Source: Actinomycetes bacterium
GTDB lineage: Bacteria > Actinomycetota > Humimicrobiia > Humimicrobiales > Humimicrobiaceae
DNA: 64,000 nt
NCBI GenBank assembly: GCA_022396035.1
Contig: JAIOXO010000003.1
Location: forward strand, 22,927 to 86,926
Reading direction: 5' to 3'
The position numbers and the translations under genes are program-made. The notes under the pieces were generated by a model that saw only the letters and a program-made list of their open reading frames with translations, had not been told where the DNA came from and made no database searches. This document shows positions 1 through 64,000 of this stretch, in pieces (position 1 is the stretch's first letter; each line of letters starts with the position of its first letter).

Positions 1-870
1 AAATCCGCTCATAAAGGCCGCTGACATAATAACCTAACACCATGTCCCATAGAGAAAACTGCTGTCTGCCGGTTATTACCGGCTCCCCTTCTATACCTCC
101 CAGGCTGGCAGCTGTGTCTATGGCATCCTTGTAATTTCCCAGCTGGTCTATGAGACCCAGATCTAAAGCTTCGGTTCCTATATAGGTCCAGCCGGTAGCC
201 AGCTGCCTGACCTCCTCTGTCTCCATGCCCCTGCTTTCTGCCACATCCTGTATAAACTGGTTATAAATTTGTTTGGTCTGCTGTTCTAAAAGCTGTTTCT
301 CCTCTGCAGTCATATCCCTGCTGGAACTGCCGATATCCTTATACTTTCCCTGCTTGATAGTGGTATATTCTACCCCCAGCTTATCATAGAGCCCTTCCAG
401 GTTGGCTACCTGCAGAATCACTCCGATACTTCCCACCGACGAAGAACGGTTAGCCACAATATGGTCGGCTGCGCAGGCAATGTAATAAGCGCCAGAAGCG
501 CAGGTATCGGCAACCGATACTACTACCGGCTTGGAAGCCCGCTTTATTTCTTCATAGATTTCCTGGGAAGCGGCGGGGCTGCCCCCGGGACTGTTGATCC
601 TTAACAGTATAGCCCTGATAGCCCTGTCTCTCTCCGCTGCCTCCAGCTGGGATATTATCTGTTCGGGAGTAGTGGTCTGCCCGCTTAGCAGGCTGGCCTG
701 GGAGGTAGCGGATATAACCCCGTCTATCCTGATCTGGTATATATTTGCCCCTCCGCTATAGCCTGATGAAAAACTTGAAGACAATAATCCCAGGATAAAG
801 CAGCCGCCACAAAAAAGAAACAGAACCAGAAGACTGCCAATAACTATGCCCGCTATTTTACCTGTACTCA
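1..870 (-). CDS. sppA: Signal peptide peptidase SppA (36K type). The N-terminus is in the window and the C-terminus runs off the window start.
   Basis: Reverse-strand translation from the ATG at 870 gives MAKMSTGKIAGIVIGSLLVLFLF...IRIDGVISAT...SPGGSPAAS...VVSVADTCASGAYYIA, a typical S49 peptidase. The ORF is open to position 1. Confidence 0.7.
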
Positions 871-943
871 TCTTTGCCATAATATTTTAATCCCTATCAA
901 ATTAAATTTATTTTAACAAATTATCTAATAATTATCTTCTCCG

Positions 944-967
944 GCTAAAACTTCCCTGCTGGAAGTT
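944..967 (-). terminator. Putative intrinsic terminator downstream of thrB
   Basis: On the minus strand, a 7-bp stem AACTTCC / GGAAGTT (949-955 / 961-967) with a 5-nt loop is followed by UUUUAG (948-944). Confidence 0.4.
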
Positions 968-1006
968 TCTTTAACCCCTGCACTGCCTAAATATTGCCCC
1001 CGGTAA

Positions 1007-1891
1007 TCAATAGTACATACTGCCATTAAAATCTATGCTGGTCCGGATTAGGTTAAAGCCCTCAAATTCCAGGCCTTCTGCCAACCGGATGTTCCGGTGA
1101 AAAAAGGCAACTACCGACGGCCCCGAACCGCTTATGGCAGCAGGAATACCATAATCATCAAGGAGCCGGTTAACCAGCTCCATGGAGCGGGGATAAATGC
1201 CTGAACGGTAAGGCTGGTGAATCCTGTCTTTGATAAAAATTGCAGCCCGCTCCAGATCCCCTTTCTTGAGAGCTTCGGTTAACAGGCAGAAATTGGCAAT
1301 ATTGTCAGTAGCATCAGCTACCGGAATTTTTTGCGGTATAAGGTGCCTGGCTTTTTCGGTTACTACCCCGGACCGGGGTACAAACAAAAGAATTTCAAGC
1401 TGGGGGCATACAGCAACCTTCTGGTAATGATACCGGCCCTTATCCCGGTAACAAACCACCATCCCTCCCCCCAGAGCTGCTGCCACATTATCAGGATGAT
1501 GTTCCAGGGCCTGGGCTATATCCAGCCTGCTGCCGGCATCCAGTCCCAGGCGGTATGCCCGGTCCGTTATCATTATTGCCCCCACTATCTCAGCAGCGCT
1601 GCTCCCCAACCCTGCACCGGGGATAATATCCTGCTCAAAATCTATTGCCAGCCCCTTCTCCAGACTATGGCCGCATGTTTTGAGGGTATGCTTTATGGCT
1701 TTAACCATCAGGCTGCCTTCAACAGCAGCTGGCTGGCCCCGCCTTAAATCTCTCACTTCAAATCCAGCCTTAAAACCAGCAACCCGGTACCGGTTAAAAA
1801 TGTTTAAAGCTATAGCCGCCCGGTCAAAACCCGGCCCCAGATTGGCAGAGCTGGCGCAGGCCCTAACCGAAAACAGATACTTTTTATTCAT
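1007..1891 (-). CDS. thrB: Homoserine kinase
   Basis: 294 aa. GHMP-kinase motif PGAGLGSSAA. Terminal gene of the hom-thrC...thrB cluster. Confidence 0.85.
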   Translation of the reverse strand: MNKKYLFSVRACASSANLGPGFDRAAIALNIFNRYRVAGFKAGFEVRDLRRGQPAAVEGSLMVKAIKHTLKTCGHSLEKGLAIDFEQDIIPGAGLGSSAAEIVGAIMITDRAYRLGLDAGSRLDIAQALEHHPDNVAAALGGGMVVCYRDKGRYHYQKVAVCPQLEILLFVPRSGVVTEKARHLIPQKIPVADATDNIANFCLLTEALKKGDLERAAIFIKDRIHQPYRSGIYPRSMELVNRLLDDYGIPAAISGSGPSVVAFFHRNIRLAEGLEFEGFNLIRTSIDFNGSMYY

Positions 1892-3101
1892 TTTTTTTAC
1901 CTATAAGTAAATCCATAAGCTTATGGCCTTCATCTATATGCATGCCGTATTCGGCAGGCCAAAATTCATCATAGGAAGCGCCGGATTCACCTGTTTTTTC
2001 CTGATGGTTATATATCAGGAAAGGAACCGGCTCGGCGGTATGGGTCCGCAAAGCTATGGGTGTGGGATGATCGGGTAAAACCATAATCTTGAAATCTTTC
2101 CTGCTTGAATCAAGCCAGCTGTAAATCGGCCCTATCACCCGCTCATCTATTCGTTCTATAGCTTCTATCTTGCCCTGGAAGTCTCCCTGGTGCCCGCATT
2201 CATCCGGAGCTTCGATATGTACATATACAAAATCGGTTTTTTTAAGCTGGTCTACGGCTGCCTTGGCCTTGCCTTCAAAATTGGTATGTAAATTGCCGGT
2301 GGCTCCCTGAACCTCTACCGGCTCAAGCCCGGCACATATTCCTATTCCCTTAACCAAATCCACCGCAGATATAACTGCGCCCTGCAACCCGTATTTGTCA
2401 TAAAAAGAATCCAGCCTGGGTTTTGTGCCTTGTCCCCATATCCAGATAGAATTAGCCGGCTTCTTGCCTTCAGACTGCCTGGCCATATTTATAGGATGGC
2501 TGCTTAAAAATTCTACACTCTTTTCCATCATGGATAGGACCAGGTCCGCTGACTGGCCCCGGGGCAAATAACCGGTCACTTCCTTTCCCAGTATATCATG
2601 GGGAGGAGTGCACTCTATATCCACCGGCCCCTGGTCCCACACTATTATATGCCGGTAGCTAACCCCCGGATAAAGCCTGATGCCGTCGCTTTCCAGCTCT
2701 GCAGCCAGGTCAGCTATAAGTTTTCTGGATTCCGCGGTAGTTATTTCTCCTGCGCTGTGATCTATCATCTGCCTTTTAGAATAACTTTCTGCCTGGCCCA
2801 ATGTAACCAGATTACAGCGGAAAGTAATTTGGTCCTGGCCCAGGTCTATACCCATGCTGGCTGCTTCCAGGGGGGATCTTCCGGTATGGTAAACTAAAGG
2901 ATCATAGCCCATTACCGAAAGGTTGGCAATATCGCTGCCGGGAGCCTTACCCCGGGGTACCGTCCGAACCATGCCCAGCAGGCTCCTCTTGGCCAGATAA
3001 TCAATATTAACCTTTCTGGCTGCCTGCAGACAGGTTTTACCCTGCAGCTGCTTTAAGGGATAACCGGCGGCTCCATCCATCAATATGACTGCATATTTCA
3101 T
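1884..3101 (-). CDS. Cofactor-independent phosphoglycerate mutase-like protein (archaeal ApgM family) embedded in the threonine operon
   Basis: 405 aa. Shows the metalloenzyme / alkaline-phosphatase-superfamily PGM-like pattern. Overlaps thrB by 8 nt and abuts thrC. Confidence 0.65.
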   Translation of the reverse strand: MKYAVILMDGAAGYPLKQLQGKTCLQAARKVNIDYLAKRSLLGMVRTVPRGKAPGSDIANLSVMGYDPLVYHTGRSPLEAASMGIDLGQDQITFRCNLVTLGQAESYSKRQMIDHSAGEITTAESRKLIADLAAELESDGIRLYPGVSYRHIIVWDQGPVDIECTPPHDILGKEVTGYLPRGQSADLVLSMMEKSVEFLSSHPINMARQSEGKKPANSIWIWGQGTKPRLDSFYDKYGLQGAVISAVDLVKGIGICAGLEPVEVQGATGNLHTNFEGKAKAAVDQLKKTDFVYVHIEAPDECGHQGDFQGKIEAIERIDERVIGPIYSWLDSSRKDFKIMVLPDHPTPIALRTHTAEPVPFLIYNHQEKTGESGASYDEFWPAEYGMHIDEGHKLMDLLIGKKNE

Positions 3102-4600
3102 TATCCACCCTCAATACCCAGCAGCTTTGAAATCTGTTGCTTTATCTGGTCTCTGCTGCAAACCTGTTTATGCCTTATGGGCAGCTGGCCCAGCTGTTTC
3201 AAGCTTTCAGGCACAGGTACCCCGGTAACTTCCGACAGTCTGCCAATAAGCTCCAGCTCATCGGCAGCTTCCGCTTTTTCTCCAATAGCTTCAAGCACCG
3301 CTGCCGGGAACTTGAAAGGGCTGGCAGTAGATACAATAACATTCTTTCTTCGGTCCCCGCCCCTGGCCATATATTTCAGGCATACATCAAAACCTACTGC
3401 AGTATGGGTATCTATAAGGTAACCCAGATTATTATAGGCCCTGGCGATAGCCTGCCTGGTTTCTTCTTCGGTAGCAAAACCGGGATAAAAATCAGAAAGC
3501 CCCTCTTTCATCTTTGCGGTTATGGTATAGCTTCCGCTTTTACCCAGGCTGTCCATAAGCCCTGCCACCAGCCTGTAGTCGGCTACGCTTATATGGTAAA
3601 GGAGCCTTTCCAGATTACTGGAAACCAGTATGTCCATGGAAGGAGAAGAGGTAAGCATAAGCTTACGGTTACTGTCATAGGTACCGGTATTTATAAAATC
3701 ATAGAGTACATTATTTATATTGGAAGCACATATGAGCCTGCCTATGGGCACCCCTGACCTTCTGGCATAATAGGCAGCCAGTATATTGCCAAAATTTCCG
3801 GTGGGAACACATACATTAAAGTCTTCTTCCGGTCCGATATCACCATTGGTTAGCAGTTTCAGGTAAGAGTAAAGGTAATAAACCACCTGGGGAATAAGCC
3901 TGCCGATATTAATGGAATTGGCAGAAGAAAAAGAAAAACCGTTCTGGCAGGCCAGCTTGCTGAATCCAGCATCACTAAAAACCTCTTTTACTCCCCTCTG
4001 GGCATCATCAAAATTGCCCTGGATAGCCACCACATGGGTATTGGACCCCTTCTGGGTTATCATCTGCAGCTCCTGGATTCTGCTAACCCCGCTACGGGGA
4101 TAAAAAACAATGATCCTGGTCCCCGGAACATCTGCAAACCCTTCCAAAGCAGCCTTTCCAGTATCCCCGGAAGTAGCGGTAAGGATAACCATTTCTTCTT
4201 TTCTGCCCTGTTTGTCCCGGGCCAGTTTAACCAGGTGGGGCAACACTGAAAGAGCCATATCCTTGAAAGCCAGGGTGGGGCCGTGGAACAGTTCCAGGAA
4301 ATAATAATCTCCCTTTTTTACCAGTGGGGCAAAATCAGGATGGTCAAATTTTTCATCATAGGCAGCTTCTGTCACCGACTCAATTTCAGCAGTACTGAAA
4401 TCACTGAAAAAGGCACCCATAACCTCAGCGGCCACCTGGCGGTAATCAAGTTTGGCCAGACGGTTAAGGCTGCCCGTAAACCGGGGAAAGCGGTCAGGCA
4501 CATACAGGCCCCCGTCTGGAGCAATACCCCTTAGTATGGCCTGGATACAGCTAACCGGCTCTCCGCCCCGGGTACTCCTGTAGCCAATACCCTTTTTCAT
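3101..4600 (-). CDS. thrC: Threonine synthase
   Basis: 499 aa. PLP-lysine motif FHGPTLAFKDMAL. Long-form ThrC. Confidence 0.9.
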   Translation of the reverse strand: MKKGIGYRSTRGGEPVSCIQAILRGIAPDGGLYVPDRFPRFTGSLNRLAKLDYRQVAAEVMGAFFSDFSTAEIESVTEAAYDEKFDHPDFAPLVKKGDYYFLELFHGPTLAFKDMALSVLPHLVKLARDKQGRKEEMVILTATSGDTGKAALEGFADVPGTRIIVFYPRSGVSRIQELQMITQKGSNTHVVAIQGNFDDAQRGVKEVFSDAGFSKLACQNGFSFSSANSINIGRLIPQVVYYLYSYLKLLTNGDIGPEEDFNVCVPTGNFGNILAAYYARRSGVPIGRLICASNINNVLYDFINTGTYDSNRKLMLTSSPSMDILVSSNLERLLYHISVADYRLVAGLMDSLGKSGSYTITAKMKEGLSDFYPGFATEEETRQAIARAYNNLGYLIDTHTAVGFDVCLKYMARGGDRRKNVIVSTASPFKFPAAVLEAIGEKAEAADELELIGRLSEVTGVPVPESLKQLGQLPIRHKQVCSRDQIKQQISKLLGIEGG

Positions 4601-5916
4601 CAGCTTAGATCCTCTACCCTGATTACATTTAATACCTTATTCACCACATCCAGGTTGGACACCTGGCTTATGGACTTATAAAGGTTTTTGTTTAACACTT
4701 CATGGGTAATAAATATAAGCCGGGCGGTATGCTGCTTATCCGACTGCTTCTGTATCATGGATTTAATGCTTACCGAATTATCCCCGAACACCCGGGCGAT
4801 CTTGGCCAGCACGCCAGGCCTGTCCTCTACATCAACCAGCAGATAAAACTTGCTGATATCATCATCAATAGGCTTTATCTTCTTCTCTTCAAAACAGCTG
4901 CAGCCATAAATCGGGCCTTTATTTTCCCGGTCCAGGTTTCGGGCTATCTTTATAATATCCCCCACTACCGAGCTGGCAGTAGGCCTGTCACCAGCGCCTC
5001 TTCCATAGCTCATTATCTCCCCCACATAATTGCCGTACACATATACCGCATTATAGGTATCTTCTATGGAGGCCAGTATATGGTTTGCCGGAATCAATGC
5101 CGGGTGCACCTTGGCGCTTATCCTGCCCTCTTTTTCTTCACCTATGGCCAGCAGCTTTATCCTGTAGCCCATTTCCTCCGCGTTCCGTATATCATCTATG
5201 GTGATGGAAGTAATTCCTTCCCGGTAGACATCATCCATAACTACCCTGGAATTAAAGGCTATTGAAGACAGGATAGCCAGCTTGCAGGCTGCATCGTAAC
5301 CCTCTATATCCGCAGAGGGATTGGCCTTTTCAGCATAACCCAGGTCCTGGGCCATCTTCAGAGCATCGGCAAAAGACAGGCCCTCCTTCTCCATCCTGGT
5401 GAGTATATAATTGGTGGTTCCGTTTACCACCCCCACAATCTTGTGGATATTATTGGAAGCAAGGGAAGATTTCATGGGCCCGATAATAGGTATTCCGCCA
5501 CCAACACTGGCTTCAAACAGTATATCCACATTAGAGGACTGGGCCATCTCATAAAGTTTCTTTCCCTTATTGGCAATCAAATCCTTGTTGGCGGTTACCA
5601 CATATTTTCCCCCGCTAAGGGCCTTGGAAACAAAATCATAGGCAGGCACAATGCCCCCTATCAGCTCCACCACGATATCAATACTGTCATCCTGCAGTAT
5701 ATCATTGGCATCGGTGGAAACCTTGACCGAAGATAAGCCGGGGATATCCTTAAGCTTATTTCTGTCCTTTTCTGCTATCCGTACTACATTCAGCCTTTTG
5801 CCAATTTTTTTAGCTATATATTCAGCCTGGTTGGTTATCAGTGAATAAACCCCGCTGGCAATGTAGCCAAAACCTATCATTCCTATATTAACCGGCTGCC
5901 AATCATTATTTTTCAT
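4600..5916 (-). CDS. hom: Homoserine dehydrogenase with C-terminal ACT domain
   Basis: 438 aa. N-terminal NAD-binding GxGxxG (IGMIGFGYIASG). C-terminal ACT-like tail. Confidence 0.9.
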   Translation of the reverse strand: MKNNDWQPVNIGMIGFGYIASGVYSLITNQAEYIAKKIGKRLNVVRIAEKDRNKLKDIPGLSSVKVSTDANDILQDDSIDIVVELIGGIVPAYDFVSKALSGGKYVVTANKDLIANKGKKLYEMAQSSNVDILFEASVGGGIPIIGPMKSSLASNNIHKIVGVVNGTTNYILTRMEKEGLSFADALKMAQDLGYAEKANPSADIEGYDAACKLAILSSIAFNSRVVMDDVYREGITSITIDDIRNAEEMGYRIKLLAIGEEKEGRISAKVHPALIPANHILASIEDTYNAVYVYGNYVGEIMSYGRGAGDRPTASSVVGDIIKIARNLDRENKGPIYGCSCFEEKKIKPIDDDISKFYLLVDVEDRPGVLAKIARVFGDNSVSIKSMIQKQSDKQHTARLIFITHEVLNKNLYKSISQVSNLDVVNKVLNVIRVEDLS

Positions 5917-7219
5917 AAAGCTCCTTATTATGTGCTACCAAATCCTGGTAAGACTGCCTTTCAATCCAGGGCCAGCTCTGGCCGTCTTCTACCGCCACCA
6001 CCGCACTTTTGGTCTGTCCGTTGTAATTGCTGGCCATAGAATAACAATATGCACCGGTGGCTGTAATTGCAATTAAATCACCTTTATTTATAATTGGCAA
6101 ATCAATGCCTTCTATCAGTATATCACCGCTCTCGCAGTGTTTGCCCACTATGGTATAGGTAGCGGAAGGAAACCTGTCGTTCATCCGTTCTGCCAGGAAA
6201 GCATCATATCTGGCCTGGTAGAGAATGGGCCTTATATTATCCGACATCCCCCCGTCAACCGAGATATAGTTCTTTACATGGGGAATATGCTTAATAGTTC
6301 CCGCCTCATACAGGGTAATCCCGGCATTGCCCACTATGGATCTCCCCGGTTCCAGATATATTTTCTTCAATTTTACCCCATGTCTGGCTCCATACCTGCT
6401 TACTGCATTATGCACCAAATCGGCAAATTCGCTTATTGCCGGAGGCTTGTCCTGACGGGTGTAGCTTATTCCCAGGCCTCCCCCGATATTTAACTCTGCT
6501 ATACCGGCACCCATAGTGGTGTTTACAGAATGTATAAACTTAAGCATTACATCTATAAGCTTTTCATAGCTGGATAGATTAAAGATCTGGGATCCGATAT
6601 GGCTGTGCAATCCTACCAGATTAAGGCTGCCGTACTCCAGAGCCTTCTTAACCGCCTGGCTGGCAATAGACTTATGGATGCCAAAACCAAACTTGGATTC
6701 AATTTTTCCGGTCTGAATATATTCATGGGTAGAGGCTTTGATGCCCGGAGTTATCCTTAAGAAGATATCCTGTTTTTTCTGCTGTTTATCGGCCAGACTG
6801 GCCAGCTGCTCCAGTTCATCCAGGTTATCTACTACAAACGTCCCCACATTACTTTCCAGCCCGTACTGTATCTCCTGCAAAGATTTGTTATTACCGTGAA
6901 AATAAATCCTGGCCGGATCAAAACCGCTTTCCAGAGCTACAAAAAGCTCTCCTCCCGTAGACACATCAATGCTGAGTCCCTGTTCAGCTATAAGCTGGCA
7001 TATGGCAATACTGCTAAAAGCCTTGGAAGCATAAATAATCTCTGACTCCAAGTCATCAAAATCAAAGCTGGACCTGTACTGAGAACATTGCTCCTTTATA
7101 GTAGCCACATCCATAATATAGACAGGGGTGCCATATTTTTCCTGCAGGCTTTTTGCGCTGCAGCCTGCTATATGCAGCATTCCTGTATCATCTACAGTAC
7201 TGGTTATAGGTAACAACAT
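5906..7219 (-). CDS. lysA: Diaminopimelate decarboxylase
   Basis: 437 aa. Fold-type III PLP decarboxylase pattern. Overlaps the hom start by 11 nt. Confidence 0.9.
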   Translation of the reverse strand: MLLPITSTVDDTGMLHIAGCSAKSLQEKYGTPVYIMDVATIKEQCSQYRSSFDFDDLESEIIYASKAFSSIAICQLIAEQGLSIDVSTGGELFVALESGFDPARIYFHGNNKSLQEIQYGLESNVGTFVVDNLDELEQLASLADKQQKKQDIFLRITPGIKASTHEYIQTGKIESKFGFGIHKSIASQAVKKALEYGSLNLVGLHSHIGSQIFNLSSYEKLIDVMLKFIHSVNTTMGAGIAELNIGGGLGISYTRQDKPPAISEFADLVHNAVSRYGARHGVKLKKIYLEPGRSIVGNAGITLYEAGTIKHIPHVKNYISVDGGMSDNIRPILYQARYDAFLAERMNDRFPSATYTIVGKHCESGDILIEGIDLPIINKGDLIAITATGAYCYSMASNYNGQTKSAVVAVEDGQSWPWIERQSYQDLVAHNKELYEK

Positions 7220-7243
7220 AAAATACCGCCCTTGTTTAAATTA

Positions 7244-8881
7244 TTACATTTTAGATGGCGCGCTGATGCCCAGCATATCCAGTCCATTTACCAGTACCTG
7301 CTTGGTTAAAAGCACCAGTGCCAGCCTCCGGGTATTAATCTTTTCACCCTCCATAATCCGGTAATGGTTATAAAAGTAGTGAAAATCGGAAGCCAGACCA
7401 TAAAGGTACTGGGTTAGAAAATAAGGGGCATTATTTACGCACCCGTTATATACTTCATCCGGAAAAAATATCAGTTTTTTGGCAATTTCCCTCTCGGTTT
7501 CCGAGCTGAAATCAATCATACCGCTGTCTATATCTTCCATTGACAGCTCCCTGCCTACCTTATCCAGTATGCTTTCTATCCTGGCATGGGCATACTGCAC
7601 ATAAAAAACCGGATTCTGATTGGATTTCTGCTTGGCCAGATCTATATCAAAATCCATAGGGGTATCAAATGAATTGGCAGCAAAAAAGTACCTCACCGCA
7701 TCCCTGCCCACTTCATCTATAAGGTCGGAAAGGGTATAAACCTTGCCCTTGCGCCTGGACATCTTAACCGGTTTTCCGCTCTTAACCAATCTTACCAGCT
7801 GCCCGATAATGATATTGAGCTCTGCCTTCTGTAGCCCCAGCGCCCGGGCTGTAGCCTTCAGCCGGTCCACATATCCATGATGATCGGCTCCCAGTATATA
7901 GAATAAACGGTCAAACCCGCGTTCCGCCTTGTTCATAAGGTACATGATATCCGAAGCAAAATAGGTGGGCTGCCCTTCCTTCCTCACAATGACCCGGTCC
8001 TTTTCATCGCCATAGTCGCTGGACCTGAACCACAATGCGCCCTCGCTGCTGTAAGCCAGATCTTTTTTTTCTAATTTATCTATAACCTTCTCAAAATTTT
8101 TGTCCTGGTACAGACTGCTTTCCTTAAACCATACATCAAAATCTACCCCCATGCTGGAAAGAGTATCCCTGATGGCGCCCACCATGGCATCCACCGCCGA
8201 CTTTTCCAGGTCTTTAATATCTTCCAGAAACCGGCTTCCCTGCTTCTCAATAATGGATTCTACCACCCTGAGTACCGCCTCGCGGGGATAACCATCTTCA
8301 GGATAAACACACTCCTGCCCAAAATGGCTGCGGTACAGACTGACTGCACACTGCCCAAATTTCTGTATCTGGGTACCATAATCATTTACATAGTATTCCC
8401 TGGTTACCTGGTATCCGTTAGCTGCATAGAGCCGGGCCAGCACATCCCCCAGAACCCCCCACCTGCCGTGGCCGATGTGAAGGTTCCCGGTAGGGTTGGA
8501 GCTTACATATTCAATATTTACCTTTACCGAATCTCCCTCCCGGTTTCGTCCATAATCGCCGGTCAGCCTGCCGATATCTGCCAGCCTGGATTTTATAAAC
8601 TCATCCTTAAGCCTGAAATTTATAAAGCCCGGCTTGACCACCTCCATATTTTCTGCCTGTTCCCATACCGGCTCCAGCTGTTCAATCATCTGATCGGCTA
8701 TAAGCATCGGGTTTTTTCTTAAAGGTTTGGCCAGCACCATGGCTGCATTGGTAAACAGGTCCCCGAATTTTCTATTCTTGGGAACACCTATGGTTACCGA
8801 ATCCAGTACCTCTTCGGTGCCTTCAGCTTCCATTTGTCCTATATAACGGGAAAGCCGTGAGGACAAATCCTTTATAATCAA
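7244..8881 (-). CDS. argS: Arginine--tRNA ligase
   Basis: 545 aa. Class-I HIGH motif (SSNPTGNLHIGHGR). C-terminal anticodon-binding DALR region. Confidence 0.9.
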   Translation of the reverse strand: MIIKDLSSRLSRYIGQMEAEGTEEVLDSVTIGVPKNRKFGDLFTNAAMVLAKPLRKNPMLIADQMIEQLEPVWEQAENMEVVKPGFINFRLKDEFIKSRLADIGRLTGDYGRNREGDSVKVNIEYVSSNPTGNLHIGHGRWGVLGDVLARLYAANGYQVTREYYVNDYGTQIQKFGQCAVSLYRSHFGQECVYPEDGYPREAVLRVVESIIEKQGSRFLEDIKDLEKSAVDAMVGAIRDTLSSMGVDFDVWFKESSLYQDKNFEKVIDKLEKKDLAYSSEGALWFRSSDYGDEKDRVIVRKEGQPTYFASDIMYLMNKAERGFDRLFYILGADHHGYVDRLKATARALGLQKAELNIIIGQLVRLVKSGKPVKMSRRKGKVYTLSDLIDEVGRDAVRYFFAANSFDTPMDFDIDLAKQKSNQNPVFYVQYAHARIESILDKVGRELSMEDIDSGMIDFSSETEREIAKKLIFFPDEVYNGCVNNAPYFLTQYLYGLASDFHYFYNHYRIMEGEKINTRRLALVLLTKQVLVNGLDMLGISAPSKM

Positions 8882-8894
8882 TGCTTCTCCTTCC

Positions 8895-8970
8895 TGGAGC
8901 CGATGACCGGACTTGAACCGGTAGCCTGCTCATTACGAATGAGCTGCTCTGCCAATTGAGCTACATCGGC
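8895..8970 (-). tRNA. tRNA-Thr (anticodon CGU), with encoded CCA
   Basis: A hand-folded cloverleaf fits: acceptor GCCGATG/CATCGGC, D-arm GCTC-AATTGGCA-GAGC, anticodon arm GCTCA-TTCGTAA-TGAGC (U33, CGU at 34-36, A37), T-arm ACCGG-TTCAAGT-CCGGT, discriminator U, then CCA. The body is 73 nt. Confidence 0.8.
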
Positions 8971-8977
8971 AAATTGT

Positions 8978-9811
8978 TTAATCTTCAGTGCGGTCTCCGC
9001 TGTAAGGTGCTTTGCCTATAATCGTAATCTGGTCCAGGGGAACCGTTTTACGGTTATTATTATCCATCTCTACAATAACCGAGTCCTTCAGGGGCTCATA
9101 GCCACAGATGTAGCCTTCCTTCTGTTCCACCATTACCCTGGTTCCCCTCTCGGGAGCATTATCCATAAATTTTTCATAATCTTCATACTCGTATTTAAGG
9201 CAGCACATCAGCCTGCCGCAAATACCGGAAATCTTCAAGGGATTAAGGGGCAGGTTCTGGTCCTTGGCCATCTTGATGGATATGGAATCAAAATCGGACA
9301 GGAAACTCTTGCAGCAGAGTTTCCTTCCGCAGGGCCCCAGCCCCCCGATTATTTTGGCTTCATCCCTTACCCCGATCTGCCTTAGCTCTATACGCATCTT
9401 AAAGGTAGAGGCCAGTTCCTTTACCATATCCCTGAAATCCACCCTCTTCTCCGAGGTAAAATAGAAGATCATCTTGCTTTTATCAAACATCACGTGAACA
9501 TCCACCAGCTTCATGGGCAGTTTGTACTTGGAGGCCAGCTGCTCAAATTTTTTATTGCCTTCCGCCTCCTTGTTCTTATTTATTTCATCCACGGAAAGAT
9601 CGTAATGGGTGGCCTTCCTTATAACCTTGGTCAGGGGCTCGGGAAAGCCTTCCTCGTCTATATCCTGGGGAGGGCTGGCTACCTCTCCTATTTCTATGGA
9701 ATCATCAACATGGCAAATTACTTTATCCCCTACTTCCACACATATGCTGTTGCAGTCATAATAATGTATCCTGCCGTTTTCCCTAAATATTATGCCTATA
9801 CATGGCTTCAT
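8978..9811 (-). CDS. ricT: PSP1-domain protein (RicT/YaaT-like)
   Basis: 277 aa. Cys-rich PSP1 C-terminal region. Sits in the conserved tmk-holB-yaaT context. Confidence 0.75.
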   Translation of the reverse strand: MKPCIGIIFRENGRIHYYDCNSICVEVGDKVICHVDDSIEIGEVASPPQDIDEEGFPEPLTKVIRKATHYDLSVDEINKNKEAEGNKKFEQLASKYKLPMKLVDVHVMFDKSKMIFYFTSEKRVDFRDMVKELASTFKMRIELRQIGVRDEAKIIGGLGPCGRKLCCKSFLSDFDSISIKMAKDQNLPLNPLKISGICGRLMCCLKYEYEDYEKFMDNAPERGTRVMVEQKEGYICGYEPLKDSVIVEMDNNNRKTVPLDQITIIGKAPYSGDRTED

Positions 9812-10827
9812 TTGTTATCACCTCTTAATGCCTTTCTCAGGCTTAGAAATATACTGTCCAAAACCAGCTCGCAATTAATGGAGCGGTTCAAATAGTACCG
9901 GTTTTCCTCTATGTTTTCCAGTATGCCCAGAATATCATCCACACTGCCACCCATAAGACTGGAATCCAGAAAAGAATAATTTTTCCCATAATGCAGTGCA
10001 TTGCTGCCGGCACCCAGCATAACTGCCACCATGTCTTCCAGCCAGGCCACTATTATATCAAAAACCTTTTCCATGCCCAACCGGTTAAACCGGGCTGCCT
10101 TTCTTTTTATAAGGTTTTTGTCCGGGCTGTCCTGGTCCTGTTCATCTTTCGCCTGCTGTTTTAGCTTTTGCTTAAGCTCCTGAGCTGAACTGTCCAGCAT
10201 GTCACCTATCTGTTTGCCCAGGCCCAGAATGGTCTTGAGATCCCCCTGTATTATTTTCTTCATACCCGCATGAATAATCTCCTCCAGCTCTTCCACCTGC
10301 ACCTGTTGGCTGTCTTCATCTGTAAATGACCATTCAAACTGCAGGCACCTGGACTGAATGGTTGCCAGCAGCCTTCCCGGCTGCGGCGACAGGAGGATAA
10401 ATACGCAGTCCGGTCCCGGAGGATCCTCCAGGGTTTTTAGAAACTTATTGGAGGCTTCATCATTTAATCTCTCTGCCTCCCTGACTATTACCACCTTCTT
10501 CTGGCCGTCAAAGGGAGTCAGGCTGCAATAATCCTGTATCTGCTTTATCTTGTCCACGGTAAGTATGTTGCCGTCAGCTTCCACTACCAGCAGATTGGAA
10601 TGAATGCCCTTTAAGGTATTTCTGCAAACCTGGCAGTGGCCGCAACCACCCTTGCTGCAGTTAATGCTGGCAGCAAAAGCCAGAGCCAGGGGGTAAAGAT
10701 TGCTGCCGGCCCCCCAGAAAAGGAAGGCGTGGGGCAGTTTGCCCCCTATCATCGAATCCAGCAGCCTTAAGTTAAGCTGGTTTCTGGCCGAACTGTCCAA
10801 ATAATTTAAATTATCCAACAATTTCAT
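9808..10827 (-). CDS. holB: DNA polymerase III delta-prime subunit
   Basis: 339 aa. AAA+ clamp-loader N-terminus (HAFLFWGAGS) followed by a CxxC zinc module (CGHCQVCRN). Confidence 0.8.
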   Translation of the reverse strand: MKLLDNLNYLDSSARNQLNLRLLDSMIGGKLPHAFLFWGAGSNLYPLALAFAASINCSKGGCGHCQVCRNTLKGIHSNLLVVEADGNILTVDKIKQIQDYCSLTPFDGQKKVVIVREAERLNDEASNKFLKTLEDPPGPDCVFILLSPQPGRLLATIQSRCLQFEWSFTDEDSQQVQVEELEEIIHAGMKKIIQGDLKTILGLGKQIGDMLDSSAQELKQKLKQQAKDEQDQDSPDKNLIKRKAARFNRLGMEKVFDIIVAWLEDMVAVMLGAGSNALHYGKNYSFLDSSLMGGSVDDILGILENIEENRYYLNRSINCELVLDSIFLSLRKALRGDNK

Positions 10828-11446
10828 CTAACTTTTCCCTGACCAGTTCGAAAACCTCATCTACGCTCCTGGTTCCGTCTATGACTGTAAAACGGTTCCT
10901 GAACTGGACCGCCATCTCCAGATAACCCTCATGTACCTGCTGCTTGAAATCATCTTTCTGTGACTCCAGGCGGTCCTGCCTAGACCCTCTTTCCTTTTTC
11001 CTTGCCTCCGAATGGGACATATCCACGGTCAGCAGAAAAGTCAGGTCAGGCACCAGGCCTCCGGTAGCCCACAGGCTCAGCTCCAGTATCTCGTCCGCGC
11101 CCAGTCCCCTGGCAAATCCCTGATAGGCCACCGATGAATCAAAAAACCGGTCACACAGCACTATTTTTTTCTCACTTAAAGCCGGCTTTATAACCTGGGA
11201 TACCAGCTGGGCCCTGGAAGCTAAAAATAAGCATATCTCGGTCTTATCACACATACCGTCATTATCCCGGTCCAGAAGAATCTTGCGGATTTTATCCCCT
11301 ATAGGAGTGCCTCCGGGCTCAAAAGTAGATACCACCTCAAAACCCCTGGACTGAAGGTATTTTTCGGCCATGTTTATCTGGGTGCTCTTGCCGGAGCCGT
11401 CCAGGCCCTCAAATGTTATAAACCAACCCTTGTCTTTATCTTTCAT
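10811..11446 (-). CDS. tmk: Thymidylate kinase
   Basis: 211 aa. P-loop FITFEGLDGSGKSTQ. Confidence 0.9.
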   Translation of the reverse strand: MKDKDKGWFITFEGLDGSGKSTQINMAEKYLQSRGFEVVSTFEPGGTPIGDKIRKILLDRDNDGMCDKTEICLFLASRAQLVSQVIKPALSEKKIVLCDRFFDSSVAYQGFARGLGADEILELSLWATGGLVPDLTFLLTVDMSHSEARKKERGSRQDRLESQKDDFKQQVHEGYLEMAVQFRNRFTVIDGTRSVDEVFELVREKLDEIVG

Positions 11447-11492
11447 GATGAAAACATTTTAACACGGATAAGAGCTTAAATCACAGAACACC

Positions 11493-14400
11493 CTATTTTT
11501 TAGCCTTGTTTTCAGAGTAAAGCCTGGCCTGGTACATAAAGGCTTCCAGCCTGGTTTCGGTAGTGCCCTGTTCCAGGCCGTCAAATGAAAGGTTAAGCCA
11601 GGGTACCTTGTATTTTTCCCTTATCCTTTTGGAAGTAGCAGTAACTATGGTTCCAGGCATGCAGGTAAAAGGCATCACATTTATGATGCCGTCATAACCC
11701 TGTTCAATCCAGTTTACCGATTTACCCACGCTCAAGGCCGCTTCCCCGAACCATTTAATAATATAGGGCTCGGCAGCGTCCCAGGTATGGTAAATATCAT
11801 GATCATCGGTACCCCTTACAAAGCCCTCCACCGGCCGGGCCAGTTTTTTAAGGTAAGAGGCTATTATCCGGTTATTTGCCCGGTTAAGCATATAAAATCG
11901 TATGGTCTTAACATAATCGCCCACCAGCGAAGATAAGCCTCCATTGGTCCTGCCTACATTGGCGTTAAGGCCCAGCGACCCCAGAATCTTGTACTTAAGG
12001 TCAGCCTGCTTGACCGAATTGTCCAGCCTGCTGGTGGCAGTGGTATGGCTGGGCCATTCAGAAATAGTGGGTATATCCACCTCTCCTCCCAGCTGTTCCA
12101 CCTTATCTATAATTTCATTATTGCTGTAGGGATGGTTTCTTACATAGATCTCTCCCACTATCCCGATTAAGGGCTTATGCACTTTATCCACCTCTACCGC
12201 TTCATACTCTTTTCTAGCTTCATATAATACATCTACCAATTTATTAAACAGCGCTTTATGCTCTTCCTGTTCCAGCAGCATTATAATCTGCTGCAGGTAA
12301 CGGTCATATATGGCCGATGCCTGGCCGGCATTCTTTTCATATGGCCTTATCTTTCTGGCCATCTTGTCCAGGTTATCCATGGTAAATATCCCCTGCATGG
12401 CCCGGCCCAGAAGCCTTAACCCCCGCACATTATCCATATCGTATTCCTCATAGAACCGGGAGCTTTCCGGGGCCCCGGGAGATACTATGGGCACTCCCTT
12501 ATAACCCTGCTCTGAAATTATTATCCTCTGCAGCTGGTTGTACTGGCCGAATCTGCAGGGCCCGTAGGTTAAGGGCATAAGGAACGCGCATTTATCCGGA
12601 TCATTGTATTTTAAAGTTTTAAGTATATCCCCGGTAGTGATGATAAAGGGGTAGCACTCCTTGCCCAGGGTATGCCTTCTGCCCAGCTCCAGGGTTTCAT
12701 CATCAGATATCATTACCTCTGCCTTTATACCCGAGCTTTTAAAAGCTGCTTTTATGGCAAAGGAACCATCGCTCATATAGGGAACATATATGGTACGGGC
12801 TTCATTCTGCTTAAACACCACCGGAGCCTGCTCCTGCTCCTGCTTTCTGACATGGTGAAGTTTGCGGTAATTCTTTAAAGAATCAATAAAGGCCTCGCAC
12901 CTGGTAACCACTCCCGCCCCTCCGGTATGCTCATCTATCTCGATTTTCAAGAAGGGCTTATCCATTTCCCTTTCAAAATACTGCAGTATGAAAGAGTCGG
13001 GTCCACAGCCAAAATTAGTCAAATAAGCGGGGTAAAGCCTTTCATCTTCCTTTATAAGCTTGGCCGCACTCATTATCCGGTCCCCGAACTCCCAGTAAAG
13101 GTTGGGCCACTGCCCGGACAGGTCCACGGTTTCCAGCGGCAAAAAGTCCAGAGGTATGACCTTTATTCCGCAATCCCTGAGCTTGTTGGGTATATCCATG
13201 GAAATGGAGCGGTCACAGCTGTTATAGGATCTGGCAGTTACCACAATAGCCGGCTCATCTTCAGCCAGCTCATCCAGCACCTCGCTGCCCTTCTGCCTTA
13301 ATTTTTTATAAAAATCGTTCTGGGCCTGATAAGCTATATCCACAGCCCTGCTTATAGTTGCTCTGCCTGCGCCCAGTTTTGATCCCAGCTGCTTAAGCTG
13401 CCTGGACTTGGCATAACCTTCAAAACTGAAATTAATTATGGGGTCTAAAATCTCCGCCTGGTCCAGATCGATAGCTGCCTTGGCCACACAGGGTATGCCC
13501 TGTACAAAAGGACAGGGGTAGCTGCCGGTCCGGTCTCCCTTTATGGCATGCTCTTTGGCCGGCATATCCCTTATGGTAGGCAAAAACAGGTAATCAACCC
13601 CCTTATCCATAAGATTATGCACATGGCCCAGCATTGCTTTCATGGGAAAACAGGTCTCCGCTATAACCGATGACAGGCCTTCTGAAATGATCTGTTTATT
13701 GGTTTTATCAGAAAGTACCACCTGTAGACCGAGGCTATCAAAGAAAGCACTCCAGAAGGGATAGAATTCATATGTCAGCATGGTAAAGGGTATGCCCACC
13801 TTCTTTGCCCCTTTATGTTCTTTGGGCTCATAGGTGCTTAATAGTATATCTTCCCGGTCCTGGAAATAATCGGGCAGGCCGCTTTTGGCCTGGTTGGGCT
13901 GCTCGTACTTTTCACACCTGCCGCCATAGTAAAGGGGTTTTTCTCCTTCAATGGATACCACCTTTATATCGCAATGGTTGGCGCAGCCCTTGCACTCAAA
14001 AGATTTCTGTTTGTAGCTTACCTCAGAAATCCGGTCAAATCCCCTGAAGTTGGTGCTGGCCGGAGCATTTTCCATGGCGGCTATAGCCGTACCTATGGCT
14101 CCGGTTACCTCATGATGGGGAGGCACTATTATCTTGGTGCCCAGGTATTTCTCAAAAGCCGCTACCACTGCATGGTTAAAAGCTACCGCTCCCTGGAAAA
14201 ATATCCTGTTTCCTATTTTTTTCCTGGCCACTACCCGGTTTATGTAATTCATTACTATAGAATAAGCCAGCCCGGCCAGGATATTATCCACCCTGGCCCC
14301 TTTCTGGTAATGGGAATAGACATTGGTTTCCATAAACACGGTACATCTTTCACCCAGATCCAGGGGGTTTTTTGCCTTAAGGGCCAAGGGAGCAAACTCC

Positions 14401-15758
14401 TCTATGGCCATATCAAATCGCTCCGACTGTTCTTCCAGAAAAGAACCGGTGCCGGCAGCGCAGACCTTGTTCATTTCAAAATCTACCACCACTCCGTTTT
14501 CCAGAGATATGTACTTGGAATCCTGTCCCCCGATCTCAAAAATGGTATCCACGCTGCTGTCAATAGCTGCTGCAGCCGTGGCCTGGGCAGTGATTTCATT
14601 TATTACTATATCCGAGCCCACAAAATCACCGATAAGGTATCTTCCCGATCCGGTGGTTCCGGCTCCCTTTACCCTGATTTTATCTCCAATTTTATCCCCT
14701 ATAATGGAAATACCTTTTCTAACCGCCTCAATGGGCCTTCCCGCAGTTCTCAGGTAGCACTTGGCTATAAGGTTTTTATTGCTGTCTATAGCCACCACAT
14801 TAGTGCTGATAGACCCTACATCTATGCCTATATAGGCATCAACCTTATCCTCCCCGAACTCATACTCCTGTTCCGAATAGGAAGGAAGCTCTGATTCTTC
14901 CAGAGACAGGGGCTCAAAAGTGTCCCTTTCATATTTTAACCCGGCAATATACTGTTCCAATGCCTGCAGGGTCTCTTCTCCTACTTTCTTTCTGGCAGAA
15001 GCTGCTGAAAGGGCCGAACCTATGGCTCCCATGGATTCATTATGCCGGGGTACGGTAATTGGTAAATCCAGTACATCGCCAAAGGCTTTAACCATGGCCT
15101 GGTTATTGGAAACTCCCCCGCAGAAAATCACCGGGGGCTTGAATTTTTTGCCCTTGACTATACCTGATCTGAAACTTCTGGCCATGGCATAGCAGAGGCC
15201 CAGCATAATATCCTCATCCCTGGCCGCTTCCTGCTGCAGGTGTATCATATCCGACTTGGCAAATACGCTGCACCTTCCGGCTATGGTCTCCGGGCTCTCG
15301 GACTGCAATGCCACCCGGGCAAATTCTTCAATACCTAAGCCAAATCTTGAGGCCTGCTGGTCCAGAAAAGACCCGGTGCCAGCCGCACACAACTCATTCA
15401 TGGCATAATCCCCGATAGCCAGATCAATATATTTGGAATCCTGTCCACCTATGTCAACAACTGTAGAAGCCTCAGGCATAAACTGCCTGCAGGCATTCAT
15501 CAATGCTTCAATCTCGTTTATAAACTGTGCCTTTAGTGCCAGGCTTACCCCTTTGCCTCCCGAACCGGTAAAGGCCAAACCCGAGATATCCTGGTCTGCA
15601 TATTTTTCCAGCAGCAGGGATAGATCTTTTTGTATAATTTGTAAGGGTTCGCCGTGATGGCGGGTATATTCCAGGACATCAACCACTTCCAAATTGTTAT
15701 CTACAACAGCGCGGTTTACGCTTACTGAACCAATGTCATAACCGATATATAATTCCAT
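11493..15758 (-). CDS. Large fusion protein: two tandem BadF/BadG/BcrA/BcrD-type ATPase (CoA-enzyme activase, HgdC-like) modules plus a C-terminal 2-hydroxyacyl-CoA dehydratase component-like (HgdB/DUF2229-like) region
   Basis: 1421 aa. Two repeats of the GYDIGS...GGQDSK...CAAGTGSF activase signature occupy residues 1-260 and 300-570. A Cys cluster follows (CKGCANHC...GGRC). The remainder resembles dehydratase D-components. Confidence 0.7.
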   Translation of the reverse strand: MELYIGYDIGSVSVNRAVVDNNLEVVDVLEYTRHHGEPLQIIQKDLSLLLEKYADQDISGLAFTGSGGKGVSLALKAQFINEIEALMNACRQFMPEASTVVDIGGQDSKYIDLAIGDYAMNELCAAGTGSFLDQQASRFGLGIEEFARVALQSESPETIAGRCSVFAKSDMIHLQQEAARDEDIMLGLCYAMARSFRSGIVKGKKFKPPVIFCGGVSNNQAMVKAFGDVLDLPITVPRHNESMGAIGSALSAASARKKVGEETLQALEQYIAGLKYERDTFEPLSLEESELPSYSEQEYEFGEDKVDAYIGIDVGSISTNVVAIDSNKNLIAKCYLRTAGRPIEAVRKGISIIGDKIGDKIRVKGAGTTGSGRYLIGDFVGSDIVINEITAQATAAAAIDSSVDTIFEIGGQDSKYISLENGVVVDFEMNKVCAAGTGSFLEEQSERFDMAIEEFAPLALKAKNPLDLGERCTVFMETNVYSHYQKGARVDNILAGLAYSIVMNYINRVVARKKIGNRIFFQGAVAFNHAVVAAFEKYLGTKIIVPPHHEVTGAIGTAIAAMENAPASTNFRGFDRISEVSYKQKSFECKGCANHCDIKVVSIEGEKPLYYGGRCEKYEQPNQAKSGLPDYFQDREDILLSTYEPKEHKGAKKVGIPFTMLTYEFYPFWSAFFDSLGLQVVLSDKTNKQIISEGLSSVIAETCFPMKAMLGHVHNLMDKGVDYLFLPTIRDMPAKEHAIKGDRTGSYPCPFVQGIPCVAKAAIDLDQAEILDPIINFSFEGYAKSRQLKQLGSKLGAGRATISRAVDIAYQAQNDFYKKLRQKGSEVLDELAEDEPAIVVTARSYNSCDRSISMDIPNKLRDCGIKVIPLDFLPLETVDLSGQWPNLYWEFGDRIMSAAKLIKEDERLYPAYLTNFGCGPDSFILQYFEREMDKPFLKIEIDEHTGGAGVVTRCEAFIDSLKNYRKLHHVRKQEQEQAPVVFKQNEARTIYVPYMSDGSFAIKAAFKSSGIKAEVMISDDETLELGRRHTLGKECYPFIITTGDILKTLKYNDPDKCAFLMPLTYGPCRFGQYNQLQRIIISEQGYKGVPIVSPGAPESSRFYEEYDMDNVRGLRLLGRAMQGIFTMDNLDKMARKIRPYEKNAGQASAIYDRYLQQIIMLLEQEEHKALFNKLVDVLYEARKEYEAVEVDKVHKPLIGIVGEIYVRNHPYSNNEIIDKVEQLGGEVDIPTISEWPSHTTATSRLDNSVKQADLKYKILGSLGLNANVGRTNGGLSSLVGDYVKTIRFYMLNRANNRIIASYLKKLARPVEGFVRGTDDHDIYHTWDAAEPYIIKWFGEAALSVGKSVNWIEQGYDGIINVMPFTCMPGTIVTATSKRIREKYKVPWLNLSFDGLEQGTTETRLEAFMYQARLYSENKAKK

Positions 15759-16377
15759 GTCTGCCTTTTTTATATGTTTATTACAGATTTTGATTATGTA
15801 ATGCTAACAACATTAAAAATAAACGTCAATGAATTGAAATTGTTGGCTTTAGAAAAGATAATCAGGAAAGAACAGGCCTGTATAAGGGGAGCAAAACAGA
15901 ACCTGTTTTTGGTCAGAAACCAATATCACAATACAGCTTCAGAAGCCAAACCTGCAGCCAGTGCTTCCAAGCCAAAACTGTTTTAACCTGCTCTTTACCC
16001 CTCTTCCTTTAACCACCATGTTTACAACTTCTCTGGTTCTTTATACATAAAAAAGATAGTTCTCTCTATAATGTAGATAGGCCTTCTATCAAGCTGTCCA
16101 TATAAGTTGAAAACGGCTTATGCCCTTCTTCGGTAATTAAAAATGCATTCCCTATTCTCAATACCTTTAGAATATCAACCCCATGTGCAAACCATACCCC
16201 ACCCCATTTTCTCCCCTTATATGCCATTTTATGGCTTCATATTTCGCCTCCTTCCAAACAACATCAAATAGTTTCCAAAAATTTACCAATTTCCCTCTTC
16301 CACCTTCACAGATTTCTGTTATTATATTAAACACAGAAACGCAACCCGTATTTACATAAATAGGACCAGAAACCACT

Positions 16378-16614
16378 ATGCCATTAATGCCAGAAATAGA
16401 AGCCGTTAAGAATAATACCGACTCCACGATCCTGGTATACTTCAATAACGGAATCATAAAAATTTTTGACTTAAAGCCATTACTGGATAACACACAGCAC
16501 CCCACTCTTACAGAAATAAAACTCAATCCCGAAGGAACAGTCCTAAATGGCAACACAGCTATAAGCGACTACGACCTCTGGGCCAAAAGCAAATTCTACG
16601 GATGGAGTAAATAA
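16378..16614 (+). CDS. DUF2442-family small protein
   Basis: 78 aa. Pattern IEAVK...LVYFNNG..KIFDLKPLL...L.....F..V.......L.W matches DUF2442. Its stop abuts the ATG of the next gene. Confidence 0.5.
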   Translation: MPLMPEIEAVKNNTDSTILVYFNNGIIKIFDLKPLLDNTQHPTLTEIKLNPEGTVLNGNTAISDYDLWAKSKFYGWSK

Positions 16615-17493
16615 ATGTCTGAGTTTAGGAAATACTTTGGAAAATCACAAGATCCTATACTGGTTATAGACAGCCAAAAACATACAGCACAGCTTAACAC
16701 CGCCATGTACAATTTACTGGATGCCGGCCATTTGTATAGTTCCAAAGAAAAATTGACTATAGAAAATGTTAAATCTCTTCTAAATAAAGCCATAATTGAC
16801 AAAGAGAAAGCATCAAAGTTGGTCAGCGCTTTAGAAGATGTATCAATGGAAAGCTTTAGGATAGATGCTGCTTTTAAAAACAAAGGGCAAGATTTGACTT
16901 TTAGTATATCAGTTTCCCCACTTACAGAAGCCAAGGAAGAGGCAGTTGGTAAAATTTTTATCTTTAAGGAATTAACAGAATACATCAAGTTGCTGAACGC
17001 ATTTAAAGAGCAATCCATAAGGGACTTTCTAACCGGTGCCTACAACCAAAGATTTTTCTATAACTGTCTGCATAGGGAAATTAAACGGTTTGACAGGTAT
17101 AAAAATCCTTTCTGTTTACTGATGGCAGACATAGATAGTCTTAAAAAGGTAAATGATACCTACGGCCACTTAAAAGGAGATGTGCTGCTAAAGGATGTAG
17201 CTTCTATATTAATGGCCAACATCAGGGAGGGAATAGATTTTGTGGCAAGGTATGGAGGAGATGAATTTGTTGTAATATTGATAAATACCGACATAGGCCC
17301 AGCCAAAGAAATAGCAGAAAGGATAACTAAAAACTACAATGACCTAAAAGTTCAAGGTACCTCGCTTTCGGTAGGGATATGCCAATACCAGAAAGGCTTG
17401 GAAGCCGATGGTGTAATAAAAAAAGCGGATATGGCAATGTATGAAGCAAAGCAGGGCGGTAGAGGCCTGATTAAATCATGCTCCATACCTTAA
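16615..17493 (+). CDS. Diguanylate cyclase (GGDEF domain) with an N-terminal PAS-like sensory region
   Basis: 292 aa. Active-site RYGGDEF. Shows the DxLTG...N motif pattern of GGDEF domains. Confidence 0.85.
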   Translation: MSEFRKYFGKSQDPILVIDSQKHTAQLNTAMYNLLDAGHLYSSKEKLTIENVKSLLNKAIIDKEKASKLVSALEDVSMESFRIDAAFKNKGQDLTFSISVSPLTEAKEEAVGKIFIFKELTEYIKLLNAFKEQSIRDFLTGAYNQRFFYNCLHREIKRFDRYKNPFCLLMADIDSLKKVNDTYGHLKGDVLLKDVASILMANIREGIDFVARYGGDEFVVILINTDIGPAKEIAERITKNYNDLKVQGTSLSVGICQYQKGLEADGVIKKADMAMYEAKQGGRGLIKSCSIP

Positions 17494-17760
17494 AAATCAC
17501 GTCTCGCCCACAAAGCTTAAGCAATTTCAGACATATTTAAATGTATGCTCCGACATCTCCACCACCACAATCTACATAACCCTCACCAATATAGAAGTCG
17601 AAACCATTATGTAATCTCATGCCAACATTTTATGGCAGTTTTTAACAGATTGATTTTAAAAAAAATGAAGTTATACTATTTTTAAACCGGGCAAAAGATG
17701 ATTTAAGGCTGTAGATATAAAGTAAAATATATTATTAGGAATTTTTTAGGAAATTAAAGT

Positions 17761-18540
17761 ATGATTAAATTAATAGCCATAGATGCCGATGGCACCTTGC
17801 TTGACTCCAGCTCCAAAATAAGTAAAGCCAACCAGGCAGCCATAAATAAATGCATACAAACAGGGCTGAAGGTAGTACTGATAACCGGAAAGAACCTGAA
17901 ATCAGCCAGGCGGATTATAGATACCTTTTCTCCGCCCAACCCCCATGTAGTATCCAATGGCACCCTCATAGTAGACCAAGGTCTCCAGCATCTTGACTAC
18001 CGGCTGATTGACCCCGGCTCCTTTAAGGCCATTGTAAAATTTGCCAGAAAAACCGGCCAGCTGCTGCTTACCAGCACCCTGGACGGAGACCTTCTGTACG
18101 AAAAAACCCTCCATGGTATAGAACATAAGCACTATATGAGGAAGGTTGAAGACCTGCTGGCCCAAGAGGTAACCAGCCAGGTACTTCTGGCCACCATTTT
18201 AAGAAGGCAGGACTGCGAACCTATCAAATACCATCATATCGCCCCCGATAAAAAGGGTATAAAGATAAGGGATGCAGGATTTAACTATGTAAACATATTC
18301 AACCGCCAGGCAGGAAAAACCTTTGCCCTTAAAAAAGTGCTGGGCTACCTAAATCTGGACAGCAGCCAGGTAATGGCCATTGGAGACGGCCAGAATGACC
18401 TGGGAATTATAACTATGGCCGGAATTGGGGTAGCCATGGGCAATGCCTGCAGCCAGCTAAAGAAGGCAGCAGATTTTGTAACCGAGGACCTGGACCATGA
18501 CGGAGTAAGCAAGGCCCTGAGCAGGGTCCTGGGCATATAA
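17761..18540 (+). CDS. Cof-type HAD-IIB family hydrolase (sugar phosphatase-like)
   Basis: 259 aa. N-terminal IAIDADGTLL (DxDGT) and C-terminal GDGQNDL motifs. Confidence 0.8.
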   Translation: MIKLIAIDADGTLLDSSSKISKANQAAINKCIQTGLKVVLITGKNLKSARRIIDTFSPPNPHVVSNGTLIVDQGLQHLDYRLIDPGSFKAIVKFARKTGQLLLTSTLDGDLLYEKTLHGIEHKHYMRKVEDLLAQEVTSQVLLATILRRQDCEPIKYHHIAPDKKGIKIRDAGFNYVNIFNRQAGKTFALKKVLGYLNLDSSQVMAIGDGQNDLGIITMAGIGVAMGNACSQLKKAADFVTEDLDHDGVSKALSRVLGI

Positions 18541-18609
18541 CTGTCAGCCAGGGCATAAAAAGGTTTTTTCCTATTCTATACAAATTTAATATGATAGAAT
18601 TATACCCAA

Positions 18610-19440
18610 ATGAAAAGAACCCTGGCATATAAAATTACACTGATATTCCTACTAACGGTAATTATTATATTCGCCACTGCCTGTAACCAGACTCTGATAG
18701 ACATTTACACCGAATTAAATACTGATTACAGCGGAACCAGAGTGGTGGATTTGGCAGTTAAGACCGAATACCTGCAGAAGGGTGATGTGGTGCTGTCCGG
18801 GGAACAGAGCCTGTACCAGAAGCTTACCGCCACCCTTCCTGAAGGGGAAATAGACACTTATGAACAGCAGGATTATACCCACTTTAGATCTACTGCCACT
18901 TTCAAGGACATAAACTTTTTACAGCACATATCCATAGATAATTTTTCCCAGGAACCGACCCCCCGGTTTTACGCCAAAATGAGCACCGATGACTACTTTT
19001 TTTACAGCGATTATTTCTTCTTTGACTATGTGGATATGGAAGTGGACCAGAGCCTGATTGAAGCTTCCGGCCAGAACTCCGATTACCGCCGCCTGGAGGA
19101 CCTGATTCAGGCAGATTCTGATCTGCTGAGCATAACCTACCAGATTAAGTTTCCGGTAAAAATTATAGAATCCAATGCCGATGTCATTGGTGATAACAAT
19201 ATAGCCATATGGAACATAAAGTACGGGCAAAAAAGGGATATAAGGATAGAAGGGAAGAAAACTAAATTTTTATCCTATTTCCTTATTATCGCCCTGGGCC
19301 TGATCGGGCTGTTCATAATATTCATAATATTTGCCCTGGTTTTTAGTTCCAGAAGAGGCCGCCGGCAAAAAGACAGCCGCAAACCCCTTTACTCCTATGA
19401 CAATTACTTTAAAAAAGAAAAGCATCTAGATGACTATTGA
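18610..19440 (+). CDS. Hypothetical lipoprotein with a C-terminal transmembrane anchor
   Basis: 276 aa. Signal peptide plus lipobox (IIIFATAC). C-terminal hydrophobic helix followed by a basic tail (SSRRGRRQKD). Confidence 0.5.
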   Translation: MKRTLAYKITLIFLLTVIIIFATACNQTLIDIYTELNTDYSGTRVVDLAVKTEYLQKGDVVLSGEQSLYQKLTATLPEGEIDTYEQQDYTHFRSTATFKDINFLQHISIDNFSQEPTPRFYAKMSTDDYFFYSDYFFFDYVDMEVDQSLIEASGQNSDYRRLEDLIQADSDLLSITYQIKFPVKIIESNADVIGDNNIAIWNIKYGQKRDIRIEGKKTKFLSYFLIIALGLIGLFIIFIIFALVFSSRRGRRQKDSRKPLYSYDNYFKKEKHLDDY

Positions 19441-19984
19441 TAAAGGGATTGAACTTGATACCCCCCTGACTGAAGACAAAATCAAAAACTTGAGGGCAGG
19501 CGACATGGTACTTCTAACCGGCACCGTCTACGGTGCCCGGGATATGGCCCACCAGAGACTGATAACTACCATAAAAACAGGCCAGCAGCTGCCCCTGGAC
19601 CTGGAGAACTCCACTATATTTTATGTAGGCCCTTCCCCCGCCCCGCCCCATAGAGCCAGCGGGTCAGTAGGCCCAACCACCTCCGCCAGAATGGACAGCT
19701 TAACTGAACCCCTGCTAAAACAGGGACTGAGGGCAATGATAGGTAAGGGCAAACGCAGCCCGGCCTACCGCCGGCTTCTAAAAAAATACAGGGCGGTATA
19801 CATGGTGGCGGTGGGAGGAATTGCTGCCTGCCTGGGATTAAAAATTAAGAGCATAAAGCCTATAGCCTACCAGGATCTGGGGGCAGAGGCCATCTATGAA
19901 ATAAAGCTGGACCGTTTCCCCTTATTTGTAGCCTATGATGTATATGGCGGGGATATCTTTGCTGAAACCCTGCGCAAAGAATGA
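19430..19984 (+). CDS. Class-I Fe-S hydro-lyase beta subunit (fumarate hydratase / L(+)-tartrate dehydratase beta, FumB/TtdB-like)
   Basis: 184 aa. Pattern RAGDMVLLTGTVYGARDMAHQRL...GPTTSARMD is typical of the beta subunits. Confidence 0.8.
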   Translation: MTIDKGIELDTPLTEDKIKNLRAGDMVLLTGTVYGARDMAHQRLITTIKTGQQLPLDLENSTIFYVGPSPAPPHRASGSVGPTTSARMDSLTEPLLKQGLRAMIGKGKRSPAYRRLLKKYRAVYMVAVGGIAACLGLKIKSIKPIAYQDLGAEAIYEIKLDRFPLFVAYDVYGGDIFAETLRKE

Positions 19985-20799
19985 CATCCCAAAAATACAG
20001 CCACCGGCAGAGTAGCCATATGGCAGGGAGCTACCTCAATATTGCAGGCCAGGGCTGTAGTGTTGCCGCCCAGGCCCTGGGGTCCGATACCCAGGCTGTT
20101 TATCTTGCTTAGAATCTGCTGTTCCAGCTGCCGGTACCGGGGATCAGCATTTCTTATATCCAGATTCCTGAAGCTGGCCTTCCTGGCCAGTGAAGTAACC
20201 CCGGAAGCAGTGGACCCGATACCCAGGCCAATAATAACCGGGGGGCAGCACTTGGTAACATTTTCTTCTACTATACTTTTTACTTCCTCAATTATCGCCT
20301 CGGGGCCGGATGAAGGATTTAGCATCCTCAGATAGGAGCAATTCTCGCTTCCCCCTCCCTTCAGGTGTACCTCTACAGATATCCCCTGCCGGCCGGTAAA
20401 ACTGGTGCTGACTATGGCCGGGGTATTGGTGCCGGTATTTTTTCTGCCATAAAGAGGATCATCCACAATGGACTTCCTCAAATAATTACTGCTGTATGCA
20501 CTGGCAACCGCATCATTTAACTCCCGGTACAGGCGCCCGCTTTCTTCTATGCACACATCAGAGCCTATACCCAGACTTATATATACCGTACCGCAATCCT
20601 GACAAAGGGGAAGTTTTTCCTTCCTGGCTACCTGCTCATTTTCCAGTATGTATCCCAGTATCTTTTTGGCTACCGGGCTGGTCTCCGCAGCCAGCGAATG
20701 TTTGATGGCAGAAATTATATCCGGGGGCAGATTAAAGCTGGCCTCAGCTATCAGCTTTTCTACCTGCTTTTTTACGGTTGTAATTTTTATACTTTTCAT
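19933..20799 (-). CDS. Class-I Fe-S hydro-lyase alpha subunit (fumarate hydratase / tartrate dehydratase alpha, FumA/TtdA-like)
   Basis: 288 aa. N-terminus MKSIKI...LIAEASFNLPPDIISAIK...LPLCQDCG carries catalytic-domain Cys residues. It is convergent with the beta gene, and their 3' ends overlap. Confidence 0.8.
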   Translation of the reverse strand: MKSIKITTVKKQVEKLIAEASFNLPPDIISAIKHSLAAETSPVAKKILGYILENEQVARKEKLPLCQDCGTVYISLGIGSDVCIEESGRLYRELNDAVASAYSSNYLRKSIVDDPLYGRKNTGTNTPAIVSTSFTGRQGISVEVHLKGGGSENCSYLRMLNPSSGPEAIIEEVKSIVEENVTKCCPPVIIGLGIGSTASGVTSLARKASFRNLDIRNADPRYRQLEQQILSKINSLGIGPQGLGGNTTALACNIEVAPCHMATLPVAVFLGCHSLRRVSAKISPPYTS

Positions 20800-22822
20800 C
20801 TTTGGCCGGGCACTGGGGGTTTATGCATAGATTCCAGGGTCGCCGCCCCCTGTTTATAACCTTTACAATGGGAAAACCGCATTCCTTGCACTTATCCTTG
20901 GTAGTAAGTATAAGGCCTTTCTGGGGAAGAGAAAAGGTATTTCTGCATTGGGGATAGGCACTGCATCCAATAAATCTCTTCTTGTTTCTGCTGGTCCTTA
21001 TGATCAGGTCCCCATCGCAGTCATCCTGGGTACATTTTCCTACCTTCAGGTCTTCCTTTACCCCATTCTTTATTTCCTTGGCAATCTCTTCTTTTTCATT
21101 CTTCAGCCTGGCCATTACCTTTTTTAACATTTCCCTGGACTTATCCACTACCTCTTCCCTGGTTTCATCGCCGGCGGCTATCCCGTCCATATCCATTTCC
21201 AGCTCGGCAGTCATGTCCGGGCTGGATATTTTTTCAGCATGTTTTTTCAGCATCTTAATCACCGATATGGCTTTCTCGTAAGGCTCCAGGGGATTTCCCT
21301 TTATATAGCCCCTGCTGATCAGGCTCTGGATAATGGTATGCCTGGTGGCCTTGGTGCCCAGGCCCAGCTCCTCCATTTTCTCTACCAGCTTTCCCTGGGT
21401 ATACCTGGCCGGAGGCTTGGTTTCCTTATCCAGCATATGCTTGTTTTTAACCGTAAGTATCTGTCCCTCTTCAAGATGGGGGATAAAAGAATCCTTATGC
21501 TTGTAATAGGGATAGACATCCACCCATCCCTTTTCTATAAGGTGGCTGCCGTTGGCCACAAAAGTCTCTCCGCCTATATCAATCCTGGCAGATATGCTTT
21601 TCATTACTGCCGGAGGCATAAGAGTGGCCAGAAACCTGCTTACCACCAGTTCATATATTTTCCACTCATCGCTGGACAGGCTATTCTTTTCTGCCGGCAG
21701 TGTGGGGTAGATAGGGGGATGGTCGGTAGACCTCTTCCTGCCCCTGGTAGCAGTTACCTTATCCTGGGCCAGAATATGCGAGCAGGCGGATTTAAAATAG
21801 GAGGACTTGCCTATCTCCCTGGTAACTTCCGCCAGATCTATAGAGCTCGGAAATACTGTATTGTCGGTCCTGGGATAACTTATATATCCATTCATATACA
21901 GGTTTTCAGCAGTACTTATGGTCCGGTTAGCAGTAAAGCCAAGAGAACTGGCTGCTACTATCAAACCGGTGGTATTAAAAGGTATGGGAGGCTTAATCTT
22001 TTTTTGCCTCTCCTTTATCTGGGTAACCTCTCCCTGGCTGCCCATACGGTTGTAAGCTGCCTCTGCCTTCTCCCTCTTGCTGAATCTTTTCTGCCGGTGC
22101 CCCGCCTCAAATTCCTGGCCGTCTTCGGTGGACAGCAGCACCTTTATAACCCAGTAGGGTACCGGTTTAAATCTCTTTATCTGCTCTTCACGGTCCACTA
22201 TCAAAGTAAGGGTGGGAGTCTGTACCCTCCCTACCGATAAAAATTTATCTTTTACCTGATAAGAGGCAAGGGAAATAAACCGGGTCAGGGTGGCACCCCA
22301 TATAAGGTCTATGTCCTGCCTGGCCCTGCCGGCAAAAGCCAGATTCAGATCTACTCTATCCAGCTTGCCAAAAGATGAAGACAATTCCCGGGGGGTAATG
22401 GAAGAAAACTTGGCCCTCCTGGAATCAGCCTCCCCGTTTACCTCCTGGGCCAGAGTAAGGGCATCATAACCAATAAGCTCTCCCTCCCGGTCATAGTCAG
22501 TGGCCACGATTATCTGGTCAACCTCTTTGGCGGATTTCTTTAGCGCCTGTATGATCTTTTTCTGTATAGGCATCTTTTCTATCTCGGCATCTATAAGATC
22601 CATGGGATCTACCTTAAACCAGTTAGCATATTTCTTGGGAAAATCCACCTTCAGTATATGACCTTTCAGCCCGATAGTCCGGTAGTTTTGACCATCAAGG
22701 CCAAACAGGTAGGTAGGTATTCCATATACCTTTTCCTCTTTGGCTTTGCCGCCGGACAGAATGTCTGCCATTCTTCTGGCTGCTATTTCTTTTTCCGATA
22801 TTATAAGTTTCATTAAAATCAC
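20744..22822 (-). CDS. Type IA DNA topoisomerase (Toprim + topo IA core + C-terminal zinc ribbons)
   Basis: 692 aa. Toprim DYDREGE. Active-site region SYPRTDN. C-terminal Cys4 ribbons (CTQDDCDG...CSAYPQC, CKECGF). The N-terminal region differs from the canonical Bacillus-type TopA. Confidence 0.75.
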   Translation of the reverse strand: MILMKLIISEKEIAARRMADILSGGKAKEEKVYGIPTYLFGLDGQNYRTIGLKGHILKVDFPKKYANWFKVDPMDLIDAEIEKMPIQKKIIQALKKSAKEVDQIIVATDYDREGELIGYDALTLAQEVNGEADSRRAKFSSITPRELSSSFGKLDRVDLNLAFAGRARQDIDLIWGATLTRFISLASYQVKDKFLSVGRVQTPTLTLIVDREEQIKRFKPVPYWVIKVLLSTEDGQEFEAGHRQKRFSKREKAEAAYNRMGSQGEVTQIKERQKKIKPPIPFNTTGLIVAASSLGFTANRTISTAENLYMNGYISYPRTDNTVFPSSIDLAEVTREIGKSSYFKSACSHILAQDKVTATRGRKRSTDHPPIYPTLPAEKNSLSSDEWKIYELVVSRFLATLMPPAVMKSISARIDIGGETFVANGSHLIEKGWVDVYPYYKHKDSFIPHLEEGQILTVKNKHMLDKETKPPARYTQGKLVEKMEELGLGTKATRHTIIQSLISRGYIKGNPLEPYEKAISVIKMLKKHAEKISSPDMTAELEMDMDGIAAGDETREEVVDKSREMLKKVMARLKNEKEEIAKEIKNGVKEDLKVGKCTQDDCDGDLIIRTSRNKKRFIGCSAYPQCRNTFSLPQKGLILTTKDKCKECGFPIVKVINRGRRPWNLCINPQCPAKDEKYKNYNRKKAGRKADS

Positions 22823-22961
22823 CTTGAATTTGAAATAATATCACAAAAGGCGGGGGTAATGAAATAGCGGCAAAAATATTTATACAAACCCGGCCCTTTA
22901 TCTCCCGGGATAAAAAACATTTAATATTAAAGTAAATATTTGCATATTCAAATTTAGGCCA

Positions 22962-22988
22962 GGTTGTTCTAAAATAACAACTGTTGTT
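22962..22988. promoter_or_regulatory. Operator-like repeat GTTGTT-N7-AACAAC-T-GTTGTT just upstream of the nadA start, in the topA/nadA divergent region
   Basis: A perfect 6-1-6 inverted repeat AACAACtGTTGTT at 22976-22988, with an extra GTTGTT half-site at 22962-22967. Candidate NiaR/NadR-type operator. Confidence 0.25.
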
Positions 22989-23001
22989 TAGTAACCATAA
23001 T

Positions 23002-23922
23002 ATGATTATGAATACAAAATTAGAGCTTTCCACCCGGATAGCAAAACTTAAAAAAGAAAAGAATGCAGTCATACTTGCCCACAACTATCAGATAGGGGAA
23101 GTGCAGGATATAGCAGACTTTGTTGGTGACTCCCTTCAGTTAAGCATTAAGGCAGCTGAAACCAAGAGTGACATCATAGTATTCTGCGGAGTAAAATTTA
23201 TGGCCGAGACAGCCAAGATACTGTCTCCGGAAAGAATGGTGCTGCTGCCCGACCAGTACAGCGGATGCCCCATGGCAGATATGATTAATGCCGGGCAGTT
23301 AAAAGAGCTCAAGCAGAAATATCCGAAAGCAGTAGTAGTCTGTTATGTAAATTCTACTGCCGAGGTAAAAGCCTTAAGCGACATATGCTGCACCTCTTCC
23401 AATGCAGTAAAGGTAATTAATTCAATCGATAAACATAAACAAATAATTTTTATCCCCGACAAGTACCTGGGCAGCTATGTCCAGAGAAAAACCGGCAGGG
23501 AAATGGTGCTGTGGAACGGTTATTGCCCCACCCATGTCTCCATAAGCGCCAAACATATAGTGCAGCTTAAAAAAGAGCATCTGGATGCAGCGGTGATAGT
23601 GCATCCTGAGGCTCCTCCCGATGTTATAGATGTAGCCGACAAGGTAGCCAGCACCGGAGGCATGCTGGATTATGTAAAGAATTCATCCAGGAAAGAATTT
23701 ATAATAGGGACAGAAACCGGAATCATTCACCGCATGAAAAAAGAAAACCCCAAAAAGATATTCTATCCTGCCTCTCCTAAAAGCATATGCCCCAATATGA
23801 AACTGATTAACCTGGAAAAAATTTACTGGGCGCTGGAAGAGCAGCAGTACCAGATTAAGCTGAGCAGGGACATAATAGAGAAAGCCAGGGGAGCCATAGA
23901 CAGGATGCTGGCTGTAAGCTAA
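23002..23922 (+). CDS. nadA: Quinolinate synthase
   Basis: About 306 aa from the first ATG. The ORF track begins at an upstream TTG, 22984. Sequence KNAVILAHNYQ...CPTHVS. Confidence 0.9.
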   Translation: MIMNTKLELSTRIAKLKKEKNAVILAHNYQIGEVQDIADFVGDSLQLSIKAAETKSDIIVFCGVKFMAETAKILSPERMVLLPDQYSGCPMADMINAGQLKELKQKYPKAVVVCYVNSTAEVKALSDICCTSSNAVKVINSIDKHKQIIFIPDKYLGSYVQRKTGREMVLWNGYCPTHVSISAKHIVQLKKEHLDAAVIVHPEAPPDVIDVADKVASTGGMLDYVKNSSRKEFIIGTETGIIHRMKKENPKKIFYPASPKSICPNMKLINLEKIYWALEEQQYQIKLSRDIIEKARGAIDRMLAVS

Positions 23923-23926
23923 TAAT

Positions 23927-25558
23927 ATGATACCAAGATATTTAATAGATCCCACAGGCTGTGATAAGCAGGCAGACCACTGTGACTGCATAGTCATAGG
24001 CAGCGGTATTGCCGGGCTTTCTACTGCCATAAGGCTGTCTGAAAAACACCGGGTTAAGGTACTGACCAAAAGCTCATTATCCGAATCCACTACCTGGTAT
24101 GCCCAGGGGGGGATAGCAGCAGCCATAAAAAAACCGGACTTCTGGAAAAACCATTACCAGGATACCATAGTGGCAGGACAGGGCCTGTGTGACCCGGAAG
24201 CAGTTAAGATACTGGTAAAAAATGCCCCCAAAATGATTGAGAAACTGGTAGAGCTGGGAATAATTTTTGATATTTCGGAAGGAGAAATAAGCCTTACCAC
24301 CGAGGGCGGCCACAGCTATCCCCGTATACTGCATGCCGGTGGAGACGCTACCGGCGAAGAGATAGAAAAAAAGCTGGTAAAGTATTCCAAGACCGCCAAT
24401 AACATAGAGTTTTTTCCCGATTACCTGGCTGTAGATATACTTGCCCATAATAATCAGTGCACCGGAGTGCTGGGCCTTAACCTGAAAACCGGGGAGCTGC
24501 AGATACACCCTGCCTCCTTTGTGGTGCTGGCCAGCGGAGGGATCGGACAGGTCTTTGAACTTACCACCAACCCGGATATTTCCACCGGAGACGGCATTGC
24601 CATGGCCTACCGGGCAGGAGCATCCATAATGGATATTGAATTTATCCAGTTCCACCCCACCGTATTTAAAACCAGGGATGAAGAACTTTTTCTGATAAGT
24701 GAAGCCTTAAGGGGCGAAGGCGCTTATCTGAGAGACTGTAATGGCCACCGGTTTATGTTAAATCAGCACCATCTGGCCGAGCTGGCGCCCCGGGATATAG
24801 TGGTAAAAGAAATGGTCAGGGTTATGAATGAAACCAGGTGTAATTTTGTATACCTGGATGCAACCCACTTGCCGGCCACCACTTTGAAAGTAAGGTTTCC
24901 CAATATACTGTATAAACTTAAGGAAAACGGCCTGGACCTTAAACAGGATTTAATAAAAGTGTCCCCTGCCGCCCATTACATGAATGGAGGAGTAAAAACC
25001 AATTATCAGGGACTTACCACCATAGACCGGCTCTATTCATGCGGCGAAGTAGCGGCCACCGGCGCCCATGGGGCAAACCGGCTGGCCTCTAATTCACTGA
25101 TAGAAGGCCTGGTTTACGGCTGGAATATATATAAAGAAATAGACCACCGGCTAAAAACTGACCCCGGGGATGGCATCGATACCCTTTTTGATACCTTTGA
25201 CTCCATACCAGAAGGCAAACAAGACCTGGACATTGAAAAAACTAAAAGCCAGCTCAGACAGATAATGAGCCAAAAGGCAGGAATACTGAGAGATGCCAAA
25301 GGACTTTCAGAAGCAGCCGGGTTTGTGCAAAAATTTTTAACTAACCCTTCCCTTTATAATAATAAGGATAAATCAAGCATTGAGCTGGCCAATATGCTTA
25401 TTGTATCCCACCTTATAACCAAGGCGGCAGCCATAAGAAAAGAAAGCAGGGGAACCCATCAGCGAAATGATTTCCCCCAAACAGATGATAACAACTGGCG
25501 GAAACATATACTGCTGCAAAAAGACAAAATATTATTCCAAGAGGTAAAAAATGATTAG
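23927..25558 (+). CDS. nadB: L-aspartate oxidase
   Basis: 543 aa. FAD motif VIGSGIAGLSTA. Succinate dehydrogenase / fumarate reductase flavoprotein fold. Confidence 0.9.
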   Translation: MIPRYLIDPTGCDKQADHCDCIVIGSGIAGLSTAIRLSEKHRVKVLTKSSLSESTTWYAQGGIAAAIKKPDFWKNHYQDTIVAGQGLCDPEAVKILVKNAPKMIEKLVELGIIFDISEGEISLTTEGGHSYPRILHAGGDATGEEIEKKLVKYSKTANNIEFFPDYLAVDILAHNNQCTGVLGLNLKTGELQIHPASFVVLASGGIGQVFELTTNPDISTGDGIAMAYRAGASIMDIEFIQFHPTVFKTRDEELFLISEALRGEGAYLRDCNGHRFMLNQHHLAELAPRDIVVKEMVRVMNETRCNFVYLDATHLPATTLKVRFPNILYKLKENGLDLKQDLIKVSPAAHYMNGGVKTNYQGLTTIDRLYSCGEVAATGAHGANRLASNSLIEGLVYGWNIYKEIDHRLKTDPGDGIDTLFDTFDSIPEGKQDLDIEKTKSQLRQIMSQKAGILRDAKGLSEAAGFVQKFLTNPSLYNNKDKSSIELANMLIVSHLITKAAAIRKESRGTHQRNDFPQTDDNNWRKHILLQKDKILFQEVKND

Positions 25559-26408
25559 CCTGAAAAAAAGCCAGGTTATGGATCTCATCCGCAGGACCCT
25601 GTCCGAAGACCTGGCAGGATTTGGTGATATAACTTCCAAATATCTTTTGCCCTCCGACCATCACAGCCAGGCCTATATCTGGTGCAAGCAGGATACGGCG
25701 GTTCTCTGCGGCATAAACATTGCAGGCTGGCTGATGGAGGAAGTAGACAGCAGTATTAAGCTTAATAAGATTAAAGAAGACGGGGATATGGTTTCCCGCC
25801 GCCAGAAAGTAGCTACCCTCAGCGGGCCTACTGCGTCCCTTCTTGCTGCAGAAAGGTCTGCCTTGAATTTTATACAGCATCTTTCAGGCATTGCTACCAT
25901 AACCAAAAAATTTTCTACCCTTGCCTCTGCCCGGGGAGTCAAGATTGTGGATACCAGAAAAACTAAGCCCAACCTCAGACTGGTGGAAAAATACGCCGTA
26001 GAGATCGGAGGAGGCTATAACCACAGGTTCGGTCTTTTTGACGGGATAATGCTAAAAGACAACCATATCCGTGCAGCAGGCGGCATTGTAGAGGCAGTAA
26101 AAGCCATAAAGGGCAGTATCCCCCATCCTTTAAAAATTGAAGTAGAGGTACAGGACAGCAGCCAGCTCCAACAGGCTATAGCTGCACAGGCAGACATCAT
26201 AATGCTGGATAATATGAACCCGGACCAGATAGAGGAATCAGTAAAAAAAATCAGGTCAGAAGCTAATAAAAATACATTAATCGAGGTATCAGGAAATATA
26301 ACCCTTAATAATCTGGAAGACTACTGCAGTACCGGCATTGATTTGATTTCCACCGGATACATAACCCATTCTGCTCCGGCAGCCGATTTTTCCATGGAAT
26401 TTGTCTAG
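25551..26408 (+). CDS. nadC: Nicotinate-nucleotide pyrophosphorylase (carboxylating)
   Basis: 285 aa. QPRTase family. Overlaps nadB by 8 nt. Confidence 0.9.
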   Translation: MISLKKSQVMDLIRRTLSEDLAGFGDITSKYLLPSDHHSQAYIWCKQDTAVLCGINIAGWLMEEVDSSIKLNKIKEDGDMVSRRQKVATLSGPTASLLAAERSALNFIQHLSGIATITKKFSTLASARGVKIVDTRKTKPNLRLVEKYAVEIGGGYNHRFGLFDGIMLKDNHIRAAGGIVEAVKAIKGSIPHPLKIEVEVQDSSQLQQAIAAQADIIMLDNMNPDQIEESVKKIRSEANKNTLIEVSGNITLNNLEDYCSTGIDLISTGYITHSAPAADFSMEFV

Positions 26409-26409
26409 A

Positions 26410-27288
26410 TTATTTCAGGCCCAGTTTCTGCTTAAGTTCAGGAACCTTTTCCCGGGCAGCAATACATCCCTTTTCTATAATCTCTGAACCCTTGGTAAAA
26501 TCAAAAAAGCCGTATTCCCCTACTTTTGGCTCTATGACTATATCCGTATACTTATAGTAATTCTTAGCCATTTCCCGCTGTATGATATTAAAACTGGTAT
26601 TCAGGATCTCATAGGTGGTAGGAAATTTTCTCTTTTTCCTTAGATTAAACACTCTCCTGAAAAACCCCATTGCCCTGCTCTCAGATTCATAATCGGTAAG
26701 CTTTTTATAATACTGGGATGAATCTTTAACCTGGTCAAGCACAATGGATACCCCTATGGTAAAATCTACATCAAATATGCCAATTGCTTCCGCCGGAAGG
26801 GGCTCGATTACTCCCCCGTCCACCAGAACCATTCCATCAAAGATTACCGGAGAAAAAAAACCGGGAATAGATATGGAAGCCCTTACTGCATCCACCAGCC
26901 CGCCCTGTGATAAAATCACCCTCTTCTGGCTCAGCATATCTACGGCTGTACAACAAAACTGTGGCCGGCACTGATCAAAAGTCCTTGTCCCCAGAAAATC
27001 TTTCAGTATTTTCTCTACCTTTTTCCCATTAACCATTCCCATGCGGGGAAGGGTTATATCTGAAAACATCAGCATGCTGCGCCAGTCCATTTCTTTGACG
27101 AAATCCTCAATATCCTCCAGGGGCACTCCCGAACAGTATAATGAGCCAATAATTGCGCCCATGCTGGTACCGCTGACTGCTGAAATATCTAAATCCAGCT
27201 GGGTTAGAACCTTTAGTACCCCCACATGGCATAGAGCCCGGGCAGCTCCCCCGCAGAGCGCTAAACCTATTTTCTTCTTCTTAAACAT
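26410..27288 (-). CDS. Patatin-like phospholipase family protein
   Basis: 292 aa. Oxyanion-hole GGAARALCHVG and GTSMG (GxSxG) nucleophile motif. A DG dyad is present. Confidence 0.8.
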   Translation of the reverse strand: MFKKKKIGLALCGGAARALCHVGVLKVLTQLDLDISAVSGTSMGAIIGSLYCSGVPLEDIEDFVKEMDWRSMLMFSDITLPRMGMVNGKKVEKILKDFLGTRTFDQCRPQFCCTAVDMLSQKRVILSQGGLVDAVRASISIPGFFSPVIFDGMVLVDGGVIEPLPAEAIGIFDVDFTIGVSIVLDQVKDSSQYYKKLTDYESESRAMGFFRRVFNLRKKRKFPTTYEILNTSFNIIQREMAKNYYKYTDIVIEPKVGEYGFFDFTKGSEIIEKGCIAAREKVPELKQKLGLK

Positions 27289-27330
27289 TACAGCTAAATT
27301 ATAATCCCAAAAACATTTTTTATAAATGTT

Positions 27331-29805
27331 TCAATTACAATCCTCAAGCGCCGGGGAAGCCTTTTCTACCATGTAGGGGTCAAACTGGGCACCTGCATTT
27401 TTTTTGATCTCCCCTACCGCCTGGCTGCTGCTTAATTTCCTGCGGTATTCCCGCCCGGACACCATGGCCGCATAGGCATCAGCAATGGCTATTATCCTGG
27501 CATAAAGGGGAATATCTTCCCTGGAAAGGCCCTGGGGATACCCAGTACCGTCCCAGCGTTCGTGATGGGAGAGTATTGCCTCAGAAAGATGGGATATCTG
27601 GGGAATAGCCTCTGCAATATTGTAGCCCACCTCCGGATATTTTTTCACTAATTTCCATTCCAGCTCCTCCAGGGGCCCCGGCTTGTTCAGCACCTGGTCA
27701 GGAATAGAAACCTTGCCCACCTGATAGGCACCAGCCAGCAGAGACAGATCCTCCAGCTGGCCTGCGGTAAGGCCCAGGGCTCTGCCTATGGTCAGGGCAG
27801 CTTTTTTTACCATCTGTATATGTTCCAGACTAACATACTTCTTTCTCAACAGTGCCTGTTCCATGGACATTATAACTTCTCCGCTCAATCTCTTTTTTTC
27901 CACCAGTTTATGATGATACATGCTGTCTTCTGCTTCTTCTATTACTTCCTGTATATCCTGGCTGTAATCACCCTTGGTACACCTTCCCAGGGATATGCTT
28001 ACCGGGACATCGGCTATGTTGTAACCGCCGGCGATATCCTTGATCCTGGCCACAACTTTAGCAGCAACTTCTTGAGGGGTACGGGGAAGCAGGATAGCAA
28101 ATTCATCCCCTCCCCATCTGGCTATTATATCTTCTTTTCTGCAGGCTTTCCTGAGGATATCTGCCGCTTTCTTCAGCAGCTGGTCTCCCTGCTGGTGCCC
28201 AAAGGCATCATTGATAAGCTTCAGGCTGTTTACATCCCCGATGATAATACTTAAAGGAAGCTGCCTTTTCCGGTCAAGCCTTTTCAGCTCCTCTTCAAAA
28301 TAAGTCCGGTTATAAAGCCCGGTCAGACTGTCATGAAATGATTTATACCTAAGTTTCAGTTCATATTCCTTTCGTACCGAAATATCCCTTACTACCCCTT
28401 CATAGTAAGTCGGTATTCCATCCTGCTCGATTACTTGACAGCTGATCTCCACCCATATCTTACTGCCGTCAGCTTTTTTTAACTGGGTTTCAAAAGGCTG
28501 CGTCCTCTGGGTGGGCATGGGCCTTTTGCTGCCATCCACATAAATATCTTTTTTAATATCCTTGGAAAGGAGCTCCTCCCGGCTGCTATAACCCAGCATG
28601 CTTGCCAGGGAAGGATTAACATCAACATATTTACCCTCCAGGGTGCTTACATAAATTCCGTCCCTTAAATTATCAAAAAGTCTCCTGTATCTTTTTTCAC
28701 TATCCGCCAGAGCCTTCTCTTTCTTTTTTAAACGGGTTATATCCACCATTACCCCTCTCACCCCTTCAGCCCTGTCCCTATTATAGGTAATAGGGGCAAT
28801 ATGGCCGGCTAAAGCAATATTTCCATGCTTGCCATGGGCAGTAAATTCCAAAAGTTTGGACTGCTGGCTGGGCTTTTTCAGAATTTCTAAAAAAGTAGAC
28901 TCTACCTGCGGACGGTCTTTTTCTGCTACCATATCCAGGGCATGAACCCCTGACTCAAGATCGGCCTGATTTAAACCTAAAATTTTCTTGGCTGCCTGGT
29001 TCAGAAAAGTTATTTTCCCCTGTCGGTCTGTTTCCAGGACAACATCCGGCAGCAGGCTGAGGGTCTGCTCATACCTCTGCCTGCTTCTTTTTAGACTCTC
29101 TTCTTCTTCTATTCTTTCCGAAATATCTATAGAGATTCCCCCCAGCAAATCCCGGCCTGCCTCTTTCAGGGGGAATTTAAAGCTTAGAAAGATTTGATTG
29201 TCTCCAACAGTCTCCTGAAAAGAATGGAGTTTTTTCCGGGCCATAACCTGGCGATCATTTTCCCCCAGCATCCTGGCCACCGGTTCAGGCCATAGCTGAC
29301 TGTTCTTCTTTCCCAGAATCTGGCCGCGTTCAAGCCCCAGTAATCTGCATAATGAATCATTGGCATAAACAAACCTGCCATCCCGGTCCTTTATATAGGC
29401 TACATGGGGCAGGCTGTCAGCAAAGGCAGCACCCAGCCCCTGGAGTTGTTCCTGCTCTCCTGATGCCGGCTTTCCTACTACCAGGGTTACTTTACCCTGT
29501 TCCAAACCAGACAAGTCCAGGATATTCCATATCAGGCGGACCGGCTGCCCCCTGCGGTCAGTTATACTAACCTCCATGCTGCCGCCGGCTTCCCTGCCTG
29601 GGCTGCTGACTGCCCCTCTTATCTGCTGCCGGTATTCCCCATCAGGAAACAGCAGCTGCCACACCCGGTCGTTTCCATGCAGCTTTTTATGGCTGTATCC
29701 GCTTATCTTCTCTGCTTCCTCACTCCAGAACATTACCTGGCCCCTGTCATTAAAAAGGCTAACCCAGATACCGGTATCACTATATTTTTTATGGTCTTTT
29801 TCCAT
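27331..29805 (-). CDS. Multidomain c-di-GMP signalling protein: PAS x3 - GGDEF - HD-GYP
   Basis: 824 aa. RWGGDEF cyclase motif. C-terminal HD-GYP motif HHERWDGTGYP. Confidence 0.85.
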   Translation of the reverse strand: MEKDHKKYSDTGIWVSLFNDRGQVMFWSEEAEKISGYSHKKLHGNDRVWQLLFPDGEYRQQIRGAVSSPGREAGGSMEVSITDRRGQPVRLIWNILDLSGLEQGKVTLVVGKPASGEQEQLQGLGAAFADSLPHVAYIKDRDGRFVYANDSLCRLLGLERGQILGKKNSQLWPEPVARMLGENDRQVMARKKLHSFQETVGDNQIFLSFKFPLKEAGRDLLGGISIDISERIEEEESLKRSRQRYEQTLSLLPDVVLETDRQGKITFLNQAAKKILGLNQADLESGVHALDMVAEKDRPQVESTFLEILKKPSQQSKLLEFTAHGKHGNIALAGHIAPITYNRDRAEGVRGVMVDITRLKKKEKALADSEKRYRRLFDNLRDGIYVSTLEGKYVDVNPSLASMLGYSSREELLSKDIKKDIYVDGSKRPMPTQRTQPFETQLKKADGSKIWVEISCQVIEQDGIPTYYEGVVRDISVRKEYELKLRYKSFHDSLTGLYNRTYFEEELKRLDRKRQLPLSIIIGDVNSLKLINDAFGHQQGDQLLKKAADILRKACRKEDIIARWGGDEFAILLPRTPQEVAAKVVARIKDIAGGYNIADVPVSISLGRCTKGDYSQDIQEVIEEAEDSMYHHKLVEKKRLSGEVIMSMEQALLRKKYVSLEHIQMVKKAALTIGRALGLTAGQLEDLSLLAGAYQVGKVSIPDQVLNKPGPLEELEWKLVKKYPEVGYNIAEAIPQISHLSEAILSHHERWDGTGYPQGLSREDIPLYARIIAIADAYAAMVSGREYRRKLSSSQAVGEIKKNAGAQFDPYMVEKASPALEDCN

Positions 29806-29904
29806 AGTGGTGATTGTAACACATATTATTAAAATATTTGATTTTATGGTTGCTTTGATTATAAAATCTACTCAAATAATTAATTAATAAATTAGAAGGA
29901 ACGT

Positions 29905-32169
29905 ATTTTTAAAAGGCAAACTTATTTCTACCTTATATTTACACCTTTTTTACTCCTGTTTATACTTTCAGCCTGCATAAAAACGCCCCCGCCCCAGCAA
30001 CAGGACCAGCTGCCGCAGCAAGAGCCGGCAGAGGCAGAAAAACCGGTAGAAAGCCAGCAGCCGGACCCGGTGATAGAAGACGAAGAAAACAGCCAGGATG
30101 AATTTTTACCCAAAGACCTTTACCACAACCTGGAAATTGAAACCCAGCGGGACTTCTTCTTAAAAGCAGTAGAACATTTCCATAAGCAGCAGTACATACA
30201 GGCCCAGTTTTATTTAGACAAAATCAAGGACCAGTACCTGGTGCTTCAGGACCATACATATTACTATCTGGCCAAATCCCTGTTGATGCAGCAAAAATAT
30301 TTTTTATCCCAAAAATATTATTCAGACCTTATGGAGCTGCATCCTGGAAGTATCTGGATCGAAAAGGCAGCTCTGGAATATGCAGACCTGTTTTTTATAC
30401 AGCAGGACTACCCCCGGGCAGAGACCCTGTATCAGCAATTCTTAACCCAGCATCCTGATTCAACCTATTCTCCTTACGGGCAGTTCCAGCTGGCATTATG
30501 CCAGCAGAATAACCAGAAACTGGAACAAGCTTACCAGAATTACAAACAGGTATGGCTGAATTATCCCACCAATGAATATGCTGAAACCGCCCTGGACTTT
30601 CTGTACAAACTTATAGAAGAAAACGGCCTGCAGCCCTTTGTAGCCACCCCCGAGCAGTTATATCAGCGGGCCGAAATATTTTTTCAAAACTATAACTACT
30701 ACAGCGCCCTGGAACAGCTTAACCTTATACTGGAGCAGCCACAGCTCTCTACCCAGCTTAAAGCCCAGGCTCTGTTCAGGGCGGGAATGTGTTATTACAA
30801 CCTCAGGGACTATGCCCAGGCCGAACAATACCTGCTCCAATGCTACCAGAGCGCTGCCGACCACCAGCTGGCCGACGACAGCCTGTACTTTTTGGGCCGG
30901 GCAGCAACCAACCTTGGAGACAACCAGAAGGCCATTAACTATTACCAGGACCTGGTTAGCCGGTATCCCCAAAGCAATTTTAGCGATGATGCCCTTTACC
31001 GCATTGGAAGAATATACTTTTTTGACGACCAGATGGAAGCAGCCATAGAAAACTTCAACCTGGTGCTGGAAAAATATCCCAGTGGTGACCGTCTTTCCGA
31101 AGTACTGTGGGAACTGGGATGGATTCACTACAGCAGCCATAATTACCAGCCGGCCCAGGATATATTTGCCAATATGGCTTCCTCTTTTAAGGGCAGCGAA
31201 CTGGAAGAAAAAGGCCTGTTCTGGCAGGCCAAATGCCTGCAAAAATCAGGCCAGCAGCAGCAGGCAGTGGAACTATACAAGCAGATAGTGGGCATTAATT
31301 CCTATTCCTATTACACCTTTGTAGCCAGAGAAATACTGGAACAGATGGATATCTACCTGTATATACCTCCCATTGACAGCTCCGCCAATCCGCTTAACCC
31401 AAACATTGAACAGGTGGTACCCTCGGTCTATGAAGTCTTAAATGACGATGTCTCGGCTATTGAAAACCCGCTGCATATAAGAAAGGCTTTAGAGCTGTTA
31501 AAAATAGATTTACTTCAGAGCGCTACCCTGGAAATAACTGCCGGACAGCAGGAGATAGATGATGATCCGGTACAGCTGCTTATACTGTCCACCCTCTACC
31601 ACCAATCGCAGGATTATACCGACAGCATAAGCATCTTATCCCGCAATACCAGCAGCCTGAGGTATGGCCTGGAAGACAGCTACAAGGATTTTTATTACTA
31701 TCTCTTGTACCCCTATGCCTTCCAGCAAATGGTAAACAACTATTCTGGCCATTATGGAATAGATCCATTGTTCGTGCTGGCAGTAATGAGGCAGGAAAGC
31801 AGATTCCAGCCTGATGCGGGATCCTATGCGGGAGCAAGGGGCCTGATGCAGATTATGCCCGCTACCGGAAGGGGAATAGCCCAGGACCTGGGAGTACAGG
31901 AATTTGATACAGACCAACTGTTTGATCCGGAAGTAAGTATCAACATGGGAGCCTATTACTTAAAACAGCAGCTTAACGGCTTTGGTGGAAACAAATTCTA
32001 TGCCTCCGGTGCCTATAACGGAGGACCGGGAGCAATGGCCAGCTGGGTTAACCGCTGGGGGGATAAGGACCTATATGAATTTGTGGAAAATATTCCCTAT
32101 GATGAAACCAGGGATTATGTAAAGAAAGTAATGGGCAACTATTACATGTACCGCCTGCTGTACGATTAA
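29905..32169 (+). CDS. TPR-repeat lytic murein transglycosylase (SLT domain), probable lipoprotein. The start is uncertain.
   Basis: C-terminal SLT motif MRQESRFQPDAGSYAGARGLMQIMP. The ORF-track start at GTG 30070 lacks an SD and a signal peptide. The in-frame upstream region encodes signal peptide plus lipobox FKRQTYFYLIFTPFLLLFILSAC, but has no ATG/GTG/TTG. The ATT at 29905 is preceded by SD GAAGGA. Confidence 0.7.
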   Translation: MFKRQTYFYLIFTPFLLLFILSACIKTPPPQQQDQLPQQEPAEAEKPVESQQPDPVIEDEENSQDEFLPKDLYHNLEIETQRDFFLKAVEHFHKQQYIQAQFYLDKIKDQYLVLQDHTYYYLAKSLLMQQKYFLSQKYYSDLMELHPGSIWIEKAALEYADLFFIQQDYPRAETLYQQFLTQHPDSTYSPYGQFQLALCQQNNQKLEQAYQNYKQVWLNYPTNEYAETALDFLYKLIEENGLQPFVATPEQLYQRAEIFFQNYNYYSALEQLNLILEQPQLSTQLKAQALFRAGMCYYNLRDYAQAEQYLLQCYQSAADHQLADDSLYFLGRAATNLGDNQKAINYYQDLVSRYPQSNFSDDALYRIGRIYFFDDQMEAAIENFNLVLEKYPSGDRLSEVLWELGWIHYSSHNYQPAQDIFANMASSFKGSELEEKGLFWQAKCLQKSGQQQQAVELYKQIVGINSYSYYTFVAREILEQMDIYLYIPPIDSSANPLNPNIEQVVPSVYEVLNDDVSAIENPLHIRKALELLKIDLLQSATLEITAGQQEIDDDPVQLLILSTLYHQSQDYTDSISILSRNTSSLRYGLEDSYKDFYYYLLYPYAFQQMVNNYSGHYGIDPLFVLAVMRQESRFQPDAGSYAGARGLMQIMPATGRGIAQDLGVQEFDTDQLFDPEVSINMGAYYLKQQLNGFGGNKFYASGAYNGGPGAMASWVNRWGDKDLYEFVENIPYDETRDYVKKVMGNYYMYRLLYD

Positions 32170-33116
32170 AACAGTTTTAGAAGCAGCAGCCAGCCGGATA
32201 TGGTTACCGAAGACAGTATGGTAGTAATTATCAGGGAAGAAGAAACCATATCATAATCAGAATGATACTGCTTGGCCATAACATAGGCGATAACTGCCAG
32301 GGGCATTGAAAACTGCACTACTATGATGTTCCTGTCCACCGGTGCCAGCTTAAACACCACCATGGCAAAAAACAGAGCTATGGCCGGCATGATTATCAGC
32401 TTGGCCAGACTCACAAATGCCAGGGCCCTGATATTGCTTTTGATATGAAAAAACCTGAAAGAAGCCCCTATGGCCAGCAAAGCAATACCTATGGACATGG
32501 AGGAAAGTATGTCCAGGACACTGTTTACCGGCGCAGGGATATTTATACCGATAGAGGAAATCAAAATGCCTGCTGCCGCTGACAGAATCAGGGGATCTAA
32601 AAGCAGGTCCACAATAAGTTTCTTTACCTTTATCCTTTCCTCTCCCCGATTAAAAAGTTTAAATATCAGTACGCTGGTAATTATGTTTATGGGGGTTAAA
32701 AACACCACTATAAGGCTGGCTTTGGCCAGGGCCAGGTTGCCATAAGCAGAAATAATGATGGGAAAACCGATAAAAGCCATATTGCAGCGGTAAGAAGAAA
32801 CCATAAGGGCGCCCTTGGTCTTCCTGGGGGCTTTTATAAAGCTGGCCACCGCCATTATAACCAGCAGGAAAGCAAAATAAGCACTGTATATGGTAACAAT
32901 TATCCTGAAATTAAAAATCTCCGAAAGATTATACTTTATGATACTGATAATTATCAGCGCCGGCAGGCCCACATTATAGGCCAGGCGGTTCAGTCCACTT
33001 ACTGCCGTGTCTCCGATAATCTTTTTGCGCCTCAGAAAAAAGCCTATAAGTATTACCACAAATATGGGAACCGTAATACTCAGTACTTCCAGCACCAGGC
33101 CTACAATATTCTTCAT
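32166..33116 (-). CDS. AEC (auxin efflux carrier) family membrane transporter
   Basis: 316 aa. About 10 predicted TM helices. Typical AEC two-repeat layout. Confidence 0.7.
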   Translation of the reverse strand: MKNIVGLVLEVLSITVPIFVVILIGFFLRRKKIIGDTAVSGLNRLAYNVGLPALIIISIIKYNLSEIFNFRIIVTIYSAYFAFLLVIMAVASFIKAPRKTKGALMVSSYRCNMAFIGFPIIISAYGNLALAKASLIVVFLTPINIITSVLIFKLFNRGEERIKVKKLIVDLLLDPLILSAAAGILISSIGINIPAPVNSVLDILSSMSIGIALLAIGASFRFFHIKSNIRALAFVSLAKLIIMPAIALFFAMVVFKLAPVDRNIIVVQFSMPLAVIAYVMAKQYHSDYDMVSSSLIITTILSSVTISGWLLLLKLF

Positions 33117-34078
33117 GATTTAAAATAATCCAATACTTTTAACAAATTTTGCTTTCTCTCCTCGCCCCCTATATAAGTGACTGCCCTTCTGGCTTCCCTT
33201 ATATAGTTTTCAAATTTAGCTCTGGCGATATCCGCAGCCCGGGTACTATCTATCATCTTTAGTATCTTCTCTATATTCTGTTCAGTTAAGGGCTTATTTT
33301 CAAGAATCTGTGAAGCTGTTTTTTTAAATTCCTTATTCTTTAAAGCATAAATTACCGGCAGGGTAAGATTTCCCTGCCGCAGATCATTTCCAACTGGTTT
33401 GCCGATATCCTGGCTCTCCCCGATATCAATATCCAGTAAATCATCATTTATCTGAAAAGCAATGCCTAAAAGTTTGCCAAATCTTGCCAGTCCTTTAATC
33501 TCCCTGGGTCCAGAATTAGACAGCAGGCCCCCCAGCACACAGCTGACCTTAAACAAAGAAGAAGTTTTTTCATTTATCATTTGAAAGTAATACTTCTCCC
33601 CCTGATCCAGATTCTTATTCTTCTTAAGCTGGTCAAATTCCCCCCTCACCAGGTGCTCGGCTGCCAAGCACATATGCTTTAAGATTTCCGGCCGGTTATA
33701 AGTGTTTAGCAAAGAAAAAGTGTGGGTAAACAGATAATTACCCACATACTTGGCAGTATCATTGTTATACAGGCTCTGTATGGTCTGTTTTCCCCTCCTG
33801 AGGGCAGAACGGTCAATTATATCATCATGTATCAGCGATGCGGTATGGATGATTTCTATAGAAGCAGCGGCCGGAAGAAGGTATTCCAGATTGTAATTGC
33901 TGTTTTTGGCACATATCAGAAACAGGGCCGGCCTTATTCTTTTACCCCCGGCAAGCAGGGTATTGGTAACCCCCTGTTTCAGTACCCCGTCCAGCCCCTG
34001 GGTAAAATCATGCAGGTATTGCTCTAGCTGCTGGAGTCCATGGGCTAAAAATCCGGATACCTTGAATTTGCTTAACAT
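33113..34078 (-). CDS. Long-chain polyprenyl diphosphate synthase (HepT/IspB-like)
   Basis: 321 aa. First and second Asp-rich motifs LIHDDIIDRS and FQINDDLLD. Confidence 0.85.
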   Translation of the reverse strand: MLSKFKVSGFLAHGLQQLEQYLHDFTQGLDGVLKQGVTNTLLAGGKRIRPALFLICAKNSNYNLEYLLPAAASIEIIHTASLIHDDIIDRSALRRGKQTIQSLYNNDTAKYVGNYLFTHTFSLLNTYNRPEILKHMCLAAEHLVRGEFDQLKKNKNLDQGEKYYFQMINEKTSSLFKVSCVLGGLLSNSGPREIKGLARFGKLLGIAFQINDDLLDIDIGESQDIGKPVGNDLRQGNLTLPVIYALKNKEFKKTASQILENKPLTEQNIEKILKMIDSTRAADIARAKFENYIREARRAVTYIGGEERKQNLLKVLDYFKS

Positions 34079-34088
34079 AATCTATTAC

Positions 34089-35807
34089 CTATTTTTTAAA
34101 TAATGCCCGTTTTATTATTCTAAACCAATTAAAGCTGCGGTTAAACAACGGAAATTCCAGCTCTTTTTTTTCACATACCGTGGACATGCTGTATTTATCG
34201 GTTTCCTGCTTCAGTCTTTGAAGAAGCTGTTGCTGTTTGAGCTTATCCTCTATACCCATGGCATAATCAATTTTCTTCATGGTTTCGGTAGCCTGCATTA
34301 TCCGGTTCTGGTTATCCTCCATTACCTGCCGGCTAATAGAGCCGGCCCTGCCCTTGAGCCGGTTCAACCCCAGGGCAGCCTCATAGGTAGACTGTACCAG
34401 AAGGTCCCTGCTGATGTATTTGCTTTCATAATTTAAAATATATTTCCAGGAAGGCTGGGTTATAGCCTCTATATGCTGGGCCAGTGTCTTTCTGGTAAGC
34501 CGGTATCCAAATTTTTCAGGTTGCTCAAAGGTCCTGCTTCCCGGATCCATAAACGGAGCCATGGGTGAAATAAAGGGCATAAATCTGCTGTCCCAGCCCA
34601 GCCGGTCATAGATATCCTCACAGAAACCAACCGTGTCCAGTATGGACTGGCGATCCTGCCCGGCAATCCCGGTCATAAAATAAAGGTCAAACCTTACTGC
34701 TCCCCTGTCCAGGGCATAGCTTATGGATTCTATAAGCTGTTCATTGGAAAAATGCGGCTTACCCATTTTTTCCCTTATAGATGGGTCATGGCTGTCAGGA
34801 CTTATCTCGTACAGGACATTTTTAAAAATCTTATGGACCTGGTCAAAAAACTCCCTGCGGGGAGGCTGGAAAAATTCAAAGAAGACCTGTAAATCCCGGG
34901 GAAGGCTGCGGGCATGTCTGAAAAATTCCTGAACATAGTCCGGTCCGTTCTGATTTATATCCCCCAATATAAAAACAGGGGCATTAATATATTTGCCTAT
35001 GTTTTTTATCTCTGCCACCAGCCTTTCAGGAGACCTGAAAGCAGGACGGCTGCGTTCTGCAAAAACCCTGAAGGCGCTGGCCGAACCCCCGCAACCGGAA
35101 CAATCCATATAGCAGCCCCTGACTACAGGAATGGTAGTTATGGGATAGCGGAGCCAGTCAGAAAAGGGCATAAGGCTTTTAAAATCCAGGTACCTTAAAG
35201 CCATATCAAACATAATACTGTAATCAAAATCTATCTCTTCTAAATCCGGGGATATGCAGGTCAAAGGATTTGCCTCTACCCGTCCATCTTTCTTGTAAAC
35301 CAGATTGGGTATATGGCCGAGCCCGGAATAATCCCCGCTTTTTATGGTTTGCATTAATGTGGCCAGAGGAATTTCGGTAGAATCACCCCTCAGCACATAA
35401 TCCACCTGGTTAAAATTTATCAGTTCCCGGTGATAGTAAGAGGCTGAAAATCCACCGAATATAACCGGGGCATCAGGGTGGTATTTTTTAATCAGTTTGG
35501 CCACTTCCAGTGAACCCTGGGCATGAGCAAGCCAGTGAAGGTCCAGGCCAAAAGCATTCGCTTTTAACCTGCTTATAAATTTCTCCGCATCAAAACCGGG
35601 AGCTTCCTGCATCCGGTAAGCCAGGTTTACAATCCTAACCCTTATACCTTTCCGGCTCAAATAATTGGCCATGGTTAAAAATCCAATGGGGTACATCTCA
35701 AAAATAGGGGTGCTGGGCACTAGATCACTCATGGGCCCATACATTATGGTTTTCTTTCTAAAATCATACACGCTGGGTGCATGAACCAAAACTAAATCCG
35801 CCTTCAT
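34089..35807 (-). CDS. B12-binding domain / radical SAM domain protein (class-B rSAM)
   Basis: 572 aa. N-terminal Rossmann-like cobalamin-binding region. CxxxCxxC cluster motif VVRGCYMDCSGCGG. Confidence 0.8.
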   Translation of the reverse strand: MKADLVLVHAPSVYDFRKKTIMYGPMSDLVPSTPIFEMYPIGFLTMANYLSRKGIRVRIVNLAYRMQEAPGFDAEKFISRLKANAFGLDLHWLAHAQGSLEVAKLIKKYHPDAPVIFGGFSASYYHRELINFNQVDYVLRGDSTEIPLATLMQTIKSGDYSGLGHIPNLVYKKDGRVEANPLTCISPDLEEIDFDYSIMFDMALRYLDFKSLMPFSDWLRYPITTIPVVRGCYMDCSGCGGSASAFRVFAERSRPAFRSPERLVAEIKNIGKYINAPVFILGDINQNGPDYVQEFFRHARSLPRDLQVFFEFFQPPRREFFDQVHKIFKNVLYEISPDSHDPSIREKMGKPHFSNEQLIESISYALDRGAVRFDLYFMTGIAGQDRQSILDTVGFCEDIYDRLGWDSRFMPFISPMAPFMDPGSRTFEQPEKFGYRLTRKTLAQHIEAITQPSWKYILNYESKYISRDLLVQSTYEAALGLNRLKGRAGSISRQVMEDNQNRIMQATETMKKIDYAMGIEDKLKQQQLLQRLKQETDKYSMSTVCEKKELEFPLFNRSFNWFRIIKRALFKK

Positions 35808-36602
35808 CTAAATCCTGTCCCATAACCGGTTGACCTGGCCTGCCAGCCGGCGCTGCAGCCAGTCTACTTTTAACTGTGCTATGATATCATCTAATTGGTT
35901 TTTAATAAAATTCTTTTTGTCTTCCAGCGCCTCCATCTTCATAAAACCAGTGGCTTTTAGAAGTTCTTCCAGCTCCCGGCAACTCTTAAGCAGGGTGATA
36001 TGGTTTACAAAACGGTAAATATAACTTATATCTCCGGCCAGGTCCCTGGGCCAGGGAGGAGGGAAAATACTGTAACCAATTAAAAAGCTATTCTTAAACA
36101 GTGAATTAATGCTTAGCATAGCCCCCACCCTTTCTTCCAGAATGCTTTCTATGGAAATCTTTTTTTCTTTCAGTTTCAGTAAATCGGCGTAAAGAGAAAG
36201 CCGGGCCTTATGGATTGATTTTAAAGAATTGATTACTTCATCAAAGATAAGCATATCCTCAAATTTTACCAGGTAGTTTACCGCCCGGGAATAAAGCACA
36301 TCCCCAAATAACAAATTCAGGGTATAGCGGTCCTGGTCCTGGTCCAGTATTTTTTTACTGCCCCCCCACATATCAAAATTATGGAAACCGCAGCCCAGCC
36401 CCAATAGTTCAATTCCTGCCGCCAGATTCAAAATCTTCCATTCCCGGGAACCCTTCTTTCCAGTTAGATTGCCCCTGTATAAAAAAAGAAGCCCGGATGC
36501 GTATAATAATCGGCTATCATAATAGGGCTTAAGGTCAAAGGGGTAAAGCGTGGCTATATAGTCCAGCTCTTTTTCCACTATAGCCCTAATTTTCTTAACC
36601 AC
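35808..36602 (-). CDS. Polyprenyl-synthase-like protein lacking DDxxD motifs (possible non-catalytic partner, HepS-like). GTG start.
   Basis: 264 aa. Region AAGIELLGLGCGFHNFDM resembles the first-motif region of trans-prenyltransferases but without the Asp-rich motif. Confidence 0.4.
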   Translation of the reverse strand: MVKKIRAIVEKELDYIATLYPFDLKPYYDSRLLYASGLLFLYRGNLTGKKGSREWKILNLAAGIELLGLGCGFHNFDMWGGSKKILDQDQDRYTLNLLFGDVLYSRAVNYLVKFEDMLIFDEVINSLKSIHKARLSLYADLLKLKEKKISIESILEERVGAMLSINSLFKNSFLIGYSIFPPPWPRDLAGDISYIYRFVNHITLLKSCRELEELLKATGFMKMEALEDKKNFIKNQLDDIIAQLKVDWLQRRLAGQVNRLWDRI

Positions 36603-36705
36603 CTGGTTTTTATTTAACTGACTGATATTTCTTCCTTCTGTCTAAAATCCTCTGGTTTTTCCCTCTGGGCCTGCTTATAGGCCCTGACTCCTCTGCTATG
36701 GCTTC

Positions 36706-36718
36706 ACTTCCGGGAAGT
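36706..36718. promoter_or_regulatory. Perfect 6-1-6 palindrome ACTTCCgGGAAGT in the leader of the hepS-like/rSAM/hepT cluster, immediately downstream of padR
   Basis: Seen directly in the sequence. Candidate operator, for example for the adjacent PadR regulator. Confidence 0.25.
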
Positions 36719-36861
36719 AGCTTGCTGCCGGTGTCCACTATTTATCCTCTGGTATAAAAAATATCTACAATTCTATATTAGGTTAGGTAATATAGTATAA
36801 AGGAGTGTTAAAAAAAGCAAAATTTAATTAAACTATCAAGCAATTATTATATCAGGCTAAA

Positions 36862-37239
36862 TCAATTCTTCAGATCCGGTGCAAGCTTTTTCACCCGGTC
36901 CAAAAAACGGTCAAGCTTCTCTCTTCTAAAACTTATCTCTTTAGCCCAGTCATTTAAAAGATTTCTGCCCTCAGGGGTAATATGATATACCTTTTTTGCC
37001 GGACCCTGGCTGCGGGTTTCCCAGCTAAATTTTACAAACCTTTCTTTTTCCAGCGATTTAAGGGTACGGTATATGGCACCAACATCGCTATCGGCTTCGG
37101 TCAATCCCAGCTTCTGGTACCTGTCTGCCAGCTCATAACCATGAGAAGCCTCTTCGGCCAGCAGCAGAAGTATGGCCGGGGTAAGCAGCCGGCCCATTTT
37201 GCCACCGTGGCATAAACACTTGCTGTCATATTTGCACAT
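36862..37239 (-). CDS. PadR family transcriptional regulator
   Basis: 125 aa. Winged HTH LLTPAILLLLAEEASHGYEL. The true start may be the internal Met (MGRLL). Confidence 0.75.
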   Translation of the reverse strand: MCKYDSKCLCHGGKMGRLLTPAILLLLAEEASHGYELADRYQKLGLTEADSDVGAIYRTLKSLEKERFVKFSWETRSQGPAKKVYHITPEGRNLLNDWAKEISFRREKLDRFLDRVKKLAPDLKN

Positions 37240-37267
37240 ATCTATTTCTCTTGTCCTGCTTAAAAGT

Positions 37268-37753
37268 TTACTCCAGTTCCTGCAGCATTTCCTCTGTCTG
37301 GACTAATTCCTGTTTTAGTTTCAGCCGGTATTGCCTCAGCCTTTTTATTTTTTCACTGGTGTCAGAAGTATTCATTCTGGCCTGGTTTTCCTTACAACTG
37401 CACTGGCCGCCCCCATGCATACTTCCAGACCTGCTATTATCTACACCAGCCGGCTTTACCTGTATCCCCAGCAGCCTTGCCCCTGCTCCGCTTTTCATGG
37501 AAAACAGGCCCGGACCACCCACCAGGCATTTTCCCTGGTCCACCTCTTGCTGCTGGCCATCTATGGTTACAGCAGCACAGCCTTTAATACCCACAAACAC
37601 CACCAGGTCTTCCATCCGGCACTGGGGTATTTTCTCACCAGCAGCCAGATTTATTATCCTGACTTTAAATTCCGGCCGGTGGTATAAAACATTCTTATCC
37701 CTCTGCTGGTAGGGATAAGATTCTAATTCTATTAAATCAAATATCTGTGACAT
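37268..37753 (-). CDS. Cupin domain protein
   Basis: 161 aa. Beta-barrel cupin pattern with G(X)5HXH-like and GD...C region. Low-specificity call. Confidence 0.55.
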   Translation of the reverse strand: MSQIFDLIELESYPYQQRDKNVLYHRPEFKVRIINLAAGEKIPQCRMEDLVVFVGIKGCAAVTIDGQQQEVDQGKCLVGGPGLFSMKSGAGARLLGIQVKPAGVDNSRSGSMHGGGQCSCKENQARMNTSDTSEKIKRLRQYRLKLKQELVQTEEMLQELE

Positions 37754-37755
37754 AT

Positions 37756-38316
37756 TTATTTTTTCCCCTCTACCTTTATATCTTTTTTATCGGTAAGCTC
37801 AATCAGTTTTTCAATTATTATACCCATTATTATTACAAAAACTATGGTTAAACCAAGCCTCAACAGGGTAAATTTTAATCCTAAAAACTGTATCTCTATA
37901 AGTTCCTGGGGTAACTTTATGCAGGCCCAGGCGGATATAAAGATGATTATATTGGATCTTTTGGCACCCTTGTTAAGCAGTGCGGCTGCCATGGGAAAAG
38001 CGATATACAAAGGGCCGGTAGGCAACATGCCCAGGGCCAGGGATAAAACAATACCTTTGGTACCGGAGGCATATCCCATATATTTTACTACCATCCGATC
38101 CGGAATCCAGACCGAAAACAGCCCTATTATAATCATAACTGCAGGCAGTACCAGTATCAGCTCTAACAGGTAATTTTTAGACACGGTAAGTACCGGGACA
38201 GCCTTCTGGGGGAATATAAACAGTACAATAGCTGCTGCTATCAGAACTACAGCCATAGCCATGATATCCTTGCGCCTATTATTTTTACTTTTTTTGGCCT
38301 GGTTTATATCTTTCAT
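37756..38316 (-). CDS. Permease, C-terminal half of a split COG0701-type (ArsP-like) membrane permease
   Basis: 186 aa, about 5 TM helices. Overlaps the upstream half by 4 nt. Confidence 0.6.
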   Translation of the reverse strand: MKDINQAKKSKNNRRKDIMAMAVVLIAAAIVLFIFPQKAVPVLTVSKNYLLELILVLPAVMIIIGLFSVWIPDRMVVKYMGYASGTKGIVLSLALGMLPTGPLYIAFPMAAALLNKGAKRSNIIIFISAWACIKLPQELIEIQFLGLKFTLLRLGLTIVFVIIMGIIIEKLIELTDKKDIKVEGKK

Positions 38317-38813
38317 AATATTACCCCCATAATCACGGCAATGGCTACCGCAAACAGAAAGCTAAGTACATTCCTTAAAATAGTCATCTTTTTTCCCATT
38401 TCCCTGAGCTCCAGGGGCAGTGTTGTTATTCCCACCATGGTAAGAGTAGTAATAAAAGCAGCAACCGACATAACTGAAGCCCCTCCGTCCAAAAGCGAAG
38501 CTGCCAGTGGAAATGATATAAGGGCGGGGATAAACAGGATGGAACCCAGAACTGCAGTAATCATTATTCCCCAGAAACCGGCCCGCTCACCTATAATATT
38601 GGATATCAGGTCAGCGGGAAAGAATCCTAAAAGAAAACCTATAAATACTATAATTATAATTATTAGCGGAAGTATCTTGGCGAAGGTTTTTACAGCAATT
38701 TTCAGTGATTTCTTGGTCTTTTCTTTGCTTTTTAGCACCGAAAATATAAGCCAGCCTATAGCTATGGCATTAATTATTATGGCTGTAAGATAATTACTGG
38801 CTATATTTCTCAA
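38313..38813 (-). CDS. Permease, N-terminal half of a split COG0701-type membrane permease
   Basis: 166 aa, about 4-5 TM helices. Translationally coupled to the second half. Confidence 0.6.
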   Translation of the reverse strand: MRNIASNYLTAIIINAIAIGWLIFSVLKSKEKTKKSLKIAVKTFAKILPLIIIIIVFIGFLLGFFPADLISNIIGERAGFWGIMITAVLGSILFIPALISFPLAASLLDGGASVMSVAAFITTLTMVGITTLPLELREMGKKMTILRNVLSFLFAVAIAVIMGVIL

Positions 38814-38919
38814 TGTTTTCTCATCAATAGCTGATATATAAGGATAACTATATGTTAATTACATATAAATGTCAATTACATTGTTACTGGGATATTGCTG
38901 AGTTTATTTAGAAGCCAGC

Positions 38920-39588
38920 CTATAATAAGGCCTGCCATATAAAATAGCCGGCCAGGCCAATCAATATTGCCCCTGAAACCTTCTCTATAATATGCTGATA
39001 TTTGGAGATAAAAGACAGATCCTTCAATATTCCGGTAAAAGTCCCTGCTACCAACAGGGGGATACTTCTTCCCAGGGCAAAAACAAACATAAGCAGCATA
39101 CCATATACTGCGCTTCCCTTAAGTGAAGAAAAAGCCAGTACAGACAGAGTCACCGGCATAGTGCAGGGAGAAGCACCTATACCGAAAGGAATGCCTAAAA
39201 GCAATGCTCCCAGCATACCGCTTCCTTTTTTAGGGTTAATCTTTGAAAAGCTCCAGTTAAAATTAATATTTATAACTTTAAGCAGCCATAGTCCCATAAT
39301 CAGGAGCACCCCGGCTATTATAAAGTTTAGCACCGTAGCATTACTTATAATACCCCCGATAAGGCCGGCAAACACCCCCAGCAGGGAAAGCATTAAAGCT
39401 ATGCCCAGTATAAAAAAAAGAGAGAGGATAAAGCCTCTCTTTTTACTTTCAACCCTGGCTCCTCCCACATAAGCAGTGACAAATACAACGGTAGGCAATG
39501 TACAGGGGCTGAGCCCGCTTATAAAGCCACTGGAAAAAACTACCGCCAGTACTATATACAGGCTGCTGCCGGCATCGATATTAAGCAT
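38920..39588 (-). CDS. ccdA: Cytochrome c-type biogenesis protein CcdA / DsbD-family thiol-disulfide transporter
   Basis: 222 aa. SGLSPCTLP motif. 6 TM helices. Confidence 0.8.
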   Translation of the reverse strand: MLNIDAGSSLYIVLAVVFSSGFISGLSPCTLPTVVFVTAYVGGARVESKKRGFILSLFFILGIALMLSLLGVFAGLIGGIISNATVLNFIIAGVLLIMGLWLLKVININFNWSFSKINPKKGSGMLGALLLGIPFGIGASPCTMPVTLSVLAFSSLKGSAVYGMLLMFVFALGRSIPLLVAGTFTGILKDLSFISKYQHIIEKVSGAILIGLAGYFIWQALL

Positions 39589-40219
39589 TCTTTACCTCCT
39601 CCAGCACTGTTTCTACCTCTTCTGTCTGGAAGGTACCTTCAAAAACCTCATAGGCTTGGCCCTGAGAGTCAAGCACCAGCAGGGAAGGCAGGGCAACTGC
39701 CCCTTTGTCCTTGGCAATTTCTAAAGCGGTTTGCATATCTTCCGAAGATAAGATCCCGGTATTTATGAACAGGGTATTAAAGCTATCCTGGTATTTTTCC
39801 ATGATGTCGTAAGCCTGATGGTTATAGTTTTCAAAAAATATCCTGGTGCTTTCACAACATTCAGCATCATAGGAAAATACAATAATAGAAGGTTTCTCCG
39901 AATTTAATATCTGGTCATAGTACTGTTTCAAACTAAGAGATTCCTCCTGGGTTTGGGCTTCTTTGCTGTCTTCTTCTCCGCCTTCCTCTTGCACTTCCGA
40001 CTTTTCTTCGCTTTGTTCAGTTTGTTCTTCTTCTTTTATATCAGGTTTATCTTCCTCTTTCTCTAAACCCAAATCTTCAGGCTGTTCAGCCACAGGGTTA
40101 TCATCTTCTAAAATACCGGTCTCTGTATATGGTGAAAAACCCTTTACTGCTATAAAAATTCCTGCAGCTACCAAAACAAATGCAGCCACAATTATTATTA
40201 TCATAGTTCTTTTTTTCAT
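39581..40219 (-). CDS. Membrane-anchored thioredoxin-fold protein with an acidic low-complexity linker
   Basis: 212 aa. N-terminal TM helix, then a Glu/Asp-rich stretch, then a Trx-like C-terminal domain with vicinal Cys pair AECCES instead of CxxC. Confidence 0.5.
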   Translation of the reverse strand: MKKRTMIIIIVAAFVLVAAGIFIAVKGFSPYTETGILEDDNPVAEQPEDLGLEKEEDKPDIKEEEQTEQSEEKSEVQEEGGEEDSKEAQTQEESLSLKQYYDQILNSEKPSIIVFSYDAECCESTRIFFENYNHQAYDIMEKYQDSFNTLFINTGILSSEDMQTALEIAKDKGAVALPSLLVLDSQGQAYEVFEGTFQTEEVETVLEEVKNA

Positions 40220-40312
40220 ATATCTCCCTATTTCACCTTTTCAAAATCCTTATAGCCGGTACCAACTATACTTACCCTCACACCTTATACAGTCTAGATA
40301 ATTTATAATGCA

Positions 40313-41152
40313 TCAACATGGAAATACCAGCACCGCATTTTTAACGGAACCTGAAGCTACAGCCTGAGCAGTACTCCCCAGAAGCATCTCTCTGGCTCCG
40401 CCATGTCCCTTTTTGGATAACATTATTAAATTAACTTCTTCTTTTTGGGCTACCGCTATTATCTTTTTAGCTGCATCCCCCACTTGTACATGGGTAAATA
40501 CTTCTATCCTCCCGTCTACACCCGCCTTAATTTTTTCCAACAGGCTGCGGGCATCTTCTTTCATTTTCTCCAACTTATCTTTATTGGGAGCACTCTCAAT
40601 TACATGCAGTAAATGGATCTGGCTAAAGATCCCCCTATTCTCACCCACTGCATCCAGTAGTTTTATAGAGCATTCTGAGAAATCGGTAGCTATTAACACC
40701 TGGGGAAACTTCAGACGGCAGTAGGGTTTTAGTTCCCCTTTATCCTGCTGAAACCTTTCTATGAGTAAAGGGGTATCGGTTATTCTTAACAGATCAAAAG
40801 CAGTACTCCCCAGAAATAAGCTTTTGATAAAGCCTCCGCCATGAGAACCCGCCAATATCAATGAGGCATTTTCTTCTCTGGAAATATTACTTAATTCTTC
40901 TGCAGGAAACCCGATCCTTACCACCACTTCTACTTCAATTCCCTCTTTTTTTAAATCTTGTTTCATCTTATTCAATTTTTCCTCATTAGGAGAAATCAAG
41001 TTAGAAGCATTTCCACCCGCTGACCTTATATCTACAATGTGGGCAAGTATCATCTCTTTCATGCCATAGTTTTTGAATTCATCAACACAATTCAACAGTA
41101 GTTTTGACTGTTGTGAAAAATCTATGGAAACCAATACTCTTTCGAACAGCAT
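40313..41152 (-). CDS. Universal stress protein, tandem UspA domains
   Basis: About 279 aa from the internal Met (MLFERVLVSIDFS). The longest ORF starts at 41206 and would overlap acr3. Two Usp domains, with ATP motif G..GHGG. Confidence 0.75.
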   Translation of the reverse strand: MLFERVLVSIDFSQQSKLLLNCVDEFKNYGMKEMILAHIVDIRSAGGNASNLISPNEEKLNKMKQDLKKEGIEVEVVVRIGFPAEELSNISREENASLILAGSHGGGFIKSLFLGSTAFDLLRITDTPLLIERFQQDKGELKPYCRLKFPQVLIATDFSECSIKLLDAVGENRGIFSQIHLLHVIESAPNKDKLEKMKEDARSLLEKIKAGVDGRIEVFTHVQVGDAAKKIIAVAQKEEVNLIMLSKKGHGGAREMLLGSTAQAVASGSVKNAVLVFPC

Positions 41153-41162
41153 ACAAACCTCC

Positions 41163-42212
41163 TTATTTTTTCTTAACCGGAAACCAGTGGCTGGTCCGGT
41201 TAGCAATGCTTACCAGGGCCAGCATTACCGGTACCTCTACCAGTACCCCCACCACCGTAGCCAGTGTAGCCCCTGACTGCATGCCAAACAGGGATATGGC
41301 CACTGCTACTGAAAGTTCGAAAAAATTGCTGGCCCCTATCATAGCCCCGGGAGCAGCTACTTTATGGGATAACTTCCACGCTCTGGCCCAACCATAGGCA
41401 ATGGTAAATATGAGGAAAGTTTGTATAACCAGGGGAACTGCAATCAGCAATATATGTAAAGGGTTGGACAGTATGATATCACCCTGAAAAGAAAATATTA
41501 TAATCAAAGTCAGCAGCAAACCGATTACGGTTACATGCTTGAATTTCTGCAAAAATACATTTTCAAAATACTCAATTCCCTTCCTTTTTATAATCAGAAT
41601 CCGGGAAATATAACCGGCGGCAAAAGGAATTACCACAAACAATACCACTGATAAAAACAGGGTATTGTATGGCAGAAACACCTCGGTCAAGCCCAGAAGA
41701 AAAGCCACGATAGGCACAAATGCAAAAAGTATAATAATATCATTTACCGCCACCTGTACCAGGGTATAGGCCGGATCTCCCTTACACAGGTGACTCCAGA
41801 CAAACACCATCGCTGTACAGGGTGCTGCCCCCAGCAGTACTGCTCCGGCCAGATACTCATTGGCCAGTGGAACTGAAATCAGCCTGCCAAAAACAATATG
41901 CAGGAAAAAATAAGCTATAGCATACATGGTAAAGGGTTTAATAAGCCAGTTGGTAACTGTAGTAACAGTAAGGCCTCTGGGTTTTTTAGTAGCGTTTAAG
42001 ATGCTGGCAAAATCAATCTTTAACATCATGGGATAAATCATCAGCCATATCAGAATAGCCACCGGTATGGATACATTGGCATATTCAAAACGGCCAAGGG
42101 TCTGGGGCACCACCGGCAAGAACCTCCCGATAGCTACCCCGGCAACAATACACAGGGCAACCCATAGGGTTAGAAATTTCTCAAATAAAGGTAAGCTTGA
42201 TTTTTTTTCCAT
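41163..42212 (-). CDS. acr3: Arsenite efflux transporter, ACR3 family
   Basis: 349 aa. Bile-acid:Na+ symporter superfamily, ACR3 pattern. Lies within an ars gene context. Confidence 0.85.
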   Translation of the reverse strand: MEKKSSLPLFEKFLTLWVALCIVAGVAIGRFLPVVPQTLGRFEYANVSIPVAILIWLMIYPMMLKIDFASILNATKKPRGLTVTTVTNWLIKPFTMYAIAYFFLHIVFGRLISVPLANEYLAGAVLLGAAPCTAMVFVWSHLCKGDPAYTLVQVAVNDIIILFAFVPIVAFLLGLTEVFLPYNTLFLSVVLFVVIPFAAGYISRILIIKRKGIEYFENVFLQKFKHVTVIGLLLTLIIIFSFQGDIILSNPLHILLIAVPLVIQTFLIFTIAYGWARAWKLSHKVAAPGAMIGASNFFELSVAVAISLFGMQSGATLATVVGVLVEVPVMLALVSIANRTSHWFPVKKK

Positions 42213-42232
42213 TACAGATAACCCCTCAACAT

Positions 42233-42466
42233 TTATTTCTTTAATATGCCTTCAATTTCCTGAACTGAAGGAATTTTTCCTGAAAACTTTACCTCACCAT
42301 CTATAGCCAGAGCAGGGGTAGTCATTACCCCAAAATCTACTATCTGGTTTATATCAGTTACCTTTTCTACCTCTGCCTCAATATTTAAATTGGCAAGAGC
42401 CTCCATGGCATTCTGTTCTGTTTTCTTACACTTGGGACAGCCCGTTCCAAGAATCTGTATTTTCAT
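42233..42466 (-). CDS. Small thioredoxin-family protein (redox-active disulfide protein 2 type)
   Basis: 77 aa. CPKC motif near the N-terminus. Confidence 0.7.
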   Translation of the reverse strand: MKIQILGTGCPKCKKTEQNAMEALANLNIEAEVEKVTDINQIVDFGVMTTPALAIDGEVKFSGKIPSVQEIEGILKK

Positions 42467-42486
42467 TTAAATCTCCTTCTTTATGT

Positions 42487-43530
42487 TTACCCAAATAAAT
42501 GTCCGAAAAGCATGCCTACAAAAGTAGACATGGTAATTACCAGCAGCACATAGGTGAGCGTCTTTTTGGCCCCCATAACCCGGCCAATAACTATCATATT
42601 AGGCAGAGAAAGGGATGGCCCTGCCAGTAGGAGGGTTAATGCCGGACCCTTACCCATGCCCAGATCCATCAAAGCCCTTATAATAGGAACCTCGGTCAGC
42701 GTTGAAAAATACATCAGGGCCCCAAATATGGAAGCTAAAAAGTTGGACCTTAAGCTATTGCCCCCAACCCAGGTCTCCACTATGCTTTGGGGTAAAAAGT
42801 ATTTTATTACCCCGGCAATAAACACCCCGGCTAAAAGTATGGGGATAATCTGCCAGGCAAGCTTGCCGGTCTCCTTTAGCCAGTCCTTAATCTCATTTCT
42901 TTTAAAACCTATTATCAGTATAACTATTAACACCGCCAGGGAGACGCCAGCATATATCCACATCTGGGCGGCGCCAAAAACTAGGATACCCAACAGGGAC
43001 AGGAAAAATATTATACCTATATACCTGGGTTTGGGGTGATCATCGCCTCCGGCAGCAGCTACAAAATTGCCATTATCCTGAAACCTTCTTTCATCCCTGG
43101 CCCAGATAACCGACATCAGCAAGCCTATAACCACTGAAAAGATTATAGCTCCTATCCCCCTGGCTATACCCAGATCGTATCCCAGGAGCCTGGCTGTATA
43201 CACTATAGCCAGTATATTTATAGCCGGTCCGGAATAAAGGAAGGCTATTGCCGGTCCCAGGCCCGCCCCCCTCTTCCTTATGCCTGCAAAAAGGGGAAGT
43301 ATGGTGCAGGAGCAAACCGCAAGTATGGCTCCGGAAACCGACGCCACGCTATAGGATATCCATTTTTTGGCCTTGGATCCAAAATACTTTAGAACTGCCC
43401 CTTTAGATATAAAAACCGCAATAGCTCCAGCAATAAAAAATGCTGGAACAAGACAAGTTAACACATGGGCGGATAAATATTCCAGTAAAGCCTGCCAGCC
43501 GCTGGTTACCGCTTCAATAAAAATTTCCAT
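42487..43530 (-). CDS. COG0701 permease, ArsP-like (putative organoarsenical efflux permease)
   Basis: 347 aa, 8-10 TM helices. Membrane-embedded CSC motif (ILAVCSCTILP) resembles the conserved Cys motif described for ArsP-family permeases. Sits between arsC and a trx gene. Confidence 0.65.
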   Translation of the reverse strand: MEIFIEAVTSGWQALLEYLSAHVLTCLVPAFFIAGAIAVFISKGAVLKYFGSKAKKWISYSVASVSGAILAVCSCTILPLFAGIRKRGAGLGPAIAFLYSGPAINILAIVYTARLLGYDLGIARGIGAIIFSVVIGLLMSVIWARDERRFQDNGNFVAAAGGDDHPKPRYIGIIFFLSLLGILVFGAAQMWIYAGVSLAVLIVILIIGFKRNEIKDWLKETGKLAWQIIPILLAGVFIAGVIKYFLPQSIVETWVGGNSLRSNFLASIFGALMYFSTLTEVPIIRALMDLGMGKGPALTLLLAGPSLSLPNMIVIGRVMGAKKTLTYVLLVITMSTFVGMLFGHLFG

Positions 43531-43949
43531 CAGGTTCTCTCCTCTTTGACAAATTGTCTTATCCTGTTTTCAATCTCATCTCTTACTTTTCTAAATTCCT
43601 CTGCCCTTTGCTCCGGGCTGCCGTATCCTCTGTCCGGATCCTTTAAGCTCCAGTGGATGTATTTTCCCTTTCCCGGAAAGCTGGGACATACTTCCCTGGC
43701 ATGGTCACATACAGTTATAATATAATCAAAAGCCTGTCCTAAGAATTCCTCTACTCCCTTGGATCGCTGCCCAGATATGTCAATTCCCTGTTCGGCCATA
43801 ACCTCAATTGCTACCGGATTTACCCGGGTAGGACTTATACCTGCACTCTCTACCTGCCACCGGGGCAGGTATTTTTTAAAAAATCCTTCAGCCATCTGGC
43901 TCCTGCAGGAGTTTCCAGTGCAAAGCACCAGGATTTTTTTGGTTTCCAC
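43530..43949 (-). CDS. arsC: Arsenate reductase, LMW-PTP family (thioredoxin-coupled)
   Basis: 139 aa. P-loop LCTGNSCRS. Confidence 0.85.
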   Translation of the reverse strand: METKKILVLCTGNSCRSQMAEGFFKKYLPRWQVESAGISPTRVNPVAIEVMAEQGIDISGQRSKGVEEFLGQAFDYIITVCDHAREVCPSFPGKGKYIHWSLKDPDRGYGSPEQRAEEFRKVRDEIENRIRQFVKEERT

Positions 43950-43957
43950 AATTTCTC

Positions 43958-44311
43958 CTATCCTTTACAAATTTTATGCCTGTCAACTTCAGTAATCTTC
44001 TTTATATCCTGCCTTACGGCTGCATCTTCTTTTACTGAACCATATATACGTTCAATTATCTGCCTGGCATTTTTATCCATGTCCTGCGCCAGGCGATAAT
44101 TAACCCATAACCCATCCTTGCTGGATTCAAGTATTCCTGCATTCTGCAGCACCTTTAAATGACTGGATATGGTAGGTTGGGACAGGCCGATAATTTCCTT
44201 AATTTCACAAACGCACAAATTCTTCCTGGCCACCAACAGCAGGACAATTCTTAGCCTGCCCTCATCAGCCATAGCTTTCAGTAACTTAGTTATGTTTTTT
44301 AGTTTATCCAT
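43958..44311 (-). CDS. arsR: ArsR family metalloregulator
   Basis: 117 aa. Metal-binding ELCVCEI-type motif (LCVCEIKEI) in the HTH. Confidence 0.85.
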   Translation of the reverse strand: MDKLKNITKLLKAMADEGRLRIVLLLVARKNLCVCEIKEIIGLSQPTISSHLKVLQNAGILESSKDGLWVNYRLAQDMDKNARQIIERIYGSVKEDAAVRQDIKKITEVDRHKICKG

Positions 44312-44427
44312 AATACAGCCCCATTATAGTTATATATTTAAATATGTCAATATAGTTTTAAAATAAATTCTTTTTCCCTTTTAAATGGGATTCAAAATTA
44401 CATTTATATCTACTATAATAGTCAATC

Positions 44428-45318
44428 ATGAGGATAACAAGAAAACATCCTAAAAGGGCCCATAACTATGTATACTTGGTATACATAGTTATAATAATTG
44501 CCGCGCTGCAGTTTTTTGCCCTTAAGACCTTCTACCGGGAAATAGTAACCAAACTGCCAGATACACTGTTTAAAGTAACCCAGAAGTATCCCCGGGAAGA
44601 ATTGACCTTAAATTTTGTGGACAAAAAAACTGAAGAGGCAGAAAAGAAAATAAGCCAGCAGCAAGCCGAAGAACTTATCCTCGAAGAGCCTGAGCCTGAT
44701 GGACTGGAACAAACCACGGTGGGTACTGAAACCAGCATGGATCAGATAAACATATCCGAAGACCAGAAGGAGATTGTCTTAAAATCACTGGACATGCTGG
44801 AAGAAGGAAGGGCCTATCAATATGAGCTGTATCCAGATACAGGTTATCCCCCCGACGATGTAGCTATCTCTACAGATGTTATTGCCCTGGTTATGCGCGA
44901 TTGCGGCTATGATTTAATGGAACTTATTTATGAAGATATAAGCCAGCATCCTGACGCCTACCCCATGGACATAGTGGACAGGGATGAGCCCATAAAATAC
45001 ATAGACTTCAGGCATGTGTTTTTTCAGGAGACCTTCTTCAGCCGTAATGCTCTCGAGCTTTCTACAGAATTCAATCCTGAAGAAAAATCCAATAACATAC
45101 ACTGGCAGCCCGGAGACCTGGTATTTTTCCAGTTTGATCCGGACAATCCCCACCAGGATATGGGGGGTATAATCTCTCCCAATATCAATGACCAGGGAGT
45201 TCCGCTGGTAATAATGACTTCCCGGGAACTGGGGAAGGTAAGTGAAGTGGATGTTTTACTTGAATATGATATCATCAGCCACTACAGGTATCCCTACCCG
45301 GAAGAATACCTCGATTAA
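44428..45318 (+). CDS. DUF1287 domain protein with an N-terminal membrane anchor
   Basis: 296 aa. C-terminal region EDISQHPDAYP...IDFRHV..FF...QPGDLVFF matches the DUF1287 signature. Confidence 0.55.
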   Translation: MRITRKHPKRAHNYVYLVYIVIIIAALQFFALKTFYREIVTKLPDTLFKVTQKYPREELTLNFVDKKTEEAEKKISQQQAEELILEEPEPDGLEQTTVGTETSMDQINISEDQKEIVLKSLDMLEEGRAYQYELYPDTGYPPDDVAISTDVIALVMRDCGYDLMELIYEDISQHPDAYPMDIVDRDEPIKYIDFRHVFFQETFFSRNALELSTEFNPEEKSNNIHWQPGDLVFFQFDPDNPHQDMGGIISPNINDQGVPLVIMTSRELGKVSEVDVLLEYDIISHYRYPYPEEYLD

Positions 45319-45995
45319 TTCTTCCAGAACATAAAGGGATTGAAATTGGTGTTGCGGTCATAATAATCAACCCGCTCATGCTTTTTCAGGGCGCCGACTA
45401 CCTTATAGGTAGCGGGGGTCAGTATAACCTCCATACCCACTTTAAATATATAATTGGAAATTATGATAGAGGCTATAAGGGGCCAGCTGTAAAGGCCTGC
45501 GAATGCAATCAATACAAATATCAATGTATCCACGCCCTGGCCCACTATGGTGGAACCAATAGTTCTGGTAAACAGCCACCGGCCTGAAGTTGCCACTTTC
45601 ATCCTGGCCAGTATATAGGAATTGGAAAATTCTCCCACAAAATAAGCGATAAGGGATGCAGTTACTATCCTGGGGGTCTGCCCCAGTATAGCCTGGTAGG
45701 CATCCTGCAGCTCCCACCCTGGTGCTGGCCCTGCCGCTCCTACCGCCGCCAGAGTTACCGACATAAGCAGTGCACAGAAAAACCCGATCCATATCACTCT
45801 CCTGCTTTTCTGGTACCCATATACTTCAGTAAGGATATCCCCGAATATATAGGAAATAGGGAAAAGAATAGTGCCGCCGTCAAAGGTAAACCTCCATATC
45901 TGCACTATCTTGGTGGAAGCGATATTGGATATAAGGAGCACTGCTACAAACAGCCCCACAATTAAATCAAAATACTTGTAATTATTCCTATCCAT
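45315..45995 (-). CDS. Queuosine precursor transporter (YhhQ/COG1738 family)
   Basis: 226 aa. Sequence ...TKIVQIW.F.FDGGTILFPISYIFGDILTEVYGY... is typical of YhhQ. Confidence 0.8.
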   Translation of the reverse strand: MDRNNYKYFDLIVGLFVAVLLISNIASTKIVQIWRFTFDGGTILFPISYIFGDILTEVYGYQKSRRVIWIGFFCALLMSVTLAAVGAAGPAPGWELQDAYQAILGQTPRIVTASLIAYFVGEFSNSYILARMKVATSGRWLFTRTIGSTIVGQGVDTLIFVLIAFAGLYSWPLIASIIISNYIFKVGMEVILTPATYKVVGALKKHERVDYYDRNTNFNPFMFWKN

Positions 45996-46279
45996 AGCAT
46001 TAGTATTCTACAACAATAAAGGGTTTTTTTGCCACAAAATTAATATAATGGACCGATTTAGTATAAATATGTGCCCATACCTATTTTTGGGGCTATAGCC
46101 ACACAGTCATTGCCCCCATCTACAATATAATATCTACATTTAGCTTATTTCTATAATGATTTTTACCACAGATTAAAGTGTTGATAAATTCAGCAATGCC
46201 GCCCAAACCAGCCAAGCTTAATAATACAGATTTATAGCTTCTAATATTAGTACATCTGGTATAATGTCCTAAAGTTTGT

Positions 46280-46308
46280 TTGACTATATACTTTTTATAT
46301 TTTAATAT
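46280..46308 (+). promoter_or_regulatory. Sigma-70-like promoter for the ArsR-family gene: TTGACT-17 nt-TAATAT
   Basis: -35 TTGACT (46280-46285), 17-nt spacer, -10 TAATAT (46303-46308). SD AGGAGA and ATG at 46334. Confidence 0.35.
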
Positions 46309-46333
46309 GCAAATATAGGAGAATGGGTATTAA

Positions 46334-46663
46334 ATGAAAAAAAATAATTTCTATGTCATTCATGCTGATGTTTGCAAGACTCTTTCCAATCCCAGAAGGC
46401 AAGCCATAATTGATGCCCTGCGTGACGGTCCCTTAACCGTGAATGACCTTATAGGGAAAACTGATATTCCCCAGGCCAATCTTTCCCAGCATTTAGCAAT
46501 TCTAAGAGCCAAGAATGTGGTAAAAACCAAGAAAGAGGGCAATCACGTTTATTATTCAATTTCCAATTCCAAGATAATAAAGGCTTATGACCTTATAAGT
46601 GAAGTACTGATGGAAGAGCTCAGCAACAGGAGTGACATGATTAAGAAATCTTTTAAAAAATAA
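46334..46663 (+). CDS. ArsR/SmtB-family transcriptional regulator, lacking the metal-binding Cys motif
   Basis: 109 aa. HTH LTVNDLIGKTDIPQANLSQHLAILRAKNVV. Confidence 0.75.
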   Translation: MKKNNFYVIHADVCKTLSNPRRQAIIDALRDGPLTVNDLIGKTDIPQANLSQHLAILRAKNVVKTKKEGNHVYYSISNSKIIKAYDLISEVLMEELSNRSDMIKKSFKK

Positions 46664-46681
46664 ACCCTGGAGGAACAGGCA

Positions 46682-46882
46682 ATGGATGATAAAAAAGAAC
46701 AGCCTAAAGGCGCTTTGCTATTTATTTTAGGGGGAGCAGCAATGGGAGCATTTGCCGGCTATCTTATCAACAGGATTGGGGTTAAAAATATTGCTACTCT
46801 ACTTAAAGCTAAAGACATCATACCCCCCAATGTGGCAGATATGGTTAAGGATTTTGCTACCAATAAGCTTGGCGAAAAATAA
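46682..46882 (+). CDS. Small hypothetical membrane protein (one TM helix)
   Basis: 66 aa. GALLFILGGAAMGAFAGYLI hydrophobic helix. Lies 19 nt downstream of the ArsR-family gene. Confidence 0.35.
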   Translation: MDDKKEQPKGALLFILGGAAMGAFAGYLINRIGVKNIATLLKAKDIIPPNVADMVKDFATNKLGEK

Positions 46883-46991
46883 TATCTTTACACAAAAAAC
46901 TACTTACCATCCCATATTAAGGTAAAAAAATATAAGGGCTTTTTGCAGCCCTTATATTTTTATTTCTATCTATTTATTAATCCTTTTGAAG

Positions 46992-47270
46992 TTATCCCTT
47001 ATTACGCGGCTTCTTCTTCATCACCATAAAATAATAGAGGATAGCAGCCAACCAGTAGAGTCCCACTACCCAGGAGGCTATTAATACCACCAGCCATATG
47101 GTTTTTGCGTTCTCCCCTCCGCTTGGAAATTCTTCATTCTTCCTCTTGGCACAATCTACAAGAGTAATAATCCATACAATAAACAAGAACAGGCCGACTA
47201 GTGCAAATATTGCCCAACATATGATAGCAAAAACACCTATACCCATTCCTAATGCGTCTGAAGCTTCCAT
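46992..47270 (-). CDS. Small membrane protein with a PLDc_N-like (cardiolipin synthase N-terminal type) domain
   Basis: 92 aa, two TM helices. Confidence 0.5.
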   Translation of the reverse strand: MEASDALGMGIGVFAIICWAIFALVGLFLFIVWIITLVDCAKRKNEEFPSGGENAKTIWLVVLIASWVVGLYWLAAILYYFMVMKKKPRNKG

Positions 47271-47361
47271 CTTACCTCCTTATTGGTTATCATTGTTACA
47301 TCTATTGAAATTTTATCAGTTAGTTATTTAAACTTCAATACTTTTCTCTAAAAATTATTAA

Positions 47362-47795
47362 TTATTTTCTTAAATTGGGAGAATCGAACCACAGTCCGGT
47401 TATTATATACTCCTCAAGTTCAGTATCCATTACTACAGTAACCAGCACCTCATCCTCACTGAACCAGGCCTGGTAGTACAGGGATATGTTTTCCCCCTTC
47501 CTGAAGCACGGATATACTCCTTGCTGCCTTCCTGGTAAGTACCTATGGCCTTACTCAGCTGTACCGAGAGTGACTGATTAAAATTTTCTTCAGTAATTGA
47601 CTGAAGCATCTGGTCTGAAAATTTCCTGGAAAAACGGCCATAGTCTTCCTGGGCCAGCCCCACCAAACAATTTTCTGTAATCCTGTCTGCCTTTTCCCTG
47701 ACCTCAGGACTCAACTGTATTTCATTTCTGGAACAACCGTAAAAAGATAATGCCAGCAACAGCAACAGCAAGGCAATAATTATCTTCCTAACCAT
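47362..47795 (-). pseudogene. DUF3887-like secreted/lipoprotein gene. It is interrupted by a frameshift at a G5/A4 homopolymer, or this is a sequencing error.
   Basis: The ORF-track product, 47433-47795, ends in an out-of-character tail (...SGRGKTYPCTTRPGSVRMRCWLL). Shifting frame at about 47490-47510 (ggaagggggaaaaca) gives a coherent continuation, ...KGENISLYYQAWFSEDEVLVTVVMDTELEEYIITGLWFDSPNLRK*, ending at 47362. Confidence 0.5.
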
Positions 47796-48366
47796 CGTTC
47801 ACCTTCTTAAGCAGCCAGGCCATATTCTCTCCCAGTATCCTGAAGGTTTTCATTCCTTCTTCATCCTCTCTTATCTGGCCTGGTTTAGATCCCAGGCCAA
47901 AATTCCAGTAAATTGAAGAAGGTAAAATTGTCTGGTTCAACATATACATATTATTTATCTGGTTAAGGGTATCTACTGCACCCTGCCTTCTAACCGCAGC
48001 AACAGCCGCGCATACTTTTCTTTTTAACCGGTAACCGCCAGCCCGGGCACAATAACCCATCCTGTCCACCAGAGCTTTGGCTACAGGAGTAACCGAGCCA
48101 AAATAGACCGGGGAGCCAATCAGTATTCCCTGGCTGCCATAAGCCTTACTAAGGTAACTGTTCATATTATCCTCATCTATTACACAGAATCCATCCTGTG
48201 TCTTCTTACAGACCCCGCAACCGTCACAGGGTAAAATTGTTTCTGAGCCTATCTGTATCAACTCCGTAGTTATATTTTCTTTTTCCAGCTGCTCAAATAC
48301 CGTCTCCATGGCAATAAAGGTATTCCCTTTTTTATGGGGACTGGTATTAAATCCAATTACTTTCAA
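47788..48366 (-). CDS. NADPH-dependent FMN reductase / iron-sulfur flavoprotein-like (flavodoxin fold)
   Basis: 192 aa. N-terminus MKVIGFNTSPHKKGNT. Compact Cys cluster CDGCGVC. Confidence 0.7.
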   Translation of the reverse strand: MKVIGFNTSPHKKGNTFIAMETVFEQLEKENITTELIQIGSETILPCDGCGVCKKTQDGFCVIDEDNMNSYLSKAYGSQGILIGSPVYFGSVTPVAKALVDRMGYCARAGGYRLKRKVCAAVAAVRRQGAVDTLNQINNMYMLNQTILPSSIYWNFGLGSKPGQIREDEEGMKTFRILGENMAWLLKKVNDG

Positions 48367-48380
48367 CTTCTTACCTCCAT

Positions 48381-49511
48381 CTATGTTAAATAAATTCTGG
48401 GAATCCTGGGACCAATCATGCAGACAATCTCATAATTTATAGTTCCCATGATTTCAGCAAGCTGATCCGCAGTAACCGATTTGTCCTCTGCCTGTCCTAT
48501 TAAAATAACTTCATCTCCTACAGACACCCCCAACCCGGTTACATCTACCATAAACTGATCCATGGTAACATTACCCACCACCGGAGCATATTTTCCATTC
48601 ACAATAACCCTGGCTTTATTGGAAAAAAGCCTGCTGTATCCATCAGCATAACCTACAGGAACTACAGCTATCAGGCTGTCTCTTTCAGTCCTGAAAGTTC
48701 CGCAATAAGATACTGTCTGGCCTCTGGCCACCGCTTTAAGCAAAGCAACCCTGCTCTTTAAGCTAAGTACCGGTTCCAGCCCTAAGGGGCAGGGACGGTC
48801 AAAGGGATTTAAGCCATACATGGCAATTCCCACCCTGGCCATATTAAAAGGCAAACCCGGCCTGCCTATAAAAGCAGCGCTATTTGCGCAATGGACAAAC
48901 CTGATTTTGCCTATTATGGATTCTGCTGCCTCTACCGCTTCCTTAAATCTTTCCAGCTGCAATACGGTAAGCTGCGAACCCAGCTCACTGGCACAGGCAA
49001 AATGAGTAAAAATTCCTTCAATCTCCACATAGGGCAACCCGGCAATAGCTTCCACCTGCTGATGGACCTGATGGTAATTTATGCCCAGCCGGCTCATTCC
49101 GGTATCGATATTTAGGTGACATTTCACCTTCCGGCCGGTCTGTTTAGCCCTGACACTGAATTCCCGGGCCTTCTTCCAGCTGCTAAAACAGGGAATCAGG
49201 TTGCTGGAAATCGCCGGACCTACAGCCTCCGATGGTATTTCCCCCAGTACATAAACAGGGCTTTCTATTCCATTCTCTCTCAGATCCCTGCCTTCCTGTA
49301 CCAGGGCCACTCCCAGCCCATAAGCTCCCCGGGATAAAGCCCTTTTTGCCACTTCCACTGCCCCATGGCCATAAGCGTCAGCTTTAATGACTGCCATCAA
49401 ACTAACCTGACTGCCCGCAGAACAACCCTTGAGCAGCTCCATATTGCGGTCAAGTTTATTCAGGTCAATTTCGGCCCAGGCATTCCTATATTGTTGGCTT
49501 TCAGTACCCAA
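48381..49511 (-). CDS. alr: Alanine racemase
   Basis: 376 aa. PLP-lysine motif VIKADAYGHG. Confidence 0.9.
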   Translation of the reverse strand: MGTESQQYRNAWAEIDLNKLDRNMELLKGCSAGSQVSLMAVIKADAYGHGAVEVAKRALSRGAYGLGVALVQEGRDLRENGIESPVYVLGEIPSEAVGPAISSNLIPCFSSWKKAREFSVRAKQTGRKVKCHLNIDTGMSRLGINYHQVHQQVEAIAGLPYVEIEGIFTHFACASELGSQLTVLQLERFKEAVEAAESIIGKIRFVHCANSAAFIGRPGLPFNMARVGIAMYGLNPFDRPCPLGLEPVLSLKSRVALLKAVARGQTVSYCGTFRTERDSLIAVVPVGYADGYSRLFSNKARVIVNGKYAPVVGNVTMDQFMVDVTGLGVSVGDEVILIGQAEDKSVTADQLAEIMGTINYEIVCMIGPRIPRIYLT

Positions 49512-49515
49512 ATTA

Positions 49516-49977
49516 CTATTTCTTAATCATTGATTTTACAATATCTGCCCTGGTAATTATGCCTACCAGTTTCTTATCTTTATTTATAACCGGCACCCGG
49601 TTTATATCGTTCTCGGTCATAGCATTGGCAATTTGATTAACCGGAGTATCTTCATCTACAGAAACCACTTCTGCAGTCATTATGTCTTCAACCCTGGTTG
49701 CCAGATGTTTTTTTAAACTCTTCTTGAATTTGGACAGGCTCTCCAGATAGATTATGCTGTCCAGAAGCTTAAAATAGTGGGGGAAATGAAGATCAGTATC
49801 CTGGATGATAATATCACCCTCGGTTACAATCCCTACCATCTGGTCCTTATCCATTACCGGTACCCCGCTGATCCTGTTTTCCACCAGCAACTGGGACAAC
49901 TGGTCTATGGAAGCATCCCTGTCTATAGTTATTACATCTTTGTTCATTATTTCTCTAGCTAATTTTTCTGCCATCAT
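49516..49977 (-). CDS. CBS-domain pair protein
   Basis: 153 aa. Two CBS repeats. Confidence 0.8.
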   Translation of the reverse strand: MMAEKLAREIMNKDVITIDRDASIDQLSQLLVENRISGVPVMDKDQMVGIVTEGDIIIQDTDLHFPHYFKLLDSIIYLESLSKFKKSLKKHLATRVEDIMTAEVVSVDEDTPVNQIANAMTENDINRVPVINKDKKLVGIITRADIVKSMIKK

Positions 49978-51567
49978 TCACTCCTCATATATTATTTTTT
50001 CCAGCTTTAAAAAAACCTTCTTTATGCCTTCCAGCAGATCGGTAGCCACCATAGAGGTTCTGCTGGTCTGCCTGGATATCATATCTGAAGCCAGTCCATG
50101 TATATAGGTACCGCAGACAGCAGCATTAAAGTTATCCATGCCCTGGCATATCAAAGATGAAATTATACCGGTTAATATATCTCCGGTCCCCGCAGTGGAG
50201 AGCGCCCAGTCACCGGTATTGTTTATAAAAGTAGTTCCATCCTGCTTGGTTATAAGGGTGCGTGCGCCTTTTAGCACTGACACCAGATTAAACTTTCCGG
50301 CTGCCTCTATATTCACTTCATACCTCTGCTCCAGAGCAATCCTGTTCATGCCCATTATCAAGGACAGCTCCCCTGCATGGGGAGTAATAATGACATGGGA
50401 AAAATCCGGATACTGGTCGTTGTTTACCTCACGGACCCCATATATGGCTGCCAGCCCGTCTGCATCCAGTACTGTTGGTTTATGGACCCTTTTGAGTAAC
50501 TCCCTTACCAGCCTTATGGTGCTTGAATTCTTGGATATGCCCGGGCCAATAGCCAGGGCATCATATTTGGAGCTTAATTCCACAATTTCTTCCAGGCTGT
50601 CGTAATGGATAGACAAATCATCAGTCTGATCAACAGGATAAGTCATCACCTCGGTAAGCTTCTGCTCCAATATGGGGTTAAGCTCCCAGGGACAGACCAG
50701 GGTAACCAGACCCGCTCCTGCCCTCATGGCAGAGTTGCAGGTCATGGTTGCCGCTCCGGTAAGACCTACCGATCCAGCCACCACCAGCAATTTTCCCACA
50801 CTGTGCTTGTAGGACCAGGCCTTTCTCCGGGGCAGTCTTGAGCCCACCCAGTCCATGCCGGTTTCAAATATCTGCTCATACTGCTCAAAATATTTTTCAG
50901 GTATTCCTATATCTACAACCTTTACCCTGCCCGCATAACCAGCACCGGGATAGTTCAGCAGTCCCAGTTTTTTGCACCCGAAAGTAATGGTAGCATCAGC
51001 CTTTATGGCCACCCCCAGAACCTTGCCGTTATCGGAATCAATACCGGAAGGGATATCAACAGAGTAAACTGCCTTTTTCCTGTCATTTATAGTCTCTATT
51101 ATCTTCTTGGCCGGGCCATATATGTCTTTTCCATGCAGCCCGGTTCCAAAGATAGCATCGATTACAAAATAAGCTGTGTCCAGTTCCTGCAAAAAATAAT
51201 CCCAGGATTGACTGTTTTCAACATTGAGGAAAAAAACATGCTCCGGGGCCATCTGGTTCAGCTGTTCAAAATAATGGGCTGAATCGCTGCTGAACTTTTC
51301 AGTAGGAGTAATATAGAAAACCTTAACCTCAATCTGGGACTTGATAAGGTCACTGGCAGCCACAAAACCATCGCCGCCATTATTGCCGCCTCCACATACC
51401 ACTACACCGGCAGCATTCTTCTTTCCCTTCAATTCGGCCTTCACCGCTTTGGCCACACTGCTGCCCGCATTTTGCATCAGCCGCCTGGAATCAACGCCGT
51501 CCTGGATACACCGGGAATCTATCTCTGCTATCCTGCTCCCTTTTAATACTCTATTCATATAAACCAT
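49978..51567 (-). CDS. nnr: Bifunctional NAD(P)H-hydrate repair enzyme Nnr (YjeF-N epimerase + ADP-dependent dehydratase)
   Basis: 529 aa. N-terminal GGNNGGDG and C-terminal carbohydrate-kinase-like domain. Confidence 0.85.
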   Translation of the reverse strand: MVYMNRVLKGSRIAEIDSRCIQDGVDSRRLMQNAGSSVAKAVKAELKGKKNAAGVVVCGGGNNGGDGFVAASDLIKSQIEVKVFYITPTEKFSSDSAHYFEQLNQMAPEHVFFLNVENSQSWDYFLQELDTAYFVIDAIFGTGLHGKDIYGPAKKIIETINDRKKAVYSVDIPSGIDSDNGKVLGVAIKADATITFGCKKLGLLNYPGAGYAGRVKVVDIGIPEKYFEQYEQIFETGMDWVGSRLPRRKAWSYKHSVGKLLVVAGSVGLTGAATMTCNSAMRAGAGLVTLVCPWELNPILEQKLTEVMTYPVDQTDDLSIHYDSLEEIVELSSKYDALAIGPGISKNSSTIRLVRELLKRVHKPTVLDADGLAAIYGVREVNNDQYPDFSHVIITPHAGELSLIMGMNRIALEQRYEVNIEAAGKFNLVSVLKGARTLITKQDGTTFINNTGDWALSTAGTGDILTGIISSLICQGMDNFNAAVCGTYIHGLASDMISRQTSRTSMVATDLLEGIKKVFLKLEKIIYEE

Positions 51568-51621
51568 CCTCAGTTTGGGTTTAAGGATATTATAACAAAA
51601 AATCTGGCGATAAATTAAAAC

Positions 51622-51999
51622 TTATTGTTTAATGGAAACCGCAAAGGCCACGGCATAATCCCTGGTAGCAGATATTGAGACCTCTACCTTCTTTATTTCT
51701 AACTGTTCCAGCAGCAAGGCACCCCTGCCAGAGATGGTCACCCCGGGCTTATCCGGGCCCAGTATTTCAATATCCAGAAACGATAATCTGGATCCCAGGC
51801 CGGTCCCCAGGGCTTTAGCCACTGCCTCTTTGGCAGCAAACCGGGCAGCAAAGCTCTGCCACATTTCCCTGCCCCTGCTTCTGCAATAACTAATCTCCTG
51901 GGGAGTAAATACCCGGGCGGCAAATGACCGGGTATCCCTGATAGCCTTGCCTACTCTCTCCACCTCTATAATATCAGTACCCACGCCATATATATCCAT
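51622..51999 (-). CDS. acpS: Holo-[acyl-carrier-protein] synthase
   Basis: 125 aa. GxDxxE-type start YGVGTDIIEVERV. Confidence 0.85.
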   Translation of the reverse strand: MDIYGVGTDIIEVERVGKAIRDTRSFAARVFTPQEISYCRSRGREMWQSFAARFAAKEAVAKALGTGLGSRLSFLDIEILGPDKPGVTISGRGALLLEQLEIKKVEVSISATRDYAVAFAVSIKQ

Positions 52000-52001
52000 G
52001 G

Positions 52002-53837
52002 TTACTCCACGGTAACGCTTTTTGCCAGATTCCTGGGCTGGTCAACATCCCGGCCCAGTTTCTTGGCAATATAGTAAGAATACAGCTGCAAAGGAACCAC
52101 GGTAAGAATTCCTGACAGCTCCTGGCATATTTTTGGAATACCAAAGCAATAATCTACATAATTTCTTAGTTCCTGGTTGCCCTCAGTGGTAATTGAAAAC
52201 AGGGTAGCCTTTCTGGCCCTTGCTTCCTGGATATTTCCCAGTATTTTTTCATATACCAGGTCTCTGGGCATAACGCCCACCACTACTGTGTTCCGGTCGG
52301 TTAAAGCAATGGGCCCATGCTTCATCTCCCCTGAGGGATAACCCTCAGCATGGATATAGCTAACCTCTTTTAACTTCAGGGCTCCTTCCAGAGCCATGGG
52401 CAGCCCGTAGATCCTGCCCAGAAATAAAAAACATCCAAACTTGAAAGTTTTGTCAGCTATCTTCTTGATCTCCCGGCTGTTATCCAGTATCTGCTGTACC
52501 TTATCCGGCACTGCCAGCATCTCCTGTACCAAGTCCTGGTACTGCCCGGAGGAAATGGTGCCCCTTATATGCCCAAAATAGAGGGCCATAAGATATATAA
52601 CCACCAGCTGGGCGGTAAAGGTCTTGGTGGCACAAACCCCAATCTCGGGACCGGCATGAGTGTATATGACTGAATCCGATTCCCGGGCAATGGTGCTGCC
52701 CACCACATTGGTAATAGCTGCCACCTTTGCCCCCTTGATTCTGGCCTCCCTTACCGCTGCCAGGGTATCAATGGTTTCTCCTGATTGGGTTATAGCTACA
52801 AACAGGCAGTTATCCTCCACCATGGGATCCCGATACCTGTATTCGGAACTATAATCTATCTCCACCGGTATCCGGGCCCACTTCTCTATCACCTGTTTAC
52901 CTACCATTGCAGCATGGTAGGAGGTTCCACAGGCTATGATTTGTATTTTCTTAAGTTCAGATATCTGTTTTTTATCCAGCCCCAGTTCCCCAAAATCAAG
53001 TTCTCCATCTACCAACCGGCCCCTCATAGTCTCCTTTATGCCGTAGGGCTGTTCAAAAATTTCCTTTAACATAAAATCTGCATATCCTGCTTTCTCTGCG
53101 CTCTGGATACTCCAGTTAACTTTAAAAGGCTTCCTGGATACCTTCCTGCCCTCCCGGTCAAAAATCTCTACCCTTTTGGGGGTGACCCTTACTGTTTCAT
53201 AGTCCTCTATAATCAGGAAAGTCCGGGTATGTTCCAGCACTGCCGGCATATCCGAGGCCAGAAAATTACCGCTGCCGGAAATCCCCACCACCAGTGGACT
53301 GGCAATTCTGGCTGCTATAAGCTGGGCCGGACTGTCCGTGCTGACCGCCACTATGGCCCCGGAGCCCTTTATTTTGCCCACAACCTTCTGCATGGCCGGT
53401 AACAGATCCCCCTCATTATATTTTTCCAGTAGATGGGCCAGCACCTCGGTATCGGTCTGGGAAACAAATTTATGCCCTTCAGCCTCCAGCTCAGTTTTTA
53501 GCTGCTGGTAATTTTCTATAATACCATTATGCACCACCGCAATCCTGCCGCTGCAGTCCAGGTGGGGATGGGCGTTTTCCCTGCTGGGTTCCCCGTGGGT
53601 AGCCCATCGGGTATGGCCTATCCCACAATGTCCGTCTACACTTACTCTTTCCAGCTGGGCCTCCAGCTCCCTTATTTTGCCTGCTTCCTTTACTACCTCC
53701 AGCAAAGGAGTCTTTTTGTCATCACCAGTGACTGCTATGCCTGCCGAATCATAACCCCTGTATTCAAGTCTCCTTAAGCCATCGATTAATATTTGCCGGC
53801 AATTCTTTCTGCCCGTATACGCTACTATTCCACACAT
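52002..53837 (-). CDS. glmS: Glutamine--fructose-6-phosphate aminotransferase (isomerizing)
   Basis: 611 aa. N-terminal MCGIVAY (Ntn Cys). Two SIS domains. C-terminal ...SVTVE. Confidence 0.95.
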   Translation of the reverse strand: MCGIVAYTGRKNCRQILIDGLRRLEYRGYDSAGIAVTGDDKKTPLLEVVKEAGKIRELEAQLERVSVDGHCGIGHTRWATHGEPSRENAHPHLDCSGRIAVVHNGIIENYQQLKTELEAEGHKFVSQTDTEVLAHLLEKYNEGDLLPAMQKVVGKIKGSGAIVAVSTDSPAQLIAARIASPLVVGISGSGNFLASDMPAVLEHTRTFLIIEDYETVRVTPKRVEIFDREGRKVSRKPFKVNWSIQSAEKAGYADFMLKEIFEQPYGIKETMRGRLVDGELDFGELGLDKKQISELKKIQIIACGTSYHAAMVGKQVIEKWARIPVEIDYSSEYRYRDPMVEDNCLFVAITQSGETIDTLAAVREARIKGAKVAAITNVVGSTIARESDSVIYTHAGPEIGVCATKTFTAQLVVIYLMALYFGHIRGTISSGQYQDLVQEMLAVPDKVQQILDNSREIKKIADKTFKFGCFLFLGRIYGLPMALEGALKLKEVSYIHAEGYPSGEMKHGPIALTDRNTVVVGVMPRDLVYEKILGNIQEARARKATLFSITTEGNQELRNYVDYCFGIPKICQELSGILTVVPLQLYSYYIAKKLGRDVDQPRNLAKSVTVE

Positions 53838-53917
53838 TAATTTCCTCCTGTTAACAATCCTTCCGTCTATATTTACAGGTTATGTAATAAACCTTGCCCC
53901 CAGGTTTGCTGTATTCA

Positions 53918-54925
53918 TTAGTACTGGCGGCCAATATAATTTTTATAAACAAAGGGAGAAGTCATAATTGATAATAGACTATAATAATTTATATTAAAAG
54001 AAATCTTACCCCCCATGGCCAGCTTCCTGCCGTTAATTGGCTGTATAACCGTATGGTCGCTGCTCTGCCCCACTACTTTTATGCTGTCATCTACCGGGCA
54101 TAAATTATCAGCATCAGCATCCTGGGCCCCCAGAGCAAGTATAGCCTTATTACCGCTGCGCTTGACCTCTATAATCTCTGCCTCCAGGCAAAAACTATCA
54201 TTATAGGCGCCCTCAATCTTATTATAGCCCACAGTTTCATGGCCTAAAAGTATGGCTTCTCCTATCCTTAACTGGTTTATCTCCTCGGGGATCTGTCCTG
54301 AAAATACCTGCTTTAGAAGGCTTGAGTTTCCTCCTGATAACACCGGAATATGCTTCCCTGTTGAAGCCCTGATTTCTCTCTGTAAAGTAGACAGCACAAA
54401 AAGGCTGTTATAGGTAGGCTTCTTGCTGGATATGCAGCGTGCATTAGTTCCCAGACTGGCTATATTAACATGCGACAGCCTGAAGACTTTCCTGCAAAAG
54501 GGCAGCACCTGCGAAGGTAACAGACCCTCCCTGAGATCATCGGTATCCAGCATAACCATTATGGAATGGGTTATGTTTTTCTTCCGGCAAACCTTATTTA
54601 TAGCCCTGGCCACCTCAATCTGAGTACAGGCACTTACATCACATATTTCGGCAGTCTGTTCAGCCTCGCTGAGCATTGGGCTCCGGAGCTGCATCAGCCG
54701 GTAATGGTTAAAATTCTTTTTTAAAAGCTTGAGGTTCTTTAGCCTGCTGTCTCCCAGCGTCTCAATTTTGGAGCTGGTAATAGCAGCTGTAATTACCGGA
54801 TCAGCAAGAACACTTTTAGTAACAGCAACGACCGATATACCCTGGCCGGCACATCGGTCGCAAATAATCTTCGCATTATGGGCTATCTTATCTGTATAAA
54901 TGTTTAACTTAGGAAATTCCACCAA
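53918..54925 (-). CDS. Fold-type III PLP enzyme, alanine-racemase-N-terminal-domain protein (predicted amino-acid racemase, YhfX/COG3457-like)
   Basis: 335 aa. TIM-barrel N-domain with a candidate PLP lysine (VAVTKSVL). Confidence 0.55.
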   Translation of the reverse strand: MVEFPKLNIYTDKIAHNAKIICDRCAGQGISVVAVTKSVLADPVITAAITSSKIETLGDSRLKNLKLLKKNFNHYRLMQLRSPMLSEAEQTAEICDVSACTQIEVARAINKVCRKKNITHSIMVMLDTDDLREGLLPSQVLPFCRKVFRLSHVNIASLGTNARCISSKKPTYNSLFVLSTLQREIRASTGKHIPVLSGGNSSLLKQVFSGQIPEEINQLRIGEAILLGHETVGYNKIEGAYNDSFCLEAEIIEVKRSGNKAILALGAQDADADNLCPVDDSIKVVGQSSDHTVIQPINGRKLAMGGKISFNINYYSLLSIMTSPFVYKNYIGRQY

Positions 54926-54932
54926 ACAATTA

Positions 54933-55328
54933 TTACCTCTTTGAGAACTGAGGTCTCTTTCTAGCTTTCTTCAGACCGTATTTCTTTCTTTCCTTCTCAC
55001 GAGGATCCCTGGTAAGCATTCCTTCTTTTTTAAGAATAGGCCTGTATTCAGCATTAATTTCAAGTAAGGCCCTGGATATACCATGCTTTAAAGCATCAGC
55101 CTGAGCACTCACTCCTCCGCCGGTAATGCTGGCAAGAACATTATAGGCACTGTCGGTACCAGTTAACTTCATGGGTTCTTTTATTCTAATAACCAGCGAC
55201 TGTAGTGGAAAATAGTCTTCCAGTTCTCTCTTATTTATATTTATCTTTCCATCACCAGGAACCAGCCTTACTTTGGCTATTGCTCCCTTTCTTCTTCCAG
55301 TAGCATAATAACATACACTGTCTGCCAA
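54933..55328 (-). CDS. rpsI: 30S ribosomal protein S9
   Basis: 131 aa. C-terminus ...KKARKRPQFSKR. Confidence 0.95.
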   Translation of the reverse strand: MADSVCYYATGRRKGAIAKVRLVPGDGKININKRELEDYFPLQSLVIRIKEPMKLTGTDSAYNVLASITGGGVSAQADALKHGISRALLEINAEYRPILKKEGMLTRDPREKERKKYGLKKARKRPQFSKR

Positions 55329-55341
55329 CTTCTATTCCTCC

Positions 55342-55785
55342 TCAAATCTCTATTTTTTCAGGTTTCTGGGCCTGATGCGTGTGATTATCATCAGCATAAA
55401 CCTTTAACTTTTTAAAAATTTGCCTGCCCAGTCTATTATGGGGAAGCATACCCTTTACAGCTAAACTTACTACCTGTTGGGGCTTCCTGTTCATCTTCTC
55501 TTCCAGAGTTTCCGTCTTAAGATTTCCTACATAGCCGGAATGCCTGTAGTATTTTTTCTGCTTCAGCTTATCTCCGGTAACCTTTATGCCTTTTGCATTT
55601 ATAACTATTACATAATCCCCGCAATCCACATTGGGAGTAAAAATGGGCTTATCCTTACCCCTCAAAAGCCTGGCTGCCACTGTAGCCAGCCTTCCCAGAG
55701 TTTTGCCCTGAGCATCGATTATGTACCATTTTCTTTCTATTTCTTCCTTTTTTGCATGAAAAGTTTTAAATCCCAATTCCGTCAT
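55342..55785 (-). CDS. rplM: 50S ribosomal protein L13
   Basis: 147 aa. Typical L13 N-terminus ...[15 protein letters not shown]. Confidence 0.95.
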
Positions 55786-55798
55786 TATCTTCCTCCAA

Positions 55799-56536
55799 TC
55801 AGTATAAGACCTTGGTCAGGAACAACCCCTTCGCCGGGGCGGTTTTACCAGCCAGCTCCCTTTCCCTTGCCTCTAATGCCTTGTGGATAGATTCCAGAGA
55901 CCTCAGTCCCTTTCCCAGCTCCAGTAAGGTACCCACTATAATCCTCACCATATTATATAAAAAGGAGCTTCCTTCTATCCTGAAAATTATTAAATTATCA
56001 ATATTTCTTATAATATCCAACCCATATATTATACGGATTGTGCTTCCATACTCACCCTGGTTGCCAAAAGCCTTGAAATCTTTCTTGCCCTGTAACAGGC
56101 CGGCCGCTTTCTTCATCAGATCCAGGTCCAATTTCTGGGTAACCATTATGCTGTATCTCTTTAAGAAAACACTTTGCACCCTATCATTTACCACATAATA
56201 GCTGTACTGCCTTCTCACCGCGTCTCTTCTGGCATCAAACTCATCTTCCGCCGGGCTGATATCCATTATGGATATATCATGGGGTAAAACACAATTCAGC
56301 GACCATTTGAACCGGCCAATATCCTGGTGGCTGCCAAGCTTGAAATTTATCACCTGGTGCAAAGCATGAACCCCCGCATCGGTCCTTCCTGCATACTTTA
56401 TGCTGACCTCATTACCGGTTACTGCCGCAATAGCCTGCTGGATGCAGCCCTGTATGGTAGCCACACCTTCAGGCTGGATTTGAAACCCACAGTACTCTGT
56501 ACCATCGTATTCAACCACAGCCCTGTAATTTACCAT
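55799..56536 (-). CDS. truA: tRNA pseudouridine(38-40) synthase
   Basis: 245 aa. RTDAGVHA catalytic Asp motif. Confidence 0.9.
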
Positions 56537-56567
56537 GGTTATCCCAGCCCATCTGTTGTCAAATTAA

Positions 56568-56921
56568 CTATTCTATCAGTTCCATAATAACCACCTGAGC
56601 GTTATCACCCACCCGGTTCTTAAGCTTAAGAATCCTGGTATATCCGCTGGAACGTTCATAGGCAGCTGGCACCACTTTGTCAAAAAGCATCTGTACCGCC
56701 TTGTAATTGCTTAAAAGCTTAAGGCAGCGCCTTCTGGCTGCCAGGTCGTCTTTCTTAGCAGTGGTTATTAATTTATCCACAAACCCTCTTAACAGCTTAG
56801 CTTTGGGGAGGGTTGTTTTTATTCTGCCATGCTCAAACAGGGAAATAGCCATATTGGCCATCATCGCCTTCTGATGGCTGCTATCCTGCCCAAACCTGGG
56901 CCCTTTTTTTGGTACTACCAT
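56568..56921 (-). CDS. rplQ: 50S ribosomal protein L17
   Basis: 117 aa. Confidence 0.95.
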   Translation of the reverse strand: MVVPKKGPRFGQDSSHQKAMMANMAISLFEHGRIKTTLPKAKLLRGFVDKLITTAKKDDLAARRRCLKLLSNYKAVQMLFDKVVPAAYERSSGYTRILKLKNRVGDNAQVVIMELIE

Positions 56922-56943
56922 ATCCTATCTTCTCCTGATTTAA

Positions 56944-57897
56944 CTATTTTTTCTTAAAGGATAAACCTAAGTCCTTTACTTTATCTTTTACTTCCTGAAT
57001 TGACTTCTGCCCAAAATTCCTTATATCCAGCAGTTCATCTTCACTATAATTTAGAAGCTTCTCCACTGTATCAATTCCTTCTCTTTTCAGGCAGTTATAA
57101 GCCCTTACCGATAACTCCAACTCCTCTATGGAAGGATAGGAAGGCTTCTCTTCTTCTTCCTTAACCTCCTCAAAGATGGGATCATCTTTGTTGTTATTAT
57201 CAGAAAGGTCAATAAGCAAGGCCATATAATCATTTATAATCTTGGATGCCTGGCTTAAGGCATCTTCCGGTTTAACACTGCCATTGGTAGTTATATCCAG
57301 AACCAGCCGGTCAAAGTTGGTCATCTGCCCCACCCTGGTATTTTCCACCTTAAAAGAAACCTTCTTTATGGGTGAAAATATGGTATCCAGAGGAACTACA
57401 CCGATGGGATCGCCTTCCACTGAATTTTCCGCAGAGGTCTTATACCCCTTGCCCTTTTCCAGTATCAGTTCTGCTTTTAACTCGCTATCCTTGCTCAGAG
57501 TAGCCAGATAAGTATCAGGATTTATAATTTCAACTTCGGAACTTAACTTAATATCAGTAGCCTTTACCGCAGCAGCTCCCTTTTTGGACAGCTTTAGCTT
57601 TACCGGCTCCTCGGAATCCATCTTAAATACCACGCCTTTTAAATTGGCAACAAACTCCAGTATGTCCTCTTTCATCCCCTTAAGGGTAGAGAACTCATGC
57701 TTTACATCCTCCAATTTAATCCTGGTTATGCCCACTCCCTCAATAGATGAAAGCAGCACTCTTCTTATGGAATTGCCCAGAGTATGCCCGAATCCTCTTT
57801 CCAGAGGTTCTACCATAAACTGGCCATTATAATCGTCTGTATGTTTAACTGTAACTTTTGGTTTTTGCATTTTAAGCAATTTAAATCTACCTCCCAA
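56944..57897 (-). CDS. rpoA: DNA-directed RNA polymerase alpha subunit
   Basis: 317 aa. NTD dimerisation region plus C-terminal alpha-CTD. Confidence 0.95.
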   Translation of the reverse strand: MGGRFKLLKMQKPKVTVKHTDDYNGQFMVEPLERGFGHTLGNSIRRVLLSSIEGVGITRIKLEDVKHEFSTLKGMKEDILEFVANLKGVVFKMDSEEPVKLKLSKKGAAAVKATDIKLSSEVEIINPDTYLATLSKDSELKAELILEKGKGYKTSAENSVEGDPIGVVPLDTIFSPIKKVSFKVENTRVGQMTNFDRLVLDITTNGSVKPEDALSQASKIINDYMALLIDLSDNNNKDDPIFEEVKEEEEKPSYPSIEELELSVRAYNCLKREGIDTVEKLLNYSEDELLDIRNFGQKSIQEVKDKVKDLGLSFKKK

Positions 57898-57908
57898 GCT
57901 TAAATATT

Positions 57909-58535
57909 CTACTTAGAATACAGCTCTATAATTATACGCTCATTAATAGGTACCTTTATCTCTTCCCTGGTAGGAACCCGCAGGCATTTTCCCTTAAGCT
58001 GGTTTAAATCAACCTCCAGCCAATCCGGAGGGGTCAGGCTGGCTGCACTCTCTTTAGCTTCCAGAACAGGGACAATATCCTTGCTCTTATCAGCTATGCT
58101 TATCTCCTGATTTTCCTTTACCTGATATGAAGGTATATCTACAACTTTGCCATCCACCGTTACATGGCCGTGGCCGACCAGCTGCTTGGCCTGTATTCTG
58201 GAAGAGGCCAGCCCTATAAGATATAATACATTATCCAGCCTGGTCTCTAAAAGCTGCAGCAGTATTTCACCGGTAATCCCCTTTTTCTTAACTGCCTGCT
58301 CGTAATAATTTCTAAATTGTCTCTCTCTCAGGCCATAATACCTCTTTGCCTTCTGTTTCTCTCTTAACTGAGAATAGTACTCGCTCTCTATGGTCCTTCT
58401 CTTGGCTTTTTCCCCAGGTACATAGGGCTTTCTCTCCATAGCACACTTATCAGTAAAGCACCTCTGGCCTTTTAAAAACAATTTTTGTTTTTCTCTCCTG
58501 CAGAGTTTGCAGGGTGAACCAATTTTATTAGTCAT
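57909..58535 (-). CDS. rpsD: 30S ribosomal protein S4
   Basis: 208 aa. N-terminal Cys4 zinc motif, and an S4 RNA-binding domain. Confidence 0.95.
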   Translation of the reverse strand: MTNKIGSPCKLCRREKQKLFLKGQRCFTDKCAMERKPYVPGEKAKRRTIESEYYSQLREKQKAKRYYGLRERQFRNYYEQAVKKKGITGEILLQLLETRLDNVLYLIGLASSRIQAKQLVGHGHVTVDGKVVDIPSYQVKENQEISIADKSKDIVPVLEAKESAASLTPPDWLEVDLNQLKGKCLRVPTREEIKVPINERIIIELYSK

Positions 58536-58559
58536 GTCCTTGTAACTCCTTTATTTATT

Positions 58560-58955
58560 CTACACTCTTCTTCTCTTTGGCAACCTGCACCCATTATGAG
58601 GTACAGGAGTTACATCAGTGATGTTTCCAATCTCAATACCTGCAGCCTGCAGAGATCTTACTGCAGTTTCTCTGCCTGATCCTACGCCCTTTACCCTTAC
58701 ATCTACCTTGCTTATCCCGTGTTCCTGGGCTTCCCTGGCTACTTCATTGGCTGTAATCTGGGCTGCAAAGGGAGTACTTTTTCTGGAGCCTTTAAACCCC
58801 TTTCCTCCTGCACTGCCCCAGGCAATGGTATTGCCGTTCTGATCAGTGATATTAACAATGGTATTGTTAAAAGTAGACTGTACATGGGCTATTCCATAAG
58901 CAATATTTTTTCGCTCTTTTTTTCTTAACCTTCTTTTAGTGGTTTTTTTAGCCAA
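58560..58955 (-). CDS. rpsK: 30S ribosomal protein S11
   Basis: 131 aa. Confidence 0.95.
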
Positions 58956-58971
58956 AACCTTTACCTCCTAA

Positions 58972-59352
58972 TTAACCTGTTTTTTGCTTCTTCCTGATGC
59001 CTACGCCACGTTTTCTGCCCTTCCTGGTTCTGGCGTTGGTATGGGTCCTCTGACCCCTCACCGGAAGACCTCTTTTATGCCTGATGCCTTTATAAGAGTT
59101 GATCTCTATAAGTCTCTTAATATTCTGGGTCACTTCTCTTCTCAGATCGCCTTCCACCTTAACATTGGTATCTATATACTCCCTTATTCTGGCAACCTCA
59201 TCCTCGCTTAAATCCTTGGTCTTTAAGCTTTTGTCTATTTTTAGATCTTCCAAAATCTTATTTGCCTTGGATCTTCCAATCCCAAAGATATAGGTTAATG
59301 AAATACTTATATGCTTATCCCTTGGAATATCTATGCCTGCTATTCTAGCCAA
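58972..59352 (-). CDS. rpsM: 30S ribosomal protein S13
   Basis: 126 aa. [10 protein letters not shown] start. Confidence 0.95.
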
Positions 59353-59364
59353 CTTTTAACCTCC

Positions 59365-59478
59365 TTAACCCTGTCTCTGTTTATGCCGAGGGTTCTTACA
59401 GATAACCATAACCCTGCCCTCTCTTTTTATAATTTTGCAATCATTGCAAATTTTTTTAACAGATGGTTTCACTTTCAT
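59365..59478 (-). CDS. rpmJ: 50S ribosomal protein L36
   Basis: Manual translation gives [37 protein letters not shown] (37 aa), a Cys3His zinc ribbon. It is not in the ORF track because it is under 60 aa. Confidence 0.85.
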
Positions 59479-59500
59479 TTTGCTAACCTCTTTTATTAAA

Positions 59501-59722
59501 TTATTTCTTCCTGTATGTAATTCTGCCCCTGCTCAAATCATAGGGAGAGATCTCTACCTTTACCGTATCTCCAGGCAAGATCTTAATATAATGCATCCTC
59601 ATCTTACCGGATATATGGGCCAGTATCTTGTGACCATTATCCAACTCCACCCTAAACATAGCATTGGGCAAAGCTTCCAGTATAGTACCTTCTGCTTCTA
59701 TAATGCCTTCTTTTTTACTAAT
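59501..59722 (-). CDS. infA: Translation initiation factor IF-1, with an apparent AUU start codon
   Basis: Manual translation gives (I)[72 protein letters not shown], 73 aa. There is no in-frame ATG/GTG/TTG. SD AAAGGGG lies 6 nt upstream of the ATT at 59722-59720. Confidence 0.8.
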
Positions 59723-59799
59723 CTTATTCCCCTTTTTAATTTATCCAAAGCGCAAATATGTAGATTACCAAAAAATTAAACCTATGTCCACATATTTTT

Positions 59800-60564
59800 T
59801 TAAATCCTGGAAAGCACCATGGGCTCTCCGTCAGTTATAGCAACCATATCCTCAATATGGCAGGAAGTGCTCCCGTCTTCGGTAACCACCGTCCAGCCAT
59901 CGTCTAAAACCTTAACCCCGCTGCCCCCTGTATTGAGCATGGGCTCTATAGCAAATACCATTCCTGCCTTAAGTTTGGGTCCCTGCCCCGGAGGGCCGTA
60001 ATTGAGTATCTGGGGATCTTCATGCATGTTCTTGCCAATACCGTGACCCACAAAATCCTTAACCACCGAAAAACCGTCCCTCTTGGCCCTTTCTTCTATC
60101 TGATGAGAAAGATCTGAAAGCCGGTCCCCTATCCTGCATTGTTCGATACTCAAGTCAAGGGCTCCTTTGGTAGCCTGCCACAGCCGCCTGGTGACTTTTT
60201 TTACATCCCCCACCAAAAAACTCCGGGCTGCATCACCAAAAAAACCATCCAGTTTTACCCCTACATCTATGGATACCAGGTCCCCATCCTTTATTTTTCT
60301 CTTGCCGGGTATCCCGTGCACCACTTCATCATTTATAGATGCACATATACTGCTGGGAAAAGGTACGCTGCTTATCCTTCCCTTATAGCCTTTAAAAGCA
60401 GGAATGCCTCCCCGGTTGGAAATTATTTTTTCCGCAACCTTGTCCAGGTGTCCGGTAGTCATGCCCGGTTCTATTATATCCTCAATTTTTAAAAGAACTT
60501 CTGCCACCACCCGGGCAGCTTTTTTCATTTTCTCAATCTCTTCAACAGACTTGCATATTATCAT
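59800..60564 (-). CDS. map: Methionine aminopeptidase (type I)
   Basis: 254 aa. Metal ligands D..D..H..E..E pattern. Confidence 0.9.
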   Translation of the reverse strand: MIICKSVEEIEKMKKAARVVAEVLLKIEDIIEPGMTTGHLDKVAEKIISNRGGIPAFKGYKGRISSVPFPSSICASINDEVVHGIPGKRKIKDGDLVSIDVGVKLDGFFGDAARSFLVGDVKKVTRRLWQATKGALDLSIEQCRIGDRLSDLSHQIEERAKRDGFSVVKDFVGHGIGKNMHEDPQILNYGPPGQGPKLKAGMVFAIEPMLNTGGSGVKVLDDGWTVVTEDGSTSCHIEDMVAITDGEPMVLSRI

Positions 60565-61190
60565 AGACTCCCCAGAATCCTCTCCGTAACCTCGGAAAGG
60601 GAAGCCTCCCCGTCAATATCAACCAAAATGTCCCTATCCCGGTAATAGTTTATAAGGGGCTCGGTCTGCTGGCTGTAGACATCCAGCCTTTTTTCTATTA
60701 CCTCTACATTATCATCTTTTCTCTTAATCAGCTTCTGCCCGCAATCAGGACATTTAGACTGCCCACCTTCCTCCATGGTGGACACCTGCCTGCAATCAGG
60801 GCAGATCCCCCTGGATGTGAGCCTGCTTATAACTTCCTGTCTGCCAACATCAATATTTATAACCTTATCCACAGATAAACTCAGTGCTTTAAACCTGTTT
60901 TCCAACATCCTGGCCTGGGCCAGATTCCTGGGAAAACCATCCAGTATAAACCCGCGACTGGCTTCAGGACCGCTTATTTGCAGCTCTATAATCTCTATAA
61001 TCAGTTCATCCGGTACCAGCTTTCCGGTCTCTACATATTCCCTGGCCTTATTTCCCAGCTGGCTTCCAGTCTTTATCTCTTTCCTTAAAATATCTCCGGT
61101 AGATATATGAGGTATCTTAAATTTTTCTGCTATCTTCTGAGCCTGGGTGCCCTTTCCGGCCCCGGGAGGCCCTAACAGTATAGCTATCAT
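60561..61190 (-). CDS. adk: Adenylate kinase (zinc-binding lid)
   Basis: 209 aa. P-loop GPPGAGKGTQ. Lid CPDC...CPDC. Confidence 0.95.
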   Translation of the reverse strand: MIAILLGPPGAGKGTQAQKIAEKFKIPHISTGDILRKEIKTGSQLGNKAREYVETGKLVPDELIIEIIELQISGPEASRGFILDGFPRNLAQARMLENRFKALSLSVDKVINIDVGRQEVISRLTSRGICPDCRQVSTMEEGGQSKCPDCGQKLIKRKDDNVEVIEKRLDVYSQQTEPLINYYRDRDILVDIDGEASLSEVTERILGSL

Positions 61191-62449
61191 TTCAGAAACC
61201 CCTCATAATCTCTCATGGTCAACTGAGACTCCAGCTGCCTCATGGTATCCAGGGCTACACCTACAGCAATAATTATTGAAGTGCCTCCAAACTGGAAAGG
61301 CAGCTGCATATAATTAATTAAAAGCTCCGGCATCAAAGCCACCAAGGCCAAAAATATAGCCCCGGGAAGGGTAATCCTGTTCAATATATTGGTAAGATAA
61401 TCAGCAGTATTCTTGCCCGGCCTGATTCCCGGTATAAATCCGCCATATTTCCTTAAGTTATCAGCAGTATCTATAGGATTAAAAGTTATGGCTGTATAGA
61501 AATAAGCAAAGAATATAATCAGTAAAGTATAAACCACCGCATATATAGGATTCAATCCACCCTCGGTAGTAGCACTGAGTGCCTGGGCAAAAGACTGTAT
61601 AAACTGGTTGGGAATAAACTGGGCAATAGTAGCCGGAAACAGCAGCACTGAAACAGCAAATATAATTGGCATTACCCCGGACTGGTTAACCTTGAGCGGT
61701 ATATAGGTACTCTGGCCCCCAAAAACCTTTCTGCCTACCACTCTTTTGGCATACTGTACCGGTATCCTTCTTTCTCCCTGCTGAATCATTATAACTGCCA
61801 TAACCACCCCCACAGAGATCAGCAGGAATAATATAATATACACTATATCGCCGCCCCTCAGCCTGAATAAGCTTATAAACTGGCCGGGAAGCCTGGAAAC
61901 AATAGACGCAAATATAATCAGGGAAATTCCATTTCCTATACCATGCACATTTATAAGCTCGCCCAGCCACATAATTATGGTGGTACCAGCAGTAAGAGTT
62001 AACACTATAAGGGACACATGCATAAAATCAAACTGGGGTATGGCCCCAAAGCCCCTGAAATAAAAAACCATGGCTACGGACTGAACCAGCGCTAGTCCGG
62101 CAGTAAGGTACCTGGAAATCTGGTTAATCTTCCTCCTGCCTACTTCGCCCTGCTTGGCCAGCATCTCCAGCTTGGGTATTACTACCTGCAGCAGCTGCAT
62201 GATAATGGTAGCGGTAATATAGGGCATAATACCCAGAGAAAAAACCGCAAACCTGCCCAGGGCTCCACCGGAGAACAGATCCATCATTCCTATAACCCCG
62301 GTTTCTACCTGGCTGGTTATAACCGAAGCATCAACCCCAGGAACCGTAATGGTCCCGCCAAAGCTGTAAATAGCCAAAATGCCAATGGTGAAAAGGATTT
62401 TATTCCTTATCTCCTTTATCCTAAAGGCGGTAAGTATGGCCTTAAACAT
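61187..62449 (-). CDS. secY: Preprotein translocase subunit SecY
   Basis: 420 aa, 10 TM helices. Confidence 0.95.
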   Translation of the reverse strand: MFKAILTAFRIKEIRNKILFTIGILAIYSFGGTITVPGVDASVITSQVETGVIGMMDLFSGGALGRFAVFSLGIMPYITATIIMQLLQVVIPKLEMLAKQGEVGRRKINQISRYLTAGLALVQSVAMVFYFRGFGAIPQFDFMHVSLIVLTLTAGTTIIMWLGELINVHGIGNGISLIIFASIVSRLPGQFISLFRLRGGDIVYIILFLLISVGVVMAVIMIQQGERRIPVQYAKRVVGRKVFGGQSTYIPLKVNQSGVMPIIFAVSVLLFPATIAQFIPNQFIQSFAQALSATTEGGLNPIYAVVYTLLIIFFAYFYTAITFNPIDTADNLRKYGGFIPGIRPGKNTADYLTNILNRITLPGAIFLALVALMPELLINYMQLPFQFGGTSIIIAVGVALDTMRQLESQLTMRDYEGFLK

Positions 62450-62894
62450 GTTTTATAACCTCCGCTTTACCCCCGGCTTTTTCAATCTTTTCCTTAGCCG
62501 ACTGGCTAAAGCAGTCAGCCTTGACGGTAATGCTTTTAGTTATATCTCCATCTCCCAGCACCTTGACCATCCTGTTCCTTTTAAGAAGAAGGCCTGCCTT
62601 CTGCAGCTGATCATAATCAATTACTGAATCCTGGTCAAACCTTTCCAGGTCACCTACATTTAATACGTTATAAACTTTCTTTCTGGTATTTTTAAAACCC
62701 TTCAGATGAGGCAGTCTCCTCTGCAAAGGCATCTGGCCGCCTTCAAAGCCGATTCTGGTTTTACCTCCTGAACGGCACAGCTGGCCCTTGGTACCCCTAC
62801 CCGAAGTAGTACCATGCCCAGAGCCGTCGCCCCTGCCCACTCTCTTTTTAGGTTTCAATGTACCTTTTGGCGGTTTTATGTCACAAAGTTTCAC
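62442..62894 (-). CDS. rplO: 50S ribosomal protein L15
   Basis: 150 aa. Gly/Arg-rich N-terminus. Confidence 0.95.
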   Translation of the reverse strand: MKLCDIKPPKGTLKPKKRVGRGDGSGHGTTSGRGTKGQLCRSGGKTRIGFEGGQMPLQRRLPHLKGFKNTRKKVYNVLNVGDLERFDQDSVIDYDQLQKAGLLLKRNRMVKVLGDGDITKSITVKADCFSQSAKEKIEKAGGKAEVIKHV

Positions 62895-62911
62895 TTGTAT
62901 TTACCTCCGAT

Positions 62912-63388
62912 TTAATTAGCTCTCATTTTTTTTATCTGTTCAGGTGTCTTCAGTGACTTAAGTCCACTGACCGTAGCATTTACAATGCTTAATGCATTGG
63001 GGCTGCCCAGAGATTTGGTAAGAATATTCCTAACCCCGCCCAGCTCCAATACTGCCCTCACCGGGCCACCGGCGATAACTCCGGTACCTTCTGAAGCCGG
63101 TTTCATAAATACATGTCCAGCACCATAACGTCCATTTACTTCATATGGTATAGTGCCTTCAATCAGCGGCAACTCAAACATATTTTTCTTGGCATTATTA
63201 ACACCTTTTCTTATAGCTATGGCAACTTCATTTCCCTTTCCATAGCCTACTCCTACCTTGCCGCTCATATCTCCAACAGCTACCAGGGCACTGAAACTAA
63301 ATCTTCTTCCGCCCTTTACTACTTTGGCCACCCTGTTTATCTTTATTACTTTTTCACTTAATTCATTTGTATTGGCATTATCAGGCAC
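62912..63388 (-). CDS. rpsE: 30S ribosomal protein S5
   Basis: 158 aa. [11 protein letters not shown] motif. Confidence 0.95.
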
Positions 63389-63410
63389 TAAATTTCCTCC
63401 TTAAATTCCT

Positions 63411-63773
63411 TTAAAATTTCAATCCGCCTTTTCTGGCGCCATCAGCCAGAGCTTTTACTCTTCCGTGGTATTTAAACTTATTTTTATCAAAAGCTACTTC
63501 GCTTATTTTTTTCCCTTTAGCCAGCTCGGCAAGTTTCTGGCCAGTCCTGAAGCTTATATCTATCTTGCCCTTATCTTCAGATTTCGGTTCAATAACCTGG
63601 CTGGAAACGCCAATAACTGTATTTCCGGTCAAATCATCAATAATCTGTCCATAAATATGCTTGTTGCTTCTATAAACACAAAGCCTTGGTTTTACAGATC
63701 TTGACTGTACCTTATGCTTTGACCTTAATTTCCTTCTAAGCCCTCTATCTTTTCTTTCAATCTTTGTTTTCAT
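63411..63773 (-). CDS. rplR: 50S ribosomal protein L18
   Basis: 120 aa. Confidence 0.95.
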   Translation of the reverse strand: MKTKIERKDRGLRRKLRSKHKVQSRSVKPRLCVYRSNKHIYGQIIDDLTGNTVIGVSSQVIEPKSEDKGKIDISFRTGQKLAELAKGKKISEVAFDKNKFKYHGRVKALADGARKGGLKF

Positions 63774-63788
63774 TCTAACTCCTAAACC

Positions 63789-64000
63789 TTATTTACCAGT
63801 ACCAGCAGTAATAGCAGCTTTACCCACTTTTTTCCTTACATATTCATTTTCGTATCTTATACCTTTGCCCTTATATGGTTCAGGTTTTCTTATGTCTCTA
63901 ATATCTGCAGTAATCTTGCCCACCAGTTGCTTATCTATGCCCCTGACTATAATAGTGGTGTTATCGGGCACTTCAAAGGTTATACCGGATATCTGCTCTA
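63789..64000 (-). CDS. rplF: 50S ribosomal protein L6. The C-terminal part is in the window. The N-terminus lies beyond the window end.
   Basis: The ORF is open to position 64000. C-terminal sequence ...[22 protein letters not shown] is typical of L6. Confidence 0.85.

Follow-up and report, generated by a model that had tools for sequence, protein, structure and literature searches.

Anaerobes rely mainly on menaquinone as their respiratory quinone. To our knowledge, the late and tailoring steps of the anaerobic menaquinone route are only partly assigned, and the radical methylations of menaquinone that we know of are all carried out by class-C radical SAM enzymes. In Bacillus subtilis, the genes for heptaprenyl diphosphate synthase and menaquinone biosynthesis are arranged as hepS (gerCA), menH/menG (gerCB, UbiE family) and hepT (gerCC), so that the gerCA-gerCB-gerCC operon carries menG between the two synthase subunit genes. 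Another group of lipid-modifying radical SAM enzymes has a B12-binding domain (HpnP, HpnR, Grs, Gmm/Cgm/Pgm and Ted); these perform methylation, cyclisation or desaturation on isoprenoid chains. The use of such chains as substrates by class-B lipid-modifying enzymes is documented (10.1101/2025.10.20.683597; PMC13459092), as is the C-methylation of menaquinone by MenK, MqnK and MenK2 in anaerobes, Coriobacteriia included (PMC13386864; PMC10114718).

A four-gene operon with two synthase-like subunits

The locus described here lies in a 64-kb window, which is the whole stretch of DNA analysed, and its host is an uncultured anaerobic actinobacterium. Four co-directional ORFs were found on the minus strand, with the coordinates and gene content that a preliminary description of this DNA had given.

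35808..36602, minus strand: hepS-like gene (264 aa, GTG start), a trans-polyprenyl diphosphate synthase paralogue, predicted inert
34089..35807, minus strand: B12-binding radical SAM gene of the TIGR04190 family (572 aa; PF02310 and PF04055)
33113..34078, minus strand: HepT-like medium/long-chain trans-polyprenyl diphosphate synthase gene, presumed catalytic subunit (321 aa; PF00348)
32166..33116, minus strand: AEC-family (auxin efflux carrier / Mem_trans) permease gene (316 aa; PF03547)

The TAG stop codon of the hepS-like gene (35810-35808) is followed immediately by the start codon ATG of the radical SAM gene at 35807; the gap is 0 nt, not the 1 nt given earlier. The radical SAM gene and hepT are spaced by 10 nt, and the last 4 nt of hepT are shared with the start of the AEC gene. 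The four genes constitute one translationally coupled operon that ends with the AEC permease gene. The permease, correctly placed after hepT in the preliminary description, matches PF03547 (9.9e-35). Its gene is kept downstream of hepT in 11 related loci and in the source contig L001, all from the window's clade; it is also found at L091 and is absent from other clades.

The HepT-like protein is a trans-polyprenyl synthase by its PF00348 match (5.2e-64, 216 bits), its two DDxxD motifs and the small residues at -4/-5. The motifs, DDIID (FARM) and DDLLD (SARM), occur in IEIIHTASLIHDDIID and FQINDDLLD, and Ala-Ser occupies positions -5/-4 before FARM; the earlier assignment to a HepT/IspB-type synthase with both motifs is thus borne out. 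The top NCBIfam model is TIGR02748 (GerC3_HepT, heptaprenyl diphosphate synthase component II), with a score of 255.8 bits that is below the equivalog cut-off of 456.55, and therefore no chain length is assigned.

The hepS-like protein had been called prenyltransferase-like without Asp-rich motifs. The second part of that statement stands, as neither DDxxD nor GKRxR is present in the sequence. The first part gets no help from sequence profiles: searches against Pfam, NCBIfam and PDB profiles returned no match, and PF07307 (HepS / HEPPP_synt_1) had none at E<=1 in any of 11 members of the hepS-like family. It is upheld instead by DDxxD-less paralogues from related loci that match both hepT and the hepS-like protein and so link the two. 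The protein has the all-alpha trans-IPPS fold but neither Asp-rich motif, and presumably serves either as a partner subunit without catalytic activity or to bind the prenyl chain.

Compared with B. subtilis hepS-menG-hepT, the window operon adds a B12-binding radical SAM gene between the subunit genes and an AEC permease gene, and has no ubiE; with no UbiE-family gene in that place, the Bacillus architecture was rejected for this operon. Its small subunit does not belong to the PF07307 (HepS) family and is instead a full-length but degenerate paralogue of the catalytic one, and its HepT-like protein falls below the HepT equivalog cut-off. An inactive paralogous subunit is also known from plant GPPS small/large subunits, the rice GGPPS-recruiting protein, Micrococcus luteus HexA/HexB and Staphylococcus aureus HepPPS, to none of which the window subunit has a detectable sequence relationship.

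The radical SAM enzyme and its family

The domain content of the 572-aa enzyme agrees with the preliminary description. PF02310 (B12-binding) covers residues 36-145 (1.9e-12) and PF04055 (Radical_SAM) residues 226-395 (5e-11), both above the Pfam gathering score. The cluster motif CYMDCSGC (C232-Y-M-D-C236-S-G-C239) conforms to CxxxCxxC, and its three cysteines, C232, C236 and C239, are invariant in an alignment of 15 sequences with 46-69% identity. Judged from the B12 domain and the CxxxCxxC core in its sequence, the enzyme is class B (cobalamin-binding). A B12 domain alone is not proof of cobalamin binding, because AprD4 has such a domain and is not known to use cobalamin. AprD4 is the nearest match among solved structures, a weak one; none reached E<=0.01.

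The enzyme scores 609.9 bits (E 4.2e-183) against NCBIfam TIGR04190 (B12_SAM_Ta0216), for which the curated equivalog cut-off is a whole-protein HMM score of 500 bits; residues 4-536 correspond to model positions 1-530 of 554. By this score it is a full member of a large, named family, membership in which carries no function, and close homologues are named "TIGR04190 family" by NCBI. Homologues at E<=1e-10 made up 7086 of the 8000 candidates scored, and those at E<=1e-30 formed 415 clusters at 50% identity. The sequences of the family number in the thousands and come from anaerobic Actinomycetota, Chloroflexota, Deltaproteobacteria and Zixibacteria, and from the archaeal Thermoplasmatales and Bathyarchaeota.

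Characterised class-B families were far below their cut-offs: HpnR scored 48.1 bits (cut-off 650), BchE 42 (481), BzaD 34.8 (450) and PhpK 22.3 (600). The profile-HMM comparison proposed in the preliminary description thus places the enzyme outside these characterised families. MenK, MqnK and MenK2 are radical SAM enzymes as well, but they are HemN-like class-C proteins without a cobalamin domain; in Pfam and NCBIfam searches the window enzyme matched only the B12-binding and Radical_SAM domains and no HemN-type family, and a MenK/MqnK identity was rejected. With HpnP/HpnR, GrsA/B, Gmm/Cgm/Pgm and Ted it has in common the N-terminal B12-binding Rossmann domain, the CxxxCxxC core, the lack of an auxiliary-cluster Cys set and an isoprenoid lipid gene context. 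It differs from them in belonging, probably, to a separate family and in having quinone and prenyl-synthase genes as neighbours, not hopanoid or tetraether genes.

Gene neighbourhoods in related genomes

Gene neighbourhoods were compared in the best-scoring 80 genome loci of radical SAM homologues. A hepS-like, hepT, ubiE or amidohydrolase gene stands beside the radical SAM gene on the same strand in 38 of these, with counts of 18 for hepT, 22 for ubiE and 22 for the amidohydrolase. The 38 loci belong to three subclades of Actinomycetota in which the radical SAM enzyme is only 46-50% identical to that of the window, and hepT and/or ubiE adjoin it throughout the phylum. The outer flanks differ among the subclades, and therefore the adjacency has outlasted rearrangement. 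The order inert paralogue, radical SAM, hepT is shared by the window's clade and one further, deeper clade of Actinomycetota. Within the window's own clade synteny extends from alanine racemase to topA, so that a conserved gene order in this clade says little about coupling.

In all 22 loci with ubiE this gene follows the radical SAM gene, and in 21 of them it is followed by the amidohydrolase. The ubiE product is assigned by the NCBIfam MenG/MenH/UbiE model (239 bits, cut-off 158) and the UbiE model (226 bits, cut-off 216); the amidohydrolase resembles aminofutalosine and 5'-deoxyadenosine deaminases. The link to isoprenoid-quinone genes suggested in the preliminary description is thus stronger than could be seen from the window. 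Loci of the Coriobacteriia type also contain multihaem cytochromes c, ResB, a CcmH-like TPR protein and TatC. In Thermoplasmatales, the TIGR04190 gene directly follows nuoD-N, which encode complex I, a quinone reductase.

The idea that the family always travels with a hepS-like/hepT pair holds only for Actinomycetota members. Over half of the family members sampled, those from Chloroflexota, Deltaproteobacteria and Zixibacteria, have no prenyl or quinone neighbour; there the radical SAM gene adjoins MoxR/DUF58, SelA, RluD, GidB or SurE genes. These unrelated neighbours are SelA, RluD, YfiH-like and GidB in Deltaproteobacteria, and in Chloroflexota SurE (Bellilinea/Leptolinea-type loci) or MoxR and DUF58 (Anaerolineae). 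The radical SAM tree mirrors taxonomy, and the association with prenyl and quinone genes hence reflects not a multitude of independent events but roughly one at phylum level, with a single archaeal case in addition.

Possible functions of the operon

We suggest that the operon would encode a heteromeric long-chain all-trans polyprenyl diphosphate synthase, consisting of the catalytic HepT-like protein and its degenerate paralogue without Asp-rich motifs. By analogy with HepS/HepT, HexA/HexB and the GPPS small and large subunits, the two proteins would form a complex. The polyprenyl chain would feed a pathway for an isoprenoid quinone of the menaquinone type, on which the radical SAM enzyme may act. 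With the help of a 5'-deoxyadenosyl radical and cobalamin, the enzyme would alter an unactivated carbon, either in the quinone itself or in its prenyl tail. The likeliest such reaction would be C-methylation; the other candidates are a cyclisation, a desaturation or a so far unrecognised step in the futalosine-type, anaerobic pathway. The sequence of the enzyme has no feature that separates methylases from other class-B chemistries. Overall, with a probability of about 40%, we read the locus as contributing to the synthesis or tailoring of an isoprenoid quinone, or of its polyprenyl chain, by a reaction not described so far. An isoprenoid quinone or polyprenyl lipid as the substrate of the enzyme is a tentative assignment, somewhat short of an even chance, and methylation taken by itself is rather unlikely.

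The position of the radical SAM gene between the hepS-like gene and hepT is that of menG in Bacillus, and neither ubiE nor any other menaquinone gene was found in the operon or elsewhere in the 64-kb window. The enzyme could accordingly be imagined to stand in for MenG/UbiE as the demethylmenaquinone C2-methylase, in line with the preliminary description, which had a B12-binding radical SAM enzyme replacing the methyltransferase in the middle slot. Such a replacement is very improbable. A bona fide ubiE immediately follows the orthologous radical SAM gene in the 22 loci described above, and two loci (L018 and L024) have the order hepS-like, radical SAM, ubiE, hepT, with both genes between the subunit genes. 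Orthologues with ~47% identity that all satisfy a single equivalog model would hardly repeat the work of UbiE; since the two coexist in the same loci, they must have different roles, and the radical SAM gene appears as an addition to a Bacillus-type locus. Modification of membrane-spanning or other isoprenoid membrane lipids rather than quinones, by a bacterial counterpart of the archaeal Grs, Gmm/Cgm and Ted enzymes, has in its favour the common class-B architecture, the archaeal TIGR04190 members in Thermoplasmatales and Bathyarchaeota, and the action of enzymes of that sort on isoprenoid chains (10.1101/2025.10.20.683597; PMC13459092). We regard it as quite improbable, as ether-lipid and tetraether genes are absent from all examined loci and the taxonomic distributions disagree. 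With GrsA as the BLAST query (E<1e-30, identity of 30% or more), a survey of Chloroflexota MAGs gave no hits (PMC11868695), whereas TIGR04190 is common in that phylum, including Anaerolineae; a Grs HMM (E<=1e-40) gave hits in just 4 of the 533 bacterial MAGs from hot springs, each of them from Acidobacteriae (10.1101/2022.08.15.504015), whereas TIGR04190 is common in hot-spring Actinomycetota. Judged by these published surveys, which missed the family in Chloroflexota and, among hot-spring bacterial MAGs, outside Acidobacteriae, the enzyme is probably not a GDGT ring synthase.

A weightier alternative, although still an unlikely one in our judgement, is a core role unrelated to isoprenoids, for example in modifying cofactors, RNA or proteins of anaerobes, with the adjacency to hepT and ubiE being inherited gene order. 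The non-lipid neighbours in Deltaproteobacteria and Chloroflexota, the very large size of the family, the broad synteny around the window locus and a tree resembling that of a vertically inherited housekeeping gene are all consistent with this. Against it, hepT and/or ubiE adjoin the gene in three Actinomycetota subclades despite differing flanks and internal rearrangements, the gene is translationally coupled between two subunit genes, and the respiratory-chain context in Thermoplasmatales is independent. Were the association mere inherited order, the locus would be an ordinary polyprenyl synthase operon beside an orphan enzyme.

A role in quinone or prenyl-tail modification, if correct, may extend to the family. 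It is conceivable, though doubtful, that TIGR04190 enzymes have a widespread but so far overlooked part in how anaerobes make or tailor isoprenoid quinones, and that in the window's lineage the enzyme works with a dedicated heteromeric synthase, whose inert subunit may hand over the chain, to make an undescribed methylated or otherwise radical-modified menaquinone-type lipid. The hepS-like paralogue, with its presumed partner role, would represent a new small-subunit family for heteromeric prenyl synthases. Action of TIGR04190 on quinones or prenyl tails would add a new enzyme class to quinone biochemistry, explain an annotation carried by thousands of genes, and provide a gene marker by which a lipid biomarker, possibly a new one, could be traced in anoxic sediments and hot springs.

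The radical SAM operon and its chromosomal setting

The B12-binding radical SAM enzyme (rSAM) is encoded in a run of four minus-strand genes. The ORF list confirms the co-directional gene set of the preliminary description:

35808-36602, minus strand, hepS-like gene, 264 aa, GTG start
34089-35807, minus strand, rSAM gene, 572 aa
33113-34078, minus strand, hepT-like gene, 321 aa
32166-33116, minus strand, AEC permease gene, 316 aa

The TAG stop of the hepS-like gene directly abuts the ATG start of the rSAM gene, the rSAM and hepT genes are spaced by 10 nt, and the hepT and AEC genes overlap by 4 nt. Judged by this spacing, the four genes form one predicted translationally coupled operon. A 259-nt spacer and a PadR regulator gene lie upstream; promoter and terminator pattern scans of the operon region gave hits at chance level and added nothing. 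The remaining window is ordinary chromosome, including thrC, hom, argS, holB, tmk, topA, nadABC, alr, glmS, rpoA, secY, ribosomal protein genes, and an arsenic/redox stress cluster. No further quinone gene was found anywhere in the 64 kb. A contig of Logan run SRR12088348 has the identical sequence, and the closest genomes are uncultured Actinomycetota MAGs.

Several other features of the window were recorded. Two half-length ArsP_1 permease ORFs (37756-38316 and 38313-38813, minus strand, 4-nt overlap) adjoin the stress island at 38.9-45.3 kb, which encodes a DsbD-like protein, Usp, an SBF/ACR3-like carrier (41163-42212), thioredoxin, a full-length ArsP_1, a low-molecular-weight phosphatase and an ArsR-type regulator. 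The alpha and beta subunit genes of fumarate hydratase are normally co-directional; here the halves of the class-I Fe-S enzyme are on opposite strands, with beta (Fumerase_C) at 19430-19984 (plus) and alpha (Fumerase) at 19933-20799 (minus), convergent and overlapping by 52 nt. The gene at 11493-15758 (minus) encodes a 1421-aa fusion of two BcrAD/BadFG ATPase (activase) domains and DUF2229, with a C-terminus resembling the 2-hydroxyglutaryl-CoA dehydratase D-component. The G+C content is lower at 16001-18000 and 46001-48000 (about 0.375 vs about 0.45 elsewhere); the latter segment holds small ORFs only, including an ArsR/HTH-like 109-aa protein and small membrane proteins.

The rSAM family and the two prenyl synthase-like proteins

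In the rSAM, residues 36-145 form a B12-binding domain (PF02310) and residues 226-395 a radical SAM core (PF04055) that carries the cluster motif C232-YMD-C236-SG-C239, which bears out the protein's earlier description as a cobalamin-binding radical SAM enzyme with a CYMDCSGC motif. Profile-HMM assignment places it outside the characterised families: it belongs to NCBIfam TIGR04190 'B12_SAM_Ta0216' (609.9 bits, cut-off 500) and scores far below threshold for HpnR (48 vs 650), BchE (42 vs 481) and the BzaD, PhpK, KedN5 and ApyD models. TIGR04190 is a curated, named family without an assigned function, and a literature text search found no publication mentioning it. Homologues of this type are numerous (7086 at E<=1e-10 among 8000 candidates scored; 415 representatives at 50% identity and E<=1e-30), archaeal members showing 37-40% identity. 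A PDB profile search found no solved structure matching the family profile at E<=0.01, the best weak match being the radical SAM core of AprD4. An auxiliary Fe-S cluster appears unlikely from the family alignment, since C545 is the sole invariant cysteine besides those of the cluster motif, with C396 almost invariant. The C-terminal tail does not stand out as an amphipathic helix and gives no ground for proposing a membrane anchor. No database record of the exact protein with the 572-aa start was found; a 566-aa version is present on the Logan contig.

The hepT-like gene product is a PF00348 polyprenyl synthase. Both Asp-rich motifs ascribed to it in the preliminary description are present (DDIID and DDLLD), but the best model, HepT component II, gives 255.8 bits and thus falls below its equivalog cut-off of 456.55. 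Small residues at positions -5/-4 before the first Asp-rich motif are the pattern of medium- and long-chain trans-IPPS, and these positions are occupied by Ala-Ser. The protein is therefore named HepT-like, and its product length is predicted only to the level of the medium/long-chain class.

The hepS-like protein had no match in Pfam, NCBIfam or PDB profile searches, also when searched as an 11-member family. Its family is small (82 proteins); all members with a source name are labelled hypothetical and come from Actinomycetota MAGs, except one Chitinophagaceae-labelled MAG. An AlphaFold2 model built from the single sequence was unusable (pLDDT 43); the model with a 45-sequence alignment reached pLDDT 86.2 and pTM 0.87. 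The sequence has neither DDxxD nor GKRxR. Aligned by hhalign with the HepT profile, it matches in register but at a statistically weak probability of 5.7%, pairing IELLGLGCGFHNF-D with the FARM helix IEIIHTASLIHDDIID of HepT, and LLFGDVLYSRA with the following GD helix. A deeper clade encodes a DDxxD-less protein at the same position, upstream of the rSAM; it matches hepT (E 4e-11 to 1e-3), the hepS-like protein of the window (E 4e-6 to 3e-2) and the NCBIfam HepT model (E 6.5e-12). Because of the high-pLDDT model, the absent motifs, the hhalign register and these intermediate paralogues, we conclude that the hepS-like protein is a degenerate paralogue of the catalytic prenyl-synthase subunit. 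The original label, a prenyltransferase-like protein without Asp-rich motifs, is thus right, and sequence profiles alone are insufficient to establish it. This inert subunit with an IPPS fold would most likely fill the place of HepS; as a purely speculative extra, it could also pass the prenyl chain on to the rSAM.

Gene neighbourhoods of TIGR04190 members

Scanning GTDB with a single genome for each species gave at least 594 rSAM loci (denoted L001, L002 and so on; L001 is the source contig). Neighbours were compared using ORFs extracted from the best 80, a sample biased towards closer relatives, and an NJ tree of the rSAMs tracks taxonomy. In 38 of these 80 loci at least one of hepS-like, hepT, ubiE (the menaquinone ring methyltransferase gene) and an amidohydrolase gene adjoins the rSAM on the same strand.

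The clade containing the window comprises 13 loci (rSAM identity 56-71%) with the order (hepS-like)-rSAM-hepT-(AEC) and a convergent SLT/TPR gene. The hepT gene follows the rSAM in all 13. The hepS-like gene is found in ten, abutting the rSAM in eight and lying 2.6-3.6 kb upstream in L008 and L013; among the others, the contigs of L007 and L045 start at or inside the rSAM, and L009 has no such gene within 6 kb upstream. A long contig of this clade shows synteny all the way from alanine racemase to topA, so conservation within the clade is weak evidence for coupling. In most relatives (L002-L006, L008, L011-L013) one or two PaaK-like phenylacetate-CoA ligase genes lie upstream of hepS-like, joined in L002, L004, L005, L006 and L012 by a sodium:solute symporter gene; in the window, the PadR regulator and the stress island occupy this position.

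A second clade (L015, L016, L018, L024, L075; about 46-50% identity), from Ca. Geothermocultor, Ca. Subteraquimicrobium and relatives, has outer flanks unlike those of the window clade and the order inert paralogue, rSAM, [ubiE], hepT, [amidohydrolase]. L018 and L024 show hepS-like, rSAM, ubiE and hepT, the same gene order as Bacillus gerC with the rSAM added. One or two further, different B12-binding radical SAM genes occur 1-3 kb upstream of the cluster in L016 (3194-4585), L018, L024 and L075; they give only weak BchE/HpnR/MJ_1487-like matches, all under cut-off.

A third clade of 20 loci (46-51% identity), labelled mostly Coriobacteriia or Actinomycetota, has ubiE after the rSAM gene and, except on one truncated contig, an amidohydrolase gene after ubiE; multihaem cytochromes c, ResB, a CcmH-like TPR protein and TatC are often encoded close by. 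The ubiE neighbour exceeds the curated thresholds for both TIGR01934 and NF001244. For the amidohydrolase the matches, none of which reaches its cut-off, are to TRZ/ATZ hydrolases, 5'-deoxyadenosine deaminase and aminofutalosine deaminase.

Contexts elsewhere give no functional clue in Bellilinea/Leptolinea-type Chloroflexota (SurE) and Deltaproteobacteria (SelA, RluD, a YfiH-like protein, GidB), and are uninformative in Zixibacteria. The same applies to Anaerolineae (L014, L020, L032, L035, L064, L092 and others), where the TIGR04190 gene is wedged between genes for a MoxR AAA+ ATPase and DUF58, which normally form their own operon. In several assemblies of one Thermoplasmatales species, a member named TIGR04190 by NCBI directly follows nuoD-H-I-J-K-L-M-N on the same strand; in L083 and L087-L090 the gene lies at 8001-9851, and unannotated same-strand ORFs of 121 and 83 aa stand between it and the nuo genes. 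The surroundings of another distant member are of dsr/sirohaem type only; a polyprenyl synthase gene lies 8 kb from it.

The expectation that the rSAM family always travels with the hepS-like/hepT pair is therefore rejected: over half of the sampled family, including members from Chloroflexota, Deltaproteobacteria and Zixibacteria, has no prenyl or quinone gene neighbours. In essence, the association comes down to a single pattern across one phylum and a single archaeal case.

A proposed role in menaquinone or polyprenyl tailoring

The unit conserved in Actinomycetota consists of the rSAM, the menaquinone side-chain genes hepS-like and hepT, and the ring-methylation gene ubiE. The preliminary description had the rSAM replacing the SAM methyltransferase MenG in the middle slot of a hepS-menG-hepT locus. 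This was rejected since 22 loci have genes for both the rSAM and UbiE, and in L018 and L024 the two lie between hepS-like and hepT; in the window clade, ubiE either departed from the cluster or was never part of it.

We infer the function of the rSAM from gene context. Its adjacency to hepT or ubiE persists through rearrangements among subclades with rSAMs only 46-50% identical to that of the window, and it sits between genes for two subunits that need co-expression. These observations, our main argument, suggest that the rSAM acts in the same pathway as its neighbours, on the quinone or its polyprenyl chain. A role with respiratory quinones agrees with the complex I genes beside the Thermoplasmatales member and with the cytochromes c encoded in Coriobacteriia-type loci. 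Methylation, the commonest class-B radical SAM chemistry, would for that reason be a first guess for the reaction; the sequence does not discriminate between chemistries. The characterised B12-rSAMs that act on lipids carry out methylation, cyclisation or desaturation at unactivated carbons of isoprenoid chains (10.1101/2025.10.20.683597; PMC13459092).

Among known systems the Firmicutes hepS-menG-hepT locus is the nearest and, more broadly, the heteromeric prenyl synthases in which one subunit is an inert paralogue; among known enzymes the lipid-modifying class-B rSAMs come closest. The menaquinone-tailoring radical enzymes MenK/MqnK are of class C and have an unrelated architecture (PMC10114718; PMC13386864). 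TIGR04190 and Grs are probably distinct families, as judged from published survey distributions: Grs surveys by BLAST/HMM thresholds found no match in Chloroflexota MAGs and four among hot-spring bacterial MAGs, all Acidobacteriae (PMC11868695; 10.1101/2022.08.15.504015), whereas in our GTDB-species scan TIGR04190 is common in Anaerolineae and hot-spring Actinomycetota. In the literature searched we found no relevant link between menaquinone or futalosine and B12 radical SAM enzymes, and no description of a heteromeric prenyl synthase or menaquinone cluster with a B12-rSAM gene inside it, or of the new hepS-like small-subunit family. For a radical SAM family that is very large and still an orphan, the association offers a concrete, testable lead to what it does.
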